The notes under the pieces: generated by a model
Databases searched by the model: none
What the model was told of the DNA's origin: nothing
What the model saw: only the letters and a program-made list of their open reading frames with translations
Program-made: the position numbers and the translations under genes
Assembly: GCA_900088475.1 (NCBI GenBank)
Contig: FLMG01003777.1
Location: forward strand, 11,145-75,144
Origin: Hyphochytrium catenoides
Lineage: Eukaryota; Protista; Hyphochytriomycota
DNA length: 64,000 bases
Direction of reading: 5' to 3'
Shown here: in pieces, positions 1 through 64,000 of the stretch
Layout: every line of letters begins with the position of its first letter
Numbering within the stretch: position 1 is the first letter of the stretch

Positions 1-1330
1 AGGATTAGCTACGATGATTGAAGAGAGAGAAGGATGGACACGGAATCACTTAATAACCTCAAGCAAATGCAGAAAGGGAGGGTAGGCGTATGAAATGCTC
101 CGCAAGAGTGGTATGTTCCATAAGCATTTCCCTTGTTTATCTTACCTGCCTTGTCAGGCTCCTCATCTAGAGGCAAAAATTCAGGTTCGCAGAAGCGGTC
201 CAAATCTTCCTTAAGAGTCTTTAGGGGTTTCTCATGCGAGACAAGTTCGAAGCCTCTCCCCTCGACAGCTATAACTTCGTGTGAGTGCTGCGCAATCAGA
301 GGAGGGACAAAAAGATGGTGTGTCAGTGCCCCAATATGATTCTTAAAGCAGGAATATAGGATATGGTGTCACATTGAAGAGCTTAGTCGCCCCACCGCAC
401 TCACTTCACTTTGCCCTGCCAACACTTCTTCAACCATAACGCGAATAGGCCTATATCTACCAACCCAAAAGAATCGACGGCAGTATGGCTCTTCTCTTCC
501 TTCTCCCTCCTCCTGTTTACATACTAACCAACTCTTCCTACCTGAGCCACTGTATGGACAAGATCGTGGTAATAGGAGGCCAGCCCCTTACTGCGCTTGA
601 GTGACATACATCGATCTTGTCGGTTGGTGAAATAGTCTTCGCTCAAGTTCGCCCCGCTCATTATGAGCTGGTCGTCGAATACATAGGCCTTGAGATGAAA
701 GACACCAAGCGTCTCATTCCAAGGCGAAGGCGTCCATTTCAAAAGCCCTCGAAGAATGGGTGCGCGGAAGAGACTACGGATATAGACGGCAGGTTAACGC
801 AGCAGCCGGAGGAAGGTAGGTTCAAAGGTATAGCTGCAAAGTCGAGCAAACCAATCCTCCGCCATCCGTGGCCGCAAGAGACAGGCTTGTCAGCTTGGTT
901 TGAAGATATTACCTTAGAGTAAATCGTCCCGGAAACTTTGCAGCCAATGTGCCAATGACGTCTACCGAACTCTTGGGTCGATTCCGTTGGCCTCTAGAGT
1001 AGTCGAGGACGATCTGGACTCGGAGATCGGGATTTTTCTCAAGCGCCAGTTCTAATGCATCCACCAAGCCTCTCTCCAAACCTCCAGTGCCCTATGAATG
1101 TAAAGTAGCCTGATAAGCAACAAATCACCTTGAACAAAAGGTGTTCGCCCTACAATACCAAGTATAGAGATGCAATGGAAATCTGCTGTTTCGCCTCAAG
1201 AATCCCGTTCTTTAACGCCTCGTAGAAACCTGAGGGGGTATTGATGATCTCTATGTCGTCACCATGAAGAGACACGGCAGGCGCTCTTGCGCGGAGGCCG
1301 CTGTATATACCCTTCAGGTAATCATCCATT
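1..1330 (-). CDS. PGS1: CDP-diacylglycerol--glycerol-3-phosphate 3-phosphatidyltransferase (PLD-family PGP synthase), 3' end runs off the window
   Basis: ATG at 1330. Spliced reading MDDYLKG...EIINTPSGFYEALKNGILEAKQQISIASLYL|GTGGLE...VQIVLDYSRGQR... followed by the HKD motif HLKAYVFDD and the PGS1 signature SGANLSEDYFTNRQDR. Introns are GT-AG. Confidence 0.93.
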
Positions 1331-2380
1331 GAGGGAGTCAGGAGCTATAAGGCAAAAAAAGTGAGAAATCAGGACATCGGCCACCCCAATATGTTACTGC
1401 CATGTACCTGACGACTGATACTGTAGGACATGCTCGCTTGACGCGACAATTTGAACCGCCGATGGGAGTCCTCTTTCCTGAGCACAGCGCATAGGTTTCG
1501 TAGGCTTTGTACTGATCGGAGCGGTATGCCATACCGAAAACCTGTGGCATGCATCTTGCCACCTACGGTCAACCAGCTATAGAGGATGCCGCATTTAGCT
1601 CTCTGTACACTCTAGACTCTACACGCCATCCCCACACTCTATGTCCGAGCACCAGTGGATGACAGACCACCTTCTGTCGCCTCAGTCAGACGTCGCTGCT
1701 GCTGCTGAAGCTCAAGAAGAGCTGAGAAGAGTGAGACAGAGTTCAAGCTCAGTCATCAGAATCTTGATGGTCCCTTGCCCAAAGGCCATCACACCATCAC
1801 ACCTAAGGATAAAGTCCGAGGGAAGCTCTGGACTGAAGCGACACCCTCAACGTACATCATAACAAGGTCGTACGCACGTATTACGACATGCTACATGCTT
1901 GTAGCAGGGTACCGCGCGTGCGAGAAAGAGTGATAGAGACATAGAGCGATCAGCGAGAAAGCTATCTTAGCAGTATGTACTTTTCTTGATAGGGTAGCAG
2001 ACAGAGAATGAAGAGATGCCAATGCACCCGTTGGATACATTATCTTAGGACAGGCGTTGGTCCCCACCCACATTCTTCACTCATCGCCTTGGCACCTTGA
2101 CACCTGTCATCTCCTGCTGTCATCGCCTCTGCCAAATCTCTCAGATGCTGGATGAACGAGCTCCATGAGAGACAGAGAGACGCCTTCCCTTCCATTTATA
2201 AAGACTTGCAAGACTTCCTATCCTGGCAATTGCCTCGAAGACATACTTCGGGCAGTCTCCGGCAGAAAAGGATCCTGAGTCCAGCGGTTTTAGTTCAGAC
2301 ATACTCTACTGTGCGTCACTCCGATCCACTCTCTTCAAAGCGAGAAGCAGGAGAGAAAGACTAGCGTTCAAGCTCTAAAC

Positions 2381-3460
2381 ATGGCACAGCCAGCTCCCCC
2401 ACCAGGGCCTGGCCAGAAGCCAGCCTCCATGAACAGAATGATGGTCATGCTGCCGATGTTGTTCTTGATGGGCAAAGTTGACTGGGAAGATCCCAACATT
2501 GTCACCCTAGCTCGCGTGGCATTTTTTGCTATCCAGATTGTTCAGGTCGTGATGATCCTTTATATTAAGCAACAGATCCTAGCCAAGAAGGATGAGCGGA
2601 AGATATTTGTAAGCCCACCGAAGAACCCTCTGGCGCCAGCGGAGAACGCGGCGAGGATAGAGAAGACTTATCTGTCTCACGAAATGGAGCAGGCTGACGG
2701 CTCTCTGAGGCAGATTGGCATCAATTCTGTGATCACCTCAGTTTTGCACTTCTTCCTGGGCGTTAACCAAGTTCTCCTAATCCAGTCTGCCATGACTCCA
2801 TTAAATGTGTGGGAGAATCCTCTGTTCAAGATCTACATCTTCAAAAAGCAGATCCCGCGACCTTGGGGCGAGCTTCTGGAGGGCGAAACGGAGACGCAAG
2901 CCGCCGCCGTAGCTGCGGGCGATGCAAGAGGCGGCAGCACTGAGCTGAGCTTGGACGAGCTTATTACCAAAACGTGGGAAGATGGGGAGGATGCCGACTT
3001 CTCTGCAGTCTTACCGCTTGCGCTGAAGAATCCTGACTTCCAAACAACCGCTGGAGGCTGGACTTTACTCATGGTAGCCTGCGGAAGCCCAGTTGATACA
3101 ACCGCTGTCATCCCACGCCTGGTGAATGCTGGAGCCAGCGTGATGTTGAAAGATGCCGAGGGCTGGACAGCTCTGCATTGGTCTGCCTTTCACGACAGGC
3201 CAGAATCAGCGCAGGCCTTGGTGGACGTGGTCAGGAAAAAGCATGGCAACTCTATGATAGCGCGTCTCCTGTCTGCTGAATCGGCCGAGGGCAAAACGCC
3301 TCTAACACTAGCCGAAGAAGAAGAGAATGAAGAGATGGCGAGAATCCTTAGGGAACTATCGTCCACAGAAGTACCTGATGCAGATGATGGTATTCGAAGA
3401 CGGAAGAACAAGAAGGAATCAGAAGTTGAGGAGGAGGAGAACAGTGTTGATATCGACTAA
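2381..3460 (+). CDS. Pho88/SND3-family ER membrane protein fused to C-terminal ankyrin repeats (single exon, 359 aa)
   Basis: N-terminal half has Pho88-like TM segments and the pattern ...LHFFLGVNQVLLIQSAMTPLNVWENPLFKIYIF...RPW. C-terminal half has ankyrin motifs GWTLLMVAC, GWTALHWSA and GKTPLTLA, then an acidic tail. Confidence 0.85.
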   Translation: MAQPAPPPGPGQKPASMNRMMVMLPMLFLMGKVDWEDPNIVTLARVAFFAIQIVQVVMILYIKQQILAKKDERKIFVSPPKNPLAPAENAARIEKTYLSHEMEQADGSLRQIGINSVITSVLHFFLGVNQVLLIQSAMTPLNVWENPLFKIYIFKKQIPRPWGELLEGETETQAAAVAAGDARGGSTELSLDELITKTWEDGEDADFSAVLPLALKNPDFQTTAGGWTLLMVACGSPVDTTAVIPRLVNAGASVMLKDAEGWTALHWSAFHDRPESAQALVDVVRKKHGNSMIARLLSAESAEGKTPLTLAEEEENEEMARILRELSSTEVPDADDGIRRRKNKKESEVEEEENSVDID

Positions 3461-4231
3461 CTCTGTAATAGCAGCTTAATAATGTGCCTTTGTGAGTGCC
3501 GTCCTCCGTGTCCTTTTCCTTTGCCGCACTGTCGTTGGCTCAGCAGATGAGCTAGACAACTCTGTTCAATCTACAGCGTGCCATCTCGGGTGTCAAGCGT
3601 CAAACCTATCACTCGCCGACAGCCGGGCTGTTGCTGGATCCGTATACGATGCATGGCCCTGAGAGAAGTTGGCTTAGTTTACAGTCACACGACTGTAACG
3701 GTAGGAAGGAGAACTTTATTAGCTCAATTGCAGGCGAGATGTACATAGAGGAGCAGAGCTGGGGATGAGAGCGGTTGACAGACGGCAGTGGGTTCACCAG
3801 GAGCAGCAAAGCCTATCTACACTTAGGGTGAAGCTAACGAGACTAGAAAGAGGAGAGACGGAGTGTAATCATAGTGGACTTATTATAATTAAGGCTAGAG
3901 GAACAATCTCTCAATGGGCCGCCGCTTTGTCTTGGCCGACCTGGTGGCGCCAGCAGACACGATGACACGGACTTAGGATGTGAAGCTACGTTAACGATGT
4001 TGCCGAACTCGTACGCGACAAGAACGGAGAGGTTGTGATCAACCACATTGGACGGCTTACGATGTGGACCCAAAACAAGGCGAGACAGAGCATAGTCTGA
4101 GCATAGATGACCAGACGGGAAGAAAGAGTTGATAATAAGACAAGGCAGAAGCAGGAGAGTCACAGCAAGGAGCACGGGCAATCAACAAAATCAGAAGTAA
4201 GCAAGTTGCAAAGTTCGTTCGGACCTCTGTG

Positions 4232-5851
4232 CTAGAGATCCACGCCACCACCACTCTCTTCACTGCTGTCACTGCTAGGCATGGCGACAAATTGCCGCAT
4301 TGCTCTTGCTTTAGCAGAGTTCACTCCCGAGGAAGCAGGGGTCGCGCTGGTTTCTCTGAGATCACTTGACTGCTCCCCTTGTCCATCGGAGCTCCTTCTG
4401 ATGTCATACAGCTTTCCCTGTACCTCGCGTTGCAGCGTAGCGGTAGGAACGGTCGTGACTGTGACGTTGTCAGGAGAAGGTTGCCAACCCATCACCCTTG
4501 TGGTGTAGAGCATTGGACTCTCCGTTTCTTCGGGTGCATTAGAGGGAGGTTGTCCATACACTAGAGGCTGCGCCAGAACAATAGCGGCTGGTGAAGGCGT
4601 TGTAAGAGGGACAGATGGTGATGAATTCCAGGGGCCAGTAGGAGCGGTGAACGGCGCTGTCTGCTCTTGCTGCCGTTGTCGTGCGGCTATCAGCTGATAG
4701 TCATTGGCACTGGAGGGTTGCTGATTAGGCATCATATTCACTTCTTCTTCGTCCGTAGCCGAGAAGGGGTCAGCTTTCCCACCGTCTATAGTCCTACCAG
4801 TTCCCTCTTCTTGTCGCCGCCTTACCTTATCTTTTCCTCGTCGTTTTCGCCACCTCTGAAACCCCACAAGGACAGCAACTGCCACCAGGGCAACGCAGAC
4901 TGCAGCTATGATCCCTCCGATGGCCCCTGCACTAAGCCCACCGTCATCCTCCTGAGGAGGTACGGTGGTGGTCACAGGGCTAGTGCTGAGAGGCTGTTTG
5001 ACCCACGCTGATCGCACACAGACTCCCTCTAAACCTGTAGCGATGGGTGTCGAGGCTGGAACTCTGACTGCTAGCGTATAACAGGCTTCGCCCTTTTGAC
5101 AGGTACTTCTAAAGCCTTCAACGTTGTTCGCCTTCACCTCTGTCTGGCAGGGCGGTGTACCATCGGGAAGAAGACCTTGCCTAGCGACTTCGTAGAGATG
5201 ACAAACTCCTCTAGAGAAAGTCCTAGAGGCGGTATCATAGCATGTCGTCGATGAGAAACCATCAGGACAGCGGCAAGAAGCAAATGGTGAGCCACAGTCA
5301 GCATCTTCCTTGCAGTTCCCACTGGAAGGCTCCTCTACATCCTCTGGCGGGCCAGCATAGATGCCACTGTAACACTTGTTGCTCCCAAGGCATACTTCGT
5401 AGTCTGTGCAGTTGCCCTGAAGCCCATTCGTCTTGACAGCTACGTAGGACTCTTCGCACTTCTTCAGCGTGTCGGTGACAGCATAGCAAACGCCGCTTTG
5501 AAAGGCATAGGTGCGCGATGAAGTATTGTACGGATCTTGGACCACAGAGACGCAGGTAGTTGAGGCCACACTGTCTCTACAGCCGCAAGCGAAGAAGTCT
5601 CCTAGCTTCTGACAATCTTCAAAGTAGATGCAGTCGTAGGAACGTGAAAATCTTCTGGCGGAGACGACCACAGCAGGTGGACCAGACAGCGACAGATACG
5701 ATCGATTATTGGAGAGGAAGACGGAGACTGTCAGCAAAGACAGCAGTAGGTTCCTGACCCCCATCCCTCGTCCTTTTACAACGGGAGGAGAGCTTGGTGA
5801 GTGAAGAGACCTATCGTTCCTCTTGGTGCTCAAGAAGTTAAGGATCTCCAT
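4232..5851 (-). CDS. Hypothetical single-pass type I membrane protein with two Cys-rich extracellular repeats
   Basis: Uninterrupted ORF of about 540 aa. Hydrophobic leader (RNLLLSLLTVSVFL), two related Cys-rich units, a Ser/Thr/Pro stalk, TM segment GLSAGAIGGIIAAVCVALVAVAVLVGF, basic stop-transfer QRWRKRR, and a disordered tail. The true start may be the MGVRN codon near 5764. Confidence 0.8.
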   Translation of the reverse strand: MEILNFLSTKRNDRSLHSPSSPPVVKGRGMGVRNLLLSLLTVSVFLSNNRSYLSLSGPPAVVVSARRFSRSYDCIYFEDCQKLGDFFACGCRDSVASTTCVSVVQDPYNTSSRTYAFQSGVCYAVTDTLKKCEESYVAVKTNGLQGNCTDYEVCLGSNKCYSGIYAGPPEDVEEPSSGNCKEDADCGSPFASCRCPDGFSSTTCYDTASRTFSRGVCHLYEVARQGLLPDGTPPCQTEVKANNVEGFRSTCQKGEACYTLAVRVPASTPIATGLEGVCVRSAWVKQPLSTSPVTTTVPPQEDDGGLSAGAIGGIIAAVCVALVAVAVLVGFQRWRKRRGKDKVRRRQEEGTGRTIDGGKADPFSATDEEEVNMMPNQQPSSANDYQLIAARQRQQEQTAPFTAPTGPWNSSPSVPLTTPSPAAIVLAQPLVYGQPPSNAPEETESPMLYTTRVMGWQPSPDNVTVTTVPTATLQREVQGKLYDIRRSSDGQGEQSSDLRETSATPASSGVNSAKARAMRQFVAMPSSDSSEESGGGVDL

Positions 5852-8118
5852 CACGAACAGCGATGTCTAGCCACTTGATCCTAGTCTTGCCAGAAAGGGT
5901 GGGCAATAAGGAGCCCTGTGGGAATAGGGAAACGGTAGAGACAGAGATGATAGTGATTTCTTGACAAAAGGCGGGAAGAAGCTTCAGCCAACCAGGAGCA
6001 AAGGTTATTACTAGCTTGGGCAGGATATTACGCCAGGAAGGGGCAATAGCTTTGTGAGACTCTTAGCAGCGGATACCGCTCAGAAAGACATCTTCATGTT
6101 CCCTGCAGAGGTCCTGCTGGGTTATTGAAGCGTGATGCGCGCCAGCGCCATGGGGGCGTGCTAGACACCATGCTAGTTGGAGACAGATAGGACATAGAAC
6201 TTGATGCACAGAGGACGACAGAGAGGCAGTCAAGGATAAGTTTAGTTTATCATTAGGATCGATGAACATGCTACTATCCTCACTGCACAGAGAAAAGACA
6301 AGGAACCACACTTTATAAAGCAAAGCACGGCCACCGCTTAACCCTCCTGGGAAACCAGAAACCAGGCACAAAGCCAACGCGACAGAGTGGTCTGCCGCCC
6401 TCTGCCACATAACAACATAACAATGGATGGTATGCTTGAAGAAAAAAAGGATAGAACTGTTCGTGAGAATCAGCTGCGGTCACCTTCCTTGTGGCTTGTG
6501 CTCCCTTTTCTCTTTTGCAAGTACTGCTGGGCAGCTACAGATAACAACGACATTCCTCTTGCCCTCCCCTTCTGCCTGCTGTCAGCCAGAAGAGGAGTTA
6601 GAAGAGCCTTACCGGCAGCACCACAGCTGGCACGCTGCCCGCTGCATCAGGCTCACTTCTCATCACCACCCTTGCGAGCACCACCTCGTCCCCTCCTCTC
6701 CCCTGTCTTATCTTCCTCATCGCCTTGCTGACGGGCCTTGTGATGACGACAATGTCATCATCCCTCCTCTCTCTTTGTTAGGACGGAGCTGTGATGATGG
6801 ATCAGCAGCAGAGAGCTGAGAAGGATGAACAGCAGCAGGGCAGCAGCAGCAGCAAGAGACAGGGAGACAGGGAGGAAGGAAGAAGGAAGAGGACTAGGGG
6901 CCAACACATGCAGGCGAGGAATCGGAAGGTGAGTGGATGATAGGAAGAGTGTGACTATCGTAGCAATGATAGAAGCCTGTATGGGACGGGTGGGCGGATG
7001 AGTCAACCTGATAGTCAAGTGAGCCCTTGAGTCTTCTTCTTCTTCCCCTTTTCTTTCTCCTCGTCGGTCCTTGTGTCCTTGTTATCCCGCCACCACCTCC
7101 TCCTCTCCCTTCTGCCGCCTCGTGGTGGTTGATGATGGCTTGCAATGCGCTTTTGCGAAGTTATTATAAACAAGGATGAACAATGGCAACCAACAGGTCG
7201 CAGAACAAGCCGCGTGGTGCCTGATAATCAAGAGGAGGCTGCTGCTCGCTCGCCGCTGCTGCTGCTGCCGCACACTCCCGCGGGCTTTTTTTGCGGACAA
7301 TATCTTCTGCTTTGGAATGAGCAATGGGCAATGGGACTCCGCCACCACCAACTCAACAGTAGGGCGACAACACTATCAGCACGTCCTTAATAACTATGGC
7401 GAGACTATAGGTAAGTAGGTATCGTAGTAGTGGTGGTGCTGCGTCGTGTGGCGCTTATGATGATAATCCGACAATGATTACACTGATTGATAGTAGCTAT
7501 AGGGTGGGAGGGAGAAGCACACGCACCGTCTTGGAACGAAAGAAAGAGTTCTTCCGGATGAAGAAGGAGAAACTGATGAATTAGATGATGAAAAAGATGA
7601 TGAAGAACCGCCGCAGAAAAAGAAAAAATGATGATGATGTAGTACGTCACGATGATAAATGATAGCAACGGAGATGATGTGAGGACTGGACGATGATGGT
7701 GCTAGCTTTCTGATGGATGAGAGGTGAGAACAAAGCACATTTTTCTCTCAACAGCAGGAGGTCAACAAGAAGCTGGCTTCATCATCATCTTCTTCTTGGT
7801 GGTGGTGGACCTTATAGTTATTAGTAGTATTGAAAAGTAAATGAACCTGGCTTGTGTAGGCAACAGTAAATAAGAATACTGTAAAGCACTTGGCAGGAGT
7901 GGACAGTTAGAGAATCTAGAGAATCATACACTCAGAGAAACCACACAAACGAATACCTGTGATAACCTATAATAGAATCATACCGTAATCATATTTATCG
8001 TAATCTAGTTACTGTCTGTGAGAGGGACTGTATCTAACGTACATTTTATCATGGGTTTGTGATCAGTGATCAGAGACGCTGAACTACTGACAAATCTGCG
8101 CTGATGGTCAGGTCACCA

Positions 8119-8137
8119 CGTGGCCCTATTGCATTGG
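8119..8137 (-). promoter_or_regulatory. Canonical ER stress response element (CCAAT-N9-CCACG) overlapping a CCACGTGG G-box
   Basis: Plus strand CGTGG-ccctattgc-ATTGG is the reverse complement of CCAAT-N9-CCACG. It lies about 220 bp upstream of the SLC35B1-like ATG. The motif match is exact; function is inferred. Confidence 0.55.
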
Positions 8138-8357
8138 TTTCTTCCAGACCGAAGAGACGGAGTTCGGGGTCGCTTGATGAAGGAGCAAAGAATCTCTCAT
8201 CAGCAGGTCAAACCAACTGCCCATCGGAAGACAAGCAGACATAAGTGCTCCCATTACACCTCCTACGCCCAGTTTCGGGGCCACATTGTGTATTTCATAG
8301 CTTAAGGAGGCTTGTGCTTTCTGAGGGAGCTAATCCGGAGCTTCTAACAACGCAATT

Positions 8358-10230
8358 ATGGGCCGCAGCGACCCTCTAAAGCTACTTGTAGCTGTCGGCG
8401 GTATATACGTCTGTTACATATCGTACAGTCTCTACCAAGAGGAAATGTAGGTAGCCACGGGCTTGACAAATGGCGCGACTGCATCTGACTCGATCGGATT
8501 TCGTAGCTACAAGTACCGTGGGCCAAAGGGGGAACGCTTTACCTCTACCTTGTTTCTTCTCTTGGTACAATGCAGTGTGAACTTCCTCTTCGCGCTATTC
8601 GGTAGGTGACACTTCTGGAGTTTCGAAGGCTCACTAAGAGATGCTTATTCTCACGTCTCTCTGTAGGGTCGCTGATTCTTGGTGGCTCAGCAAAGCTCCC
8701 ATGGCACTCTGTAATGTTTACAGCGGCCTCTTACATTGGAGCAATGACCTGCAGCAATGAGGCGCTTAAAGTAAGAAAATCCGTGCTGTCCTTTTGGCAC
8801 TGGAACCGTTTGAAGCTAAGTTTGTTCGACAGCATGTTAGCTTCCCTACTCAGGCACTGGCGAAGTCCTGCAAGATGATCCCCGTGGTAATTAGAACCTA
8901 ATCCTATCCTACCTTTTCCTGCGAACGCTCTTTATTGATACATCAAAACCTCTCACGTAGATGTTGATGGGTATCTTCATTAGAGGAAAGCGCTACACTT
9001 TACAGGAGTACCTCTGCGTTGGGCTGATTACATTGGGCATCTCACGTATGGACAAGAGCTTGCTTTAGGCTTAGTTGTAGTTTGCCTTGTCTTGCCTTGG
9101 TGTGTCTCCTTCCTCTTTCTGCCTCTTTTGCTGCTGTTTGTACGTCTTATGTGGACTGCATAACCTTCGGCTCTGCTTGAAGGTCAAGGGCTTGCTTTCT
9201 TTCTCGTCCGTTACGGTTGATTTGCTAACTGTTCCTTCCTAGTCTTTCAGCTTGGTTCAAAAAAGAACAAGGTTGAGAAGGAAAATAGCCTTTATGGCAT
9301 GGCCCTGCTATTCCTCTCTCTCGTCCTAGACGGAGTGACGGGCCCGTCCCAGGAGGTTGTCATCCAGAATTACAAGCCTACCACGCACCAGTTGATGATG
9401 CATACGAATGGTTGGGCTATAATTTACCTCCTGATAGGTACTAACGGACCTTACACTAGTGCCGTAGCAATAGCCAAGACCAGCGGCCCTATCATTGACT
9501 TACGCCACCCTTACCCTATCCTCTGGTCCCCTCAGATACTGCCATTTACAGGTCTAGGCGCCGTTTGTTTGGGACGCTCTGACAGATTTCTCTCCTTTGC
9601 AGGTTGTGTTGTAACTGGGCAGCTGCAGACTGGCCTCTCTTTTCTACTCGACCATCCCCTTATCCTGCAGTCAGTAATCGTCTTTTCGTTAACCAGCGCA
9701 GCAGGTAAAATGCTTGGAAGGTCTAGCTTGAGCTACTTTAACTGTGTTTCCCGACAATCCGGGAACTTCTAATGTCCCCGCTTTAACACTATGTAGGCCA
9801 AAACTTTATCTTCTTCACCATCAAGAATTTCAATGCCCTGGTCTGCACAACCATTACGACTACTAGAAAGTGCGTGACGGTGATCCTGTCGGTAGTTTTC
9901 TTTGGTCATTATCTTGTACAGCAGCAATGGCTGGGAGTTCTCCTGGTAAACATTGGACTAGGTAAGCCTTGAAAAGTGACTGATCTGGAGGCTATCGCTA
10001 AACGGCAGGCGGGAGAGGTCTTTGACAATTCTGTCCTGCTTATAGCATGGGAGTTGAAGAGCAAGTACGACAAGCACAATGCTCGTCTGAAGGAGCATGC
10101 CCTAAAGAAGGATCAAACGGAGCTCGGGGATGTAGGCCTGCCAGAGGGCCAGATGAAGGCTAACGGAGTCACAGCAGCTTCTGCGACTTCCAATGGCAGA
10201 AGGAAGTCTAAGACGCGCAGAGCTGAATAG
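8358..10230 (+). CDS. SLC35B1: UAA-family ER nucleotide-sugar (UDP-Gal/ATP-ADP) transporter, SLC35B1/HUT1/UTr1-like, 9 exons
   Basis: Spliced reading MGRSDPLKLLVAVGGIYVCYISYSLYQEEI...SYIGAMTCSNEALK|HVSFPTQALAKSCKMIPV|MLMG...LSLVLDGVTGPSQE...GQNFIFFTIKNFNALVCTTITTTRKCVTVILSVVFFGH. All junctions are GT-AG. Confidence 0.92.
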
Positions 10231-10392
10231 AGATAGACTGCCGCTACCTTAGCTATTTATCACAGAAGTCATCATATACACCGCATCCCCCTCATGTAAG
10301 CTTCTCGTAATGTAGGGTAGGCTGATCAAAAAGCCCAGCCGCCTACGATTCTATTGAAGGTAATACATAAGAGACTCGGGGACTCCATAGCA

Positions 10393-11130
10393 TTACAACT
10401 CTTTCTTCTCAAAGTCCTGAATATTTAAGAGCTCTACTTCGAAGACAAGAGTGGCTCCACCAGGAATCTTTGGAGGAGAGCCCTGAGCTCCATAACCCAG
10501 ATTGGCAGGAATCACGAGCTTGCGCTTTTCACTGTAATCATAGTGTTGTGAGGCGGGATGATGTGAGAAGTGTTATCTGTCATATGGTTAACTTACCCGA
10601 TGCACATGTTGCTCAGTCTTGATGATATTTTAGTATGCAGAGGAGGATAGAAACGAAACGTCAGTTGTCATTATAAGCGGTACCTGTCCTTCATCTGATG
10701 TCTTACCCTCTGTCCCATCCCTGCATACGGATAAGGTCAACACGTTGTCAGTTCGATGGATGCACAGATGGTGCCTTTTATGGGCTTACCTGGATGACTT
10801 GACCGATACCAAGCACAAATTCAAATGGCTGTTTGCGGTCCACACTGGAATCAAACTTAGAGCCATCGGAGTAGAGGGTGCCGGTATAGTGCATCGAAAG
10901 TTTATCTCCGACAGTGGACTTCCTAACGCATGTGTTGGGACGGTGCTTCATGACGCCCATGTGAGCAAATGTTAGTCACCCAAAGACGATCACGGGCTGA
11001 CCTTGACGCCGATACGAAGTTGCGAGTCCGGAGGCAAGTCCTCCTTCTTCTGCTTTGCCAAAGTCAAAGTGCCCAGCTCAGCAGCGACAGCAAGCAGGCA
11101 CAGGAAAGAGACCACTGTGAACACCTTCAT
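10393..11130 (-). CDS. FKBP2: ER-lumenal FKBP-type peptidyl-prolyl isomerase (FKBP2/FKBP13-like), 5 exons including 14-nt and 21-nt micro-exons
   Basis: Signal peptide [17 protein letters not shown], then LRIGVK|HRP...[22 protein letters not shown]...[10 protein letters not shown]|GWDRG|LSNMCIG|[35 protein letters not shown], ending in KKEL*. Confidence 0.95.
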
Positions 11131-11176
11131 GGTTTGTCAATGTAAGCCTCTGCGATAGCACGTACGTTGGAAGGCG

Positions 11177-11195
11177 CGTGTGTGAAGATTATTGG
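11177..11195 (-). promoter_or_regulatory. ERSE-like element (CCAAT-N10-CACG) about 47 bp upstream of the FKBP start codon
   Basis: Plus strand CGTG-tgtgaagatt-ATTGG reads CCAAT-aatcttcaca-CACG on the FKBP sense strand. Confidence 0.5.
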
Positions 11196-11837
11196 ACAAG
11201 GGCTGCTGCTGATCTGCTGATGCGATTGAATATCACTATCAAATCACTGCCCACCCCAGCACTTGCTCTCTGCTCTCTGCCCGCTGTTTGTTAGATTTTC
11301 CAGATCTGAAGATTCATCAACCAGCAGAGTGCCAGATGTCAAGAAGAGAGCCAAGCCGTTGTTGTGTATGGGGGTAGCACCCACCCCAATACAAGATATA
11401 TGTTGACAATGAACCTCTTGGACGCCCACCCACCCTATTGAGGTAAGGTATTCTCCAAGATCCATCTCCTTATCTTGGACATATCGGGAACAAGGGAGCA
11501 ACGTATCCATCATTCGTTCCTTGTGCCCAACAAAATGATGATGATGATAATGAACGCGGCGTCGAAGCTGTTGATAGACAGAAGAATAGATGATGAAAGC
11601 TATGATGATCCTAAGAGGAGTACGTCCCGTAGTAAGTAATAAGTGCAAAGATGACCAGAGAACAAAGGCCTTGCTAGTGACGAAAGCGGCGGACGTTGAA
11701 ACAGAAGCGAGGCCGAACTGTATGGAAACTGTACTAAGACAATTACTTGGATGACATCCTGTCCATCCAGACGGACACCACAGCTAATATACTATAAACC
11801 ATCGAAGAACAGAATGGATCTCGAAGTGAGTCCTACA

Positions 11838-12064
11838 AGAAGAAGCGATTCAACCCTGATTGATGGTGTGAAAAGACTCCTCTCTCTACGATGAGGATGG
11901 ATGTAGGCTCAATTCCAGGACAATGAAACTCTCTAAACGATTTAGTAAGATCAAGAACGGACTCGATCCAGGTTTTTTTGATGGTGTAGGACGACTCCTG
12001 TTTTCTACGATGAGGATGATTGCTAGGCTCAACTTCAGGCCAATAACTCTCTCTAGAAAACGAT
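11838..12064. repeat. Degenerate two-copy tandem repeat, period about 118 bp
   Basis: tgatggtgtgaaaagactcctctctctacgatgaggatggatgtaggctcaattccaggacaat (11861) aligns with tgatggtgtaggacgactcctgttttctacgatgaggatgattgctaggctcaacttcaggccaat (11979). Confidence 0.7.
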
Positions 12065-13739
12065 CCCATCTTTGAAAGTTTTGCCTGTCAATCCTTTAAT
12101 GGTTCATCAGCGTATTACCATCCTCCAGCAGCCTCAAGGTGAATTTGGCCTGTCAAATTTGTACCCATATTTCCACTACCCATCGATCGCTGTGATGATG
12201 TTTGGCTGCTGCGAAGACAAAAGGAAGAACGGAAGGACGTCTTCTGGAACAACTTTCTCTTAACTGCCTCATGTTGAAGGTTCCCTGCTGCTGCATATGT
12301 GCCTTTCTCAAGTAGCAATACCCGTCAAGAGTAGGAAGTAGTATTTGTCTACTGTTCCATCCCTGATTGCTCGCTCCGCGACAAGAATGAACGATAGCTA
12401 GGATCCATATGCTAGCGGGAAAAGTGTGCAGAGGGTGGGGAAGAAGGTGGCCGCAGAAGGGTGATTGGTGGAGCACTTCTGCTAAGCAAGGGCTAAGAAA
12501 CGCTGGTGCGAGAGCTTTGGCGGCCCTTAGAGCCATCAATAACTTGGCGTATCAGGAAGGTAACAAACTTCAGGATTTTTATACGAAGACTACCTGCCAT
12601 CCTAATAGCATCTGCACCAGCACTGTGGATTAGAAGGTAGGAGAGTAAGAGGAAAGGAGTACGAGGATGACGAAGGCAGATGCACCACAGCACTCGCCGT
12701 ATCCTTCCTTCTCCTAATGATGCGGTCTGTCATGTTGTGATAATCGAGCAACAATAGAGCAACAGCTTCAACTGCGGAACAGCAGTTCTACCATTAGACT
12801 CTGAACAACAGATCTTCTTGTCAGGAACAATTGATACCGTACTAATAGAAGCTCCACCAGGCTGTGGATACGAACAGTTACCAGAGCCCAATACAGTCTA
12901 GAGCTAAGAATCTTCGCACAAGCAGCGGACACCCAACTATGTTGGTACCATGACTTGCTTTTCTGTAAGAAGAAGAGCGGTTGAAGAGGCTGTATAATAG
13001 TGTGGCCCCAGTGGTTGAGACCAAACAACATTGTAAAAAGATGTCTGTCGTAGCCTGCTAGCCCGCATACTTCCTCCCACTTTCCCTATCCTCCGACAGC
13101 AATTCTGGTCGCACTGTACTCTGCAGTTGCAGCACCCTTCGCACCCTCCTGCCATCTCCAATAAGCCTAAACATTTAAAAGTCCCCGAAGGTCACCCTCT
13201 GTCTCGATCACTGCCGCACCTCAAGCGGCAGATCTATATTCACTTTCTAGGGCCTGCTGTCACTCTGTCTTGATTATTCCATGCTTTCTAGTTCGCTTTT
13301 GTTTTTGCCAGCCAGAATAACGGCGACTGGTCGAACCTGCGCCGCCATTAGCTTCCTTTATTGGCTGAGAGCTACCTACCTACCCATACCTTAGCCGCGG
13401 AAGCAGCAAACCTAACCTGCAATCGCCGCTTGTATACCAACCTTCATGACCTTAAACTCCGAATATCAACGCATTTATTAATTGAGATCATATGTAGATA
13501 CACCCCAGCCTCTATTACAGTTACCTGGCTGAATAGGCCTCATATGACAGGGGCTCCAGACCTCATATTGACGTATTACGCGATATCAAAGAAGCCTCAC
13601 ACTTCAAGGTGGGTAGGACGCATTAAAGACAGAGTTCAGGCTGTAAAATGGGTGGGCACATTGGACAATAAAGCATGACTGGGAACAGAAAACACAGAGC
13701 TTTATTTATTCTTATAACAGGACAACAGATTGCCATCCA

Positions 13740-13964
13740 AGACAGAGCGGACAAGTGACGAGACAGAGGGCGAAAGAACGAGAGGCAATCGAGGGAAGAC
13801 ACAGAGATTAAGATAGGGGATCAACCTACAAAGAGGGGGAAAGAGAAAGGGAGAGAGAGCTATGGGCAGGACTAGATGAAGAACAAGTCAGAAGAAGAAA
13901 GGGACCTAATAGGATGAATTTCAGTGTTTTGAAGAGAGAGACAGAGCGAGAGAGAGAGAGAGCA

Positions 13965-13995
<31 letters not shown>

Positions 13996-14350
13996 GAGGA
14001 AGAAACGAGACAGAGAGCACGCGCATCTCAAGAGATAGTAAGGACGAAGGAAAAGAGACAGAGAGAATAGGAAAGAGAGAGAGAAGTGCAAGGTTGCTAA
14101 AGTCAGCCGAAGGTGACAGAAGAGTCCAAAGGGTGTTGCAGGGAGGACGATGTCAGAGAAGCGGACCGGAGAGCGAGAGAGAGAGAGACAGAGAGAGAGA
14201 GAGGATTCATAGCAGCACTGCACCCCATCGTTGAATCTTGCTGTCAGCCAGGTTGACAGGGTGAAGAGGATGACAAGACAAGAGCGAAGTGCGAGGAACC
14301 TGAGAGAAAAAGGAGACGAGAGAGAGAGGACGGAGACAGAGGAGAGCGCA
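13740..14350 (+). repeat. (GA)n microsatellite and purine-rich tract
   Basis: Near-perfect GAGAGA runs at about 13933-13992 and 14173-14203 within a GA-rich tract. These produce the spurious ERER/SLSL ORFs. Confidence 0.9.
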
Positions 14351-14728
14351 ATAGGGCTTGATAGCGACACTGGGCGAGCCCTCTGTCGGCCAATAAGCGG
14401 TGTGATGAGACGCGTTGCCAGCGCTTGATCTGGGAAGAACTAAAAGAGAGGCTCCACTAAGAAACAGGTTGGATCGTCGTCCTCATCGCCGCGTAGCTGA
14501 GCATCATTGCTATTCTTCTACAGGCGGAATGAGGCAGATAGTACGACGCGGATTGCTCCGCAATTGAGTCATTAAAGCTTACCGTTCTGCTGTCAAGCTT
14601 CAACCTCTCTTCACTGGATGGAGCTGTGAAAGGAAAGCTTCAGGCGTCAACTGATCGTTGCCCTTTCTACCACGGACAGTGCTGCAGTCAACGAACTGGA
14701 GAGGGAACTCTCTCTCTCCTCACCAGCT

Positions 14729-17700
14729 ATGGATCCTTCAACTGTGACCGAAGCGGAACTTCTAGGGGCAATCCAAGTGCTGCAGAAGACCTTGGCCAAC
14801 TGTAGAGCACAGCAGAATAACCGTCCACTGACACCGACTAGCCAACTGACAGACTCCCAGGGTACAGATGAGATTCACTCACCGCCTCTATCTGCAGACG
14901 GAGATAATGGATCGCTAAAGGGTATGAAGCTTGTACCTCTCTCATGCAGCCGTCATCCTTATCTGTTGCTTCAAACTAGATGATGGGAGAGGCTCTGCTC
15001 CTCCGCCGCTTCTGCTACGACGAGGCTCCAAGCTGCAAACGACAAAGAAAGCGTCCAACACCCTCCCTCGCCACCTAAGGTATTATGGGTGTCGTCTGCG
15101 TCTCCTGCTGCCTCTTGCGATTGTTGTGCAGCGCTAGATGCCTCTCCTTACTTCATTATCGTCTTCTGTTTGGCTAATTCCTCCGTAAAGGCTCCCTCTT
15201 CCAGTCCTGCTTCGTCCCTGCAGCCCATGGGTGTCCTGAGGCTGTGTTACTGCTCTGACCTGGCTCTTGTTTGCTCTTTTGTCAATGACTCGCCGTTTTC
15301 AGGGCCGCTATCGCAAACGCCTTTACTGCGGGCTTCAGGAGACGATCTTCCACAGTTTCCAGTGCTAATGGAGATGCCAGGACGGAATCGCCGGAACCGT
15401 TTGAGCGAAGCTTGTCGGTGGGGCTAGATGACGATGCTCTTACCCTTTCTCCCGGCCTTGCTACGCCAAATGGCGTAGAGAAGGACGTTGAAGCGTTAAG
15501 GAAGGAGAGAGACTACTGGCGCCAGAAGTACCGGGAGATGAAGCAGTTTGAAATGGCAATGAAGGATAGCATAGCCGGGAGTGTTTTAAAGAGTGCGAGC
15601 ATGGAGGAAATAAATGAGATAGTCAGCGAGATGCTACAAAAGTCACAAGAGGGGGACCAGGCATCAAGAGGCTCAGAAAGTGAGTCCATCGTCTCACTCT
15701 TCTGTATCATTGGCATCCTTTCCATGTTTATGCTTTTCTAGAGCATCTTCTGGGCTTGCAATCAGGCTAATCTGCATGATCTAGGTCTTAGCACACGACA
15801 ACCTTTGCGCCGCGCTGCGAGGACGAACTCCGAGCTACGTCTCCTGGCAGACGCAATAGAGAGTAAGACTGACGTGCAGAAGAGTGACAGGTATCAGAGA
15901 AACTTCGTCTCCGGTCTCCCTTACTTGAGATCGCTCTTAACCATTGCTGTCGTGAAACAGCCCTACCGCAGAGGACGAAGAGACTCGAGAGACTCTCACC
16001 TCTTTCCCTTATCACGAGCTTAGCGCAAATGTCAATGACACTGATGGAAAGAAAAGCGCCTTAGGAGACGATTTTGAATGGGAGCCTCCTTCTTTGCCTA
16101 TCGTGAAGCAAGGTGCGTTGCTTCGCTCTTTCTTCCCCGCACCTTTGATTCATGTGGAGTGAGTTTTGGGCTTCACGTTTATTTCTTATATGTTTGCCGG
16201 CGGATGGCGTATAGTCCGGTTTTCTGTCTTTGAAGGCAGAGGCAAGCTTCTGACATCATTGTTTGCGCCTCTCATAGGGTGCCTAAGACTGCTGAAATGT
16301 AGTGACGAGCGTTGTGAGGTTTTCCACCCCCCTGAAGGCAGAGTCGCCGTCTCTCACGCCGTAAGTGCCTGTCCAACCCGCCTTCGTATACTCATATAAT
16401 TGCATCCCGCATGTTCCTTTACGAGCTTCCCACCTAACTCTCTTGCCTGCCAACCCTGCTTCGCTAACCGCGGTGTTTCTCTTCGTCGTGCCTCACAGTC
16501 ACGCACGAACGTGCAGTTATTATGGGATAAAGCGCCGGGATCCGTCCTCATGATAATGAAGCCTGGTGACACGAACGTTAATAAGGCATTCTTGGTAGGC
16601 CTACTCACAACGTGATATTACTCTGGTTGGGTCCCAGTTCACCGATGTTTTACGTCTAAGTTAACCATGTGCTTGCCTTCAACAAGCTCCCATACCTAAA
16701 TTTCGTCTGTTGTTGGAGAAGAGCCTCCGCAATGTCATGCTCATTGATACCATGATGCGCTATTAACTCCTTCGATTTTGGTCTAATCGCGGCTGCAGGT
16801 GCTCTCTACCTGGTTGATGCAGGAGAAGGACATCAACGTTCTTGTAGAAGAGAAAGTTCACCGCATATGGAAGGACAGGATACCGGGATTAGTGACCTAT
16901 ACCGATGAACAGGCTGAATATCTACACCAGATGGTGGACTTCGTTATCTGCCTCGGAGGAGACGGTATGCTGCTGCCCGTCATATAACTCGTCTATGCTG
17001 CTTGCCCGTCATATATTCTCGTCTCTTTTCGCTTGGTACCTGTGCACTGCCTGTTAAGGCTACATGCTTACCAACTCAATGTCTGCAGGAACTGTTCTAT
17101 TCGCGGCCCGCCTGTTCGAGCAGGCTGTCCCTCCTATTGTAGCCTTTGCTATGGGTTCCCTGGGCTTTCTAACCTCATTCGAGGTCGAAAAATGGCAAAG
17201 TAAGTTCCTAACCTTCTCAACCTATAAATGAGGTAGACACTATTGTTGTTTCTCTCTACGCCACTCAGCTTGCTTTCTTGTCTCTACCCTATGACGTATG
17301 ACTTACATGCGGCTGTGCCTTAGGTTATCTGGAGAAAATCATAGGCGGCGGATTTTACGTAAGCTTAAGATCACGTTTACGATGCAGGGTGGTTAGAGCA
17401 ACAGAATGCCAAGGCCCCGAGCCATCAGACTGCATGTCTGATGATGTATCTAGCGTAAGTTTGGCTATCTTCGTCTTTGGTTCAGGGCGCCTGCTCTCTT
17501 GACGTAGTATTACGATATGCACTGAACCAAGAACGTTGATCCTGGTTGGGGTGACTAACCTTTTCTTCGGGAAACTGCTCCTTTTCCTTCGCTGCAGCGC
17601 TGGTTTAATGCTTTGAATGAAGTTGTTGTGGACAGAGGACCATCTGCGGCATTGGTGGACCTGGATTGCTACTATGACGGCTATAAGTTTACCAAGGTAT

Positions 17701-18604
17701 GTGGGGAGATATCCCAGCAGGGCTGTATAGAGATTCGAAAGTTTTGCCGGACGGACGTTTACGGTGAAAAGAGATATAGGTGAAAGGACTGTTTCATGGA
17801 GACAACCACATAGACCTTGTACTGAAGAAAATGTGCTGACAAAGAGGCATTCTTCTTCTTACTAGGTTCAAGCAGATGGCATTATCGTGGCTACGCCTTC
17901 GGGTTCTACCGCCTACTCTCTATCGGCAGGAGGCTCTGTTACTCATCCATCCGTGCCGTGCATGCTATTCACCCCTATCTGCCCGCACACACTGTCATTC
18001 CGCCCACTTATACTTCCAGATAGTGCGCGGTTAAATATTACAGTTCCCAGGACTAGCAGAACGAGTGCCTTCGTTTCGTTTGATGGGCAGAATAGACTGG
18101 AACTGCGACGAGGGGACTCAATATTTATTAAGGTCAGACGGCCAATCCGACGCCCTCGGTTCTCCACAAATTTGTCTCCTTCACCTGACCCCCGGATGCT
18201 CTTCATCCGCTTTTTTTATTCTCTTGCTCCATTACAAGCTGCCTCTTTGCCTCTTCGTCTGGCATCTTATTGCAGGCGACTGGTTCGTTGATATCTTGCT
18301 CCCTTCCTCGGGGCTGCCAATTCATTTCTATCCTGCTCACTCTCTTCTTTGTCTCTTCTGTTTCTCTGCCATCTTTTCTGCGTTCCAGGTGTCAACATAC
18401 CCTGTCCCAGTGATCTCCAAGGAGACTGAAAGTAGAGACTGGTTTACCAGCCTCAAAGTCAATCTGCACTGGAACACCAGGCAGCCCCAGAAGCCCTTCT
18501 GTGCGCTTGCAACACCCAGTAGAAAGGATGTTCCGCACAAAGAGGCAGCCAGGAAGGATGAGAAGAGCACTCCTCTTCCTCTCGCACCTGGAGGGCGGTC
18601 TTGA
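14729..18604 (+). CDS. NADK: ATP-NAD kinase with a long N-terminal extension, multi-exon
   Basis: Spliced motifs [11 protein letters not shown]|TVLFAARLF...[64 protein letters not shown] and [18 protein letters not shown]. Confidence 0.95.
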
Positions 18605-19139
18605 AGACTTGCTGCTCTCCCGCCTTGCCCCTTCGGCTAGTACAATTTTGACATTAGGGTGCCTGACCTTATATTGCCCTGCTAGTAAAAGAAAAGGTTA
18701 TTGCTACAAGATGCCCTCTCAAGATGCGAAACTCTCCTCTTTGTCGCCCCTCTCCCCTATTACCTAGTTTGGTGCAACGTGTCCTACAAGCGCCTCTCAC
18801 TCGAAGAGGACAGTCTCTTCTCTCTGTACGTCGTCGATGGAACTTCTTACTTAAGTCTTCCCTTTGATGTATCTCTTCTCCCATTCTGCGCACTATAAAG
18901 CGCTGAATGCCTGTTCGATAGCTGTCTTTGGGGCCCCAACTGTGTGTCCCTTCAGTTCTTAGAGTGAGGACTGAATCCGTGAGGGAATACGCAATTCCCA
19001 CAGAGTTTGTAACCACCGCCTGAGGCAGCATTCCGGATCTATCTTTCAGTCATTGTACCGCTTTACCATGACCTACAAGTGGTAGAGTCCGGGAAACTGT
19101 AGTCTGGAGGTCCCTTTTATGAGCACCAGCATAAATTTA

Positions 19140-19352
19140 GGTGGGAGGAGAGATAGTGAGACACAGAGAGAGAGAGGAGAGGAGAGAGAGAGCCAGCATG
19201 AGCCAAAGGGAGCGATGAGGAGAGAGAGTCATGGATGGGAGAGAGAAGAGGCCATTATGAGGAGAGAGAGAATGCGAAGGAGAGAGAGAATGCGAAGAAG
19301 AGAGAGAGAGCGAGAGTAGTTGGTTAGGAGGATCAGAGGGAGAGAGAGAGAG
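19140..19352 (+). repeat. GA-rich simple repeat tract
   Basis: Interrupted (GA)n runs, including a duplicated gagagagaatgcgaag unit. Confidence 0.8.
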
Positions 19353-19766
19353 GCTTAGTTGTAAGGGATGCCAGGGCAGGTTCACAAGAAGACGGGGTAA
19401 AAGAGCTGGCAATGACAATGAGTGAGAGGTGTGAAAGAGACCAAATACCTAAGACCTGGAGAGCCAGAGAAGAACAGGCTGAGAGACAAGTGCGGGAACA
19501 GATTGCGACCGCCAAAGGACGGGCCGAGGACATCCATACTAATCCCTAGAGCAGTAGCTGTATGAGACATCCTCCTGGGGAAGGTTGATCTAGCCGAGAG
19601 GGGACCAAGCGCCATCGAGGCTTTTGACCATAAACTATTTGTTGGATATTACCTTGTCTTCCCTTCAGCCACGGACTCCAATAGACGAAGAAGGAGGCTG
19701 AGAGAATCAGGAATGACCTTTTCTCTGGGATCCCTATTGTTTTCTCGTCGAGCACTTCTGAAAGGG

Positions 19767-21513
19767 ATGGGTTCCAAGCTCTCGCGCCAGGTTGACAGAT
19801 GGGCAAGCAGAAATAACCGAAGGATGCTCCTTGTGGGGCTGGATGGAGCTGGAAAGACGAGTATGTGCTCTGACGCCGAACGCTTTATATAGTGACAAGA
19901 AAGTCCTCCAAAAGTGAAGGGGAACTTGCCTTTAGACCCTGTCTTTACGATAAGGGCAGCCTAGAAGCGTTCTCTCGTGCTACTCTTGGATTTGTTTGCT
20001 ATCTTTTAGCGGTCTGAAGACGTCGATTTGCTTACAGGCACACGTTCTGTCTGTCCGAACTGCTTTGGAGTCACTTCATTTATGCAAGACTTATTCCTCT
20101 CTTGATCTGGAGTTCAACCTCCTCCTCTGCTCGCATCTCACCTCCCACCCTCTGATGTTTGGTGCTCCATGCAGCGATTTTAAACCATCTTCGAGTGGGT
20201 AAATCCGTACCCACCATGCCAACCATCGGGTTCAACGTGGAGACCGTCAAATGCGGAGGTTTGACACTTTTGATATGGGTGCGACCCTCCTTCACTCTTT
20301 CACACTTAGAACCAGCCTAAACCTCTATGGCGTCCGTCTAGAGGACTCTCGCATTTCTCGTTATGAACGAACTCTCAGGCCCCTGAAAGTCGTCGTCTAC
20401 TAAGCACTCTCGCTACCTACCACATCCCTGTCTATACGTTTCGCCTCTCTGCCGTCTTTACTAAAGCTTGTGGTGGACTAGGATGTTGGTGGACAGGAGT
20501 CCTTACGGCCCTACTGGCGGCACCATTACACTGGCACTCAGGTAGGCACACTGCAGTCTTGGGGCTAAGAGTAAATACAAGCAAAGAAGGAGATGTCAAT
20601 TGGCTCATTTATACTTTTGGAGGTTGTGGTGAGGAGGAGAGGAGAGAGATCAGTGATACGAGATAGAAAGAATAGTCTCCTGCAAGAGGTGGAGGAGTCC
20701 CAGCAAGGTATAATTATGGTGGAGGACTCAGGTGAATGCACCCAAACCCACTGACGCTTGGGACGGGCAGAAGACGAGTTCTGATCTGACGTCGTCCATT
20801 TTCAGGGGGTGGTCTTCGTCCTTGACAGCGCGGATCGGCAGCGCTTTGAACTTGCACGTGATGAGCTGTACACAGTCATTAGTGATCAGCAGCTAGAGGT
20901 GAGTTAGGGGCAGAACAAGGGTCAAGGAGACTAGTGGGACGGTCAATGACAGAGCAGGTGCTACGGAACTTCGCCATTCACCAAGGGACCATGGAAGTTA
21001 CTTTAAAGAAGAATCCTTGGGATAGTGAACCAGCAAGGAGTGGAGGTTGAGGAATAGTTGACCATCGAACGTGACCCCAGCACACATTAGGACAATATAG
21101 TCAGAGTGTCTGACAGAGAGTCTTGCAAGCGTGCTCACTCTCGTCTGTCTATCTAGTATTCCACAGTCTTGATTTTAGTGAACAAACAGGACCTGCCAGA
21201 CGCAGCCAGCGCGAAAGAAATTGAAGAGCTCTTTGAGCTTCCTACCAGGTAAGCTTCTACACATCTTTCTCTCTCCTCTGGCTACCGGGTCTTCCTCTTC
21301 CGCCCTGGTTCTGGTGGCTTTTGACAGCCTCGATCTCTGTCTACTCTCTATATCTCACGCTTGGCGAATCCCTCCTCACATTCACGATACCTGCCTCTTG
21401 CATGTAGATTGCAGTCTGGTAGAAAGTATAAAGTAGTCTCTACAGTGGCCACTACCGGTGCGGGGATCTCTGAAGGGATTGAGTGGCTCTGCCAAAGCAT
21501 GGATAAGTTATAA
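19767..21513 (+). CDS. ADP-ribosylation factor family GTPase, Arf6-like, 6 exons (absent from the ORF track)
   Basis: MGSKLSR (myristoylation Gly2)...MLLVGLDGAGKT|TILNHLRVGKSVPTMPTIGFNVETV...LIW|DVGGQESLRPYWRHHYTGTQ|GVVFVLDSADRQR...|...LILVNKQDLP...|...VATTGAGISEGIEWL*. Confidence 0.93.
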
Positions 21514-21758
21514 CTAAAGAAAATCGAGCCTTTGATGAACGTGTCGGTATTACGTCGGAAGAAAGGATGGCAAAACGGAGCAACTCTTGCCATCCCTATT
21601 CCCCCGTTCATTGCGGCCTCACCACCAACCATACGGCTCACATCAGCGTGAGAGCTGCCATCGATCCTATGGCTTAATCAAACAAAGCTTGGCTTTGCGA
21701 TCTAGATGGATGGGTATTCAGCCCAGTGAAAGGTTTGTGAGATAAATAGGCGTTGTTA

Positions 21759-23937
21759 TCAGCTACGAGAAGGAGAGTTAAGCTTTCTCACATCCAGAAA
21801 TCCCACCAATAAATATCGGACACCCCTCGTTATCTCCTTCCCAGCATGCCTAACTCTGCCACTGTGGGCTAACAAATCCCCTTGGCTGCTAGTAAAGGTC
21901 TTATCCAGCGCCTCAAAGTATGTCCCTCCCCCTTCGAACTCCTCCTCTCCATTGAGCAACACATTGAAAGAGAGAAGGGATCCGTCCCTGTGCAGTTGGA
22001 GACTTCGTTGACATCCTAAGGCAGCAGCCGGGTTAGACTGCATTTGAGAGGCAAAATTGATAGAAGAAGAGTCGGGATCAAGCCAAATCTGTGGAACAAT
22101 AAGACAGGAGTAAGAGGGACCAGAACTTTATGATCTTAGGAACGGTCGGAAGATAGACAAAGCACGCACCTTCCGCCGCCTCATACTTGACAAAGAAAAG
22201 ATCTCTAAAGCATATCAAATCATCAGCCGCCAGATGGTATAGCTGCTTCAGCCTTGGAAACACTTCGCTGCTCAGTCTTCTCCTTACCCAGCGGTCAATA
22301 TCTGGCACTGCATGAGAAGGAATATCCGTCGTGGCATAGGCTCCGTGTCTGCCGGTTGACCAACCATTCTCGCTGGTATAGGCCTTGAGACTGTCAAGCA
22401 TCGACTCACATTCACCGTGGGAAAAAATACCTGTCATGCAAACCTCTGAGTCTCCGCCCCAGTGCCCATGCTGTCTCACTTGCCCAACAGCCCGAATTAC
22501 TTCGGAACAAACTCTTCTGGGTCTTACTTAGTGTCGTCCTTGTTACTCTTTCAGTCCGTCACCGCGCAATGCGCAGCCCGCATCCCAATAACAAACTCTT
22601 CCGGGAATACCTTAGTCTCTCATTTCACTCAAAGTCCTTACGTCTTATCACTTCCACATCTTGTTGAGCGCGAACATTACTTACCCTCTAATTGGTGAAC
22701 TCTTTGTAAAACTGTAGATGGCTGGTTTTGCTGCTCCAAGCGGCGTCTCGCTTGTTCCTTGTCTCTCTCAAGTTTTTCTCTGACCAAACCGACGTCAGGC
22801 GGTTTCTCATCCGGGCTCTAAGCAGGACAGGGTACGGAAGACAGGGGATTAGGAGAGGGTGTAGAAAGAGGTCAACTCTAAACAGGTAGCAAACGGATCC
22901 CATGAGAATATCCATCTAGGTACAAGGAACAAGAGAGGGGGCCGACGGGATACCAACCTGCAGAAGTAGAGGGAGAACTCCCCTCTTCCCCGCAGCGAAT
23001 GCAAGCATGTAAGGCTTATTGCCGTCGAAGTCTACTGCGTCGATTGATGCCCCACCGTCAATCAGTACGTGGGCAATGCCGATGTTACCTACAGATTCGG
23101 CGAGGGTTTAGGAAGGACTAGCACTATAGGTGAAGCAGCCATGAGACCCTTCCAGCCTCTTTTGTCCATCTGCTGCCATATTCTCTTTCTAGTCTACCTT
23201 TCTCAGCTGCCAGATGGAGTGGAGTCTTGCCCCCAGGAATGACGAGGTTCATTTGCTGCATGTCCAATGTTTTAACGCCCAGGTCTGCGCCTCTCCTGAC
23301 CAAGGCGCGGGCTAGGAGGGGCAGGTCTCCTTCGCAGCTAAGGTGCAGCGCTGTGAATCCAAACTGTTCCGAAGCATTAAGGTCCAAGTCCTTGCCTAGG
23401 AATAACCGGAACAAGAAGCGAATCAACGGTTAGGAATCGCTAAGATCTACAAGTTACATAGCGAGACGAAGAGAATGAAGACCAAGTGCGCCCATCTCCA
23501 GAAGGGGCAACAAGATACACAGCCAGACGGAAAGAGAGAGAGAGAGAGAGAGAGGGAGAGACAATACGAGCGGTCTGCGGTGTAGGCAAAACGATACAGA
23601 GTCCTAGGGACTAGAATTCCTGGGAACCTTTCATGGCCGCAAGCACCGCTAGCTCTTCTTCATATAGGGAGGCTAAGTAGAGGAGTGGTGGCTTTCCGTG
23701 GAGCAGCTCTTCTTCCAGCGTCCTCCCCGCTCTAATATTATTGATGAGGGAGGCACATTGGGGATCCAACTCCTCCTCGGGCCCGTCGATGAGCAAGTGG
23801 TGAACGAGCTTGTCAATCGCATCATCTAGTTGCTCTATTAAGCTGGAAAGGGTGTCTCGATCCTTCTGCATGTCCACAAGGGAGGAGACCCCATCCTCCT
23901 CAGGAAAAGGTGGCGAAGGAGCGGACCGCTGTGCCAT
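21759..23937 (-). CDS. Ankyrin-repeat + 2OG-Fe(II) oxygenase (prolyl/lysyl-hydroxylase-like) protein, 6 exons
   Basis: Ankyrin motifs GFTALHLSC, GKTPLHLAAE and GNKPYMLA. Catalytic domain WSTGRHGAYATTD...RDLFFVKY...LHRDGSLLSFNVLLN...FEGGGTYF...HAGKEITRGVRYLLVGF, which contains the HxD...H triad and the 2OG-binding Arg. Confidence 0.88.
23533..23561 (+). repeat. Intronic (GA)n microsatellite
   Basis: agagagagagagagagagagagggagaga within the first intron of the ankyrin-oxygenase gene. Confidence 0.85.
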
Positions 23938-25122
23938 GGCCTTCCTGTTAGCGCCAGCTCATGTGGGCACACGTCCTTCGTAAGCCATCAACCTGACCTC
24001 GGCGTCTCTTTCCCGTCTCCCCATGGCGTCTTCTCTAGTGCGGTGCACACGCTAAGAGATGAACTGGTCACCTGTTTGCTAACATAATAGCTCGACCATC
24101 GAGAGAGGAGTGTGGCCGTAGCCCGTCCCTGACAAGTAAGGGAGAGACGGCATCCTGCTGCGGACTGAGTCGAAGAGTGACCGGCACTATGGACCTCTTC
24201 GGTTCTCATACCGCTAACGGCCAAGCATCAACCAAGCTGCAGAGTGGATGTCAGAGATTGGAGAACGGACGCCACTACCTCATCCTCCCTACCCTGACGA
24301 GCTATCATCCTCTTCACGTGCCAAAATGTGACCTGGAGGTCAAACTCACTGGCGCGCCAATAGTTAGCGCTGCTGAACTGCTATTGTCCGTAGGGATGGG
24401 AGACCAAAGAGAGTTGACAAGGCTCAAGAAGTCCTGATAGGTTGCATAACGCAGCCTGGGCCATGAGTGAATGCATGTATTCCCAGAATAAGATACTTGC
24501 TAATAAATTTTTGCGTTCTGGATATTTATCAAGCTCCGTGCCATGGCGGCAACACCGGCGATAAGTTGCCCTTCTCTCCACTCTCTCTACTCTGCTCTAG
24601 GCCCAGCGTACGTGGGCTCCACCTTCTAACGATAAACGTCTTGGAAGGGAGAAGGGATCGGAGGGATGCTCCCTTAATCTTCCGCTAAGTCGCTGGGTGC
24701 AAGGATGATGTGCGGATATTTGGATCTATCGATCGTACCCTCTTGCTTTTCAGCTGATAGGGCAGAATATCTCGGGTATCGTAGACATGCAGGTTCTTTT
24801 ATCATCCCCAGCGGACATCTGTTCTGCTTCGAGGCTATACTTCTCTGCTCTCAACACCGCGGGTCGATCGGCTTATTAGGATATCGCCTTTATCTAATAT
24901 TAGTCTATCCGCAAAGGTCTCGCAGGACGGTATGCCCACTCACTCTAAGAATCTGAAGCTTTATAGACTCTTGGCAGCGAAAAAGACTTATATTTCTGCT
25001 GAGTTCCGCTGTGAGAAGACGAGCATTTAATGTGCCAAGAACCCAAAAGACAGCCTCAAGGCAGAACATGAGCGCTATCAGCTCTCTTGATGGTGCAGAA
25101 TCCCTGTTAACCGCGTTCTTCA

Positions 25123-26862
25123 CTACTTATTGGCGGGACCACACCTGGACTGCAGCCAAGCCTCTGGCGCCCAAGTCGATAATGGCTTTAGAATGGTCCT
25201 GGACAGGGCCAGTCGAGGAATCCATCCGGTCTCCCCGTTCTTCTTTGTGCAGAACCAGAAGCTTTCCCCTGCCATTGCGGTCACTGCTAACTCCTCCTTT
25301 GCCTCAAAGGCCAGCAATGTAACTTTGTAGGGTTTCTTCAAGAGGAAGGCATGGCCATTCTTTGAGTCTACTCCATCGCTGGGCTCGCCCTGGGGCTCCT
25401 CTAGGAGCTCCATTGGTACAGGAACTTCCTCAACCTTGTGGAAGTTATGGGCCGGCAGGTGAGATAGCTTCTCCTTGGAGAGTCTCACCATCGCCCATGT
25501 CAAAGAAGCAGCAGCTCGTGTTCTTTGCAGCTCAGCACACAGTCTTTCCCCTTCGTCCTCCGTATTGTTCTCATCCTCATAGTGCCTCACCGTAACCACT
25601 TCATTCTGTTCCAGCACCACAGTGCCCTGTTCGCCTTTATCCCTTGCCACCATGGTCAAGGGAAACTGGGCATCCTCCAAGAACCCTTCAAAGGCTGTTT
25701 CTTCGTAGAGTGGCTTATGTAGAGCTGACGGATGGAAGTCCCAGTAGCAGTTCTTCGCCACAAACCGCTTGTTGAGCTCTGGGTGGGTAGAGTAAAACAC
25801 TTTCTCCTCTTCCTTACTATTCCCTATCACAAGGATCTCTCCGATGTCCGAGCTCTCTTTGGGCAAGTAAACACAGTGCGACACGCCATCTCCTGCCGGG
25901 AAGACCGCAATATCTCCTGCTTGCAGTTGGAAAGATTGGCCATCTATCCAGGCATAGACAGAGCCCGAGATGACGAAGACTATCTCATCTTCCAGTAAGT
26001 GTGCGTGAGGATAGGAGGTTCGGCTCCCAGGCAGTACCACCTCTTGATGGACGCCAAGCGACTTCAATCCTAAGATATGGCCTATGGGGCTAGACGGAAG
26101 CAGTAGCTCCAAATGTCCAGGGTAACTGCCCACACCCCAATCATCATCTCGAAGGTTCTCCCTCAAATTCCTAATAAATTCTGGTCTCTTCTTCTCTTGC
26201 TCAGGTGATCCGCTCTCATCACGGCGTTGTGTCAGGGAGAGGTTCTGCACATGAGTCGTCACAGCGCTAAGTTCCGCAGCCTGTCCCCGTCTGAGGTCTG
26301 GAATAGCATCGTGAGGTCCTAGAGAATGCTTTGGGGCATCAGACCACTGCTCCCTCTGGGGGACTGCGTCCTGCTTAGCCTGATTCAGGACATAGATTAT
26401 CTTGTTGCTATCGAGCTTTCTGTCCCCAATTGATAGGAGGGCCACTTCATCATCTGTGTTGTTGAGGAAACAGTGGGCAATGCCAGTGCCAGCTGCGAAA
26501 GCTACGCAGTCGTACGGTCGCAAGTCATAGATGAAGCCGTTGACCCAAACCTGTGGATTACCCTTGAGCACCAAGACAAACTCATCCTCTTCGCTCTCGG
26601 CATGGGGCAGTGAAGAACGCTGGCCTGGAGCCAATATCTGGTGATTGAAGCCTACATGCTTTAGGCCGAAGATTTGCCCTACCCGACAGACATCGTCAGA
26701 GACATAGTGTGAATCTTCCTTTCCCTTTTTTTCATTAAGAACAGTATCGTCTTTGACTGGTTCCAGTCCTGAAGACTGTTGCTGTGAGCCCTTATCCTTG
26801 GTTGCTGCGACCTTCTTACGAAGAGCTTCGATGCTTGTGATAAAGTCCGGGCGCCCTGTCAT
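25123..26862 (-). CDS. Intronless tandem double cupin (bacterial TM1287/COG3837-like) with C-terminal GNAT-like and SH3-like segments
   Basis: Two homologous cupins, each preceded by RP(D/E)FI: GFNHQILAPGQRSSLPHAESEEDEFVLVLKG...FAAGTGIAHCFLN and GVHQEVVLPGSRTSYPHAHLLEDEIVFVISG...FPAGDGVSHCV. The C-terminus contains FEAKEELAV...FWFCTKKNGETGWIP. Confidence 0.85.
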   Translation of the reverse strand: MTGRPDFITSIEALRKKVAATKDKGSQQQSSGLEPVKDDTVLNEKKGKEDSHYVSDDVCRVGQIFGLKHVGFNHQILAPGQRSSLPHAESEEDEFVLVLKGNPQVWVNGFIYDLRPYDCVAFAAGTGIAHCFLNNTDDEVALLSIGDRKLDSNKIIYVLNQAKQDAVPQREQWSDAPKHSLGPHDAIPDLRRGQAAELSAVTTHVQNLSLTQRRDESGSPEQEKKRPEFIRNLRENLRDDDWGVGSYPGHLELLLPSSPIGHILGLKSLGVHQEVVLPGSRTSYPHAHLLEDEIVFVISGSVYAWIDGQSFQLQAGDIAVFPAGDGVSHCVYLPKESSDIGEILVIGNSKEEEKVFYSTHPELNKRFVAKNCYWDFHPSALHKPLYEETAFEGFLEDAQFPLTMVARDKGEQGTVVLEQNEVVTVRHYEDENNTEDEGERLCAELQRTRAAASLTWAMVRLSKEKLSHLPAHNFHKVEEVPVPMELLEEPQGEPSDGVDSKNGHAFLLKKPYKVTLLAFEAKEELAVTAMAGESFWFCTKKNGETGWIPRLALSRTILKPLSTWAPEAWLQSRCGPANK

Positions 26863-27302
26863 CCTTGAGATTGAAAGAATTTACTTCTGACCGCACCGAG
26901 AGATATCAATCTGAAGACTCAACAGAATAGACGGTCATCAAGGAGAAGATTGGTAGGATGGTCGGGCACTTGGGGGTGGCGCGCTCAGCGCCAATGCAAA
27001 AAATTCTCAAAACAGAACCTGCTCTAGTCCTCCCTGCTTTGGCTCTATTCATAAGCGAGAATAAACTCCAGAAGATGGAGGTCTGCAGGGAGCTAAGTAA
27101 GCAGAGATCCACCTTCCTTCCACTGCGGAGGATCATGAACTTGATGTGGAGAGCCAGTTGAAGGCATTTTCTTTATGAACCATGCTCAAGCAGAGTGAAG
27201 GTCCACAGCACAGTCCTCCTCCAGGTGCTGAGAGAGACAGAAGAGCAAGAAAGGTGAGAAAGAGAGGCTTCCTGATTAAAATAATGTATGAGATGAGGGA
27301 AC

Positions 27303-27343
27303 GAGAGTGAGAGAGAGAGAGAGAGCGAGAGAGAGAGAGAGCG

Positions 27344-27385
<42 letters not shown>

Positions 27386-27540
27386 GGAGAGAGGGAAAGG
27401 CGGAGAGGGAGAGAAAGAGAGAGAAAGAGAGAGAGAGGCAGAGAGAGAGAGACAGACAGAACAGAGAGAGTGAGAGTGAGAGGAGAGAGAGAGAGAGAGA
27501 GGGGAGAGAGTCTAAAGACAGACTAGAGCGGAGTGAGAGA
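27303..27540 (+). repeat. Long (GA)n microsatellite tract
   Basis: About 240 bp of interrupted GAGAGA between divergently transcribed genes. Confidence 0.95.
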
Positions 27541-27591
27541 GTAGTCACAGCAAGACACATAACAAGACTTGCCCAAAACACTTGCATCAGT

Positions 27592-27694
27592 CCAATAGGA
27601 TAGCCCCGTTTGAAAGGCAGCGGCATCTATTGGCTACTGGCTTTCTTAGGCTGATGTTGATTGGTCTTAGGTATAGAGAATCTCACATGATTGG
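27592..27694. promoter_or_regulatory. Cluster of four CCAAT boxes
   Basis: CCAAT at 27592 and ATTGG at 27629, 27660 and 27690 (spacings 37, 31 and 30 bp), about 300 bp upstream of the 27993 ATG. Confidence 0.45.
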
Positions 27695-27992
27695 CTGCTT
27701 TCCCTGTCCACCACAAAGAACTTTTTGATGTCTCACACCTTGACCTTTTATCATCCACTCAGATCTCTATTCACCATGGCCTGTAACAGCTCCTGTCTGT
27801 GGGATGACCGATAACCCAGCCAAACCACGCCACGGATGGAGGTTGCCTCAATAACGAATTTTCTTCCCTATTGTCAAGAGGAGCTCGGACCTTTGAGGCA
27901 CACATCAATCAAAAGTAGGGGCTCTCAATCTCAAGGGAGATAAGCAGCTGCGACTAAGCGCAATAAGACAGAAGAGCCGCTACAAACGTGAA

Positions 27993-29441
27993 ATGCTCTC
28001 AACAGCTGCACAAAAGGCCTCCAAGGCCATGAAAGAAACTCGAGCAGGTCAAGTGCCAGACCAAGACTCCACGGCCTGCTCCTCCTCTCCTTCAGAGCCG
28101 ATGAGTATAGAAGAGAGTCAGCCGACACAAATGGGTAAAATGAAGGAGGGCACGGGATTGTCAGACCAAGCTCAGTCACAAAAGGACGGCAGCAACGAAG
28201 ACGCAGCACACCGTTCATCGAAGAAGATTTCGCAGACTATCAACCGTCAGGATTCCGCCTTTCTACGCAAAAATTATCTGAAGCTCGCGCAGGCTCAACA
28301 GCAAGTGCAGCGCAAGTGCCAGAAGTCTCTAGCGAAGATAGGGGCCAAGGTTCACAGAACAGAGAGGAAGCTTTCTATGTTAGAGTCCAAGCACCAAAAA
28401 AAGCTTTTCAAGGCACAGCAACGCGGCTTGTCGGAAGAACAAGGTCCCTCTCCCTTTCAACAGATCAACCATCTCAAGGCGCAGAAGCTGAAAATGGTGG
28501 ACATTCCGTGCTTGCAAAACAAGCTCACGCTTTTATATCAGACAGAAAGTGATATTGCCGAGTACTCGCAGGCAGCAAAAGAGGCCATGGAGAGATCACT
28601 GCAAGAGTTTCCTCCGCATGTGCAATACTTGGACACATCGGCATCGTCCACCTCTTCTTCCTCCCAGTCCTCTTCATCTTCGTCATCCTCCAGTTCTTCT
28701 GACTCTGATTCAGATTCTGACTTGAATAGGGCTGAAAACTATACTACAAAGCGCAACCAGAAAGAGAGACGAAGGACGGAAGAGCACCAATATCATCCTC
28801 ACAGCCCGTTCGGTCGGTCTTTCCCAGGTCCACCGCAACCGCCTGCGTCGTGGCACTCTACCCAGGTGCATTGTTATCCCGCAGGAGCGCCACCTGTCTG
28901 TCCTCCTGTGCCTCCTCCCCCTCCTCCCCCACCTGCTGCAGCAGCTTTTTTTGGTCACCCTAGCCGTCATCATTTCTACCATCACCATGGCCACGACTAT
29001 CACCATCATGGGCCTCACAGGCATGGACGATGTCGAAAGGGACGACGCGGCCATGACGGGTGGAGCTCAAACAGTCACACACATAACAACAACGGAGAAA
29101 AGAAGTTCAAGGAAAATGCTTCAGATAACAAGAGGAAGGGGGAAGAGTATGGGGAAGAAGTAGAGATTGTTGAGGCAGTCCCCACTCCTGGCGTAGCGGA
29201 TGATCAAGGATATGAGTTTGTGTCTGTCGAGGCGGCGGCCGCGCCAAGAAGCAGTATCCCTCAGAGTCACCCAGTAAGACCCCGTGGTATTGACGATGTG
29301 GACAGCCAAAGGTCTGGACTTGACTGGCCTTTCAACAGTAGCCGCTTCCATCGTAAACTAGAGCGAAAAATGGCGAAGGCTCAACACAAGATAGAAAAGC
29401 GTATGCGTAAGTTTGAGAGAAAAATGCAACGGAAAATGTGA
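27993..29441 (+). CDS. Hypothetical protein (482 aa) with coiled coil and poly-Ser, poly-Pro and His-rich tracts
   Basis: Long uninterrupted ATG-initiated ORF. It has an N-terminal Lys/Gln coiled-coil-like region, a His-rich stretch HPSRHHFYHHHGHDYHHHGPH and a basic repeated C-terminus. No family recognised. Confidence 0.7.
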   Translation: MLSTAAQKASKAMKETRAGQVPDQDSTACSSSPSEPMSIEESQPTQMGKMKEGTGLSDQAQSQKDGSNEDAAHRSSKKISQTINRQDSAFLRKNYLKLAQAQQQVQRKCQKSLAKIGAKVHRTERKLSMLESKHQKKLFKAQQRGLSEEQGPSPFQQINHLKAQKLKMVDIPCLQNKLTLLYQTESDIAEYSQAAKEAMERSLQEFPPHVQYLDTSASSTSSSSQSSSSSSSSSSSDSDSDSDLNRAENYTTKRNQKERRRTEEHQYHPHSPFGRSFPGPPQPPASWHSTQVHCYPAGAPPVCPPVPPPPPPPPAAAAFFGHPSRHHFYHHHGHDYHHHGPHRHGRCRKGRRGHDGWSSNSHTHNNNGEKKFKENASDNKRKGEEYGEEVEIVEAVPTPGVADDQGYEFVSVEAAAAPRSSIPQSHPVRPRGIDDVDSQRSGLDWPFNSSRFHRKLERKMAKAQHKIEKRMRKFERKMQRKM

Positions 29442-29498
29442 GCTGTGAGTGCCATTGCGTGGATCCTGATGAAGCAAGGGATGAGGTCTTTGTCGAAA

Positions 29499-29546
29499 GA
29501 GGAAGAATTTTGCATGAGATATGAGGAAGAATTTTGCATGAGATAT
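29499..29546. repeat. Perfect 24-bp two-copy tandem duplication
   Basis: gaggaagaattttgcatgagatat occurs twice in a row. Confidence 0.9.
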
Positions 29547-30628
29547 GTTTAAGTCAAGCCCGAAGAGGATGGAGGTCTGTAAAGCTTTATAATGAACCAC
29601 TTCTCCTAAGGAATAAAAGTTATCACTCTTCTGTCCTCTAATCGGTAGGCTAGAGGTGTGCTCTCGCAGTGGAATAAGGAAATTACCCTCCACCAACTTC
29701 ATGTGTCTCTTCGTATAACGATTGCATTTATCGATAGTCCAGCACCAAGCGCAACTCTTGCGCACCCAGCTTCCAGGCTGGCAGGTTGTGCCTGCTGCCT
29801 GACTACTTTTCTTGTTCGATAGGCAAGGCATCTTCACCTTCGAGCTGCCTGAGGACCATAAACTGCAAGCACGATGATGAGCCATCATCTCTCTGGCCGC
29901 TATACACAGAACTACCATAGTTCTACAGCGCTATAGGAGAGGGCATCAAGCCATACCTTTCTCTGAGTATGGGTAACGGTGCGAACGTTGCTCTTGTGAA
30001 TTCACAAGCGAACAAAGCCAAAAACGAACTGTGGACAAGGCGCTTTGAATTTTTTGCTACCTGGACCGGTAATATAAAACCTGAATGATGACTTATGATT
30101 ACAATATTTTACATTATTGCTGTCAAATCTGTTAATTGCCGTGTAAGTTTGTAACACCTTTCTTGTTCTGCCAGGGTGTGCGGTCTCGAAGGTTGGCTGT
30201 TGTTACCTTTCACCTAGCAGCGGTTTCTTGGGGCCGCCACGCCGCCTTGGCAGGTAGATTGATGATCATCATCATCATCAGGAAGACGGAGCTCCTGTTG
30301 TTAGGTTAAGACTGCTTATTCCTGCTCATAGACGCATAGCGGAGGCGCTAGCTCAGCATTAGAGCAGAGACTCTAATCACCGGATTTTCTGTTGCCCATT
30401 GGTTCCCCTACCCTGGATGCATTGGGGCGGAACAAGACGTCTTTAGAGGCGGTGTCGGGGTTTGAGACGGATTATCTGGCTGCGTTACAGTCGGCAAAAG
30501 AGCCGGAACTAGAGCTGCATAATGCGAGAGTTATAGCATGTAAGGCGAGATGATACAAAGTTCTCTTAGGGAGGAGAAGATAGCGCAGGGCGGAGTGGGC
30601 TCCTAACCGTGCTAGCGTGCTGCACCTA

Positions 30629-33600
30629 ATGCAGTGGGCCGGCACCATGAAGCCCGCTCTAGGCGGTCTCGGTGGCAAGACGAAATTGCCACTGCAGAAA
30701 GGTAAGACGAATTTTACGGAGCATTATATAGCTGCTAAGTGGTACCGCGTGAGGCATGCTCATCACTGTGTCTTGGCAGAGGCGGCTCTTCGGAAGGCAT
30801 ACATCAATGATCATGAGAGAACACGGCAATATGCTCAAACTGAGCTTGGCCTCAAGATGGGATACTGCTCCAACAGTATCGTCACATCCAAGTACACAGT
30901 TTACAACTTTGTGCCCAAGAATCTGTTGGAGCAGTTCAGAAGAGTCTCGAACATCTACTTCCTTATTATCTCTGCCATTCAGCTCTTCACCAGGCTCTCC
31001 CCCACTAGCAGATACACCACTCTCATCCCTCTGTTGATCGTCGTCGGAGTAACGATGGTCAAGGAAGCCATAGAAGATAGAGCCAGACATGAAGCTGACA
31101 AGCGCGTTAACTTTTCCAGCTGCCACCGAATTAACCAAGCAAAACCCGAGTATGAAGAAGTCAGTCTCCAAGATCTTCGCGTAGGAGATGTTATCGTGCT
31201 TCATGACGGCGACCATGTTCCGGCAGACGTCGTTATCTTGGCCTCTAGTGACCCTCAGGGCCTCTGCTCCGTAGAGACTGCAAACTTGGACGGGGAGTCT
31301 AACTTGAAGATAAAGACTTCAGCCACAGTCTCAGTCTTCATGGACACGAAGCCAGAGGACTTGTGTAAGATCCGGGGCTGCGTGCACTACGGACAGCCGA
31401 ACGGAGATTTCTATCGCTTTGACGCGACGGTTGTCATCGATATGCTGACGGGGGAGAAGGCAGAGTTTCCATTAGCTATTCAAAACTTTATCTCCCGAGG
31501 CTGCAAGCTGATGAACACGGACTGGGTCATTGCAGTGGCAGTCTACACTGGGGCAGACACAAAGCAGACGCTTAACTCTCGCGATGTGCCTTCGAAAAAA
31601 AGTCGGATGGACAGGATCCTTGACCAATGCAACCTTCTCATCTTCTTTGCCCTATTATTACTTTGCTGTCTCACCACAGTTCTCTCATCTAAGTTCTTCC
31701 AAGGAGGTCTCCAGGTAATGGGGTTGACAAAGGACGTCAAGAAGTCATGGTGGTACCTCGATCTAAAGTCCGAAGATTTTGACGCGGTCTCGATGTTCGT
31801 GACTTTCTTGGTTCTATATAACTATCTGGTAAGTTCACTTCTAAGACCAGGAAAGAGGGAGAAAAAGTCCCTAGTGGAAGGACCAACGTTGAAGCTAGAG
31901 TGATTTAAATCTATTTGACGAGGACGCATTGCATACAAGCTAGCGACTCATCAGGCTATGTTTTAGGTTCCCATATCTCTCTACTTGACGGTCGAGGTGG
32001 TCAAGTTTCTGCAAGTGCGAGCCATTGAGAAGGACACGCTAATGGTAAGGATACTGGGCCTTATGAATGCTGCTTCAAACGAAAGGTGGAATGTGGGATA
32101 AGCTGGTGCCTTCTTCTACCGGCAATCCGAGCTGTTTTCTGCAGTTCTGTCAGTAGTGTCAACCGCTTAATCATCTCTCTCATTTTCACCTTTTTTCTCT
32201 CTCAATCTCGGGAAGATTGATCCTGAAACAAAGCAAGGAGCCATTGCTCGCACGTCCAACTTGAATGAAGATCTGGGGCAGATTAAGTATATCCTGAGTG
32301 ATAAGACGGGAACTCTTACCCAGAATAAGATGGCCTTCAAGGGCTGCTCTGTTGGAGGCATTATTTATGGTTCTCAGGTATGGATGTGGGGGCTTCAAAA
32401 GGAGACAATAGTAAGGACAAGATTGAGATGGAAGCAAGATAATGAGGACAAGATCGCGATAGAGAGAAGAAGAGGCAAAAGGGAAAGTTCGATAGAGGGA
32501 AGAAGAGGCAAAAGGGAAAGTAACACCATGCTATGCCCGACTGGTGATAGATAGCCTTGCGAGTGACAAGCTGATTTCTAACTAAATCTGTTAGCTCACT
32601 AGATACAAAGCTAACATCATAGTAACGGTTACTAATCTTGCCGACCGTCAAACACCTATGTACGCCTAGGATGCACCCGCAGGAGAAATTTCTCAGAGCA
32701 AGGCTTCAAGTTCCTGTGATGACGTGACGTCGCCCCGTCGAGCTCCAACTCCGGGCAAAGAAGGCGCAACTGAAGAACAAGTTAAAGCCCCACGCAGTGG
32801 ACTGAGGTCTGAAAACAACAAAAGTCAAGGGCGGGATAACTACGATTTGCCATCTCCTGCTGGGTTGTCGGGAAGATCAGCCAAACATGCAGTTGTGCCT
32901 ATTGTGCTTCCGGTGAAACAGAACCCATCTCCGGGAGAGGGGACTGAAGAGAAAAGACTTTCGGCAGACTCAGGTCAGGGAGAGCGCGCTGAGACAAGCC
33001 GTACAAAGAAGAGGAGGTCTTCTACGTATCCCCTCTCTGCCGGATTCTCGGATCCCATGCTGATTCAACATCTCACCTCGGACCATTCAAATCAGTATCT
33101 GCTCCAGGAGTTTCTTCGTTGTGCCGTGATTTGTCACACCGTTTCCCCAGAAGCAACAGACGGGGATGAGGTCATTTATCGTGCAACTTCTCCCGATGAG
33201 CAAGCACTGGTGATGGCAGCCAGAAATCTAGGATACAAGCTGATCTCTACAAAGGGAGGACGAATTACTGTGAGTGTGTTTGGCGAACTGGAGACCTGGG
33301 AAGTGTTAGGGGTGAACGAATTCGACAGCGCGAGAAAGTGTATGAGCGTGGTGGTGAGAGATAGTAAAGGGAAGGTGGTTGTGTACTGCAAGGGTGCGGA
33401 CGCAGTCATGTTAGAAAGAAGCAGAGATAAGTCCGTTGGGAGCCCTTCTCGTTGTTTTGGTGAGGGGTCTCGACAGAAAGAAAGTGGAAGAGTTCTGCTT
33501 GCCAAAAGCGCGCCAGTGGACCTTTCTCCTGGCTCAGTGAGTCGGTACGCCACCACAGAAAGCACAGAGAATGTGGAAAAAAGTGAGGTTCTGGATTACA

Positions 33601-36600
33601 CAGCTACTCCGGATTCTCCTGTTCCCCCTTTAGCTCTAAAAGGAAGAGGAGCTATGGGAAGTAAGCAGAGTCAGAACCAGGTGCTTGTCGGGCATTTAAA
33701 GAAGTTCGCCTCCCAAGGGCTGAGAACTCTCGTTTTCGGCCGGAAGGAGATGTCTGAAGAGGAATTCAGGTGCTGGTATTCTGAGTTTCAGATGGCTAAC
33801 AAATCAATAATGCGGAGAGACGAGGAGAAGTTAGCAATTGCCAGGAAGTTGGAGAGTAACCTTGAGATCCTAGGGGCCAGCGCTATAGAAGACAAGCTAC
33901 AGGACGGTGTGCCCGGTACAGTCAGTCGCCTCTTGAAGGCAGGGATCAAGATTTGGATGCTCACAGGTGAGGAGAAGTATGGAAGGAGGAACAGAGTATG
34001 AGGGAGGCTTCTGAACATTAGGGATTGTAACGCTGTGGGAGTAACTGGTCGTGTCGAACTATGTTACATTGAAAGAGATCCTTGGGAACTATGTTATTGT
34101 GAAAGAGTGACCAAAAGCAGAACGTAGTCCCAACACGTGATAGGCCTGTCACAAGGAACAGTTCTTCAACTGAACTAATCAATTTTGCAGGAGACAAGGA
34201 GGAGACAGCAGTCAACATCGGCCACAGCGCCTCTCTGCTGGATCAGTCTATGAAAATGCTCCCCATAAACGGCCCTAAACCAAGTAACTGTATTGAGCAG
34301 CTCAAGTATGCCTTCAAGCACTGCAAGAGAAACAGAGACGGGGATAGCAAGAACAATGCTTTGGCTCCTAAGCACGCGGTTGTCGTTACCGGAGAAGCTA
34401 TCAAAATGATCTCGGAGAGTAGGGAGCAGATCAAATATGGAGTTCAGGAGCTCGAGCTCTTCATGGTAAGTATAGTGGAACATGCTGAGTGCGGCCACAC
34501 GAGAAGTAGGGTAGGCCAATATTAGAGGCAGGAAGGAAATTGAAGGGGTATCTGGACCGGGGAAGGAACAAGAAGACGACAAACTCTATATTGAGGACAG
34601 AGAGGGAAACTCCGAGAAGCAAACGAAGCTAGGCCTTCGTCCACCACACCTGACGAATCCCTTTTCTCCCTATTTTCAGGTCCTGCGATACGTCCTTCTT
34701 AACTGCACATCGGTCATTGGGTGTCGGCTCACCCCGATGCAGAAGGCGTCTTTAGTCACTCTTCTCAAGGAGGAAGAACGAGGGACTACTCTAGCTGTCG
34801 GGGATGGCGCAAATGACGTGCATATGATCCAAGAGGCCCACGTCGGAGTTGGCGTTATTGGAAACGAAGGTCGTCAAGCGGTGAACGCTGCGGATTTTGC
34901 AGTCCCAGACTTTAAATGTCTCAGCCAGCTTCTGCTCTACCATGGGCGCTGGAACTACCGACGGGTGGCGATCGTGATCTTGTACAGCTTCTACAAGAAC
35001 CTGTGTCTTGTCTCGTCCCTTTTCCTCTTTGTGCTAAGAAATGGGATGAGTGGCGCCGCCCTGTTCGAGAGCTACATGATGATGGGCTGGAACGTGCTTT
35101 ATACCTTCTTTCCTGTCTTAGTTCTAGGAGTTACCGATAAGGTGAGCTTCTGCCTCGAGCCTTTCGGTTTCCCTAACCACGAGAATCCTTTCTTTATACG
35201 GCCAACGCACTTTGCACGTTAGCCCTGGATGACCCGCCTAATAGAGTTCTCGACATCTTGTTTTCTGAATTCATTCATTCTGTAGGACCTTTCGGAAGAG
35301 GCAGTAATGGCCTACCCTGCGATCTATGAGAGGGGCCAGCTGGATCGCGAGTTTGGCTGGGAGAAGCTTTTGCAATGGGTGTCAAATGGTATGCTTCATG
35401 CCACAATCAACTACCTAGGACACACGATCATCTTTTATGGCAGATTCGGCATTACCAGTTCGGAGGTAAGTGAAGAAGTTAGAAGCTGCTAAGTACTCCT
35501 TAATGCCGGCCGTGGCCCTGGTACGTCTGGCCGCTGTCAGACTGGACTCTCTTCGTAACAAATTTGTCTCAGGACCCTAGCTCAGTAAAACCATTTCCTG
35601 TCTTTCTGATTCTTTTCACCTTTAGGGAGTAAGCGATGGCTTGGACATCATGGGCAGCTCCATCTACATCCTCCTTGTTGTCATCGTCAACCTTAAAATG
35701 GCCTTAACCATGCAGCCTCTCAAACATTGGACGGCGTATCACTACATTTCTATTGGAGGGTTAGTCTTTTCCATCTACTCTCTCCTCTTTTCTCCTTTAC
35801 CTCTAGACTCTGCTCGGTATTTCAAACCTACCTACTGCCTCGCCATGTGTTATTTGCCGCCGCAAGTGCACCGTACCAGCACCTTTCATTCAGTTTAAGT
35901 GTGAACTTTTGGACTCTTTCGCCACGGATTCACAAATGTGCTACCTCTTTCATCAGTAGTGGTATTGCTAACCTTATCTAACTCGGAAGTTCCGCGAGGC
36001 AACACTAACACTTATCTGCCTGCTTTCCTTCCCTATGGTCTTTCCCCAACACTTTCTCGACACCCTCTCCCCTGCCTTCTATTTCTCATCTTCTACAGGT
36101 CTATCCTTCTTATATTTGCCTTCGTCGTTATCTATTCTGTACTATATCAAGCCTTGCCCGTCATGAACTTAGGGGCGGAGTACAATTCCGTAGGGACCAC
36201 ACTCTTGACCAGACCAAACTTCTGGCTTGTGCTGGTTCTTCTCCCGTCTTGCTGCATACTGGCGGACATCGCCATCACATTCCTCCATCGAAGCATCTTT
36301 CCGTCCGCCTACGTTCTGCTCCGGAGCTTGGACCAGTTGGGTCCAGAGTACGCTCAGGCTTTCGCTGCCCAGAGGGGTAACCTCTCATGTGAGGAGTCCT
36401 TGGATGCCACTGTTGTAGACCCGAGCACGAATGGTAGGTAAACCGCGGATATAGCTTTTATAGCGATGTCCACTTTATACTGCTTGTCCCTATCTATGTT
36501 ATAATCTACTACTGGCCATACAGCTGGATTGACATAGACCGCCCCAGCCAGGACCCTGAGCTGTTTCCATCCAATCTGCGTTGTCCTCTCCACCTGCCTT

Positions 36601-39600
36601 TTGGTTGCTTATACTGCTTAAGCTACTGTAACCGTAGTCCTTGGTTAGACGTGGGCGACGAAGCCCTGATCCTTACGTTACAAGAGATACTCGCCACTAA
36701 CGCCGTTCTCGCCTGCCCTCGTCCACTGTTAGTCACGGATGCCAATAGCGCAAACAAGCTGACTGATCCTCTACTAGACCGCTTGAAGAGGGTGGTCACG
36801 GAGGAAGAGGCGAAGAAAGATGAAGTCCAGCGTTATTTCTTAGACCTCTATGGGCTGCTCCGCGCACAAGAAAGGAAAATTGCAAGGACCATTGGCATGG
36901 TATGGATAACGGCATGTCACGACTTTTGCCAAGCTTTAATCAGATCTTCAGCATTACAAGCTTGGCTGTCAACACTTCTGACACTCGATCTCTTACATTT
37001 TGTTGATAGGATGATATTTTCGAGCTTGCAGAGGAGAGAAGAGTCGCACATGAGGAGGCAGTGGATACGAAACTCCACCCTCTGACTCTGGAGTTTGCAG
37101 GAACGGCGCGACGATACTTGGAAACGCTATATAATAGGCAGTTCTTAAAGAGAGAAGTCTCGCGCCTACGAGTCTTGATTATCTTTACGATTATCGCCCT
37201 GCCATTTTATACCGTCTGGTACATGCGCTTCTCTTCTCAATCCATCCATCCCTCTAGATTTGGGTCCATTTCTTGTATACAGACATCATTCTCTCCATCA
37301 TCAGCTTTCTTTTCTCTCGCACATCATCCGTTCGTACCGGACTTGAGAACTTGTCCCCACTTAATTGAATGTGACCGCGAGTGGCTTTCTTGGGTTTTCT
37401 CCTTGCTTGCAATTCTTTGCTAACCTTACTTCTTCCTAATGCCCTTTATTAAACTGGCTGTGATTTCTTCTCTCTCTATGCTTAGGGAGTATCGGTTTGA
37501 CAACCAGAAGACATTCCCTGTCCGACTCACCTACTTGGCATGCGCCATATTCTCTCTGGGAGTAACATACTCGAAGTTTTTCTTCAAGTACTACCACACC
37601 ATAGTCTTCGTGGTTTTCCTTATCATAACTCTGGCCAACACGTCCAGCATCGCCATCAATGGGCAATTTGCAATTACTTTGCTGCCCACGGTAATGTTCT
37701 CAGTGATACGTATGAGGTAAGTAATTGTGTCTCCTTCTCTCACTTCATAGGTCTGTTAGGACTTTTTGCCTAAAGTGTCTTTCCTCCCGCTCAAACGGGA
37801 CTGCTAGGACTCTTTGCCTAGAGTGCGCGTGTGCTTCCTCTTTTCCGTCAACAGCGAGCTCATCAAAAGTGTGATTTCTTTCCGTATGTTAGATCATCTT
37901 CCAATACCTCCATCCCATTATCTTGATTCGCTCTTCCTGGTAGATGTCCTAAAACGTTGCAATATAATTTTCTTACCTTGGTCCACCTACTTTATTGCTC
38001 CTTAGTAACCGTCGACATATTCCTTAGGTTTCTGGATGCGGTGCTGCTCGTTTTGACAGATACCATCTTTTATAGTTTGGTGATGTATATGTACTACGCC
38101 AATGACGCGGAGACGAAGGCGCTACACATGATGACATTCTTCCTCATCTCTGTCATATTCTCCGCCTGTTTCGCTGGCTACGGGTCCTACAATTTGCAAG
38201 GTCTTCCGCTTCATAGACCTCACCGATACCTCCTTTTTTTCCTGACACTTGAACTTTGCTCCTTTGGTGACATCCCACAGTCGTCAATAACTCCTTGTAC
38301 TGGTTGGTCTCTTCCGTCGGACATTCGTTGAACCTGTGCATGCATTCGCCTGCTGATATTGCTGTGTAGCGCGATCTCACCAAACTACCTGTAACTTCAG
38401 TCATTTCTGCCTCAAACTGACAACTTTCGTGAAATTTAGTGGCAATGAGAAGAGACTTTCTCCAGCAACGCACGCTGGATATAGAGCAGAAACGCTCGCA
38501 GGACATCTTGGACAACATATACCCATCACATGTCACGAAGAGAGTTCAGGCGGGAGAAACAACAATTTTCGACGAAGAGCCAAACGTCACCGTCATATTC
38601 TGTAACATCTGCGAGTTCGAGGAGCTTACTTCAATGATGGGGCCGGATCAGCTAGTTTCTGTCCTGGATATGGTATATTCCATGTTTGACCTGCTTTGCT
38701 TAAAGCATGGAGGTAAGCCCAAGCTGTAGAAAGAACGCGCGACCACTAAGTATAGATTGGCCATTTGAGAGAGGGAGTTGACGCAGGTTTACACAATCAC
38801 CAATCAAGCCCTAGTCCTTATAACTTAGCCCCGTACCTTGGTTCCATCTATGGATGCTTTTCGTAACCTTTCATTGACGCCCCGTAATATGAAATGCAGT
38901 TCACAAGATGGAGACTGTGGGCTCTATATATATGGCCTGTGCTGGGCTTAGGAACTTCAAGAGCGATGACCCTGCGCTGAGCGCTGCCGCTACGGCATAT
39001 GACATGATAAGATATGCTGCCGAAGTTGGCATTAGCCTACAGATAGGTATAAAACCTGGGACTTTCTCAAACTTCTAAACATCTCCTGTATGTCCCCAAG
39101 TTTCATGATAACTCCTCCGCGATCCCTCATCCTTTTAATCATTCGTTTCGTATACATTTCACAACTGCTAATAACTGAGTGTCTTGGGCGATCCTCATTA
39201 TTTGCTGCTAATACAATAGGTCTGCACACCGGGAGAGTTGTGAGCGGCTTGGTTGGGCAAAAAAAGCAGCAGTTCAGTCTATTCGGAGATACGGTGAATA
39301 CTGCGAGCAGGATGCAGAGCACAGGCCTGCCAGGAAAATGTCAAATATCTCAGAGCACTATGAAGGCACTGCAAGGAGCTTTTACCCTAACGGAACGGTA
39401 GGATTGAGTTCTATCTAAATCCTGTCGGTATCCCTTTTTTGTTCCTACTTCTTGACTATTCTGCCCCTTAATATGACATGCGTTCCGATAACTCTTAGGT
39501 TCATTGGCTAGCTTTTAAGCTCTCTCCCCCTCTTTTAGCTGCGCGATATCTCTCTCTGTCTAATATTTGTCCTTACGTAAAACAGCCGAGTAACTCCTAA

Positions 39601-42600
39601 AGGAAAGGGCGAGATGATAGTCTACATACTGGGCAACCCGGTCACGGAGAGAGCGCGCGCAGCCATAGAAGGACTCGCCCTTAAAGCTCGTAAACCATCT
39701 GAAAACAAGCGGTACAGCATAGTCCAGGGTCAGAACACTTCTGATGTCATCAACCTGAGCGCAACGATAGGCCGGCGGAACACCTTCTGGTAGGGGATAT
39801 GAAGGGAACGCAAGAGACATCGTTATGGGTTGGGCAAAAGCTGACTAGACATGGCGCCACTAGAATTAACGTATCCGAAAGTCTAGGTGTCCGCTTTCTG
39901 ATTAGCTCTTTTTACGACGGCCCCACCGGCCATTGCCCCTCTAGCTCTTTGGGCTCAAGGCTTGACCTCTCTGCCTCTCTGCACAGGGGAAGTGAGAACC
40001 GAGTACTCCCTTTCAGCTCTGAGTCTGCGGCTGCTACTGCATCTCAGCTTCAAGCAAACCTCGTCCAGAAGAGAAGGAAGAACTTTATGCGAAGAGCAAC
40101 TGAACTTTGGATAAGGCTGAGTCAGAACGATACCCTGAATGAGAAGATCAACGTTTTCACACTGAGGTTCCGGAATCGAGCCACTGAAGAGTGGTTTCAA
40201 GCTCAACGGCATTCACATTACATCAATTCCTCATACATGTGCATAGCTTTTGCAATTGTGTTTGTGATGTTAGGGTTGCCGCGCGATCATTATGGCTACG
40301 CTAGCTACTTTGGAGGAGACCTTGACGGTAAGTATCATTGTCCGGGCAGGGACTGCAGGCGCCTTTCGGTTTGACCGGTCCTTCTGTTACTTAAAAAATT
40401 CATGGGGGCCCTTGTACTGCCATCTTGTCGCTGCGGTAACCTGTTGTTGTTCTGCATAACACTTAGATGCTAGGTCACCTAATCGACTGCTGCTTATACA
40501 GATTTGACTACATCCGTGGCACTGCTCATGATCGGGTTTAAACTCTTCTACACTCTCTTCGCACTGGCCGTGATGATGTGGATCTATCGGAGAAGACACG
40601 ACATAACCTTGAACAATTTTCATATCTTGCTGTCGATCACGTATGGAAGGCTCCCCTCTTGCTCCATTTTGCTGCATTCGCTTTCTGCCTCCTTCACTAC
40701 CTACGAATGTCAGATAGCAACCCTTCGATTCATTTTTCCTTCTGGTACCACTTAAAAGCCACGCGATAGAGCCCACGTCTTTTCCTTATTTGTTGCCCAT
40801 CTCTTCCCTGTTCTAATCTCTGGACTCTGACTAACATCTATCTGCTGGTGTTTGCTTTCTCTCCTCAACTCACAGAATACTCCTGTGCGTTTGTGCACTT
40901 ACTACCGGTCACTACTGTGCGGGCTATCAGGTGGTGCAGACCTGCCCGGAGATGCGGAAGATCTATCGATACGCTAATGATTCCCAAATTGTTTGTATCC
41001 ACGAAGTAACCGGCGTGAGGTTCGAGAGGACCAAAGAAATGATGATTTCAACGATTTCAGCAGATCTTAAGATGATGCTGGACTCTGCGGCAATTGATCT
41101 TATGCTAGTCATGTTCCTCGTATCTAATGGAGGTGCCTTTGGACACTGGCGCTCCATTCTGCTCAACCTCTTTCTGTGCGCGTGCATGCTTTCTTTTCAA
41201 TTCTGGCTTGCTGGACACTCGGAGGGAGTTTTTAGATTGGGAACATTCTTTATGGGTACAACGGTGGTGGTCAACACCATTGCCAGCAGGTAGGAGATCG
41301 CTTAGCAGTCTACACCAGGGGTCACTGCGATACAAAAGTGTAATAAGGGTTGACAGCTAGGTTCTCTAGTATCTCTCCTGATACTGCTAAAGACTTAGTT
41401 TTCAGCTCCGGGTTTTCTACTCTGCTTCCTTGTAGCCCTCACAAGCTTCGTCACCTCTTTATCTGACGCGCCTGACAAACAGGGCTGTGGAGTTTTTCAC
41501 TAGAAGAAAGCTATGGCTCTTGCAGCAAACGAAACACGAGACAGATAAGGCTGACAGACTACTCTACCAGATGCTTCCTGAAGCGGTAGTCACAGCTCTA
41601 AAGGACGGTGATACAGTCTGCGAGGAGCATCATAACGTCGGCATCCTGTACAGCGACATTAAGGGGTTTACCTCAATTGCCAGCCGAGCAGAGCCAGAGC
41701 AAGTAGTTTCAATGCTAGATAAGGTGTTCACTGCCTTCGATCAAGCGGTGGAGAAGAACGGAGTTTTCAAGTTCCAAACAATTGGTGAGCCCATTAAGGA
41801 TATTCGCTCTTTCTCTCCATGCGACATCCCAAGTATTTTATTTCTGACATATTCTATCGGGTTGCAGGCGATGCGTACGTTATTCTCAGCGGCTTGCCAT
41901 ATCAGGACAAGGCCATTTCAGCCGAGCCACTCAGAGACCAACTGTCTCAAGCTCGTGGAAGGTAAGAGCTTAAACACCCGATTTGCTAAGTTGCAGACAT
42001 TTGCTGTCAGCCTAGAGTAGAAACGACTTTGCTGTCAACTGACAGCGCAGTCACGCATTTATATTACGCTTTTCGGTGGCCTGACTTGCTAGGTTCCCTT
42101 CCAATCCTTAGCGAACGGTTTTTTGTTCCTCTCGCTCAAACCTATTCCCCTTCACTAGCTGTCGGATCCTCTCTGAATTTTGACGATTGTCATCTCTTCT
42201 GCAGTGTCGTTATGGAGAAAGATTTCCTCCACCAACTGGCTTCTCGGCGAGGAGCTACACAGAAAGTCCTTCCTACTGATGGAGCATGTCCGTCACCTTC
42301 TACTCCGACGTCACCGAGTGGTGGAAGGAAGCGCTCAAATGCCAGTGTCAATCAAAGGAAGCTGAGCCTCGTGAAGTCTGGTTCTAATAACAATGGGACT
42401 AGCGCTACAAGGAGGCACCAAAGAAGGCGGAGCAGCAGTGCCGGAAGAACAAGCTATTTTGATCCAACCACTGCCATAGTGAAGAACAGTGAGGCGCATG
42501 CGAAGCACATGCAATCACTGATCGCGATGGCCCAGGACATGCTCAGAGAAACGGCCAAAGTTAACGATCCCATCAGTGGCGAACCGCTGCAGATCCGGAT

Positions 42601-42979
42601 TGGTATTCATACAGGAAACATCATCGGCGCAGTCATTGGTACAAAGAATCTCCGTTACGACATGTGGAGCCCAGATGCGCTAATTGCGCACGAGTTCGAA
42701 AGTAATGGTGTCCCCAACCGAATATGCGTAAGTGCAGCGGTGCGTGAGTGCTTCCAGAACGACATTGAGATGTCAGCAAAGTTCGTGCCTTACAAGGTGA
42801 TAGATACGCACAGTATGGGAAAGATTCAGGCGTACTTGTATGACGACAAGATCAAGCCAGCGGCAGCACTTATTGAGAGCATCAGGCACTCAAAGCGATC
42901 AATCTCCGTCTCCACCAATGGCGCACAGCACCCAGAAATGTGCGGTCATAGCGACCGTCAAAGTCAGTTCACCATCTGA
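30629..42979 (+). CDS. P4-ATPase (phospholipid flippase) - membrane guanylyl cyclase chimera, 23 exons, predicted 10+6+6 TM
   Basis: P4 motifs [40 protein letters not shown] (32300), [30 protein letters not shown]|DKEETA and GDGANDV. These are followed in frame, across GT-AG introns, by 6 TM, cyclase 1 ([28 protein letters not shown]), 6 TM and cyclase 2 ([13 protein letters not shown]|DAY, RIGIHTG, RYDMW). Confidence 0.93.
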
Positions 42980-43494
42980 ATGGCAACTTTGACATCACAC
43001 TGAAGGGTGCAGAATATTATCATTTCTATCATATCTCCATCATCTCATATCTAAGTCTGTTCAGCTGCGTATCCAAAGCTTTTCAGCTGCGTGCTATAAC
43101 GCGGATTCGTCTCTCAATCTAGAGAAACCAGCTAATCTATACATAATATCAAAGCTCGCAGCTATCATCAAGTCTTTAGCTCTTCGTTTCGACTTGGCCT
43201 GCAGGCTGCCGTTCTATTTGAGCTGATATATGCGGCCGTGTTTCTATTCTGTTAGATGCCTTTCACTTATCTTATAATAGCACGAACTAGTCTACGATGC
43301 ACCAGCGTCTGCCGTTCCCTGGTATCCTACCCTTAAGCAACAAAGCTGAAACCCTCACTACTGAACAGTACACAGGACCGTCGACATCGTCAAAAGGTTT
43401 GCGACGGTGGTGTATTTCTCCCGTTGCTAGCCGTCCTGACCCTCGATTGTGGTATCGCTATTAGAGTTCTTCAGGCAGTGGTGCATACACCATT

Positions 43495-46198
43495 CTACTT
43501 TGTTCGTTTGCTGGCCTTCTTCTTTTTCACTGTCTTCCGCACCGCCGATAGCAAGTCATCACTGTCTCCATCCTCCACATTCTCCTGTTCCTTTGCCGCG
43601 TCTTGTTTTGGCATAGCTGGTTGCATTTGCCGTCGCTGGGTCGCATCTGTCTTCTTTTCCTTCTCTCTCGCTGTGGGCGGACTAGGGACCCTCGGCTTGG
43701 CTGGCTCTAAAGCATGCAGAACAATGGTTGTCTCCTCCTCACTGTCACTCTCTGTAGGCTTTGCAGCGGTCGGGGTCTTCTTACTTTTGTTCTCTCGCTT
43801 TGGAGGAAGTGAGGATGGCTTCACAGTAGGAATGGCTGGAGCTGGAGTAGCTTGACGATCTGAAGGGCTCATGGGTCGTCTGGAGTCAAGGAAATGTGCT
43901 TCCAGAGAGCCTGATTCTGTTCGAAAGACAACAAGGAGAGAGAGCATCGAGTAGCGACGATGGTTAGAGACCGAGTTGATGAAATGGGCCGCCACAGGGA
44001 GGAATGAAAGGAAAAGGTAGATAACAAAAGCAAGTCGCTAAAAGATACAGAGTGGATAAGCGGCAAATTGCAACCCGATTCATCAACACTTGACCTAAGA
44101 TGCCCTTTCCCATACCGCTTGATCCTGTTTTCCTCGTTGCTGCATTTTCAGCTGCCCTTTCCGTCGCTTCTGCCGCAGCTTTTAAAAGCGGAAGGGTCTT
44201 CAAGTCCGTCGTTGCCTCGCCTTGTTTGGGCCTTTCCTTTGTCGCTACCGTGGTGTTGACGATGCTGAAGTCCATTGCTTCCTTCATCTCTGGATCATCA
44301 ACCACAAGTTCTTCCATGGTCGAGTCAAGCTGCTGGATAGTTGCATACACTGCTTCCTGGCCTCTGAGGCGCGATCGCCTACTTTCTCGTTCTCTCTTAT
44401 CTTCCTCTTGCTCGGTTTTCGATAGATGGTCTGATAGCTCTTGCACCTTACTTGCCGCAATTCTGAGAGACCGAGATAAGGTAGATAGGTCAACAGGCGT
44501 GGCGGAAGCCTGATGGATGGCGCAAATTTCCTGTTGCTTATTTAGAGTCAGGGTCAGCCTACCTGTAGCCAACGAGGTTGTCAGTGGTCGTCTAATATAA
44601 GAATGTAGTCTCTATCGGCCGAGAGTGGGAGGCGAAGGACAAAGGTGGACTGCTAGCGGGTACGGCTCAGATCAGTCCGGCGCAAACCTTGGCGCAGCGC
44701 TGACCGTAATGCAAGGAGGCGCAAATGCCAAACATTTAGGCGAACTCACCGTTGACTACCATTTCCTCACGACTACTGGGGTCTAGTATAAGATAGGAAC
44801 TGCTTTCTGGTAGGTTCTCCTGTGGGTTAGTGTGAGAATAACGGTAGGCACATGAAACAAGGAGACTGGAGTTGAGTTGTTGTCACCCAAGACGCAGAGT
44901 AAATGAAAGATAACGGTCGATGAACTTGAATAAAGCGAAAAAGATTCGAAAGGAGACATATAGATGGCCGATAAATAAGCCAAGAGGGATACCTCATCAC
45001 TCTGGACAATTCCAAAGGTGATGCAGAGAGGGATATGGTGCAAGCTCAACGGCACCGGCTCTCGCTCATCTATTGAATGAACTTGGACTTTTCCGTTGGA
45101 AATGGTCACCTCGGACATGCGAAAATGTAGGAGCTGGAAATTTTTGGAAAGGAGTTGAGCTCATTGGGTATATAGGATTCATAGAGGGGAGAAAGAGTGC
45201 AGAAGGGCTAGTCCAAGAGAAGAAAGCAAGCAAGACTATGGTGGTCGTATTGTCTATCGTTCAAGTCAGAATGGGTGCACGAGACATCTTTCCAGGACAG
45301 AACGTCTTTCATAACGAGCAGACTGACTTACAGCTGCGGAGGTGGCGAAGGCTATCGCGTCAACTACATTGCCACCGTCGTCCAGCACATGGATGGTGCA
45401 TTTCACTGCCCAAACCTGAAACAGTACGCACAAAGATGAGAGGAAAAGTATTATACAGCTCTCGACATGCAGACGTAACGTCAACCTTCTCTCCAGCTAT
45501 CAGGCACAGTGCCTCGGTATCTAGCGCCCGACTGTCTTTGAAGCCTCGCTCTATGATTCTTGATATCTCTATTGATTGCGTGCTCGGTCTGCCACTCTGA
45601 AAGAAGCAGAATGAAAACCCATATGGGCGGCAAGCCCCAAAGGAGAATGGGTGATAGAAGTGGCAATCAAAAGTGGAATGGAGCAGAGTCAGCAAAACCA
45701 TATTTGCCGTCCCAGTGGCCGGATCTAGCCGCTACCTCATAGGACGCTGAAGCCATGGGAGAGAGGTCCACAGAGAACTGCAGAAAGCCATCCGTCGGTC
45801 GATCTGGAAATGGTGGGACGATCTCTGCGGTAACCACTGCGAATACTCTAGAATACGAGTGCACCACTGAGACACATCCTTGGATTAGATGATACTTGGT
45901 AATGATTAGTTAGTACCTTGTTCGTCCCAACTGCACTTCTGCCGAAGACTCGTTTTCCTTTCTGTTGAGCGTTACTCTTATCTAACAACCGAGACACGAC
46001 AAGAAGTCGATTAATATACAATGCTGGTGCGCTGAAGATCAAATATTGCATGGCGACTAAGAAGTAGTAAAAGTTCCGCACTACCTGTCGCTGTTCAATG
46101 AGCTTTCTTCCATCAGTCCTAAGTCCGGTCTTGATAGAGTCAAGGATAAACTGCTTCTCATTGAGACTCAGAAGTGCCTCATCATCCTTGACTGCCAT
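43495..46198 (-). CDS. RRP45: Exosome complex component RRP45 (RNase PH family) with a low-complexity C-terminal extension, 9 exons
   Basis: LSLNEKQFIL...LRTDGR...AEVQLGRTR|V...PFPDRPTDG.LQFSVDLSPMAS...ISRIIERGFKDSRALDTEALCLIAGEK|VW...HVLDDGGN.VDA...LLHFR...EREPVPLSLHHIPLCITF...LDPSSREE. Confidence 0.95.
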
Positions 46199-47344
46199 CT
46201 TGTCTTGTCTTTGGCGGCGTCTAAGACCGTCCTGCCAGCTGTAGTTCTATGGTTAAACCATTTTGGTCTGTAGCGTAGGATCCCGCTTGGGTTATGACCG
46301 GCAGCGGCCAGTCTCTATAATTTGTGGATCGCTGACTCACTATGTGACAAGAAAGGTACCGGAGACGCACTGGAGGACCTCAGTAGCAGAGGTAATGTAC
46401 AAGACAAGACTAGGATGTACAGCGGATTGAATTGTGCAGCTTGCTGTTCATAGGAAGCCACGACGGAGCTGGGGCCTTGAGACGAGGCAATAATCTTCCA
46501 AATGCCTGCGCTTCATCAGAATCAGCGCCGCCAACCACGGCAAAACAGACACAGCTCTTCCAGCACTGAAGTCTAGCCGTTATCCGCTTTCTCTCCGTGG
46601 TGTGTACAATATCTGCTAATGAACAGACGCACATGCGTACAACAACGTCAATTCTAAGCCTTGTGCACAGTGCACAGTACTCGAACCAGAAACTCTGTTT
46701 CCTATTTTCAAAATTCGGATGAGGTGCCGCTTCCTTTCTGTCATCTCGCCGCGGCGGCATCATCGCATCATCGCATCATGTTACACGCCAGATCAGAGTT
46801 TGCCGAGCTCCAGCCGTCATGCCAGCACCGTGCTCCGAAGCACCGTAGCAAACTCTCGGAGACATCTTGTCTCTTGACCTCTGCGGACCCCGTGCTTGCT
46901 GCGGTCGCTCAGAGTTTCTCTCTAAGTGAGGTGTAAGGTATAACGGATCATGCACTGCACCTAAGTATCTCCTTCACTTGCCCTTCTGACCCCTGCCGTG
47001 GCCCTAGTATCACCCGCTTCTTGTCGCTGCTCCGCCTATTTGCTTCTTGGCCTTATATGTGTTGATCTGAACCAGTCCTGCTGCCAGCAGTATCGAACCT
47101 ACAATCCCTCTTCCCCCTCTGTATGGGCTCTGCAATCCCTCTTCGCCCCTCTGTATGGGCTCTGCAAGTGCTCTTCATAACCGTAGATCAGAAACCTGAC
47201 TTAGACTTGGCAGCTCTGCAAGTGTCGCGTTTGCAGCGCATCCTGCAGCCTTCTCCTGCTTTGCCAGACGTCAAGATGTCCACCCTTACTAGAAAGTACG
47301 CCCTACGATTTAGTGAGTTGTGAGATCACACCTGAAGTCCAGAC

Positions 47345-50300
47345 ATGAAGGGACAAGCTTTAAACAGCGCGAGAGGAAGGTATATAAAATTCAGCCATGC
47401 CATTCACCGCAATTAGATAAACCTGTGTAGCGCTGACTATCCAGCCACTTAGCAGGAAAGAGCAGTTGGAGTCAACTTTTGGTTATGTTCCTCTGTCTCC
47501 TAACGAGGTGACCATGCTCACAAAGACAGAGGAACTCAAAAGACGAAGGAAGAGGCTGGAAGACGTTCGGAGGCAAGAAAGAGCGTTCGCTGCGGTGGTC
47601 CGTCAGCGCTATAGAAATCGGATGTACCACACCAAGGCTCAGGTTCTTGAGAAGCTTAAAGTAAGTTGAGCCTCTCTTGCATAAAACCAAGGGCAAGCCT
47701 TGGAAGAGTGAAGTCGAGATTAGTCTATCGCGTCAGGTAACCAGAGCGCTGAAAAGTCAAACTGGAAGATCATGAAGCGGATAGAAGGCCACCTTGGGCG
47801 TGACTTGTGTTGGATGGCAGCCTTGTAGTTGTGGAGCTAGAGCGATTGAGCGACTGGCACCTTGTTGATCGTGAGCTCACGTTGTGTGCACTGCAGAGTG
47901 AATGGGAGGCAAAGAAGAATGCTAATATTGAAAACCTAAGCCAGTCCTACACCAACGCGCTTGCGTCCCTTGGAAGTGCAAACCGCGGTGCTTCAGCTTT
48001 TACTGAAGAGGAGTTGATGCTAGCTGAGCGTCACGCGACGGTAAGATAAGAATCAGAGTTTAGAAGCTGCGGGCTGTCACGTCGAACGGCTTAGCTGCCC
48101 TTATACTGCCGTACCATGTAGCTAGGGCTACTTGTTATGCTTCCTGCTACTAGAAGTGTTTGACTCGCTGCGTGCGTTTCTGCTTTGTCCCTTATCCTCT
48201 GCGTGTAGTGGTGGCAGGAGAACTCTGCGGTGTCGAAGAAACGAAGCAACGTAGCTCTAGGACGCCAAAGAGAGGAGCTGCGAACAGTTCTTCAGCCTAT
48301 CGAGACAATGAAAATGAGACAGAAATTTCGAGACAATGCAGCCGTAGAGGAGAGAAGCCGAGCTAGGTTGAGGCAGATGAAGAGAGACAGAGAGGAGGCT
48401 GAAGAAAAAAAGCGAAAGACCACTTTTCCTCCCGATTTCCACGATATCCTTCTGGAAGACGAATCCAATATCGACGTCATTGGACCCAAGGATGTGGATT
48501 TCTCGAAGACAAGAGTGAGACACAGCATCGTTTGCCACAGAAACAAAGCTCATAGAAGTGCAGAAGAAGCAGCCGAGGAACACAGGAAGAAAGTGAAGGA
48601 GGAGGAACGAAGCCTAAATGAGCGGAGAAAGGATTTGGAAGAGAGGTCAAACGTCAGGGGAGAGAATGCGATATCTCTTGTACTCGCAGACCGAGACAGA
48701 GTAAGATTAGGAGAAGACCTCTCCCGACTTGGTACTATGCACGACCAGATGAAGACGTGGATGGGATCTAAGCATGCTACCTGGCAATCAATTGTGGGAA
48801 GAGAACGGCCGGACAGGGCAAGAAACAAACAGAAAGAGATGGAAGAACGTTTCGAGCGCCTTTTTATGACAGCCCCGACAGTGGACTATCCTAGTGTCAC
48901 GGTCCACACAGACGGTCTAGAGGAAGAACCCCGGTCTCCTATTGCCTATGATGGACAGGATGTGAAAAGGCTCTCTCCTCCCACTACTGTCTTGCCTCCC
49001 AGTAACTTCCTTAACAGGGACGAGGAAATGCAGTCTCCTTCTCCACCAGTCTCCAGTGGCGTCCCGCAACATCCAACGCCGGTCCGGGCGAAGGTAGACG
49101 GAGACATATGGCAGAAAGGGGATAGGCAGAGAGCTTCGGGATATCAGGAGGCTTCTATGGACGCTCGGAGGAGAGCCCAGGCCGATTATTCTCGAGTAGA
49201 ACGACCCGCAGGGAATGTAGCTCGATCTGACTTGCTAACAGAAGCTACTCCGGATTCAGTCCGTATCGTCTCCGGAATCCGGACAACTGGAGACAGCACC
49301 CGCGGATACCGCACGTCGCAAGCTACCACTGAAAGGAATTATTTTGATCATCGACGGCCCGTCGAGAGTTTAGCCCATGCGGCAAGAGAAAGCGGTGAGT
49401 CAGATGAAAGAGCAGAGCGAACTAGGTATCCGATCCAAGGATTGAACCTAGGGACCTTTCCATCAGTTCCAAGAGGATCCTCGGAGACTCTCTCCGCTCA
49501 AATTGAGGAACGTAAGGGAGAAGAAAGAGCGCAAAGCAGCCAGTTTGTTCAAGGGAGTCTGGAGCAAGAGAGTTTAGAGGAGTCACAGGACGAAAGTGAG
49601 GACCTGTCTGCTCACTCTCTCCTTGAAAGTGCCCGATCATCCTCAATACTCTCCGCTTCGCCTCTTAGCGAAGACCAAAGGGAAGTAGGTCCGGAAGTAG
49701 ACAGCTTCCAGGTTTTGGGAAAGAATATGAGGGCAGCCATCCAAAATATGGAGACTCTGCTCAGGCGAGAGCCAGCTGCTGACATAGCCCATCGGCCAGC
49801 AGGTCTCAGACGGGATGGTACGGCGTCAGACAGACAGGAATTGGGGAAAAAAGAACCAACATCGATTCCATCAGCACTTCCTGACACTCTTGATCTATCA
49901 TTGCCTAAGGAAGTGACGGAAGCTGGAAATTTGCCTCACGAGACCTCAAGTGCAAGAGAAGTCTATGTAAAGTCCGAAAAGCAAGGAATGGAAAGGGAAC
50001 TGCCAAGAGCAGGGTCTCCATTACCGTTTTACGCGGCCCCGGCTCCATCTCTAACTACCGTGGCACAACCCCTAGAAAATACTCCAGAAAAGCGAAAGCA
50101 AGCGGGAGAAGAGCTTTTCGAAGAAGAGAAGCTGTACAAGCGTGACAATTTGGATGACGAAAGATCGTTGCATCCTGAGTTCCACGACAAGGAGAAATCC
50201 ACAGGTACTATTATACATGACCTTCAACACGTTGCACGTGTTTTAACCTTGGTCTGCACTTTGTCCGGCAGTTCATCTGCTTTCCCGTCATGCTGGGGTG

Positions 50301-53300
50301 GACGTTCCACCCATGGAAAGCTGGGTGGCAGACGAGGATTCAGATGTTAGCGATGAGAGTCCGCAAGGATCACTTGGGAGGGAGCAGGATTTCTTAACCG
50401 TCAGATCCCCTATCCGCAGATATAGACAGAGCCATCAGCACCTGGAAATACATATTCGTAAGCTTCAAGAGGACCTAAGAAACACGGCACTTGGCAGTGG
50501 AGAAGAATCCGAGCAAGGGGTAAATGATGCATTAGATGTCAGTCATATTCGTGCTGTCGAGACTGAAGAATCACCTGCTAAGAAAATTGCAGAGGAAGAC
50601 GGCAAAAAACGTGGCGAGAAGAGACAGGATGGGGAGCCGATGGACATAGAGATTAGCAAATTCCAGGAAGAGCATCGGAAACTGCAGGAGCAAGTGCAGA
50701 AGCTCCGTATGGAAAGATTACAACTTCTATCCCTCCGCAGCTCGTCTTTGTTATCTTCCTCGTCTCTGTCGACGCCCGAGATAAGCAGACCAGAGAGTCC
50801 TGAGATGGATAAGCGCTCCGCACCACAAGTAGAGGGAGCTCCGTCTTTACCCAGAGCGGACGCTCTTCTCCAAGATCGTCGGGAAGAAAGCCCACCAATA
50901 GCTAGCAGGCCCACCCCTCAGCCACAAGCGCTGTATCAGGAGGCAAATGGCCAAGAAGCAGGGTTCTTTCCTTCTCTAGCAGAAAATATAAATCATAATC
51001 TTGACAGAGTCAAGGAGAGAAAAGCAGAGGGGGAGGAGGGAAGGGACTCATCTCCAAAAGAGGGATATAGTAGCCGGGCATCCCCGGCAGCAGTCCGTTC
51101 AGAATGGTACGGGGCCCGTTATGACTTCGGTGCTTTTGGCGGTAGTGTGTCATCTCTTCTACCCACTGAACCATCCCGGTCTGCCGGTGGGGCTCCTCAG
51201 CGTTCAACAGCCACGGCGAGTGACTTGAGCAGCCTTTCTCGCGGGAACGGAGGTATCAGAGGCGTGACACCTCAGACTGAAGTCAGAGAAGATCTACCAA
51301 GCACTGTACTTCTTTCTGTACCAGTTAGCAGGCCGATGGGAGCTTCGGAAGAACGACGCACACCTTTGGGCTCTCCTGAGGAACCTTCCAAGACTTTATC
51401 GGCGGAGAAAGATGGAAGTGTAGAGGAGAATACTAACACCATGATCGCCCACAGTCATCAGAATGTAGAGCAAGCTGAAGAGCACCATGGTTCAGAAGGG
51501 CTCCCTCTCTCTCCTCTCTCTCAGATGATAGAGGAGGAACGGGTCTATGGCTTAGGTTTGGGAAAGGAAGAAGAAGAGTACCTCACGGCTTTACTCGGGG
51601 ATGATGACTACCCTCTCTCTGTCGAGTCGCAGTTGCCTCTCTCTCCCTATCGTCTCGAAACAGAAGACGTGGGATCGTGGGAAGACCAATATTTGGACTC
51701 GTTATCTCATCGTCAAGACCTCAGAAGAGAGAGCGGCTTAATTGACCCAAACACCGTCCCGATTGCTTTGGGTAGGGATGGAAGGGTGCCTGGCAAAGCT
51801 GGCAAAGAGTCTACATACGACGAGGTCAAGATCGAGAGGTCCTTAGGGGTAGTTGCGGAAGAGAGGCAGGTAGGGTTCTCATCCTCCCCTACTGCGGAGG
51901 TTGAGGCGCAGTCGGTTACTCAAAGCAGATTTGCTTCAAGTGAGAGCAGAGGAAATACGGTGCCAAATGTGGAGCAGGTGCCAATTGAGGTCGAAAAGGC
52001 TAAGACAGCTAGGATTCCCAGTCTTCAGGGTTTGGGTACACCAACTCCAGTCGTGGATGAAGAAGAAGAAGCGATACTTCCCTCCTACTTGCAGGGCATC
52101 GTCAGCAGTCAAGAGAGAGATTACTCGCAACCTTTACCTCCCTTTCCGCACCAGCACTCTGTGGTACTGGAGAGTCAACAACTTCAGGAAAGAAGCGAGG
52201 TAGTACGGGTACAGAAAGATGAAGCTGGCCAGGAGACAAAGGACGTACGCAAGCACCGTCGTGGAGCGGAGTCACCACCCGACCTTCCAACGGAAGCTAA
52301 AGACGCAACTGAGTCAAGAGAGCAGAACCATCCGGTGACATTTGCGAGGCGAGAGGACAATCACGATGGATCGGAAGCCCACTGGCCCCAACCCGTCGAG
52401 AGGAAGGAAGAGGTGAAACAAGTGGACAACGCTCCCATTTTGGTGCCAGTAGAGCGACGGTACCCAGTCAAAGCAGGACAGGAGGAACTCTCACTTACAC
52501 TTGCCGAAGGAAAGAAGCAGGAAACGGATCAGGACATTGCCGAGGCGAGCCCAGAACAGGAAACGAGATCTAAGTCAGACAGAGCAGATAGTCACAATTA
52601 TCAGCGTATTTCCACTTTTTCTGAGGCTTATGACAGGCCCGAGGAAAAACAAGATGAAGGGAACGGCCTAATGGATAAAGCAACCAAGACTGATGAGAAA
52701 CGCGAGACTTTCTCTCGCGCTTTAAATGACGATAAATCGAGACAATCGCCGGTCCTGGAACAAGAAGAGCGCAGCACGACAGTGCTTCCTACTGCGCTTG
52801 GCATAGAGAGCGTTTTACATCCGTCAGCCTTCTCAAGGCCTGACGAGGACAGAAGCATATTCGTCGAAAGACTCTCCCCGGAATATTCTCAGTTGTATCA
52901 AGAGGGCATTGTGGTAAAGGATGTGGAAGAGCCTTCGGTACCTTTTGGATTCTCGGGCCCTAGCCCAAGTTCAGGGGAGAGGTCCGCCCAGGGCGAAGAG
53001 ATCTTGCAAACGACGAAGCCTATGGAAGAAGCGGTCGAGGTGGACTCGAAGAGACCAGGATCTTCAGCTGCCTGGACCAACCCAGAACCAACATCAGCGA
53101 ACCGCGGGGCCGACTGGGAGTCCCACCTAAAGGAACATCTTTCTTTTGCCAGTCCTTCCCCTATCTCCTCTTTGGCCGACTGGGAGTCCCACCTAAAGGA
53201 ACATCTTTCTTTTGCCAGTCCTTCCCCTATCTCCTCTTTGGAGGCTCTTGCGAGTGGCGATGATGAGGACCTTAGCTTGGTAGCAGCCCGCACAAGGTCG

Positions 53301-55160
53301 ACTGAAGAACGTTTCAGCGAAGTGAAGCCGCTCGTTGACGTACTGCCTGCTTTGATAATGGAGAAAGGCACCAAGCAACAGACAGGCACAGAAGAGGTCA
53401 GAGAGTTAACGCATGGCAAGCTGGAAGCTGAAGTAAAATCCCAATCCTCCAGCCAGTCTCATCGCTATCGCCTTCGCTCGTCTATGCGTGTAATCAAGGA
53501 AAGAAGAGGTCTTCCAGAAGTCCTGACACGGTTAGCTGACGAAAGATGGAGAGACCGACAAGTTGCTGGTCTATCCGATCTGAGTGCTGCCAGTGCGCCT
53601 GAAAGTGAAGAAGAAGAACCGCGAGCCTATTCAGGCACCCCATCAACCTCTTTCTCTAGAAGAAGAGACTACTCGAGGGAGAAAAGAGAAGATTTACCTC
53701 TATCACCTGGTAGCGATACCTCTGCTGCCCGTCATTATTCTGATCCTTTGCCTCCCGCTCCAGCCGCACATCTTCCCGATCCTTACGGGGGGCTATCTTC
53801 CAGGGATGGCTATTGGGCTCCTCCTCCTCCTCCTCCTATGCTGCCAAGTCTATTCCCGTACCAGCCCGTCAATCCGACACCTCCCTTTCCTCCCATACCT
53901 CCTCCCGCATATTTAGATGGGTACGAGGGACGTGTCTCGGAAAAGCTCCCACGTTCACTCTTCTCCGAATCGAAGTGGAACGGGGTGACTCCACCAGCTC
54001 CTCTGCCTCCACCTCCGCCACTCCCCCTATCGTTCTACTCGCCAACTGTTCCGCCAAACATTGGTTCCGGACTCTCTTCCTTCCCGCCTTATCCCCTCTC
54101 TCAATATCCTCCCCAACATTGGCACACATCTTCCTTCAATAGTACTGAAGGTGTTCCCGGTCAGACTGCAGAAAGCAGTAGAGTAGAAGGAGAAGCAGGA
54201 GAACAACACCAACCGGTAAGGCGAAAGCCGATAGCTTGGGATATATCGGGTAACGGGTCTGGGGAGACAGTACTTGGGGAGACCATTGAAGGAGAGCGTC
54301 CGGCTGCTGTTCCCCTCTCTGCAGCCTTTCAAGAGAAGAAAAAGAACTTTATGGTACGGTCACAAATGAGGGTGGCTCAAGCGAGAGAGAGCCGGTTCCA
54401 CCAGTCAAAGCTTGAAGAGAGCGCCAAAGGCGGAAGTGCTCAGGGCATGGTCTCAGCTTCTCGTTTGGAAGGAACAGGTGAAGGTAATCTAGTCGATGTA
54501 CTCTCCAAGTTCTCTAATGTTATCAGCGGCTTTGGGTCTTCTTCGTCCTCTTTCTCTCCCCGCCCTTACCCGGTGTAATCCTCTCTTCCTTCCCACGCCC
54601 TTCTTCTTTTGACGTAGTGGAGCTAGGCAGAAGCCCCAAGCCAGAGCTCCTCAGTCGACTGGCGTCAGGAGAGAGAGTGAAGGTTCCAGGGAAAGAAATG
54701 AGGAAGAGATCCGCCCGATACTACTATAAGCTTCCAGAAGTCAAGAAAATGATCGACGAGAAGCAAAAGAGACAGGAGAAGTTGGACAGGATGCAGAAAG
54801 TGAAGGAACAAGACAAGGTGATAAGTGCAACATGATGGCAGTGCTATTCCATATTTTGACTTTGTCATTGGTCCATTTCTTGACATTATCGGTGGTCCTT
54901 GGCTCTGTGGTGCGTTCACTTTCTAGTCCAGCTCAATTCTCTTCTGCCATAACGCCGCGCATCTCTTTGAAGCACTTGGCTCCATGCTCAAGCCGAACCT
55001 TTGCTATTGCTTCTATGACCCTAAATGGCTGTTTTTTCCGTACTGCCTCTTTCTGACTCTTTGCTCTCGCTATCTTCGCCTCATTTTACTCTAGGCCCGC
55101 CGCGAGGAGATGCGAAGACGACAGCATTCGATAGGGAAAGCTGGTTTACGCGGCACATAA
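47345..55160 (+). CDS. CEP295: CEP295/Ana1-like centriolar protein with DDC8-like N-terminus and C-terminal ALMS motif, about 2300 aa, 7 exons
   Basis: N-terminus LSPNE...EELKRRRKRLEDVRRQERAFA...LK|SEWEAKK..IENL...Y..AL.SLG resembles the human CEP295 N-terminus as I recall it (LSPNEE...RRRKLRLLQVREQER...LRAEWEE). C-terminus LSAAFQEKKKNFMVRSQMR...KEMRKRSARYYYKLPEVKK fits the ALMS motif. The middle is long and disordered. The start exon (ATG 47345) was inferred from splice phase. Confidence 0.8.
53108..53241. repeat. Perfect in-frame 66-bp tandem duplication inside the CEP295-like CDS
   Basis: ADWESHLKEHLSFASPSPISSL is encoded twice with identical nucleotides. Confidence 0.95.
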
Positions 55161-55819
55161 CAGGCAGGATGCGGCCCTGACTCTGACCCCTGACGTGGCT
55201 TGTCATCCTCTCCACATTCTCACCTTGTCCTCGAGCTCTTTGTCTCCAGCACTCCGGTTGATCATCGTGTCTCTTCGTCTCCCTCAAACATTATCTATCT
55301 TGTACTTTTGAAAACCCCACTTTGTATGTACGATAATGGTGATGGATCAGAACCATCCTAATTTGAAATACAGCTCTTTCTACCTACTAAATAATAGAAC
55401 CGTGGGAGTCTATATCCTGAATAGTAGATGTTGTACTTGCTATCTCAAGCGGCACGGAGGAGCCAGCGCAGCAGGAAGGCCAGGCTAGCTTTAGCTAAGG
55501 AAACAGTCTACTTTCTTGATGTATGGCATGGCTGCAGCGCTTCATTGGCGTGCTTCCCTGCGTGATGCAGCACAGAAGGGGTTCCACTGGCTCTTATCTG
55601 TCAAAGCTCCGGAGCTTAGCTAGCGAGAGCTGAAGAGCGCTCTGCATGCTCAGTAAGAGCAGAATGGAAACGATTATCAGGACCCGCCGAATAGAGCTCG
55701 GACATGAATAGCTTGATGGCGGCGAGCTTCATCACGGACGCCTGCTGGCACCATGCTTGCCATTAGAATTGTCGGACTCCGTTGAAGTCTAGGTTTCTAT
55801 TTTCACCCCGGACACGAAG

Positions 55820-57775
55820 ATGCAGCCGGACACTGCAACGCTAGAACAAAGCCAGGCATCTGGCATAGCACCTTTGCTAGGTGTAGAGAACTCCAATCAA
55901 ACGGTTCCCATGGCCCAAACTGTGGACGGTCCGGGACCTTTCCCTATGGAAGACCTATTAGGAGGAGATTTTGATGCAGTTAATGACTGGAAAGAAGCGG
56001 GAGGTGACATCAACAGTCCTCTGGTACGGCCCATGATATTTCGTGCTACCACTTTCTTCGATACCGGTTTGAATTGCGTCCATTTTGTCCTTGGCGAACA
56101 CAAAGTGCCTTCTGGCTCGGGCTTGCCTCTTTTTGGCCGGCGGGTGACTTGAAAGTCCCTTTCTGTTATGTCTAAGGCGCCGATGTCTATGCGCCATTAA
56201 CTGACTCCCTGTTTGCCTCTTCGTGCGCTTCCGTCTCGTAGGATAGCTCAGGCTGGACCCCTCTCTGCTTCGTTAGCTCTTTGTCCCACGTCCCTGCTAT
56301 TCGGTTGTTGGTCGAGTTGGGCGCCCAGCTTCCAAGCAGGGAAAATAACAATCCACTGCCAGGACTGCCAAGTCAACCATCGATCGTTTCTGACCATGTT
56401 AGAACCCAGCTTATGCCCTTCTTCGCTTAGCCCTCTCTCGATCTTTTCCTTGTTCTCTTGCACTTCTTGTATGCCCCTAAATCTCTCATCCTAAGTCTCT
56501 CTGTCCTTGTACTCCAAGGCGGCTTCTCAGCGCGCTCTTTTCATGTCAGGCCCAGAAGAAGCAGGGATATGGCCCTTTGCATATTGCTGCGCGCTTTGGT
56601 TCCAATGAGGTCTTGAAGCTGCTGCTTCAACTTGGGGCGTTTGCCGATGCAAGAGATGGCGTAAGCTGCATTAGCCTCGTTTGTCTAAGTCGTGTGTCCC
56701 CTTATGTGCATGAAGTGTGAATGACCACCATCTCTTCCCTTCCTCTGGATACTGCTCCTATGTGCAACCCTCTTCTGCGATTACGGCTCGGTTTCCAGTG
56801 TGCGAAGTCTGCATCTATGTCTCTTAGGCATCTGTGGTACAGGAAGGTTTTACACCATTGCACTATGCAGCAGCTAATGGTTGGCTCGAAGCCTGTCAGC
56901 TTCTGGTGAAGGAAGGAGCCGAGGTCACAGCAGCTAACAAGGTTGAGGTGCCTTTGAACTGCATGTGAACTCTACCGAACATCTTCCTTACCTCTTGTCT
57001 CCTTGCTCCCGCACCCGTTATCGTAGACAAATGTCACTGCATTGGACTTAGCCAAAATAGAAGGTCAACGACAGATAGAAATCTGGTTGAGGACAAAGAT
57101 AGGGATTCTATCAGGTATACCAATGCAAAAGCTAAAAGGAGGGGTTGTCGACGCTTGCATGAGGAGTTTGGCGTCGGCGCTAGTCGGCCAAGAAGAGCAT
57201 AATCATTAGTGGCTGAGAGCGCTACTCATATCAGATCCACGGTACTCCGGAGTGTCACACTGGCTGACATCAATCGGACTCTCAGAGTATGCGAATGACT
57301 TCGTCCTGGCTGGTTATGATGATATCGACTTCATCAAAAAGGTATGTGAATATCCCATCTCCCTGCCTTTACCCCCCATAGAAAGGCTCCCCCACAGCCT
57401 AATTTACTGGCCTTCTTGATTTCCTCCTGTTCCAATTGCTTTATTTGTTGGAAGTCTGAGTAGCCTTTGGGTTGTCTTAATCAACCTATCTCAGCGGTTC
57501 GTTTCTGGCTTTTATCTTCTATGTGGTTTACTTATAGACTGTGTCTCCTCCTCTGACTGTCCTAGTACGGGCTAGATGACAAGGACCTCGATGCCATTGG
57601 TGTGAAGAAGATGGGTCATAGGAAGAAGCTATTATCGTCTTACCGCTTATTGGAAGAAGGCCAAGATAATGACGAGCAAGAATCAAGTGAGGAAGCCTCA
57701 GAAGAGGAAAACAGCAGTGAGGAAGGAGACAGTGAGAGTGACGGTGAGGAGGAAAGCGACGAAGAAGATGATTAG
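55820..57775 (+). CDS. Ankyrin-repeat + SAM domain protein with an acidic tail, about 7 exons
   Basis: Spliced ankyrin motifs GWTPLCF, GYGPLHIAARFG, GFTPLHYAAANG and TALDLAK. SAM domain VSHWLTSIGLSEYANDFVLAGYDDIDFIKK|YGLDDKDLDAIGVKKMGHRKKLL, then a D/E-rich end. Confidence 0.85.
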
Positions 57776-57990
57776 CGTTGTTCGCCAATCAGATGTTGCT
57801 CGAGGTTAAGGTCCCATTAGATAAACTGACCGCCTAGAAGGATGCGAAGGGCACGAAACATAATTGCGTCCAATTATATAAAAGCACGAAATGTAAACCT
57901 CCCTGCCTTTGTCTATGCTTTATAAAGCTGGTTCGGCGGAAGTTGCCTCCCTTATACCTCCTCTTAATCGTTCTTGGTTCCCCTGTCTCT

Positions 57991-58580
57991 TTAGTCCTTC
58001 TTAGCGGCAGGAGCGGAATCGGGGCCTTCTGCTGCTGCCTGAAGCTGGTGTCGGACCTGCTCGTACAGTGAGCTGAGGAAGTGTTCCCAAAGGAACTTTG
58101 CGCCGGTGGTCTGAGGCAGGAAGAGCCACAGAAGAAGGCCGAACTTGATGCCGTGAAAATAAGGGATAACGAGTCCAATGATGCTCAGGAAAAACTCGAA
58201 GAGATTGATGGAGGAGAAGATGACCCTGCAAGAGCGATAAATTAGAACCATTAGACCAAACAAGAGCATCATCTTCGTTTGCTGTTCTCCAAGAAGAAAA
58301 GAGGAGGTCAAACTTACCAGTATGACAGCCACTGGACATTGTCGTCCTTTTGAGCAGAGTTTATTGCCTTGAATGACGCAAATGCTGGGTATCCAACTCC
58401 AACGATGTTGGTGAGAAGCGCAGGCCCGAAGCCCACAAAGAGGAGCATGAGAAACAGAAGTCCGCCAGCCCCGACCATGTACAGCTTAGGGACCCCAGTC
58501 TTCTGTTCCGCGGTCTGCAGAGCCGGGACTTTGTCCAGCTGCGCCTGTAAGCGCTTCACAGATACTTGAATCTTATCCAT
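57991..58580 (-). CDS. YOP1: YOP1/REEP5 (TB2/DP1/HVA22) ER-shaping protein, 2 exons
   Basis: AEQKTGVPKLY...LTNIVGVGYPAFASFKAINS..KDDNVQWLSYW|VIFS...E.F...IPYFHGIKF.LLLWLFLPQT.GA..LW. Confidence 0.95.
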
Positions 58581-60035
58581 TCTTGGGTGTCGGGTGTCGC
58601 TCAGAAAGCAGTTCTAGATATGATCAAAAGAGGACGTTCTTAGCCGCGCTAGCAAACAATGCGCAGTCGGAGCCTCGTGTGAATAATGGTCACCAAGCTT
58701 CACAGAACAAAACGCTAGTGAGTTCGACTGAATGACAGCGCTACTAACCTTGACTCCTTCGCCTGTGGCTGCCTACTGACTGTTGTTGATGAGCTCGCCA
58801 ATGCCTGTCAGACGGCCAGATCCGCAGGAGACCACAGAGTTCCCTAGCGCGTGGATTCTTTCTTTTGCCCAAAGATCTTGGCTTCAGAAAGGGAAATCTG
58901 CAATGTCTGTCTTTCTTCTTGAGTTCATGGTCCACGCCCGTCCAAAGGCAACGAAGGTATATCTCTAGAGACAGAGGTTTGTGATAGACGGTATTGGTGC
59001 AGGGGAAAGGGTATTAAGCATGGGGATATTGGTATTAGAAAAGACAGAGTAGAGGAGATATATAGAGTCCAAAATGGGAGGGCAAGGGGGCGAACAGAAA
59101 CAGAATTTGTGCAGAAAGGAGAAGGAGAGGCGCGAGCTTGCCTATAGGGGACAGTTTGCCACATGAGTCTCAGATAGGTAATAAATGAAAATAGTCTTCC
59201 TCGCATACCCAGCAAATGGGACAAATCTACTACTACAGGTATTTAGCACGATCTCTGCCTTGATATAACTCAGAAGTTCTACGATGTCCTTATTACTACT
59301 CGTACTGCTGAAGACCCTCATAGCGGTTACCGGCTCACTTTGGTCCGTTTTTGCAGTCTACGAGTTCGTACGAAGATATTTGAGCTTCATAGCGCTCCTC
59401 ACCATGATGATGGCTCAATGCGATGTAACAAGCGGCAAAGATCCTCATCAGGCGGAGCTTCTCCGATGCTGGCGGCTGTGTCTGGAAGCCAGCAGCAGCA
59501 GCAGCATGGGACGCAACAAGAGGAGGTGTTGTCTGGCAACCTGCTGCTGGTAAATAGGTGCACTTTCGTCTTCTCTTCTATCTGTTTGTTGTGCATTCAT
59601 TCTTTTTCTTTTTCCTTCGTCCATCATGGTGATCGCTCCACAAATCGGCCCCAGCAGCACTATGTGAAGCATCATCAGGAGGTCCTATAGGACGCTGGTA
59701 TTGATAGATGATGATCGATTCCTCTTCTCTATCTATCTCTCGTCTTGTTGGGCGCTCACTCTCTTTCTTATCCGTTGTCTCTCTCTCCTTTCTCTCCGCG
59801 CCTAGCGGCAAAGCAAAAATATCGTGGTTGCGATGTTATCCGAGAAGAGGATCGTGTGTGTGCCTCATTGTTCACAAGAGATTTCGTCTCAACCTCGCCT
59901 ACAACGGGGATGTTCTTCTCGGCATGAGCTCATTACTGCTACATTTCTTCTTGTCATAGATATGGATTTCTGTTATAAAGAAGAGTTGTCCCTGCGCCAC
60001 GAGTGCTCGTTTGTACCCTCGCTATCGTGCTGCTT

Positions 60036-61061
60036 CTACCACTCTCTCAGTTGTCTGCTGGCAGATGACGAGGTAGTATTGTTTATGAGGGACTCTGTTC
60101 CCGGCTGCTCCCCTTTCAGACACCGCCGGGTGCCAGTTATCCCAACAAAGACTCCAGAGAGAACTGACTGGACTTGAGGGACTCCTGAGAGCGTATAGTT
60201 AACGCGTACAGTGTAAAAGCCGGCATACGCATCACTTGGCCAAGACATATAGTAAAAGGAGTCAGAAGGCTTGACATTGGCGGAGGCAAGAACATGGAAC
60301 AGCTTGCCAGAGCTGGTAGTCCGCATCAACTCCATCGTGATGCCGACCACACTGGCCCTGTTAAATTCCGGATCCTTGCTGAACGAGAAGGAACAGTGAA
60401 CACTAGAACTGATGAGGAGTTCATCGCCTGCCTTCGGCTCCGTGATGCTCAACGACTTGAAGTTGTTAAGGTTGACTGGCCGATGGGCTTCCCCTGTGGC
60501 GCATACTTTGCCTGTTGGCAATATCTTGACTTTGGGAGACGACGTGCTGAAGCGGATAGGCCCCCCACTGAGTCCTCCAACAGTGCTGCCAGAAGTTGTT
60601 GCGCCGAGCGATCCCGTCACACGGAAGTAGTATTCCCCCTTTGATAGGAGTAACGGCACGTGCCAAGTCCAGCTCCAATTTGGACCCTCTTTGTCCGAAG
60701 CAAAGATATAATCGGAGTCGGTGTAGTTATTGATGACAATGTCAACGACGTCATTGCTGTTGGCCTCTATTACTTCTACGCTGCATTTTGTCAGTTCAAG
60801 GACGGCGCTTCCAAGCTGGCCCTGGGGCTTAAGATCAGGAAATTCCAGGCCGACGTCGGCGAACTCCGTACCCGCCATCACGATCCTGCCCTCCGGAAAC
60901 TTCCATTTGGTTGTCATCTGCTTGGCGCCTTCCACTTGAGCTGCACATGGATGACTCCAGGTTATGAGGAGGAGTGACAACAAAAGCATTGAGAGGAGAC
61001 AGAAGATAGGGTGAAAGACCAGCAGTTTCCTTCTCCTGTTAGTGGTCGGCAGCTCCATCAT
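60036..61061 (-). CDS. Hypothetical secreted protein, paralog A of an unnamed beta-rich family
   Basis: Intronless ORF with signal peptide (IFCLLSMLLLSLLLITWSHPCAA). Shares SPK....CAT.E..P..L.N and GFY..R.NYT......V.S.LSGV.V......C..G..PG with the ORF at 63083. Confidence 0.75.
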   Translation of the reverse strand: MMELPTTNRRRKLLVFHPIFCLLSMLLLSLLLITWSHPCAAQVEGAKQMTTKWKFPEGRIVMAGTEFADVGLEFPDLKPQGQLGSAVLELTKCSVEVIEANSNDVVDIVINNYTDSDYIFASDKEGPNWSWTWHVPLLLSKGEYYFRVTGSLGATTSGSTVGGLSGGPIRFSTSSPKVKILPTGKVCATGEAHRPVNLNNFKSLSITEPKAGDELLISSSVHCSFSFSKDPEFNRASVVGITMELMRTTSSGKLFHVLASANVKPSDSFYYMSWPSDAYAGFYTVRVNYTLSGVPQVQSVLSGVFVGITGTRRCLKGEQPGTESLINNTTSSSASRQLREW

Positions 61062-63082
61062 CACCGTTGGCAACTTTAATCACCTCCCTTCTTGTCGGCA
61101 GATCCTCAAAAGAAGCTACCCAGCAGTCACCTCAAGCAACGGCCTGAGGATGACCGCCTCTTGTCACACTCCGCAGGAAATAGAAGGGAAAAGCGATGGC
61201 AACAGGAAGGTGCGTGAGCGAGGTGATTGGCGTGAGATAGCGAAGGTAGCAAGATCTGAATCACTTATTTCCCCTTCTCCTATCCTTAAGAAATATCGCG
61301 GTGAGGCAGCAGAAATGAGTAGCGGAAGAAGTTGTCTGGACGGCTGATGCAATGCCTGTTGGTCTCAGCCCTTCATTCTGAGGACACGCCAACAGGGTTT
61401 TGCTCATCAACTAATAAGAAGATTAGAACTACTAGAGTGTCCGCCACCACCTACCCGAAAGACAAAAGCCCACTATTTATGAGATGACAGCCACTTTCTA
61501 ACTATGCTGACCTTCAACGCCTCCTCTTCTGACGATTCCTAGCAGAGTGTAGAACCGACAGACCCTTCTATACCTATATATACCTCGAGACCAGAGCCAT
61601 TGAGCGAGAAGACAAAGCACCGCCATCATCCCTATCATCATTATTTATTACTACTCTAAAGTGAAAATTTGTTCCAGTGCCTGTGAGAAGGTGGTCAGCA
61701 GCAGGAGGCCTATAGTAGCGAGCGGCTACTCCTGAAGAAGAAGAAGGGTAGGACTATATCAGCAGGAAGATAGGAGGACAGATGATGGTTGGCTGGGTCG
61801 GTGATGCCCTGTCTACAAGTCTGTCGTCGTCTGGCTCCTTGCTCGTCCTGCCCTCCTCCTTCCAAATAGAGGGAGAAGAGATACAGTTCTAGTAGCTGAG
61901 CACATTCCATCCTGAGGTAGTCCGACGGAGTTATAATATACCAGCCTTTATGTTTGTGTTGACCCCTCTCCATCCCCCTTTTGTACTATAGGCAGACTAA
62001 AGGCAGTTCCGAGCGCAGCAAGAGCTCAAGAACAAGGTGATGAAGGCTGCGGACAGGTTCAGTAGCCTCTTCTACTTCTGTCGGTCAGCTGTGTGTGAGG
62101 TCGTCGCCTGTGAAGAACCAACAAGGGACACCACATCATACCAGGTTCTGCAGGAGAGACGTGCAGCTCTTCTAAAGAGGACATCAATCCATCAATTAAG
62201 GGCCAGCCAGCTATCCAAGAGTTCACAAATAGCGATGATTACTAGGGCTAAGTTGACTCAATTAGCCTAGCTTGCCAAAGGTCCAAAGCCGATTCCTATC
62301 TCAGCAGCGTGCCATCGCCCTCAGTCACCACCGTGCCTCTAGTAGTAGCTAAGGGGTCGGTTAGGTGATAACAGCCGTCGCTGTGAATTCTGATCTCTAC
62401 TCTCAATCCTGCTGAGAAGGTGCCTTTCACTCAAGCCCAGAGCCCACTTCATGGCCTTTATAAAAACAATAACATCATGATTAAAAGAAAGTGCAGCGAG
62501 AAGGAGATACAGCTTAGAACTGCCAGAGAAATGTATTCTTTACGAACTACTCTTTGCCCAGTTCCCTCCCTCATACTAAAGAGGAGTCCAGTAAGCTATT
62601 ACTTTGACAACTATACTCTCCTCCGCGCCGCCCAGCTTGCTGTCCCTCATGATGACGTGAAAGAACATACTGGGATGGAACATTTTGAGATGAGGCTTCG
62701 GTGGGGCATGCGTGAGTGTGGTGTCCTTCTCGGTAGGAAAGTATAAACGCCGTGAAGAACAGACGTAGTCGGGGAGAGCTGCTGAAATTTCATCATCACT
62801 AATATTACCAGCAGCCATCTAGTCAATGGCGTAGTAGGACAAAGCTAAGTGGACTGAAGAACAGGGCAACGGCGAGGCACACCAAGATGTTATGAGATGA
62901 TTAGTGTCCTATTATAATAACAATGAAGTTTTCTTTCTTCTGCCAAAGCAGCCACACTTCTGAAAGACATAGGTGCCAAACTGCAACCAAGGCAACAGCT
63001 GCATCACTTCTATCCCAAAAGGACGTCGGACAGGCTAGTGACAGCGCAATGAGGTGGGGAAGGAAGCTTTTTCTCTTGCAGT

Positions 63083-64000
63083 TTAGATCCGACCTAGTAA
63101 TCCCATCAGCAGCGCCGGTGCCATCAGTTGAAGACTAATCTTTAGCCAAGCGACGCGCGTCTCTCCAGCAGCAGACTTATTATCTCCGTTATCTCCTCCA
63201 GGAGTACCACCCACAATGCACTTTCCTGACTTTAGGTCTACCACTGAGACGCCCGACAGGGCAGACCGGACAGTGTTTGGATCCTCAGCGAAAGTATAGT
63301 TTGTCCTCAAGCGATAAAAGCCCACAGGAGTCGAGCTGGGAATCGGGAAGTTCTCACTCCCAGACTGAGGATCCCTCGTGATGCTCTTGATGGAAGCGAT
63401 TAGCGTGCCGTTGCTTGTGCAGCCCATTAACTCAGTCTTCATGCTCGTGACCCCAGCCCCAAACTGATGCTTCATATCCTTCCAGTCATAGCTCACGGGG
63501 GGGTTGGTTGCAGTGATAAGGTTGCTCCCTCCAGCGTCATGAAAGCGCACAACCACCGCCGAGTAGTTCTTGAGGTCAGAAGGGACATATACTTCCGTCG
63601 TCGCACACGCTTGTTGCTTCTGCTGGACGGTTAGCTTTGGAGACACAGACTCCAGTGGAGCATTCCCCTCAGAGGTCAGACCTTTANNNNNNNNNNNNNN
63701 NNNNNNNNNNNNNNNNNNNNNNNNNNNNNNNNNNCTGACATTCTTGGGGACGGTGCCAGTGTCTAGGTCTAGAGATATTGCAGGGTTATCTCCCGCCACG
63801 ACCACTGCCGAAGGGGGCAGATTCCATACAGGTTCGGCTGCTGCAGCGGAACGCAAACTTGTTGAGAGGAACAGGAGCAAAGTACCTCCACCAAGAAGGG
63901 CCGAACGCAAACTTGTTGAGAGGAACAGGAGCAAAGTACCTCCACCAAGAGAGCAACGAGGTTCTTGCACTTGCACCTCCTGCCAGAGAAAGTACTTTCT
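63083..64000 (-). CDS. Hypothetical secreted, probably GPI-anchored protein, paralog B (5' end off-window, interrupted by an assembly gap)
   Basis: Frame is open to the window edge. It has a duplicated hydrophobic leader, the family motifs shared with 60036-61061, and a C-terminus DNKSAA+spacer+LKISLQLMAPALLMGLL typical of a GPI signal. Confidence 0.7.
   Translation of the reverse strand, partial: RKYFLWQEVQVQEPRCSLGGGTLLLFLSTSLRSALLGGGTLLLFLSTSLRSAAAAEPVWNLPPSAVVVAGDNPAISLDLDTGTVPKNVXXXXXXXXXXXXXXXXXKGLTSEGNAPLESVSPKLTVQQKQQACATTEVYVPSDLKNYSAVVVRFHDAGGSNLITATNPPVSYDWKDMKHQFGAGVTSMKTELMGCTSNGTLIASIKSITRDPQSGSENFPIPSSTPVGFYRLRTNYTFAEDPNTVRSALSGVSVVDLKSGKCIVGGTPGGDNGDNKSAAGETRVAWLKISLQLMAPALLMGLLGRI
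63687..63734. other. Assembly gap (48 N)
   Basis: Run of n characters; true length unknown. Confidence 1.
63849..63950. repeat. 54-bp-period tandem duplication in the leader of paralog B
   Basis: gaacgcaaacttgttgagaggaacaggagcaaagtacctccaccaaga occurs at 63849 and 63903, encoding [17 protein letters not shown] twice. Confidence 0.9.

Follow-up and report, generated by a model that had tools for sequence, protein, structure and literature searches.

Two exact matches to known ER-stress elements lie upstream of two adjacent ER genes in the hyphochytrid stramenopile Hyphochytrium catenoides: a mammalian-type ERSE-I (CCAAT-N9-CCACG) at an SLC35B1/HUT1-like transporter gene and a plant-type ERSE (CCAAT-N10-CACG) at an FKBP gene. 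The question raised by this locus is whether they belong to a transcriptional UPR with the cis-element geometry of animals and plants. Cis-codes of a transcriptional UPR have been described in yeast, animals and plants, and UPR targets elsewhere include FKBP13/FPR2-type genes. In literature searches, no transcriptional UPR cis-code was found described for a stramenopile's own genes. The window is the whole stretch of DNA analysed (64,000 nucleotides); positions are those of the window unless a contig is named.

The two genes and their upstream sites

Both matches reported in the earlier note are present in the sequence, and the identity of both genes is backed by Pfam and PDB (Table 1). Human SLC35B1 is the only PDB match of the transporter gene (E 5e-10). 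The exons of both genes were searched individually; exon 1 and the splice phase of the transporter gene were taken from the sequence by reading. The FKBP2-like protein has a signal-peptide-like N-terminus and ends in ...EKKEL; KEEL or HDEL are the C-termini of other ER residents in this genome.

Table 1. Features of the two genes and of their upstream regions. Elements without a strand are given an empty cell.
Feature	Position	Strand	Evidence or remark
G-box CCACGTGGC (minus strand, GCCACGTG; palindrome, CCACGTGG)	8116..8124		Portion of the ERSE match that recurs at ER genes
Exact ERSE-I consensus CCAAT-N9-CCACG, CCAATGCAATAGGGCCACG	8119..8137	-	Only exact match in the window; 1 of 44 in the genome
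CCAAT pentamer	8133..8137	-	About 8-9 nt from the GCCACGTG G-box
Allele-invariant island with G-box and CCAAT	8060..8255		Comparison of two-haplotype contigs
SLC35B1/HUT1-like nucleotide(-sugar) transporter gene, many short introns	8358..10230	+	Exons match Pfam UAA (PF08449)
ER-type FKBP (FKBP2/FKBP13-like) gene	10393..11130	-	ORFs; FKBP_C exons; FKBP2 among best PDB matches
CCAAT-N10-CACG match CCAATAATCTTCACACACG	11177..11195	-	46 nt upstream of the FKBP ATG (11130); 1 of 171 genome matches

The CCAATGCAATAGGGCCACG match is found 221-239 nt upstream of the transporter ATG, in reverse orientation to this plus-strand gene, and its CCACG overlaps the G-box, of which it is a part. The CCAATAATCTTCACACACG match has the orientation of the FKBP gene. 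It carries CACACACGCGCC in place of CCACG, and no G-box was found at this upstream site. When the two-haplotype contigs are compared, nine differences are found in 7954-8059, nine in 8286-8354 and none between, so that the flanks of the island are highly polymorphic; the FKBP match is likewise included in an allele-invariant stretch (10943-11235). The contigs compared are DNA contigs, and no spliced joint is seen in them.

Frequency of the bipartite element

The earlier note considered the two matches unlikely to be due to chance. This holds inside the window, which contains one ERSE-I match for 0.03 expected and three N10 matches for 0.24 expected, but not genome-wide, where the composite is as frequent as a reversed control (exact ERSE-I, 44 vs 52; CCAAT-N10-CACG, 171 vs 181). 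The third N10 match of the window (57870-57888) sits between two convergent 3' ends, and three N10 matches are expected to coincide in about one 64-kb window of the 61-Mb genome.

Regions of 1.5 kb upstream of 25 ER genes were analysed. This set is small and hand-picked, in part the first Pfam match served as an approximate gene start, and the upstream regions of PDI (C292) and of a P5-like PDI (C2847) are cut by contig ends. CCAAT-N10-CACG is found only at the two discovery genes. The enrichment expected at ER chaperone promoters failed to appear, as the composite is found in 0 of the 23 other regions, which include those of BiP, calreticulin, calnexin, GRP94, GRP170, the Derlins and Sec61. 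None of the 44 exact ERSE-I matches is located on contig regions carrying calreticulin, calnexin, any HSP70 or HSP90, or near core UPR targets (BiP, GRP94, calreticulin, calnexin, Derlin and others). Over the ER upstream regions, the histogram of CCAAT-to-CACG spacing is flat, with no peak, and CCAAT is not enriched (1.84 per kb vs 1.54 per kb in the background). ER-stress gene promoters at this locus carry the ERSE consensus; neither recurrence at core targets nor preferred spacing nor over-representation is found.

Several candidate elements were rejected. The composite ERSE as regulon element is rejected for its absence from the 23 genes, the flat spacing and the lack of genome excess. A constant pairing of CCAAT with the G-box is not seen, none of the remaining GCCACGTG sites having a CCAAT at a fixed offset. 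ERSE-II (ATTGG-N-CCACG) and the UPRE forms TGACGT and TGACGTG are absent or show no enrichment.

G-boxes upstream of ER genes

The G-box part of the transporter match does recur. In an unbiased k-mer test of the ER upstream regions (17,557 tests), the top 8-mer is GCCACGTG (7 genes, P 5e-10). Its eight sites are found upstream of seven of the 25 genes: calreticulin (two sites), GRP94, GRP170, SDF2-like, ER-mannosidase-I-like, Derlin and the HUT1-like transporter. Calreticulin has two more CACGTGG boxes in addition to its two GCCACGTG copies. The consensus of the eight sites is GCCACGTG(T/G). At the ER folding and quality-control genes, the G-boxes lie 0.2-1.4 kb upstream; the farthest ones (Derlin, -1.33 kb; mannosidase, -0.98 kb from the ATG) may belong to other genes.

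Genome-wide, GCCACGTG shows a modest excess (922 vs 771; 1 per 66 kb). From this rate, 0.565 sites are expected at the ER genes for the eight observed (P 1.6e-7); when the two genes from which the motif was first suspected are left out, five sites are found for 0.52 expected (P 2e-4). The observed G-box score exceeds that of all 300 random tile sets. A background of about 278 kb contains at most one GCCACGTG site; the extended form [AC]CACGTGGC has eight sites in seven ER genes and none in this background. Upstream of the control genes (14 proteasome genes, four p24 genes, STT3, thioredoxin and cytosolic HSP70/HSP90), the motif is absent.

Among the CCACGTN forms, CCACGTG alone is enriched upstream of ER genes, with no enrichment of CCACGTC, CCACGTA or CCACGTT; neither CACGTGG nor ACACGTGGC is over-represented genome-wide. 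As in UPRE/CCACG-box elements, the sites have a GCCACGT core with an ACGT centre and are selectively enriched at ER chaperone and ERAD genes, with BiP and calnexin as exceptions. The 1.5 kb upstream of BiP, the canonical target, are devoid of GCCACGTG and contain only the near-variants GCCACGCGT and CCACGTC; the motif is also absent upstream of calnexin, Sec61 alpha and the second Derlin.

The G-box gene list defines a candidate ER proteostasis regulon. As the G-box recurs at ER genes and the composite stays at chance level, such a regulon is likely, without ERSE geometry. The transcriptional UPR with conserved geometry proposed in the earlier note is retained in part: a programme common to ER genes, acting through a CCACG-containing bZIP-type site, is likely from the GCCACGTG enrichment and the presence of IRE1 and bZIPs in the genome, and the N9/N10 spacing is not supported as its element.

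Another motif, CACGCG / CCACGCG, is found at BiP, calnexin, GRP94, Sec61 alpha and FKBP. As its enrichment is weak (6 vs 1.6 expected, P 0.006 uncorrected), it is treated as a lead only.

Candidate factors and comparison with known systems

IRE1 and NF-YA, whose search had been proposed with the initial claim, are both present according to domain matches. IRE1 is complete (luminal, transmembrane, kinase and KEN pieces, locus L014; KEN above the Pfam cut-off). NF-YA is encoded by two exons with CBFB_NFYA domain matches (C1991:14099-14481). About 19 bZIP loci match the bZIP_1 profile. The ERO1 profile (PF04137) has no match in this genome and none in control genomes either.

Four known systems can be compared with these sites. 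Like the mammalian ERSE-I (NF-Y + ATF6/XBP1), the SLC35B1-like gene has one exact match, the CCACG half recurs at ER chaperones, and NF-YA is present. In contrast to the mammalian case, BiP, GRP94, calreticulin and 20 further ER genes lack the bipartite form, which shows no genome-wide excess, and what recurs is a palindromic G-box that has no accompanying CCAAT. The plant ERSE-I (bZIP28/bZIP60 + NF-Y) has its exact match close to the FKBP ATG, but this match has nine specified bases only and a frequency equal to that of the control, lacks any G-box or CCACG, and is found at no other ER gene apart from the transporter gene. Yeast Hac1 UPRE-2 has a TACGTG core, and plant G-box/ABRE elements have the forms GCCACGTGGC and ACGTGGC. 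The sites described here share the ACGTG core with them and have flanks as in GCCACGTGT or GCCACGTGG; the HUT1-like, SDF2-like and calreticulin sites are near-perfect plant-type G-boxes. Plant G-boxes serve light, ABA and other responses, not ER ones, whereas here they are tied to ER genes. The XBP1s/ATF6 site (GCCACGT core; UPRE TGACGTGG; CCACGTCA) is similar in its enrichment at ER folding and ERAD genes, in the presence of IRE1, and in its core, identical to the XBP1s consensus GCCACGT (PMC6199730, PMC6959563). It differs in its second half, which is G(T/G) here, giving CACGTG, and not CA(T/G); CCACGTC is without enrichment.

Proposed regulation of the ER genes

The preferred reading, held with modest confidence from sequence comparisons, is that the G-box is a real cis-element marking ER proteostasis genes, likely read by an IRE1-type bZIP, that ERSE/NF-Y is not the code of the regulon, and that the FKBP match is probably due to chance. 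The GCCACGT core would correspond to the half-site favoured by bZIP factors of the ER-stress response, mammalian XBP1s among them. With this core, a full-length IRE1 and several bZIP loci at hand, it is most likely that an IRE1-activated (Hac1/XBP1/bZIP60-like) or related bZIP dimer binds the palindromic G-box, which would lead to higher transcription of the ER genes. The bipartite architecture with NF-Y would play no part in this code. At the HUT1-like gene, the ERSE match would be a CCAAT pentamer coincidentally near a genuine G-box, GCCACGTG(G/T); its placement is probably incidental, an NF-Y site being still conceivable. The FKBP match most likely arose by chance, within a short stretch of proximal promoter or 5' UTR that is under constraint.

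If the G-box marks these ER genes, the GCCACG half-site of ER-stress bZIPs would be far older than its partner motifs, and the NF-Y-dependent ERSE geometry would not be universal. The result provides a short testable target list and a motif with which the responsible factor could be traced in pseudofungi and their oomycete relatives. It also illustrates that a sequence fitting a famous consensus to the letter may be half coincidence and half real.

Alternative readings

The G-box could be real without being a stress element. It would then be bound by a bHLH factor or a general G-box bZIP and would drive constitutive or developmental expression of ER and secretory capacity, independently of IRE1/ATF6 signalling. 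The classical binding site of bHLH and plant GBF-type factors is CACGTG. As bHLH factors, too, can occupy such boxes, the link to a bZIP and IRE1 is a presumed one. This alternative would fit the enrichment of CCACGTG and not of the metazoan UPRE form CCACGTCA, and the lack of a box at BiP. It is nevertheless considered rather unlikely, since the genes with a box (calreticulin, GRP94, GRP170, SDF2, Derlin, ER mannosidase, SLC35B1) are classical UPR targets and p24 and STT3 have none, the extended core is that of XBP1s, and IRE1 is complete.

A true bipartite ERSE, with NF-Y and a CCACG-binding bZIP at fixed spacing, could operate at some ER-stress promoters, including those of both genes, with stand-alone G-boxes at others. 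It is favoured by the locus itself: two neighbouring ER genes each have an exact match no more than 250 bp from the ATG, to ERSE-I in one case and to the plant-type ERSE in the other, for about 0.0007 N10 matches expected per gene start. Both matches are in allele-invariant stretches, and the genome encodes NF-YA. XBP1 peaks in mouse are also accompanied by NF-Y motifs. Furthermore, in the part of the genome where the N10 and GCCACGTG lists are both comparable, 3 of the 24 CCAAT-N10-CACG sites (C64:18231, C460:57439, C499:75214) have a separate GCCACGTG 85-190 bp away, for 0.15 expected (P 5e-4), so that some promoters may carry a real composite. However, the composite is missing from the other ER genes, although BiP, GRP94 and calreticulin carry ERSEs in animals and plants, and genome excess, spacing preference and CCAAT enrichment are all lacking. 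The CCACG of the HUT1-like match is supplied by the G-box, so that only the CCAAT 5-mer must land there by chance; the FKBP site has CACACACGCGCC and not CCACG; and the locus was picked out of more than 1,000 windows read. The bipartite ERSE is thus judged unlikely. Its specific form in this lineage, an NF-Y/bZIP ERSE (N9/N10) at a subset of hyphochytrid stramenopile promoters beside stand-alone G-box UPREs, is slightly less likely still. If true, the bipartite geometry would predate the animal/plant/stramenopile split, and the clustering of N10 sites with G-boxes on the three contigs would be its trace.

That nothing here is functional, the ERSE matches and the clustering of G-boxes arising by chance or as by-products of composition or gene choice, would agree with the modest genome excess of GCCACGTG, the lack of any for CACGTGG and ACACGTGGC, and the small hand-picked gene set, but is very improbable in view of the departure from the genome rate with or without the discovery genes, the near-absence of the motif (at most one site) from about 27 control upstream regions and the 278-kb background taken together, and the observed score, which none of the 300 permutations matched.

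The two motif matches and their genes

Both matches claimed in the earlier note exist and lie upstream of the genes that it named. The ERSE-I match (CCAAT-N9-CCACG) is 221-239 nt upstream of the ATG at 8358 of a plus-strand, intron-rich gene; as the match is on the minus strand, it is reversed relative to this gene. The match to the plant-type pattern CCAAT-N10-CACG (N10) is 46 nt upstream of the FKBP ATG at 11130, in the orientation of this minus-strand gene. Exons were searched one by one, not as joined spliced protein models. Those of the first gene match the UAA transporter family, and its sole solved-structure relative is human SLC35B1. Those of the second match FKBP_C, with FKBP2/FKBP13 among the best solved-structure matches; the protein has an N-terminal signal-peptide-like segment and a C-terminal KKEL (window 10393-10400). 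The identifications as an SLC35B1/HUT1-like transporter and an ER FKBP therefore hold. ER-retrieval tails vary by protein: KEEL in calreticulin, GRP94 and GRP170, HDEL in BiP, KKEL in the FKBP.

The two genes are convergent and therefore have no common promoter. The nearest gene upstream of the transporter gene is on the opposite strand and starts more than 2 kb away. This divergent neighbour (4232-5854, minus) is a single-exon 540-aa ORF whose product has a cysteine-rich ectodomain, a single transmembrane segment and a tail rich in Pro and Ser.

Motif matches in the window, G-box sites upstream of ER genes, and N10 sites associated with G-boxes elsewhere in the genome (C, contig; negative positions are relative to the ATG unless stated)
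Feature	Sequence or gene	Position	Strand	Remark
ERSE-I match	CCAATGCAATAGGGCCACG	8119-8137	minus	exact, in window sequence
N10 match	CCAATAATCTTCACACACG	11177-11195	minus	exact, in window sequence
G-box site	calreticulin			two copies
G-box site	GRP94	-632		from ATG of signal-peptide exon
G-box site	GRP170	-518
G-box site	SDF2-like gene	about -300		from first recognised coding exon
G-box site	ER-mannosidase-I-like gene	-983
G-box site	one Derlin	-1333
G-box site	SLC35B1-like gene	-241
N10 + separate G-box		C64:18231-18376	same strand
N10 + separate G-box		C460:57439-57549	same strand
N10 + separate G-box		C499:75214-75412	same strand
N10 overlapping a G-box		C289:6789-6807		fourth case

Frequency and recurrence of the composite motif

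The argument that these matches are unlikely by chance stands inside the window, where ERSE-I occurs once (0.03 expected) and N10 three times (0.24 expected), but not at the scale of the genome. In 61.0 Mb (4,759 records), neither pattern is in excess over its reversed-pattern control (ERSE-I, 44 vs 52; N10, 171 vs 181), and three N10 matches should fall together in about one 64-kb window. The third N10 match (CCAATTATATAAAAGCACG, 57870-57888) is flanked on both sides by the 3' ends of convergent genes and is taken as chance.

ER genes were located by family search: calreticulin, calnexin, HSP70s including BiP and GRP170, HSP90s including GRP94, Derlins, Sec61 alpha, GH47 mannosidases, MIR/SDF2-like genes, p24 and STT3. 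The 44 exact ERSE-I sites all lie away from them. Among 25 ER genes (1.5 kb upstream), N10 is confined to the two genes of the window; the enrichment at other ER-gene promoters that an ERSE regulon implied is absent. The spacing between CCAAT and CACG shows no peak in ER upstream regions, and CCAAT is not enriched upstream of ER genes (1.84 vs 1.54 per kb). Given no genome excess, no recurrence, no spacing peak and no CCAAT enrichment, an ER regulon in this genome does not use the composite as its code. The ERSE/ATF6-NF-Y reading, as put forward, is unsupported.

A G-box upstream of ER genes

The CCACG of the ERSE-I match is half of a palindrome, CCACGTGG, at 8116-8123. An unbiased comparison of k-mers between 20 ER upstream regions and 233 kb of other sequence put GCCACGTG first among 8-mers, with 8 sites in 7 genes vs 1 background site (P 5e-10, 17,557 tests); the best score of the ER set exceeded those of all 300 random tile sets. 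When 25 ER genes are used, 7 of them have the form [AC]CACGTGGC upstream, at 8 sites altogether; it does not occur in 278 kb of background. The genome rate of GCCACGTG (922 strand hits, or 1 in about 66 kb) predicts 0.565 sites for the ER set (8 found; P 1.6e-7), and 0.52 once the two genes from which the motif was suggested are removed (5 found; P 2e-4). All the evidence is sequence statistics, drawn from 25 ER genes and about 27 control genes that were assembled by hand; for several of them the first Pfam match stands in for the gene start. The 9-mer ACACGTGGC has 173 genome sites, 5 of them inside the 37 kb of ER upstream sequence (P 1e-7).

The signal is specific in form and in gene class. 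CCACGTG occurs 15 times in ER upstream regions vs 1.6 expected; CCACGTC, CCACGTA and CCACGTT are at background level and CCACGCG is weakly raised. No GCCACGTG was found upstream of 14 proteasome, four p24 and STT3 genes, nor of cytosolic HSP70, cytosolic HSP90, mitochondrial HSP70 and six thioredoxin loci. GCCACGTG is the sole form with a moderate genome excess (922 vs 771 in the control), compatible with about 100 or more functional copies. GCCACGTGT reads in the gene direction at 4 of 5 non-palindromic sites; no CCAAT lies at a fixed offset from the other G-box sites. This G-box, related to the XBP1/ATF6 half-site, thus appears from its distribution to be the organism's genuine ER-regulon element.

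Upstream of calreticulin there are four CACGTGG boxes, from -530 to -712. They occupy 190 bp (locus L009, C3097, 2327-2516); two are CCACGTGG palindromes 16 bp apart, and a CT-rich low-complexity tract separates the cluster from the ATG. Runs of N, either assembly gaps or withheld letters, occur between GA-rich repeats upstream of GRP170 (L006, about 970-1040) and of the HSP110-like gene (L007, about 2350-2440); motif counts there are therefore lower bounds.

No GCCACGTG is found upstream of BiP and calnexin. The BiP upstream region (L003, C3024) has GCCACGCGT at -830, CCACGTC at -768 and several CGTGGC. CCACGCG or CACGCG precedes the calnexin, GRP94, Sec61 alpha and FKBP genes and could represent a weaker form of the element (6 vs 1.6 expected). 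ATGCACGTGGTA, in which a CACGTGG box is flanked differently, occurs upstream of a cytosolic HSP110-like HSP70 (L007, C4414, -209) and of calreticulin (L009, -561) and is possibly a second site class.

The two matches read against the G-box

The transporter-upstream site belongs to the G-box family (GGGCCACGTGGTG), so that the first match overlaps what appears to be an ER-regulon G-box. Since the box already supplies CCACG, a CCAAT pentamer placed at either of two positions suffices for a full ERSE-I. Chance would provide it at an order of 0.2-0.3 % per G-box, i.e. at one or two of about 900 genome sites. There is no G-box at the FKBP site, whose CACG sits in CACACACGCGCC, then CGTACGTG. ACACGCG and CACGCGCC recur at a few ER genes, a weak signal (P about 0.003-0.006, uncorrected). 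The FKBP match is probably due to chance; a function for it is doubtful.

Candidate factors

The genome encodes NF-YA and IRE1, both of which the earlier note proposed to look for, and it has about 19 bZIP_1 matches. The luminal domain, transmembrane segment, kinase motifs and KEN/RNase domain of IRE1 were found in gene pieces. In mouse XBP1s ChIP, the top motif is GCCACGT, with NF-Y motifs nearby (PMC6199730); GCCACGT/CCACGTCA is given in PMC6959563. A dimer with both halves preferring GCCAC would read GCCACGTGGC, which favours an IRE1-dependent or related bZIP. The likeliest mechanism is that such a factor acts at the G-box, a link that is inferred. That bHLH or general G-box factors act on this palindromic CACGTG-type element instead is a serious rival.

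A bipartite ERSE is distinctly improbable given the genome counts, and is kept alive by one lead. In the first contigs, through C499 (some 6.6 Mb), where the listed matches of both motifs can be compared, 3 of 24 N10 sites have a separate same-strand GCCACGTG G-box at a distance of 85-190 bp vs 0.15 expected (P 5e-4); two of these three sites (on C64, C460 and C499) are exact ERSE-I matches.

No description of a UPR cis-element of a stramenopile's own genes was found in a literature search. The apparent signal-peptide exon of IRE1 itself contains CCACGTGACGTGGC (L014, C4281, about 2655-2675), in which a G-box and a TGACGTGG UPRE-like site overlap; this could be a site of autoregulation, or coding sequence that resembles one by coincidence.

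Allelic variation around the promoters

Public DNA contigs aligned with the window give two haplotypes, the genome being diploid-heterozygous; for the assembly, NCLDV-derived scaffolds and a SNP frequency near 0.0275 are reported (PMC5795050). The haplotypes show no difference in 8060-8255, which includes the G-box and CCAAT, and 9 differences in each flank (7954-8059 and 8286-8354). Similarly, 10943-11235 (FKBP exon 1 and 105 nt upstream) is invariant, differences beginning at 11236. The invariant stretches point to constrained promoter cores, in which CCAAT is not singled out. The flanks (7954-8059, 8286-8354, 11236-11329) are very divergent, at some 9 differences in every 70-105 bp, and the haplotypes are separated by an indel of 9 bp at 11292.

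What the first reader, a model, noticed from the sequence alone, without database searches (positions are those of the whole stretch)
30629..42979. Intact P4-flippase/guanylyl cyclase chimera in a standard-code protist that may lie outside the studied lineages
Seen: what the ORF track shows as many pieces joins in frame through 22 GT-AG introns into one polypeptide of P4-ATPase plus a 12-TM double cyclase, with no stop at the junction (about 36100-37220). The ATPase catalytic motifs are all intact (DKTGT, DGES, TGD, GDGAND, PISL). Established: such chimeras are characterised in alveolates (Paramecium/Tetrahymena GC, Plasmodium GCalpha/GCbeta, Toxoplasma GC) and have been reported in oomycetes. 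Inference: this genome does not use the Paramecium/Tetrahymena code, and its neighbouring genes do not suggest an apicomplexan to me. The gene may extend lipid-flippase-coupled cGMP signalling to a new lineage and help date the fusion. The architecture itself is not new.
Basis: partly seen in the sequence, partly recalled or inferred. Interest (0 to 1): 0.8.

Follow-up and report, generated by a model that had tools for sequence, protein, structure and literature searches.

The report
Flippase–guanylate cyclase gene, oomycete relative
This is a real, apparently working gene that joins a lipid-flipping pump to a cGMP-making enzyme; it sits in a close relative of the water moulds (probably Hyphochytrium catenoides), so it adds one expected lineage to a family that is already described.

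Summary
Window 30629-42979 (+) can be read as 23 exons joined by 22 GT-AG introns into one stop-free protein of about 2,700 residues. It has a complete P4-ATPase (10 membrane spans; DKTGT, LDGES, TGDK, GDGAND and PISL all intact) followed by a 6+6-span double class III cyclase.

The cyclase halves are "swapped", as in Paramecium and Plasmodium guanylate cyclases, and carry guanylate-type E/S purine residues.

The fusion rests on in-frame GT-AG solutions at the junction, a conserved linker, and full collinearity with oomycete orthologues. One of these, in Pythium insidiosum, is a single uninterrupted ORF. No RNA run was available, so a single transcript is inferred, not shown.

In separate and combined trees, both halves place the gene as sister to all oomycete P4GCs (100/100), with bicosoecids next. 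A neighbouring gene, the intron density, the diploid SNPs and the run dates fit Hyphochytrium catenoides.

Wiser 2026 (PMC13466520) already describes this chimera in all alveolates, oomycetes and bicosoecids, but does not mention hyphochytrids. The gene is therefore a new member of a known kind and does not re-date the fusion.

In passing, I found the same architecture in a haptophyte, a rhizarian, a euglenid and Diphylleia.

The scan also read this same stretch in an overlapping window (s1-367395).

The parts
30629..42979 (+). Whole P4GC gene: working model of 23 exons and 22 GT-AG introns, 2,714 aa (2,639-2,773 aa under alternative introns)
   Evidence: collinear with oomycete P4GCs over its whole length
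30629..31828 (+). Exon 1: start ATG, PhoLip_ATPase_N, TM1-TM4 start, A-domain with LDGES (31289)
   Evidence: donor 31829 GTAAGT chosen with 8/8 homologues
31967..32044 (+). Exon 2: TM4 with the PISL motif (31970)
32216..32377 (+). Exon 3: phosphorylation motif SDKTGTLT (32300); 3' end uncertain (alternatives 32519/32543)
32697..33966 (+). Exon 4: N-domain (Cation_ATPase) with a low-complexity insert, and start of the P-domain ending in TG of TGDK; 5' end uncertain (32683-32974)
34191..34465 (+). Exon 5: P-domain continuation
   Evidence: donor 34466 GTAAGT, acceptor 34679
34680..35141 (+). Exon 6: GDGAND (34800), start of PhoLip_ATPase_C, TM5-TM6
35286..35465 (+). Exon 7: PhoLip_ATPase_C continuation
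35626..35816 (+). Exon 8: TM7-TM8
36099..36437 (+). Exon 9: TM9-TM10 and the conserved post-TM10 tail ([12 protein letters not shown]); last flippase exon (alternative end 36433)
36438..36523 (+). Intron 9, the junction intron. Donor GT at 36434 or 36438; possible acceptors at 36523, 36547, 36622, 36637, 36648, 36684 or 36732, all in frame. The 36434-36732 option fits the oomycete profile best. A TAA at 36439-36441 would end the flippase if this intron were not spliced.
36524..36899 (+). Exon 10: linker. Its first ~70 codons have no oomycete counterpart and may be intronic. Its end carries the conserved block [10 protein letters not shown].
37010..37218 (+). Exon 11: conserved pre-membrane block HPLTLEF...LE..Y...F..RE and cyclase span M1
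37486..38200 (+). Exons 12 (37486-37716) and 13 (38028-38200): cyclase spans M2-M6
38440..39397 (+). Exons 14 (38440-38712), 15 (38900-39046) and 16 (39220-39397): first catalytic domain. It lacks both metal Asp (FCNICEF, GS) and carries E (METVG, 38908), S (FSLFG, 39273), and N and R ([10 protein letters not shown]), so it resembles mammalian C2.
39586..41289 (+). Exons 17-20 (39586-39728, 39887-40327, 40502-40640, 40876-41289): c1b linker and spans M7-M12; introns 17 and 19 are uncertain
41483..42979 (+). Exons 21 (41483-41784), 22 (41868-41961) and 23 (42112-42979, with stop): second catalytic domain. It has both metal Asp (YSDIKGFT at 41649, TIGDAY at 41775) and lacks N/R, so it resembles mammalian C1. 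It carries a long Ser/Arg-rich insert.

Best explanation
The locus is one intron-rich nuclear gene. It encodes a P4-ATPase/guanylate cyclase chimera (P4GC) of about 2,700 residues and 22 membrane spans, and is orthologous to the oomycete P4GCs. The host is a sister lineage of oomycetes, most probably Hyphochytrium catenoides.

Shown: the domain order, the intact flippase catalytic motifs, and a single asymmetric cyclase active site built from a C2-like first domain (E/S purine residues, N, R) and a C1-like second domain (two metal Asp). Also shown: in-frame GT-AG continuity, a conserved linker, and the sister position to oomycetes for both halves.

Inferred from work on Plasmodium, Toxoplasma and Paramecium: the protein makes cGMP from GTP at a membrane, and cyclase output depends on the phosphorylation cycle or conformation of the appended flippase, probably with a CDC50-type partner. 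Membrane lipid or ionic state would thereby be coupled to cGMP effectors.

In this free-living, zoospore-forming organism the likeliest role is control of flagellar motility, taxis or encystment. This is speculative.
For: Pfam domains appear in the right order. A 22-intron stop-free model was built, and all tested alternatives remain in frame. All five flippase motifs are present. Hydropathy shows 10+6+6 peaks. The first cyclase domain aligns best to AC8/AC5 C2 with S at the D1018 position and N and R kept; the second aligns to C1 regions with the metal Asp kept. This is the C1/C2 swap described for alveolate GCs (PMC5746546). The gene is collinear with oomycete proteins across the junction, and linker blocks are conserved in exons 10-11. 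Only one Met codon lies in the model between 36300 and 37486. The Pythium insidiosum orthologue is one uninterrupted ORF of 2,879 codons spanning the ATPase, the junction and the cyclase part up to residue ~2,621 of the 2,738-aa annotated protein. Logan DNA contigs of three runs cover the junction without joints. In the trees, window plus oomycetes get 100* (cyclase half) and 97* (ATPase half), and 100/100 in the careful combined tree; oomycetes without the window also get 100/100. The neighbouring Pho88-ankyrin gene has its named relatives almost only in oomycetes, at 37-45% identity. [quoted passage not shown]
Against: There is no transcript evidence: only DNA runs hold the stretch. A TAA follows the junction donor, so an unspliced message would give a stand-alone flippase. 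Six introns, including the junction intron, cannot be fixed without cDNA. The host name is circumstantial, because run and organism names are coded and there is no rRNA or tRNA in the window. Guanylate versus adenylate specificity, flippase activity and the biological role are all inferred. The meaning of the E/S pair rests on my recollection of Paramecium mutagenesis work, which I did not retrieve.
Confidence: 0.85

Rival explanations
1. There are two adjacent genes: a stand-alone P4-ATPase ending at the TAA at 36439-36441, and a separate 12-span cyclase gene starting downstream. The fusion would then be an artefact of my splicing model.
For: A stop codon lies immediately after the proposed donor, and the ~50-residue tail after TM10 would be a normal flippase C-terminus. 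No RNA is available. An ATG at 36897 directly precedes the donor of intron 10.
Against: The conserved linker blocks ([17 protein letters not shown]) lie at or upstream of the only candidate Met and align with the same blocks in single-polypeptide oomycete proteins. The Pythium orthologue is one continuous ORF. Several good GT-AG pairs restore the frame. Both halves show the same phylogenetic position and similar branch lengths.
Confidence: 0.07
2. The gene is real, but the host is not a hyphochytrid. It could be an early-diverging oomycete or another gyristan stramenopile, in which case the lineage may or may not be already covered by the published survey.
For: The organism is coded and no marker gene lies in the window. 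An unnamed environmental protein (P0089) also branches near the base of the oomycetes. The Hyphochytrium label comes from circumstantial fits and from other agents' unchecked notes.
Against: The gene sits outside all sampled Saprolegniales and Peronosporales with 100/100 support. Its 22 introns contrast with the near-intronless oomycete orthologue. The dense allelic SNPs, the 2011 and 2017 runs from one study, and the 50-102 Mb of Logan contigs per run (compare the 68-107 Mb initial assemblies in the paper) match the H. catenoides paper.
Confidence: 0.1
3. The gene is a decaying or non-functional copy, like the anomalous P4GC paralogues reported in Aphanomyces and other taxa.
For: Long low-complexity inserts occur in the N-domain and inside the second catalytic domain. 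Expression is unknown.
Against: There is no stop or frameshift in any conserved exon. All flippase and cyclase catalytic residues are kept. The gene scores 1,936-1,952 bits against an oomycete P4GC profile.
Confidence: 0.03

Closest known systems
Oomycete P4GC (e.g. Pythium insidiosum ATCC90586_003017 = P0200; Phytophthora infestans 'phospholipid-transporting ATPase, putative' = P0182; surveyed in PMC13466520)
   Same: The domain order and the length (2,600-2,750 aa) are the same. The flippase motifs are intact, the linker blocks are conserved and the C1/C2 halves are swapped. These are the nearest relatives in both halves: about 37-40% identity in the ATPase half and 50-57% in the cyclase half.
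   Different: The window gene branches outside all oomycete copies, before the split between the long clade and the short Saprolegniales clade. It has 22 introns, against an almost uninterrupted ORF in Pythium. It carries larger inserts in the N-domain and in the second catalytic domain.
Bicosoecid P4GC (Cafeteria roenbergensis FNF31_04308 = P0211)
   Same: It is a stramenopile P4GC with a well-kept flippase module, and it is the next clade out in all three trees.
   Different: It is longer (3,211 aa). The Cafeteria copy has Q in place of the LDGET glutamate (Table 2 of PMC13466520), whereas the window keeps E (LDGES).
Apicomplexan GCs (Toxoplasma TgGC/TgATPaseP-GC; Plasmodium GCalpha and GCbeta)
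   Same: The architecture and the C1/C2 swap are the same. These are the only members with functional data: cGMP leads to PKG, calcium release and egress or motility, and the ATPase catalytic Asp is needed (PMC6592433, PMC7858053, PMC5746546).
   Different: They are much larger (3,100-4,400 aa). Several have degenerate flippase motifs. Their role in microneme secretion and gliding has no counterpart in a hyphochytrid.
Paramecium/Tetrahymena guanylate cyclase (Linder et al. 1999, cited in PMC5746546)
   Same: [quoted passage not shown] Its ciliary location suggests a role in motility.
   Different: In Paramecium and Tetrahymena the flippase modules are strongly degenerate (conservation scores 0.55-0.64, with D or E substitutions), although the ciliate Blepharisma scores 0.97. 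Here all motifs are intact.

Membership tests
P4GC (P4-ATPase/guanylate cyclase chimera) | N-terminal type-P4 ATPase module with signature motifs ([12 protein letters not shown][ST], TGD, GDGAND, PISL) and 10 membrane spans | tested here: met
   Pfam PF16209, PF00122, PF13246, PF00702 and PF16212; all five motifs found; 10 hydropathy peaks
P4GC (P4-ATPase/guanylate cyclase chimera) | C-terminal pseudo-heterodimeric class III cyclase: two sets of six spans, each followed by a catalytic domain | tested here: met
   Two PF00211 regions; 6+6 hydropathy peaks; PDB sequence matches to AC8, AC5, AC9 and GC chains
P4GC (P4-ATPase/guanylate cyclase chimera) | Both modules in one reading frame (one gene) | tested here: met
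   A stop-free model with 22 GT-AG introns; all alternatives stay in frame; collinear with single-ORF oomycete orthologues
P4GC (P4-ATPase/guanylate cyclase chimera) | One mRNA and one polypeptide actually made | not testable with these tools
   No RNA run holds the stretch; read laying could use DNA contigs only
P4GC (P4-ATPase/guanylate cyclase chimera) | Catalytic halves swapped relative to mammalian adenylyl cyclases (first domain C2-like, second C1-like) | tested here: met
   Exon 16 aligns best to the C2 of AC8 and AC5, with N and R kept. The exon 21/22 domain has both metal Asp, which the first domain lacks. The feature is described in PMC5746546.
P4GC (P4-ATPase/guanylate cyclase chimera) | Guanylate-type purine-selecting residues and GC activity | tested here: inconclusive
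   E (METVG) and S (FSLFG) occupy the positions of AC K938 and D1018, so the site is not adenylate-type. Equating E/S with GC specificity rests on my memory of Paramecium mutagenesis. Enzyme activity was not measured.
P4GC (P4-ATPase/guanylate cyclase chimera) | Groups with known P4GCs in trees of each half | tested here: met
   Sister to all oomycete P4GCs in the cyclase tree (100*), the ATPase tree (97*) and the careful combined tree (100/100)
P4GC (P4-ATPase/guanylate cyclase chimera) | Cofactors and effectors (CDC50, UGO/SLF, PKG) present in the genome | not tested
   Only this window can be read. The scan's notes have no CDC50 entry. An unchecked first-reader note reports a PKG-architecture kinase elsewhere in the genome (s1-336252).
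Mammalian-type 12-span adenylyl cyclase (class IIIa AC) | Lys/Asp purine-selecting pair in the C2-type domain; no N-terminal ATPase | tested here: not met
   Glu and Ser stand at those positions, and a flippase module lies in frame upstream
Stand-alone P4-ATPase flippase | Protein ends shortly after TM10 | tested here: inconclusive
   This would hold only if intron 9 is not spliced (TAA at 36439). Homology and frame continuity argue for continuation into the cyclase. There is no RNA.

The most novel reading that the evidence does not exclude
The hyphochytrid copy branches exactly where the organism does, so P4GC was inherited vertically within stramenopiles. Taken with the full-architecture P4GC proteins I met in a haptophyte genome (Diacronema lutheri), a rhizarian (Spongospora), a euglenid (Ploeotia) and the CRuMs flagellate Diphylleia, the fusion may be far older than the stramenopile-alveolate ancestor proposed in 2026, or may have moved between supergroups.
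Probability: 0.35. Interest if true: 0.55.

Novelty: new member of a known kind. Interest (0 to 1): 0.3.

Why it matters
The gene gives the P4GC family a representative from hyphochytrids, the sister group of oomycetes. The only dedicated survey (July 2026) did not look at this group. Because both halves branch where the organism branches, the gene supports vertical descent of the fused gene in stramenopiles, rather than a late transfer into oomycetes. It also shows that the two oomycete paralogue types arose after the split from hyphochytrids.

The copy has a fully intact flippase and sits in a culturable, non-pathogenic organism, which may make it a convenient subject for asking how the flippase controls the cyclase. 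It does not change the picture of where or when the fusion arose. The non-SAR hits noticed in passing bear more on that question.

Tried and rejected
(1) I first took the top hit of the all-library search (P0001, a Boothiomyces chytrid, 298 bits) as a sign of a fungal host. That was wrong. The protein is a merged model with two ATPase copies plus a phosphatase domain, which doubled its score.

(2) Rfam and tRNA scans of the window, meant to name the host, found nothing.

(3) The exact-sequence look-up of a neighbouring single-exon ORF was not on record. The all-library search gave no protein above 49% identity to exon 4. The host's own proteome is therefore apparently not in these collections.

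(4) The ESM Atlas feature search of exon 4 returned only generic P-type ATPase fragments and no useful taxon.

(5) The RNA test of the junction could not be done, because the look-up of sequencing runs returned DNA holders only.

(6) My first spliced-alignment output extended a false exon past the stop (43006-43211) and chose weak short introns in unconserved stretches. I replaced these using splice-site scores and profile scoring.

(7) Paper searches for Hyphochytrium plus cyclase/cGMP, and for haptophyte or rhizarian P4GC, found nothing relevant.

(8) In line with the operators' rule, the joined 23-exon protein was not sent to any search or folding tool. Exons were searched by reference. The joined model was used only inside run_python, for the frame check, hydropathy, cutting homologues with local BLAST, profile scoring, alignments and trees.
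Full report
**What is there**

The + strand between 30.6 and 43.0 kb holds a chain of open segments. Pfam assigns these, in order, to PhoLip_ATPase_N, E1-E2_ATPase, Cation_ATPase, Hydrolase and PhoLip_ATPase_C (four pieces up to 36438), then to Guanylate_cyc twice (38439-39398 and 41487-42976). The window has no tRNA or Rfam match.

I wrote a protein-to-DNA spliced aligner and ran it with eight oomycete homologues. I built splice-site matrices from the firm introns and enumerated frame-preserving GT-AG pairs for the rest.

The working model has 23 exons and 22 GT-AG introns. It runs from the ATG at 30629 to the stop at 42977-42979, gives 2,714 residues and has no internal stop.

Sixteen introns are firm; ten of them were chosen identically with all eight homologues. 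Introns 3, 9, 10, 11, 17 and 19 are ambiguous. Every alternative I scored against an oomycete P4GC profile stays in frame and scores 1,907-1,952 bits.

Hydropathy gives 10 + 6 + 6 membrane spans. [23 protein letters not shown] and PISL are all intact.

**The junction**

Exon 9 carries TM9, TM10 and a post-TM10 tail that aligns with the oomycete tail. A TAA at 36439-36441 follows immediately after a GT donor (at 36434 or 36438). Seven acceptors between 36523 and 36732 restore the frame; the 36434-36732 pair fits the oomycete profile best.

Downstream, two linker blocks ([10 protein letters not shown] in exon 10 and HPLTLEF...LE..Y in exon 11) align with the same blocks of oomycete proteins. The model has only one Met codon between 36300 and 37486.

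The oomycete proteins are collinear with the window across the whole junction. In Pythium insidiosum the orthologue lies in one uninterrupted ORF of 2,879 codons, which covers the flippase, the junction and the cyclase part up to about residue 2,621 of the annotated 2,738-aa protein.

Logan DNA contigs from three runs cover 35878-37274 without any joint, so the DNA is contiguous there. These runs may be the ones the assembly was made from.

No RNA run holds the stretch. A single transcript is therefore a strong inference, not an observation.

**Catalytic make-up**

Exon 16 aligns best to the C2 domains of AC8 and AC5. It has Ser where adenylyl cyclases have the adenine-selecting Asp, and it keeps the Asn and Arg of the transition-state pair. 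Exon 15 supplies Glu at the Lys position. This first domain lacks both metal-binding Asp residues.

The second domain has both metal Asp ([14 protein letters not shown]) and lacks Asn and Arg. This is the C1/C2 swap, with guanylate-type purine residues, that has been described for alveolate GCs (PMC5746546).

The enzyme should therefore have one competent active site. The appended flippase has every residue needed for a phosphorylation cycle, and in PfGCalpha that catalytic Asp is required for function (PMC7858053).

**Host**

An HMMER search of exon 4 against 1.84 billion representative proteins found nothing above 49% identity, so no close relative and no self match. The apparent best hit, from a chytrid, was an artefact of a duplicated ATPase in a merged gene model.

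A word search seeded with a Diphylleia P4GC brought in about 100 named P4GCs. By tblastn, the oomycete copies are nearest in both halves.

In the trees (LG+C20, PMSF) the window gene is sister to all oomycete P4GCs. Support is 100* in the cyclase half and 97* in the ATPase half; oomycetes without the window get 99* in both. The careful combined tree gives 100/100 for both branches, with the bicosoecid clade next.

An unrelated neighbour, a Pho88-ankyrin fusion at 2381-3457, has its named relatives almost only in oomycetes, at an even 37-45% identity.

Several further features match the published Hyphochytrium catenoides genome (PMC5795050):
- the gene has 22 introns, whereas the Pythium orthologue is nearly intronless;
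- the contigs differ by dense allelic SNPs;
- the holders are DNA runs of 2011 and 2017 from one study, each with 50-102 Mb of contigs.

Other agents' notes on this genome reach the same name. I treat those as leads only. I put the host assignment at about 85-90%.

**What is known**

Wiser 2026 (PMC13466520) surveyed 'P4GC' and reports it in all alveolate lineages, in 30 oomycete species and in three bicosoecids. [quoted passage not shown] The paper does not mention hyphochytrids or labyrinthulomycetes, and I found no paper linking Hyphochytrium to this enzyme.

The window gene is thus a new member from an unsampled lineage, but one that was phylogenetically expected. It supports vertical descent within stramenopiles. 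It also places the split between the long oomycete clade and the short Saprolegniales clade after the divergence from hyphochytrids. It does not move the date of the fusion.

**Likely function**

By analogy, the protein makes cGMP at a membrane under control of the flippase module, which would respond to lipid or ionic state, probably with a CDC50 partner. The signal would feed cGMP effectors.

Unchecked notes from this scan report a PKG-like kinase, a voltage-sensor phosphodiesterase and cyclic-nucleotide-binding lipid enzymes elsewhere in the genome.

Ciliate P4GC is ciliary, and P4GC is absent from Blastocystis, which has no flagellar-associated genes. The hyphochytrid dispersal stage is a uniflagellate zoospore (general knowledge, not retrieved here). 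Control of zoospore swimming, taxis or encystment is therefore my best guess. It is untested.

**Noticed beyond the finding**

Proteins with the full architecture also occur in these organisms:
- Diacronema lutheri (haptophyte genome);
- Spongospora subterranea (Rhizaria);
- Ploeotia vitrea (euglenid);
- Diphylleia rotans (CRuMs, at least five paralogues);
- Cantina and Colponema.

This is wider than the 2026 survey states. In my ATPase tree the P4GC flippase modules were not cleanly separated from canonical P4-ATPases. I did not resolve either point.

**Limits**

There is no RNA evidence. Six intron boundaries remain open. The host name is inferred.

It was used only inside scripts, so no structure prediction of the whole protein was made.

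Noticed in passing
proteins P0217, P0263, P0280/P0165, P0130 and P0156-P0160, P0255, P0203 (not in the window): Full P4-ATPase plus double-cyclase architecture occurs in Diacronema lutheri (haptophyte genome), Spongospora subterranea (Rhizaria), Ploeotia vitrea (euglenid transcriptome), Diphylleia rotans (CRuMs transcriptome, at least 5 paralogues), Cantina marsupialis and Colponema. The July 2026 survey (PMC13466520) states that none exists outside alveolates, oomycetes and bicosoecids. The transcriptome cases could be contaminants, and the genome cases could be merged gene models.
   Followed up: partly
tree (ATPase halves): P4GC flippase modules did not form one clade apart from canonical P4-ATPases. 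One canonical protein (P0002) sits inside the stramenopile/Diphylleia P4GC group, and two P4GCs (P0227, P0230) sit among canonical ones. This could mean several independent fusions, or simply weak deep resolution.
   Followed up: no
trees: Oomycetes carry two P4GC types: a long one (2,250-2,750 aa, all orders sampled) and a short one (2,000-2,100 aa, plus one 2,826-aa Achlya model), seen only in Saprolegniales in my sample. The window gene branches before this split. An unnamed ENA protein (P0089) branches near the base of the oomycete clade, though its exact position varies between trees.
   Followed up: partly
window 2381-3457 (+): A single-exon gene fuses a Pho88 (ER phosphate-transport-related) domain to ankyrin repeats. 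The same fusion is present across oomycetes at 37-45% identity, and in Platysulcus at 34%.
   Followed up: partly
window 34700-40600: Logan contigs of the three DNA runs differ from the window and from each other at about 70 listed single-base places and a few 1-2 base indels in 5.9 kb, consistent with two alleles of a diploid.
   Followed up: no
window 25123-26862 (-): An intronless ORF of 579 aa has two cupin domains plus an SH3-like domain. The exact protein is not on record in the gene-position collection.
   Followed up: no
window 48230-54578 (+): Two very long open segments (706 and 1,426 aa) have no Pfam match. Other readers of this scan call this region a CEP295/Ana1-like gene.
   Followed up: no
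protein P0001 (Boothiomyces macroporosus KAJ3254954.1): This public gene model merges an inositol-phosphatase-type domain with two successive P4-ATPase copies. This inflates its score in sequence searches and could mislead taxon inference.
   Followed up: yes
window 42112-42505: The second catalytic domain carries an insert of about 130 residues, rich in Ser and Arg, between the metal-Asp strand and the IGIHTG strand. It is about 80 residues longer than in oomycetes. Part of it could be an unrecognised in-frame intron.
   Followed up: no
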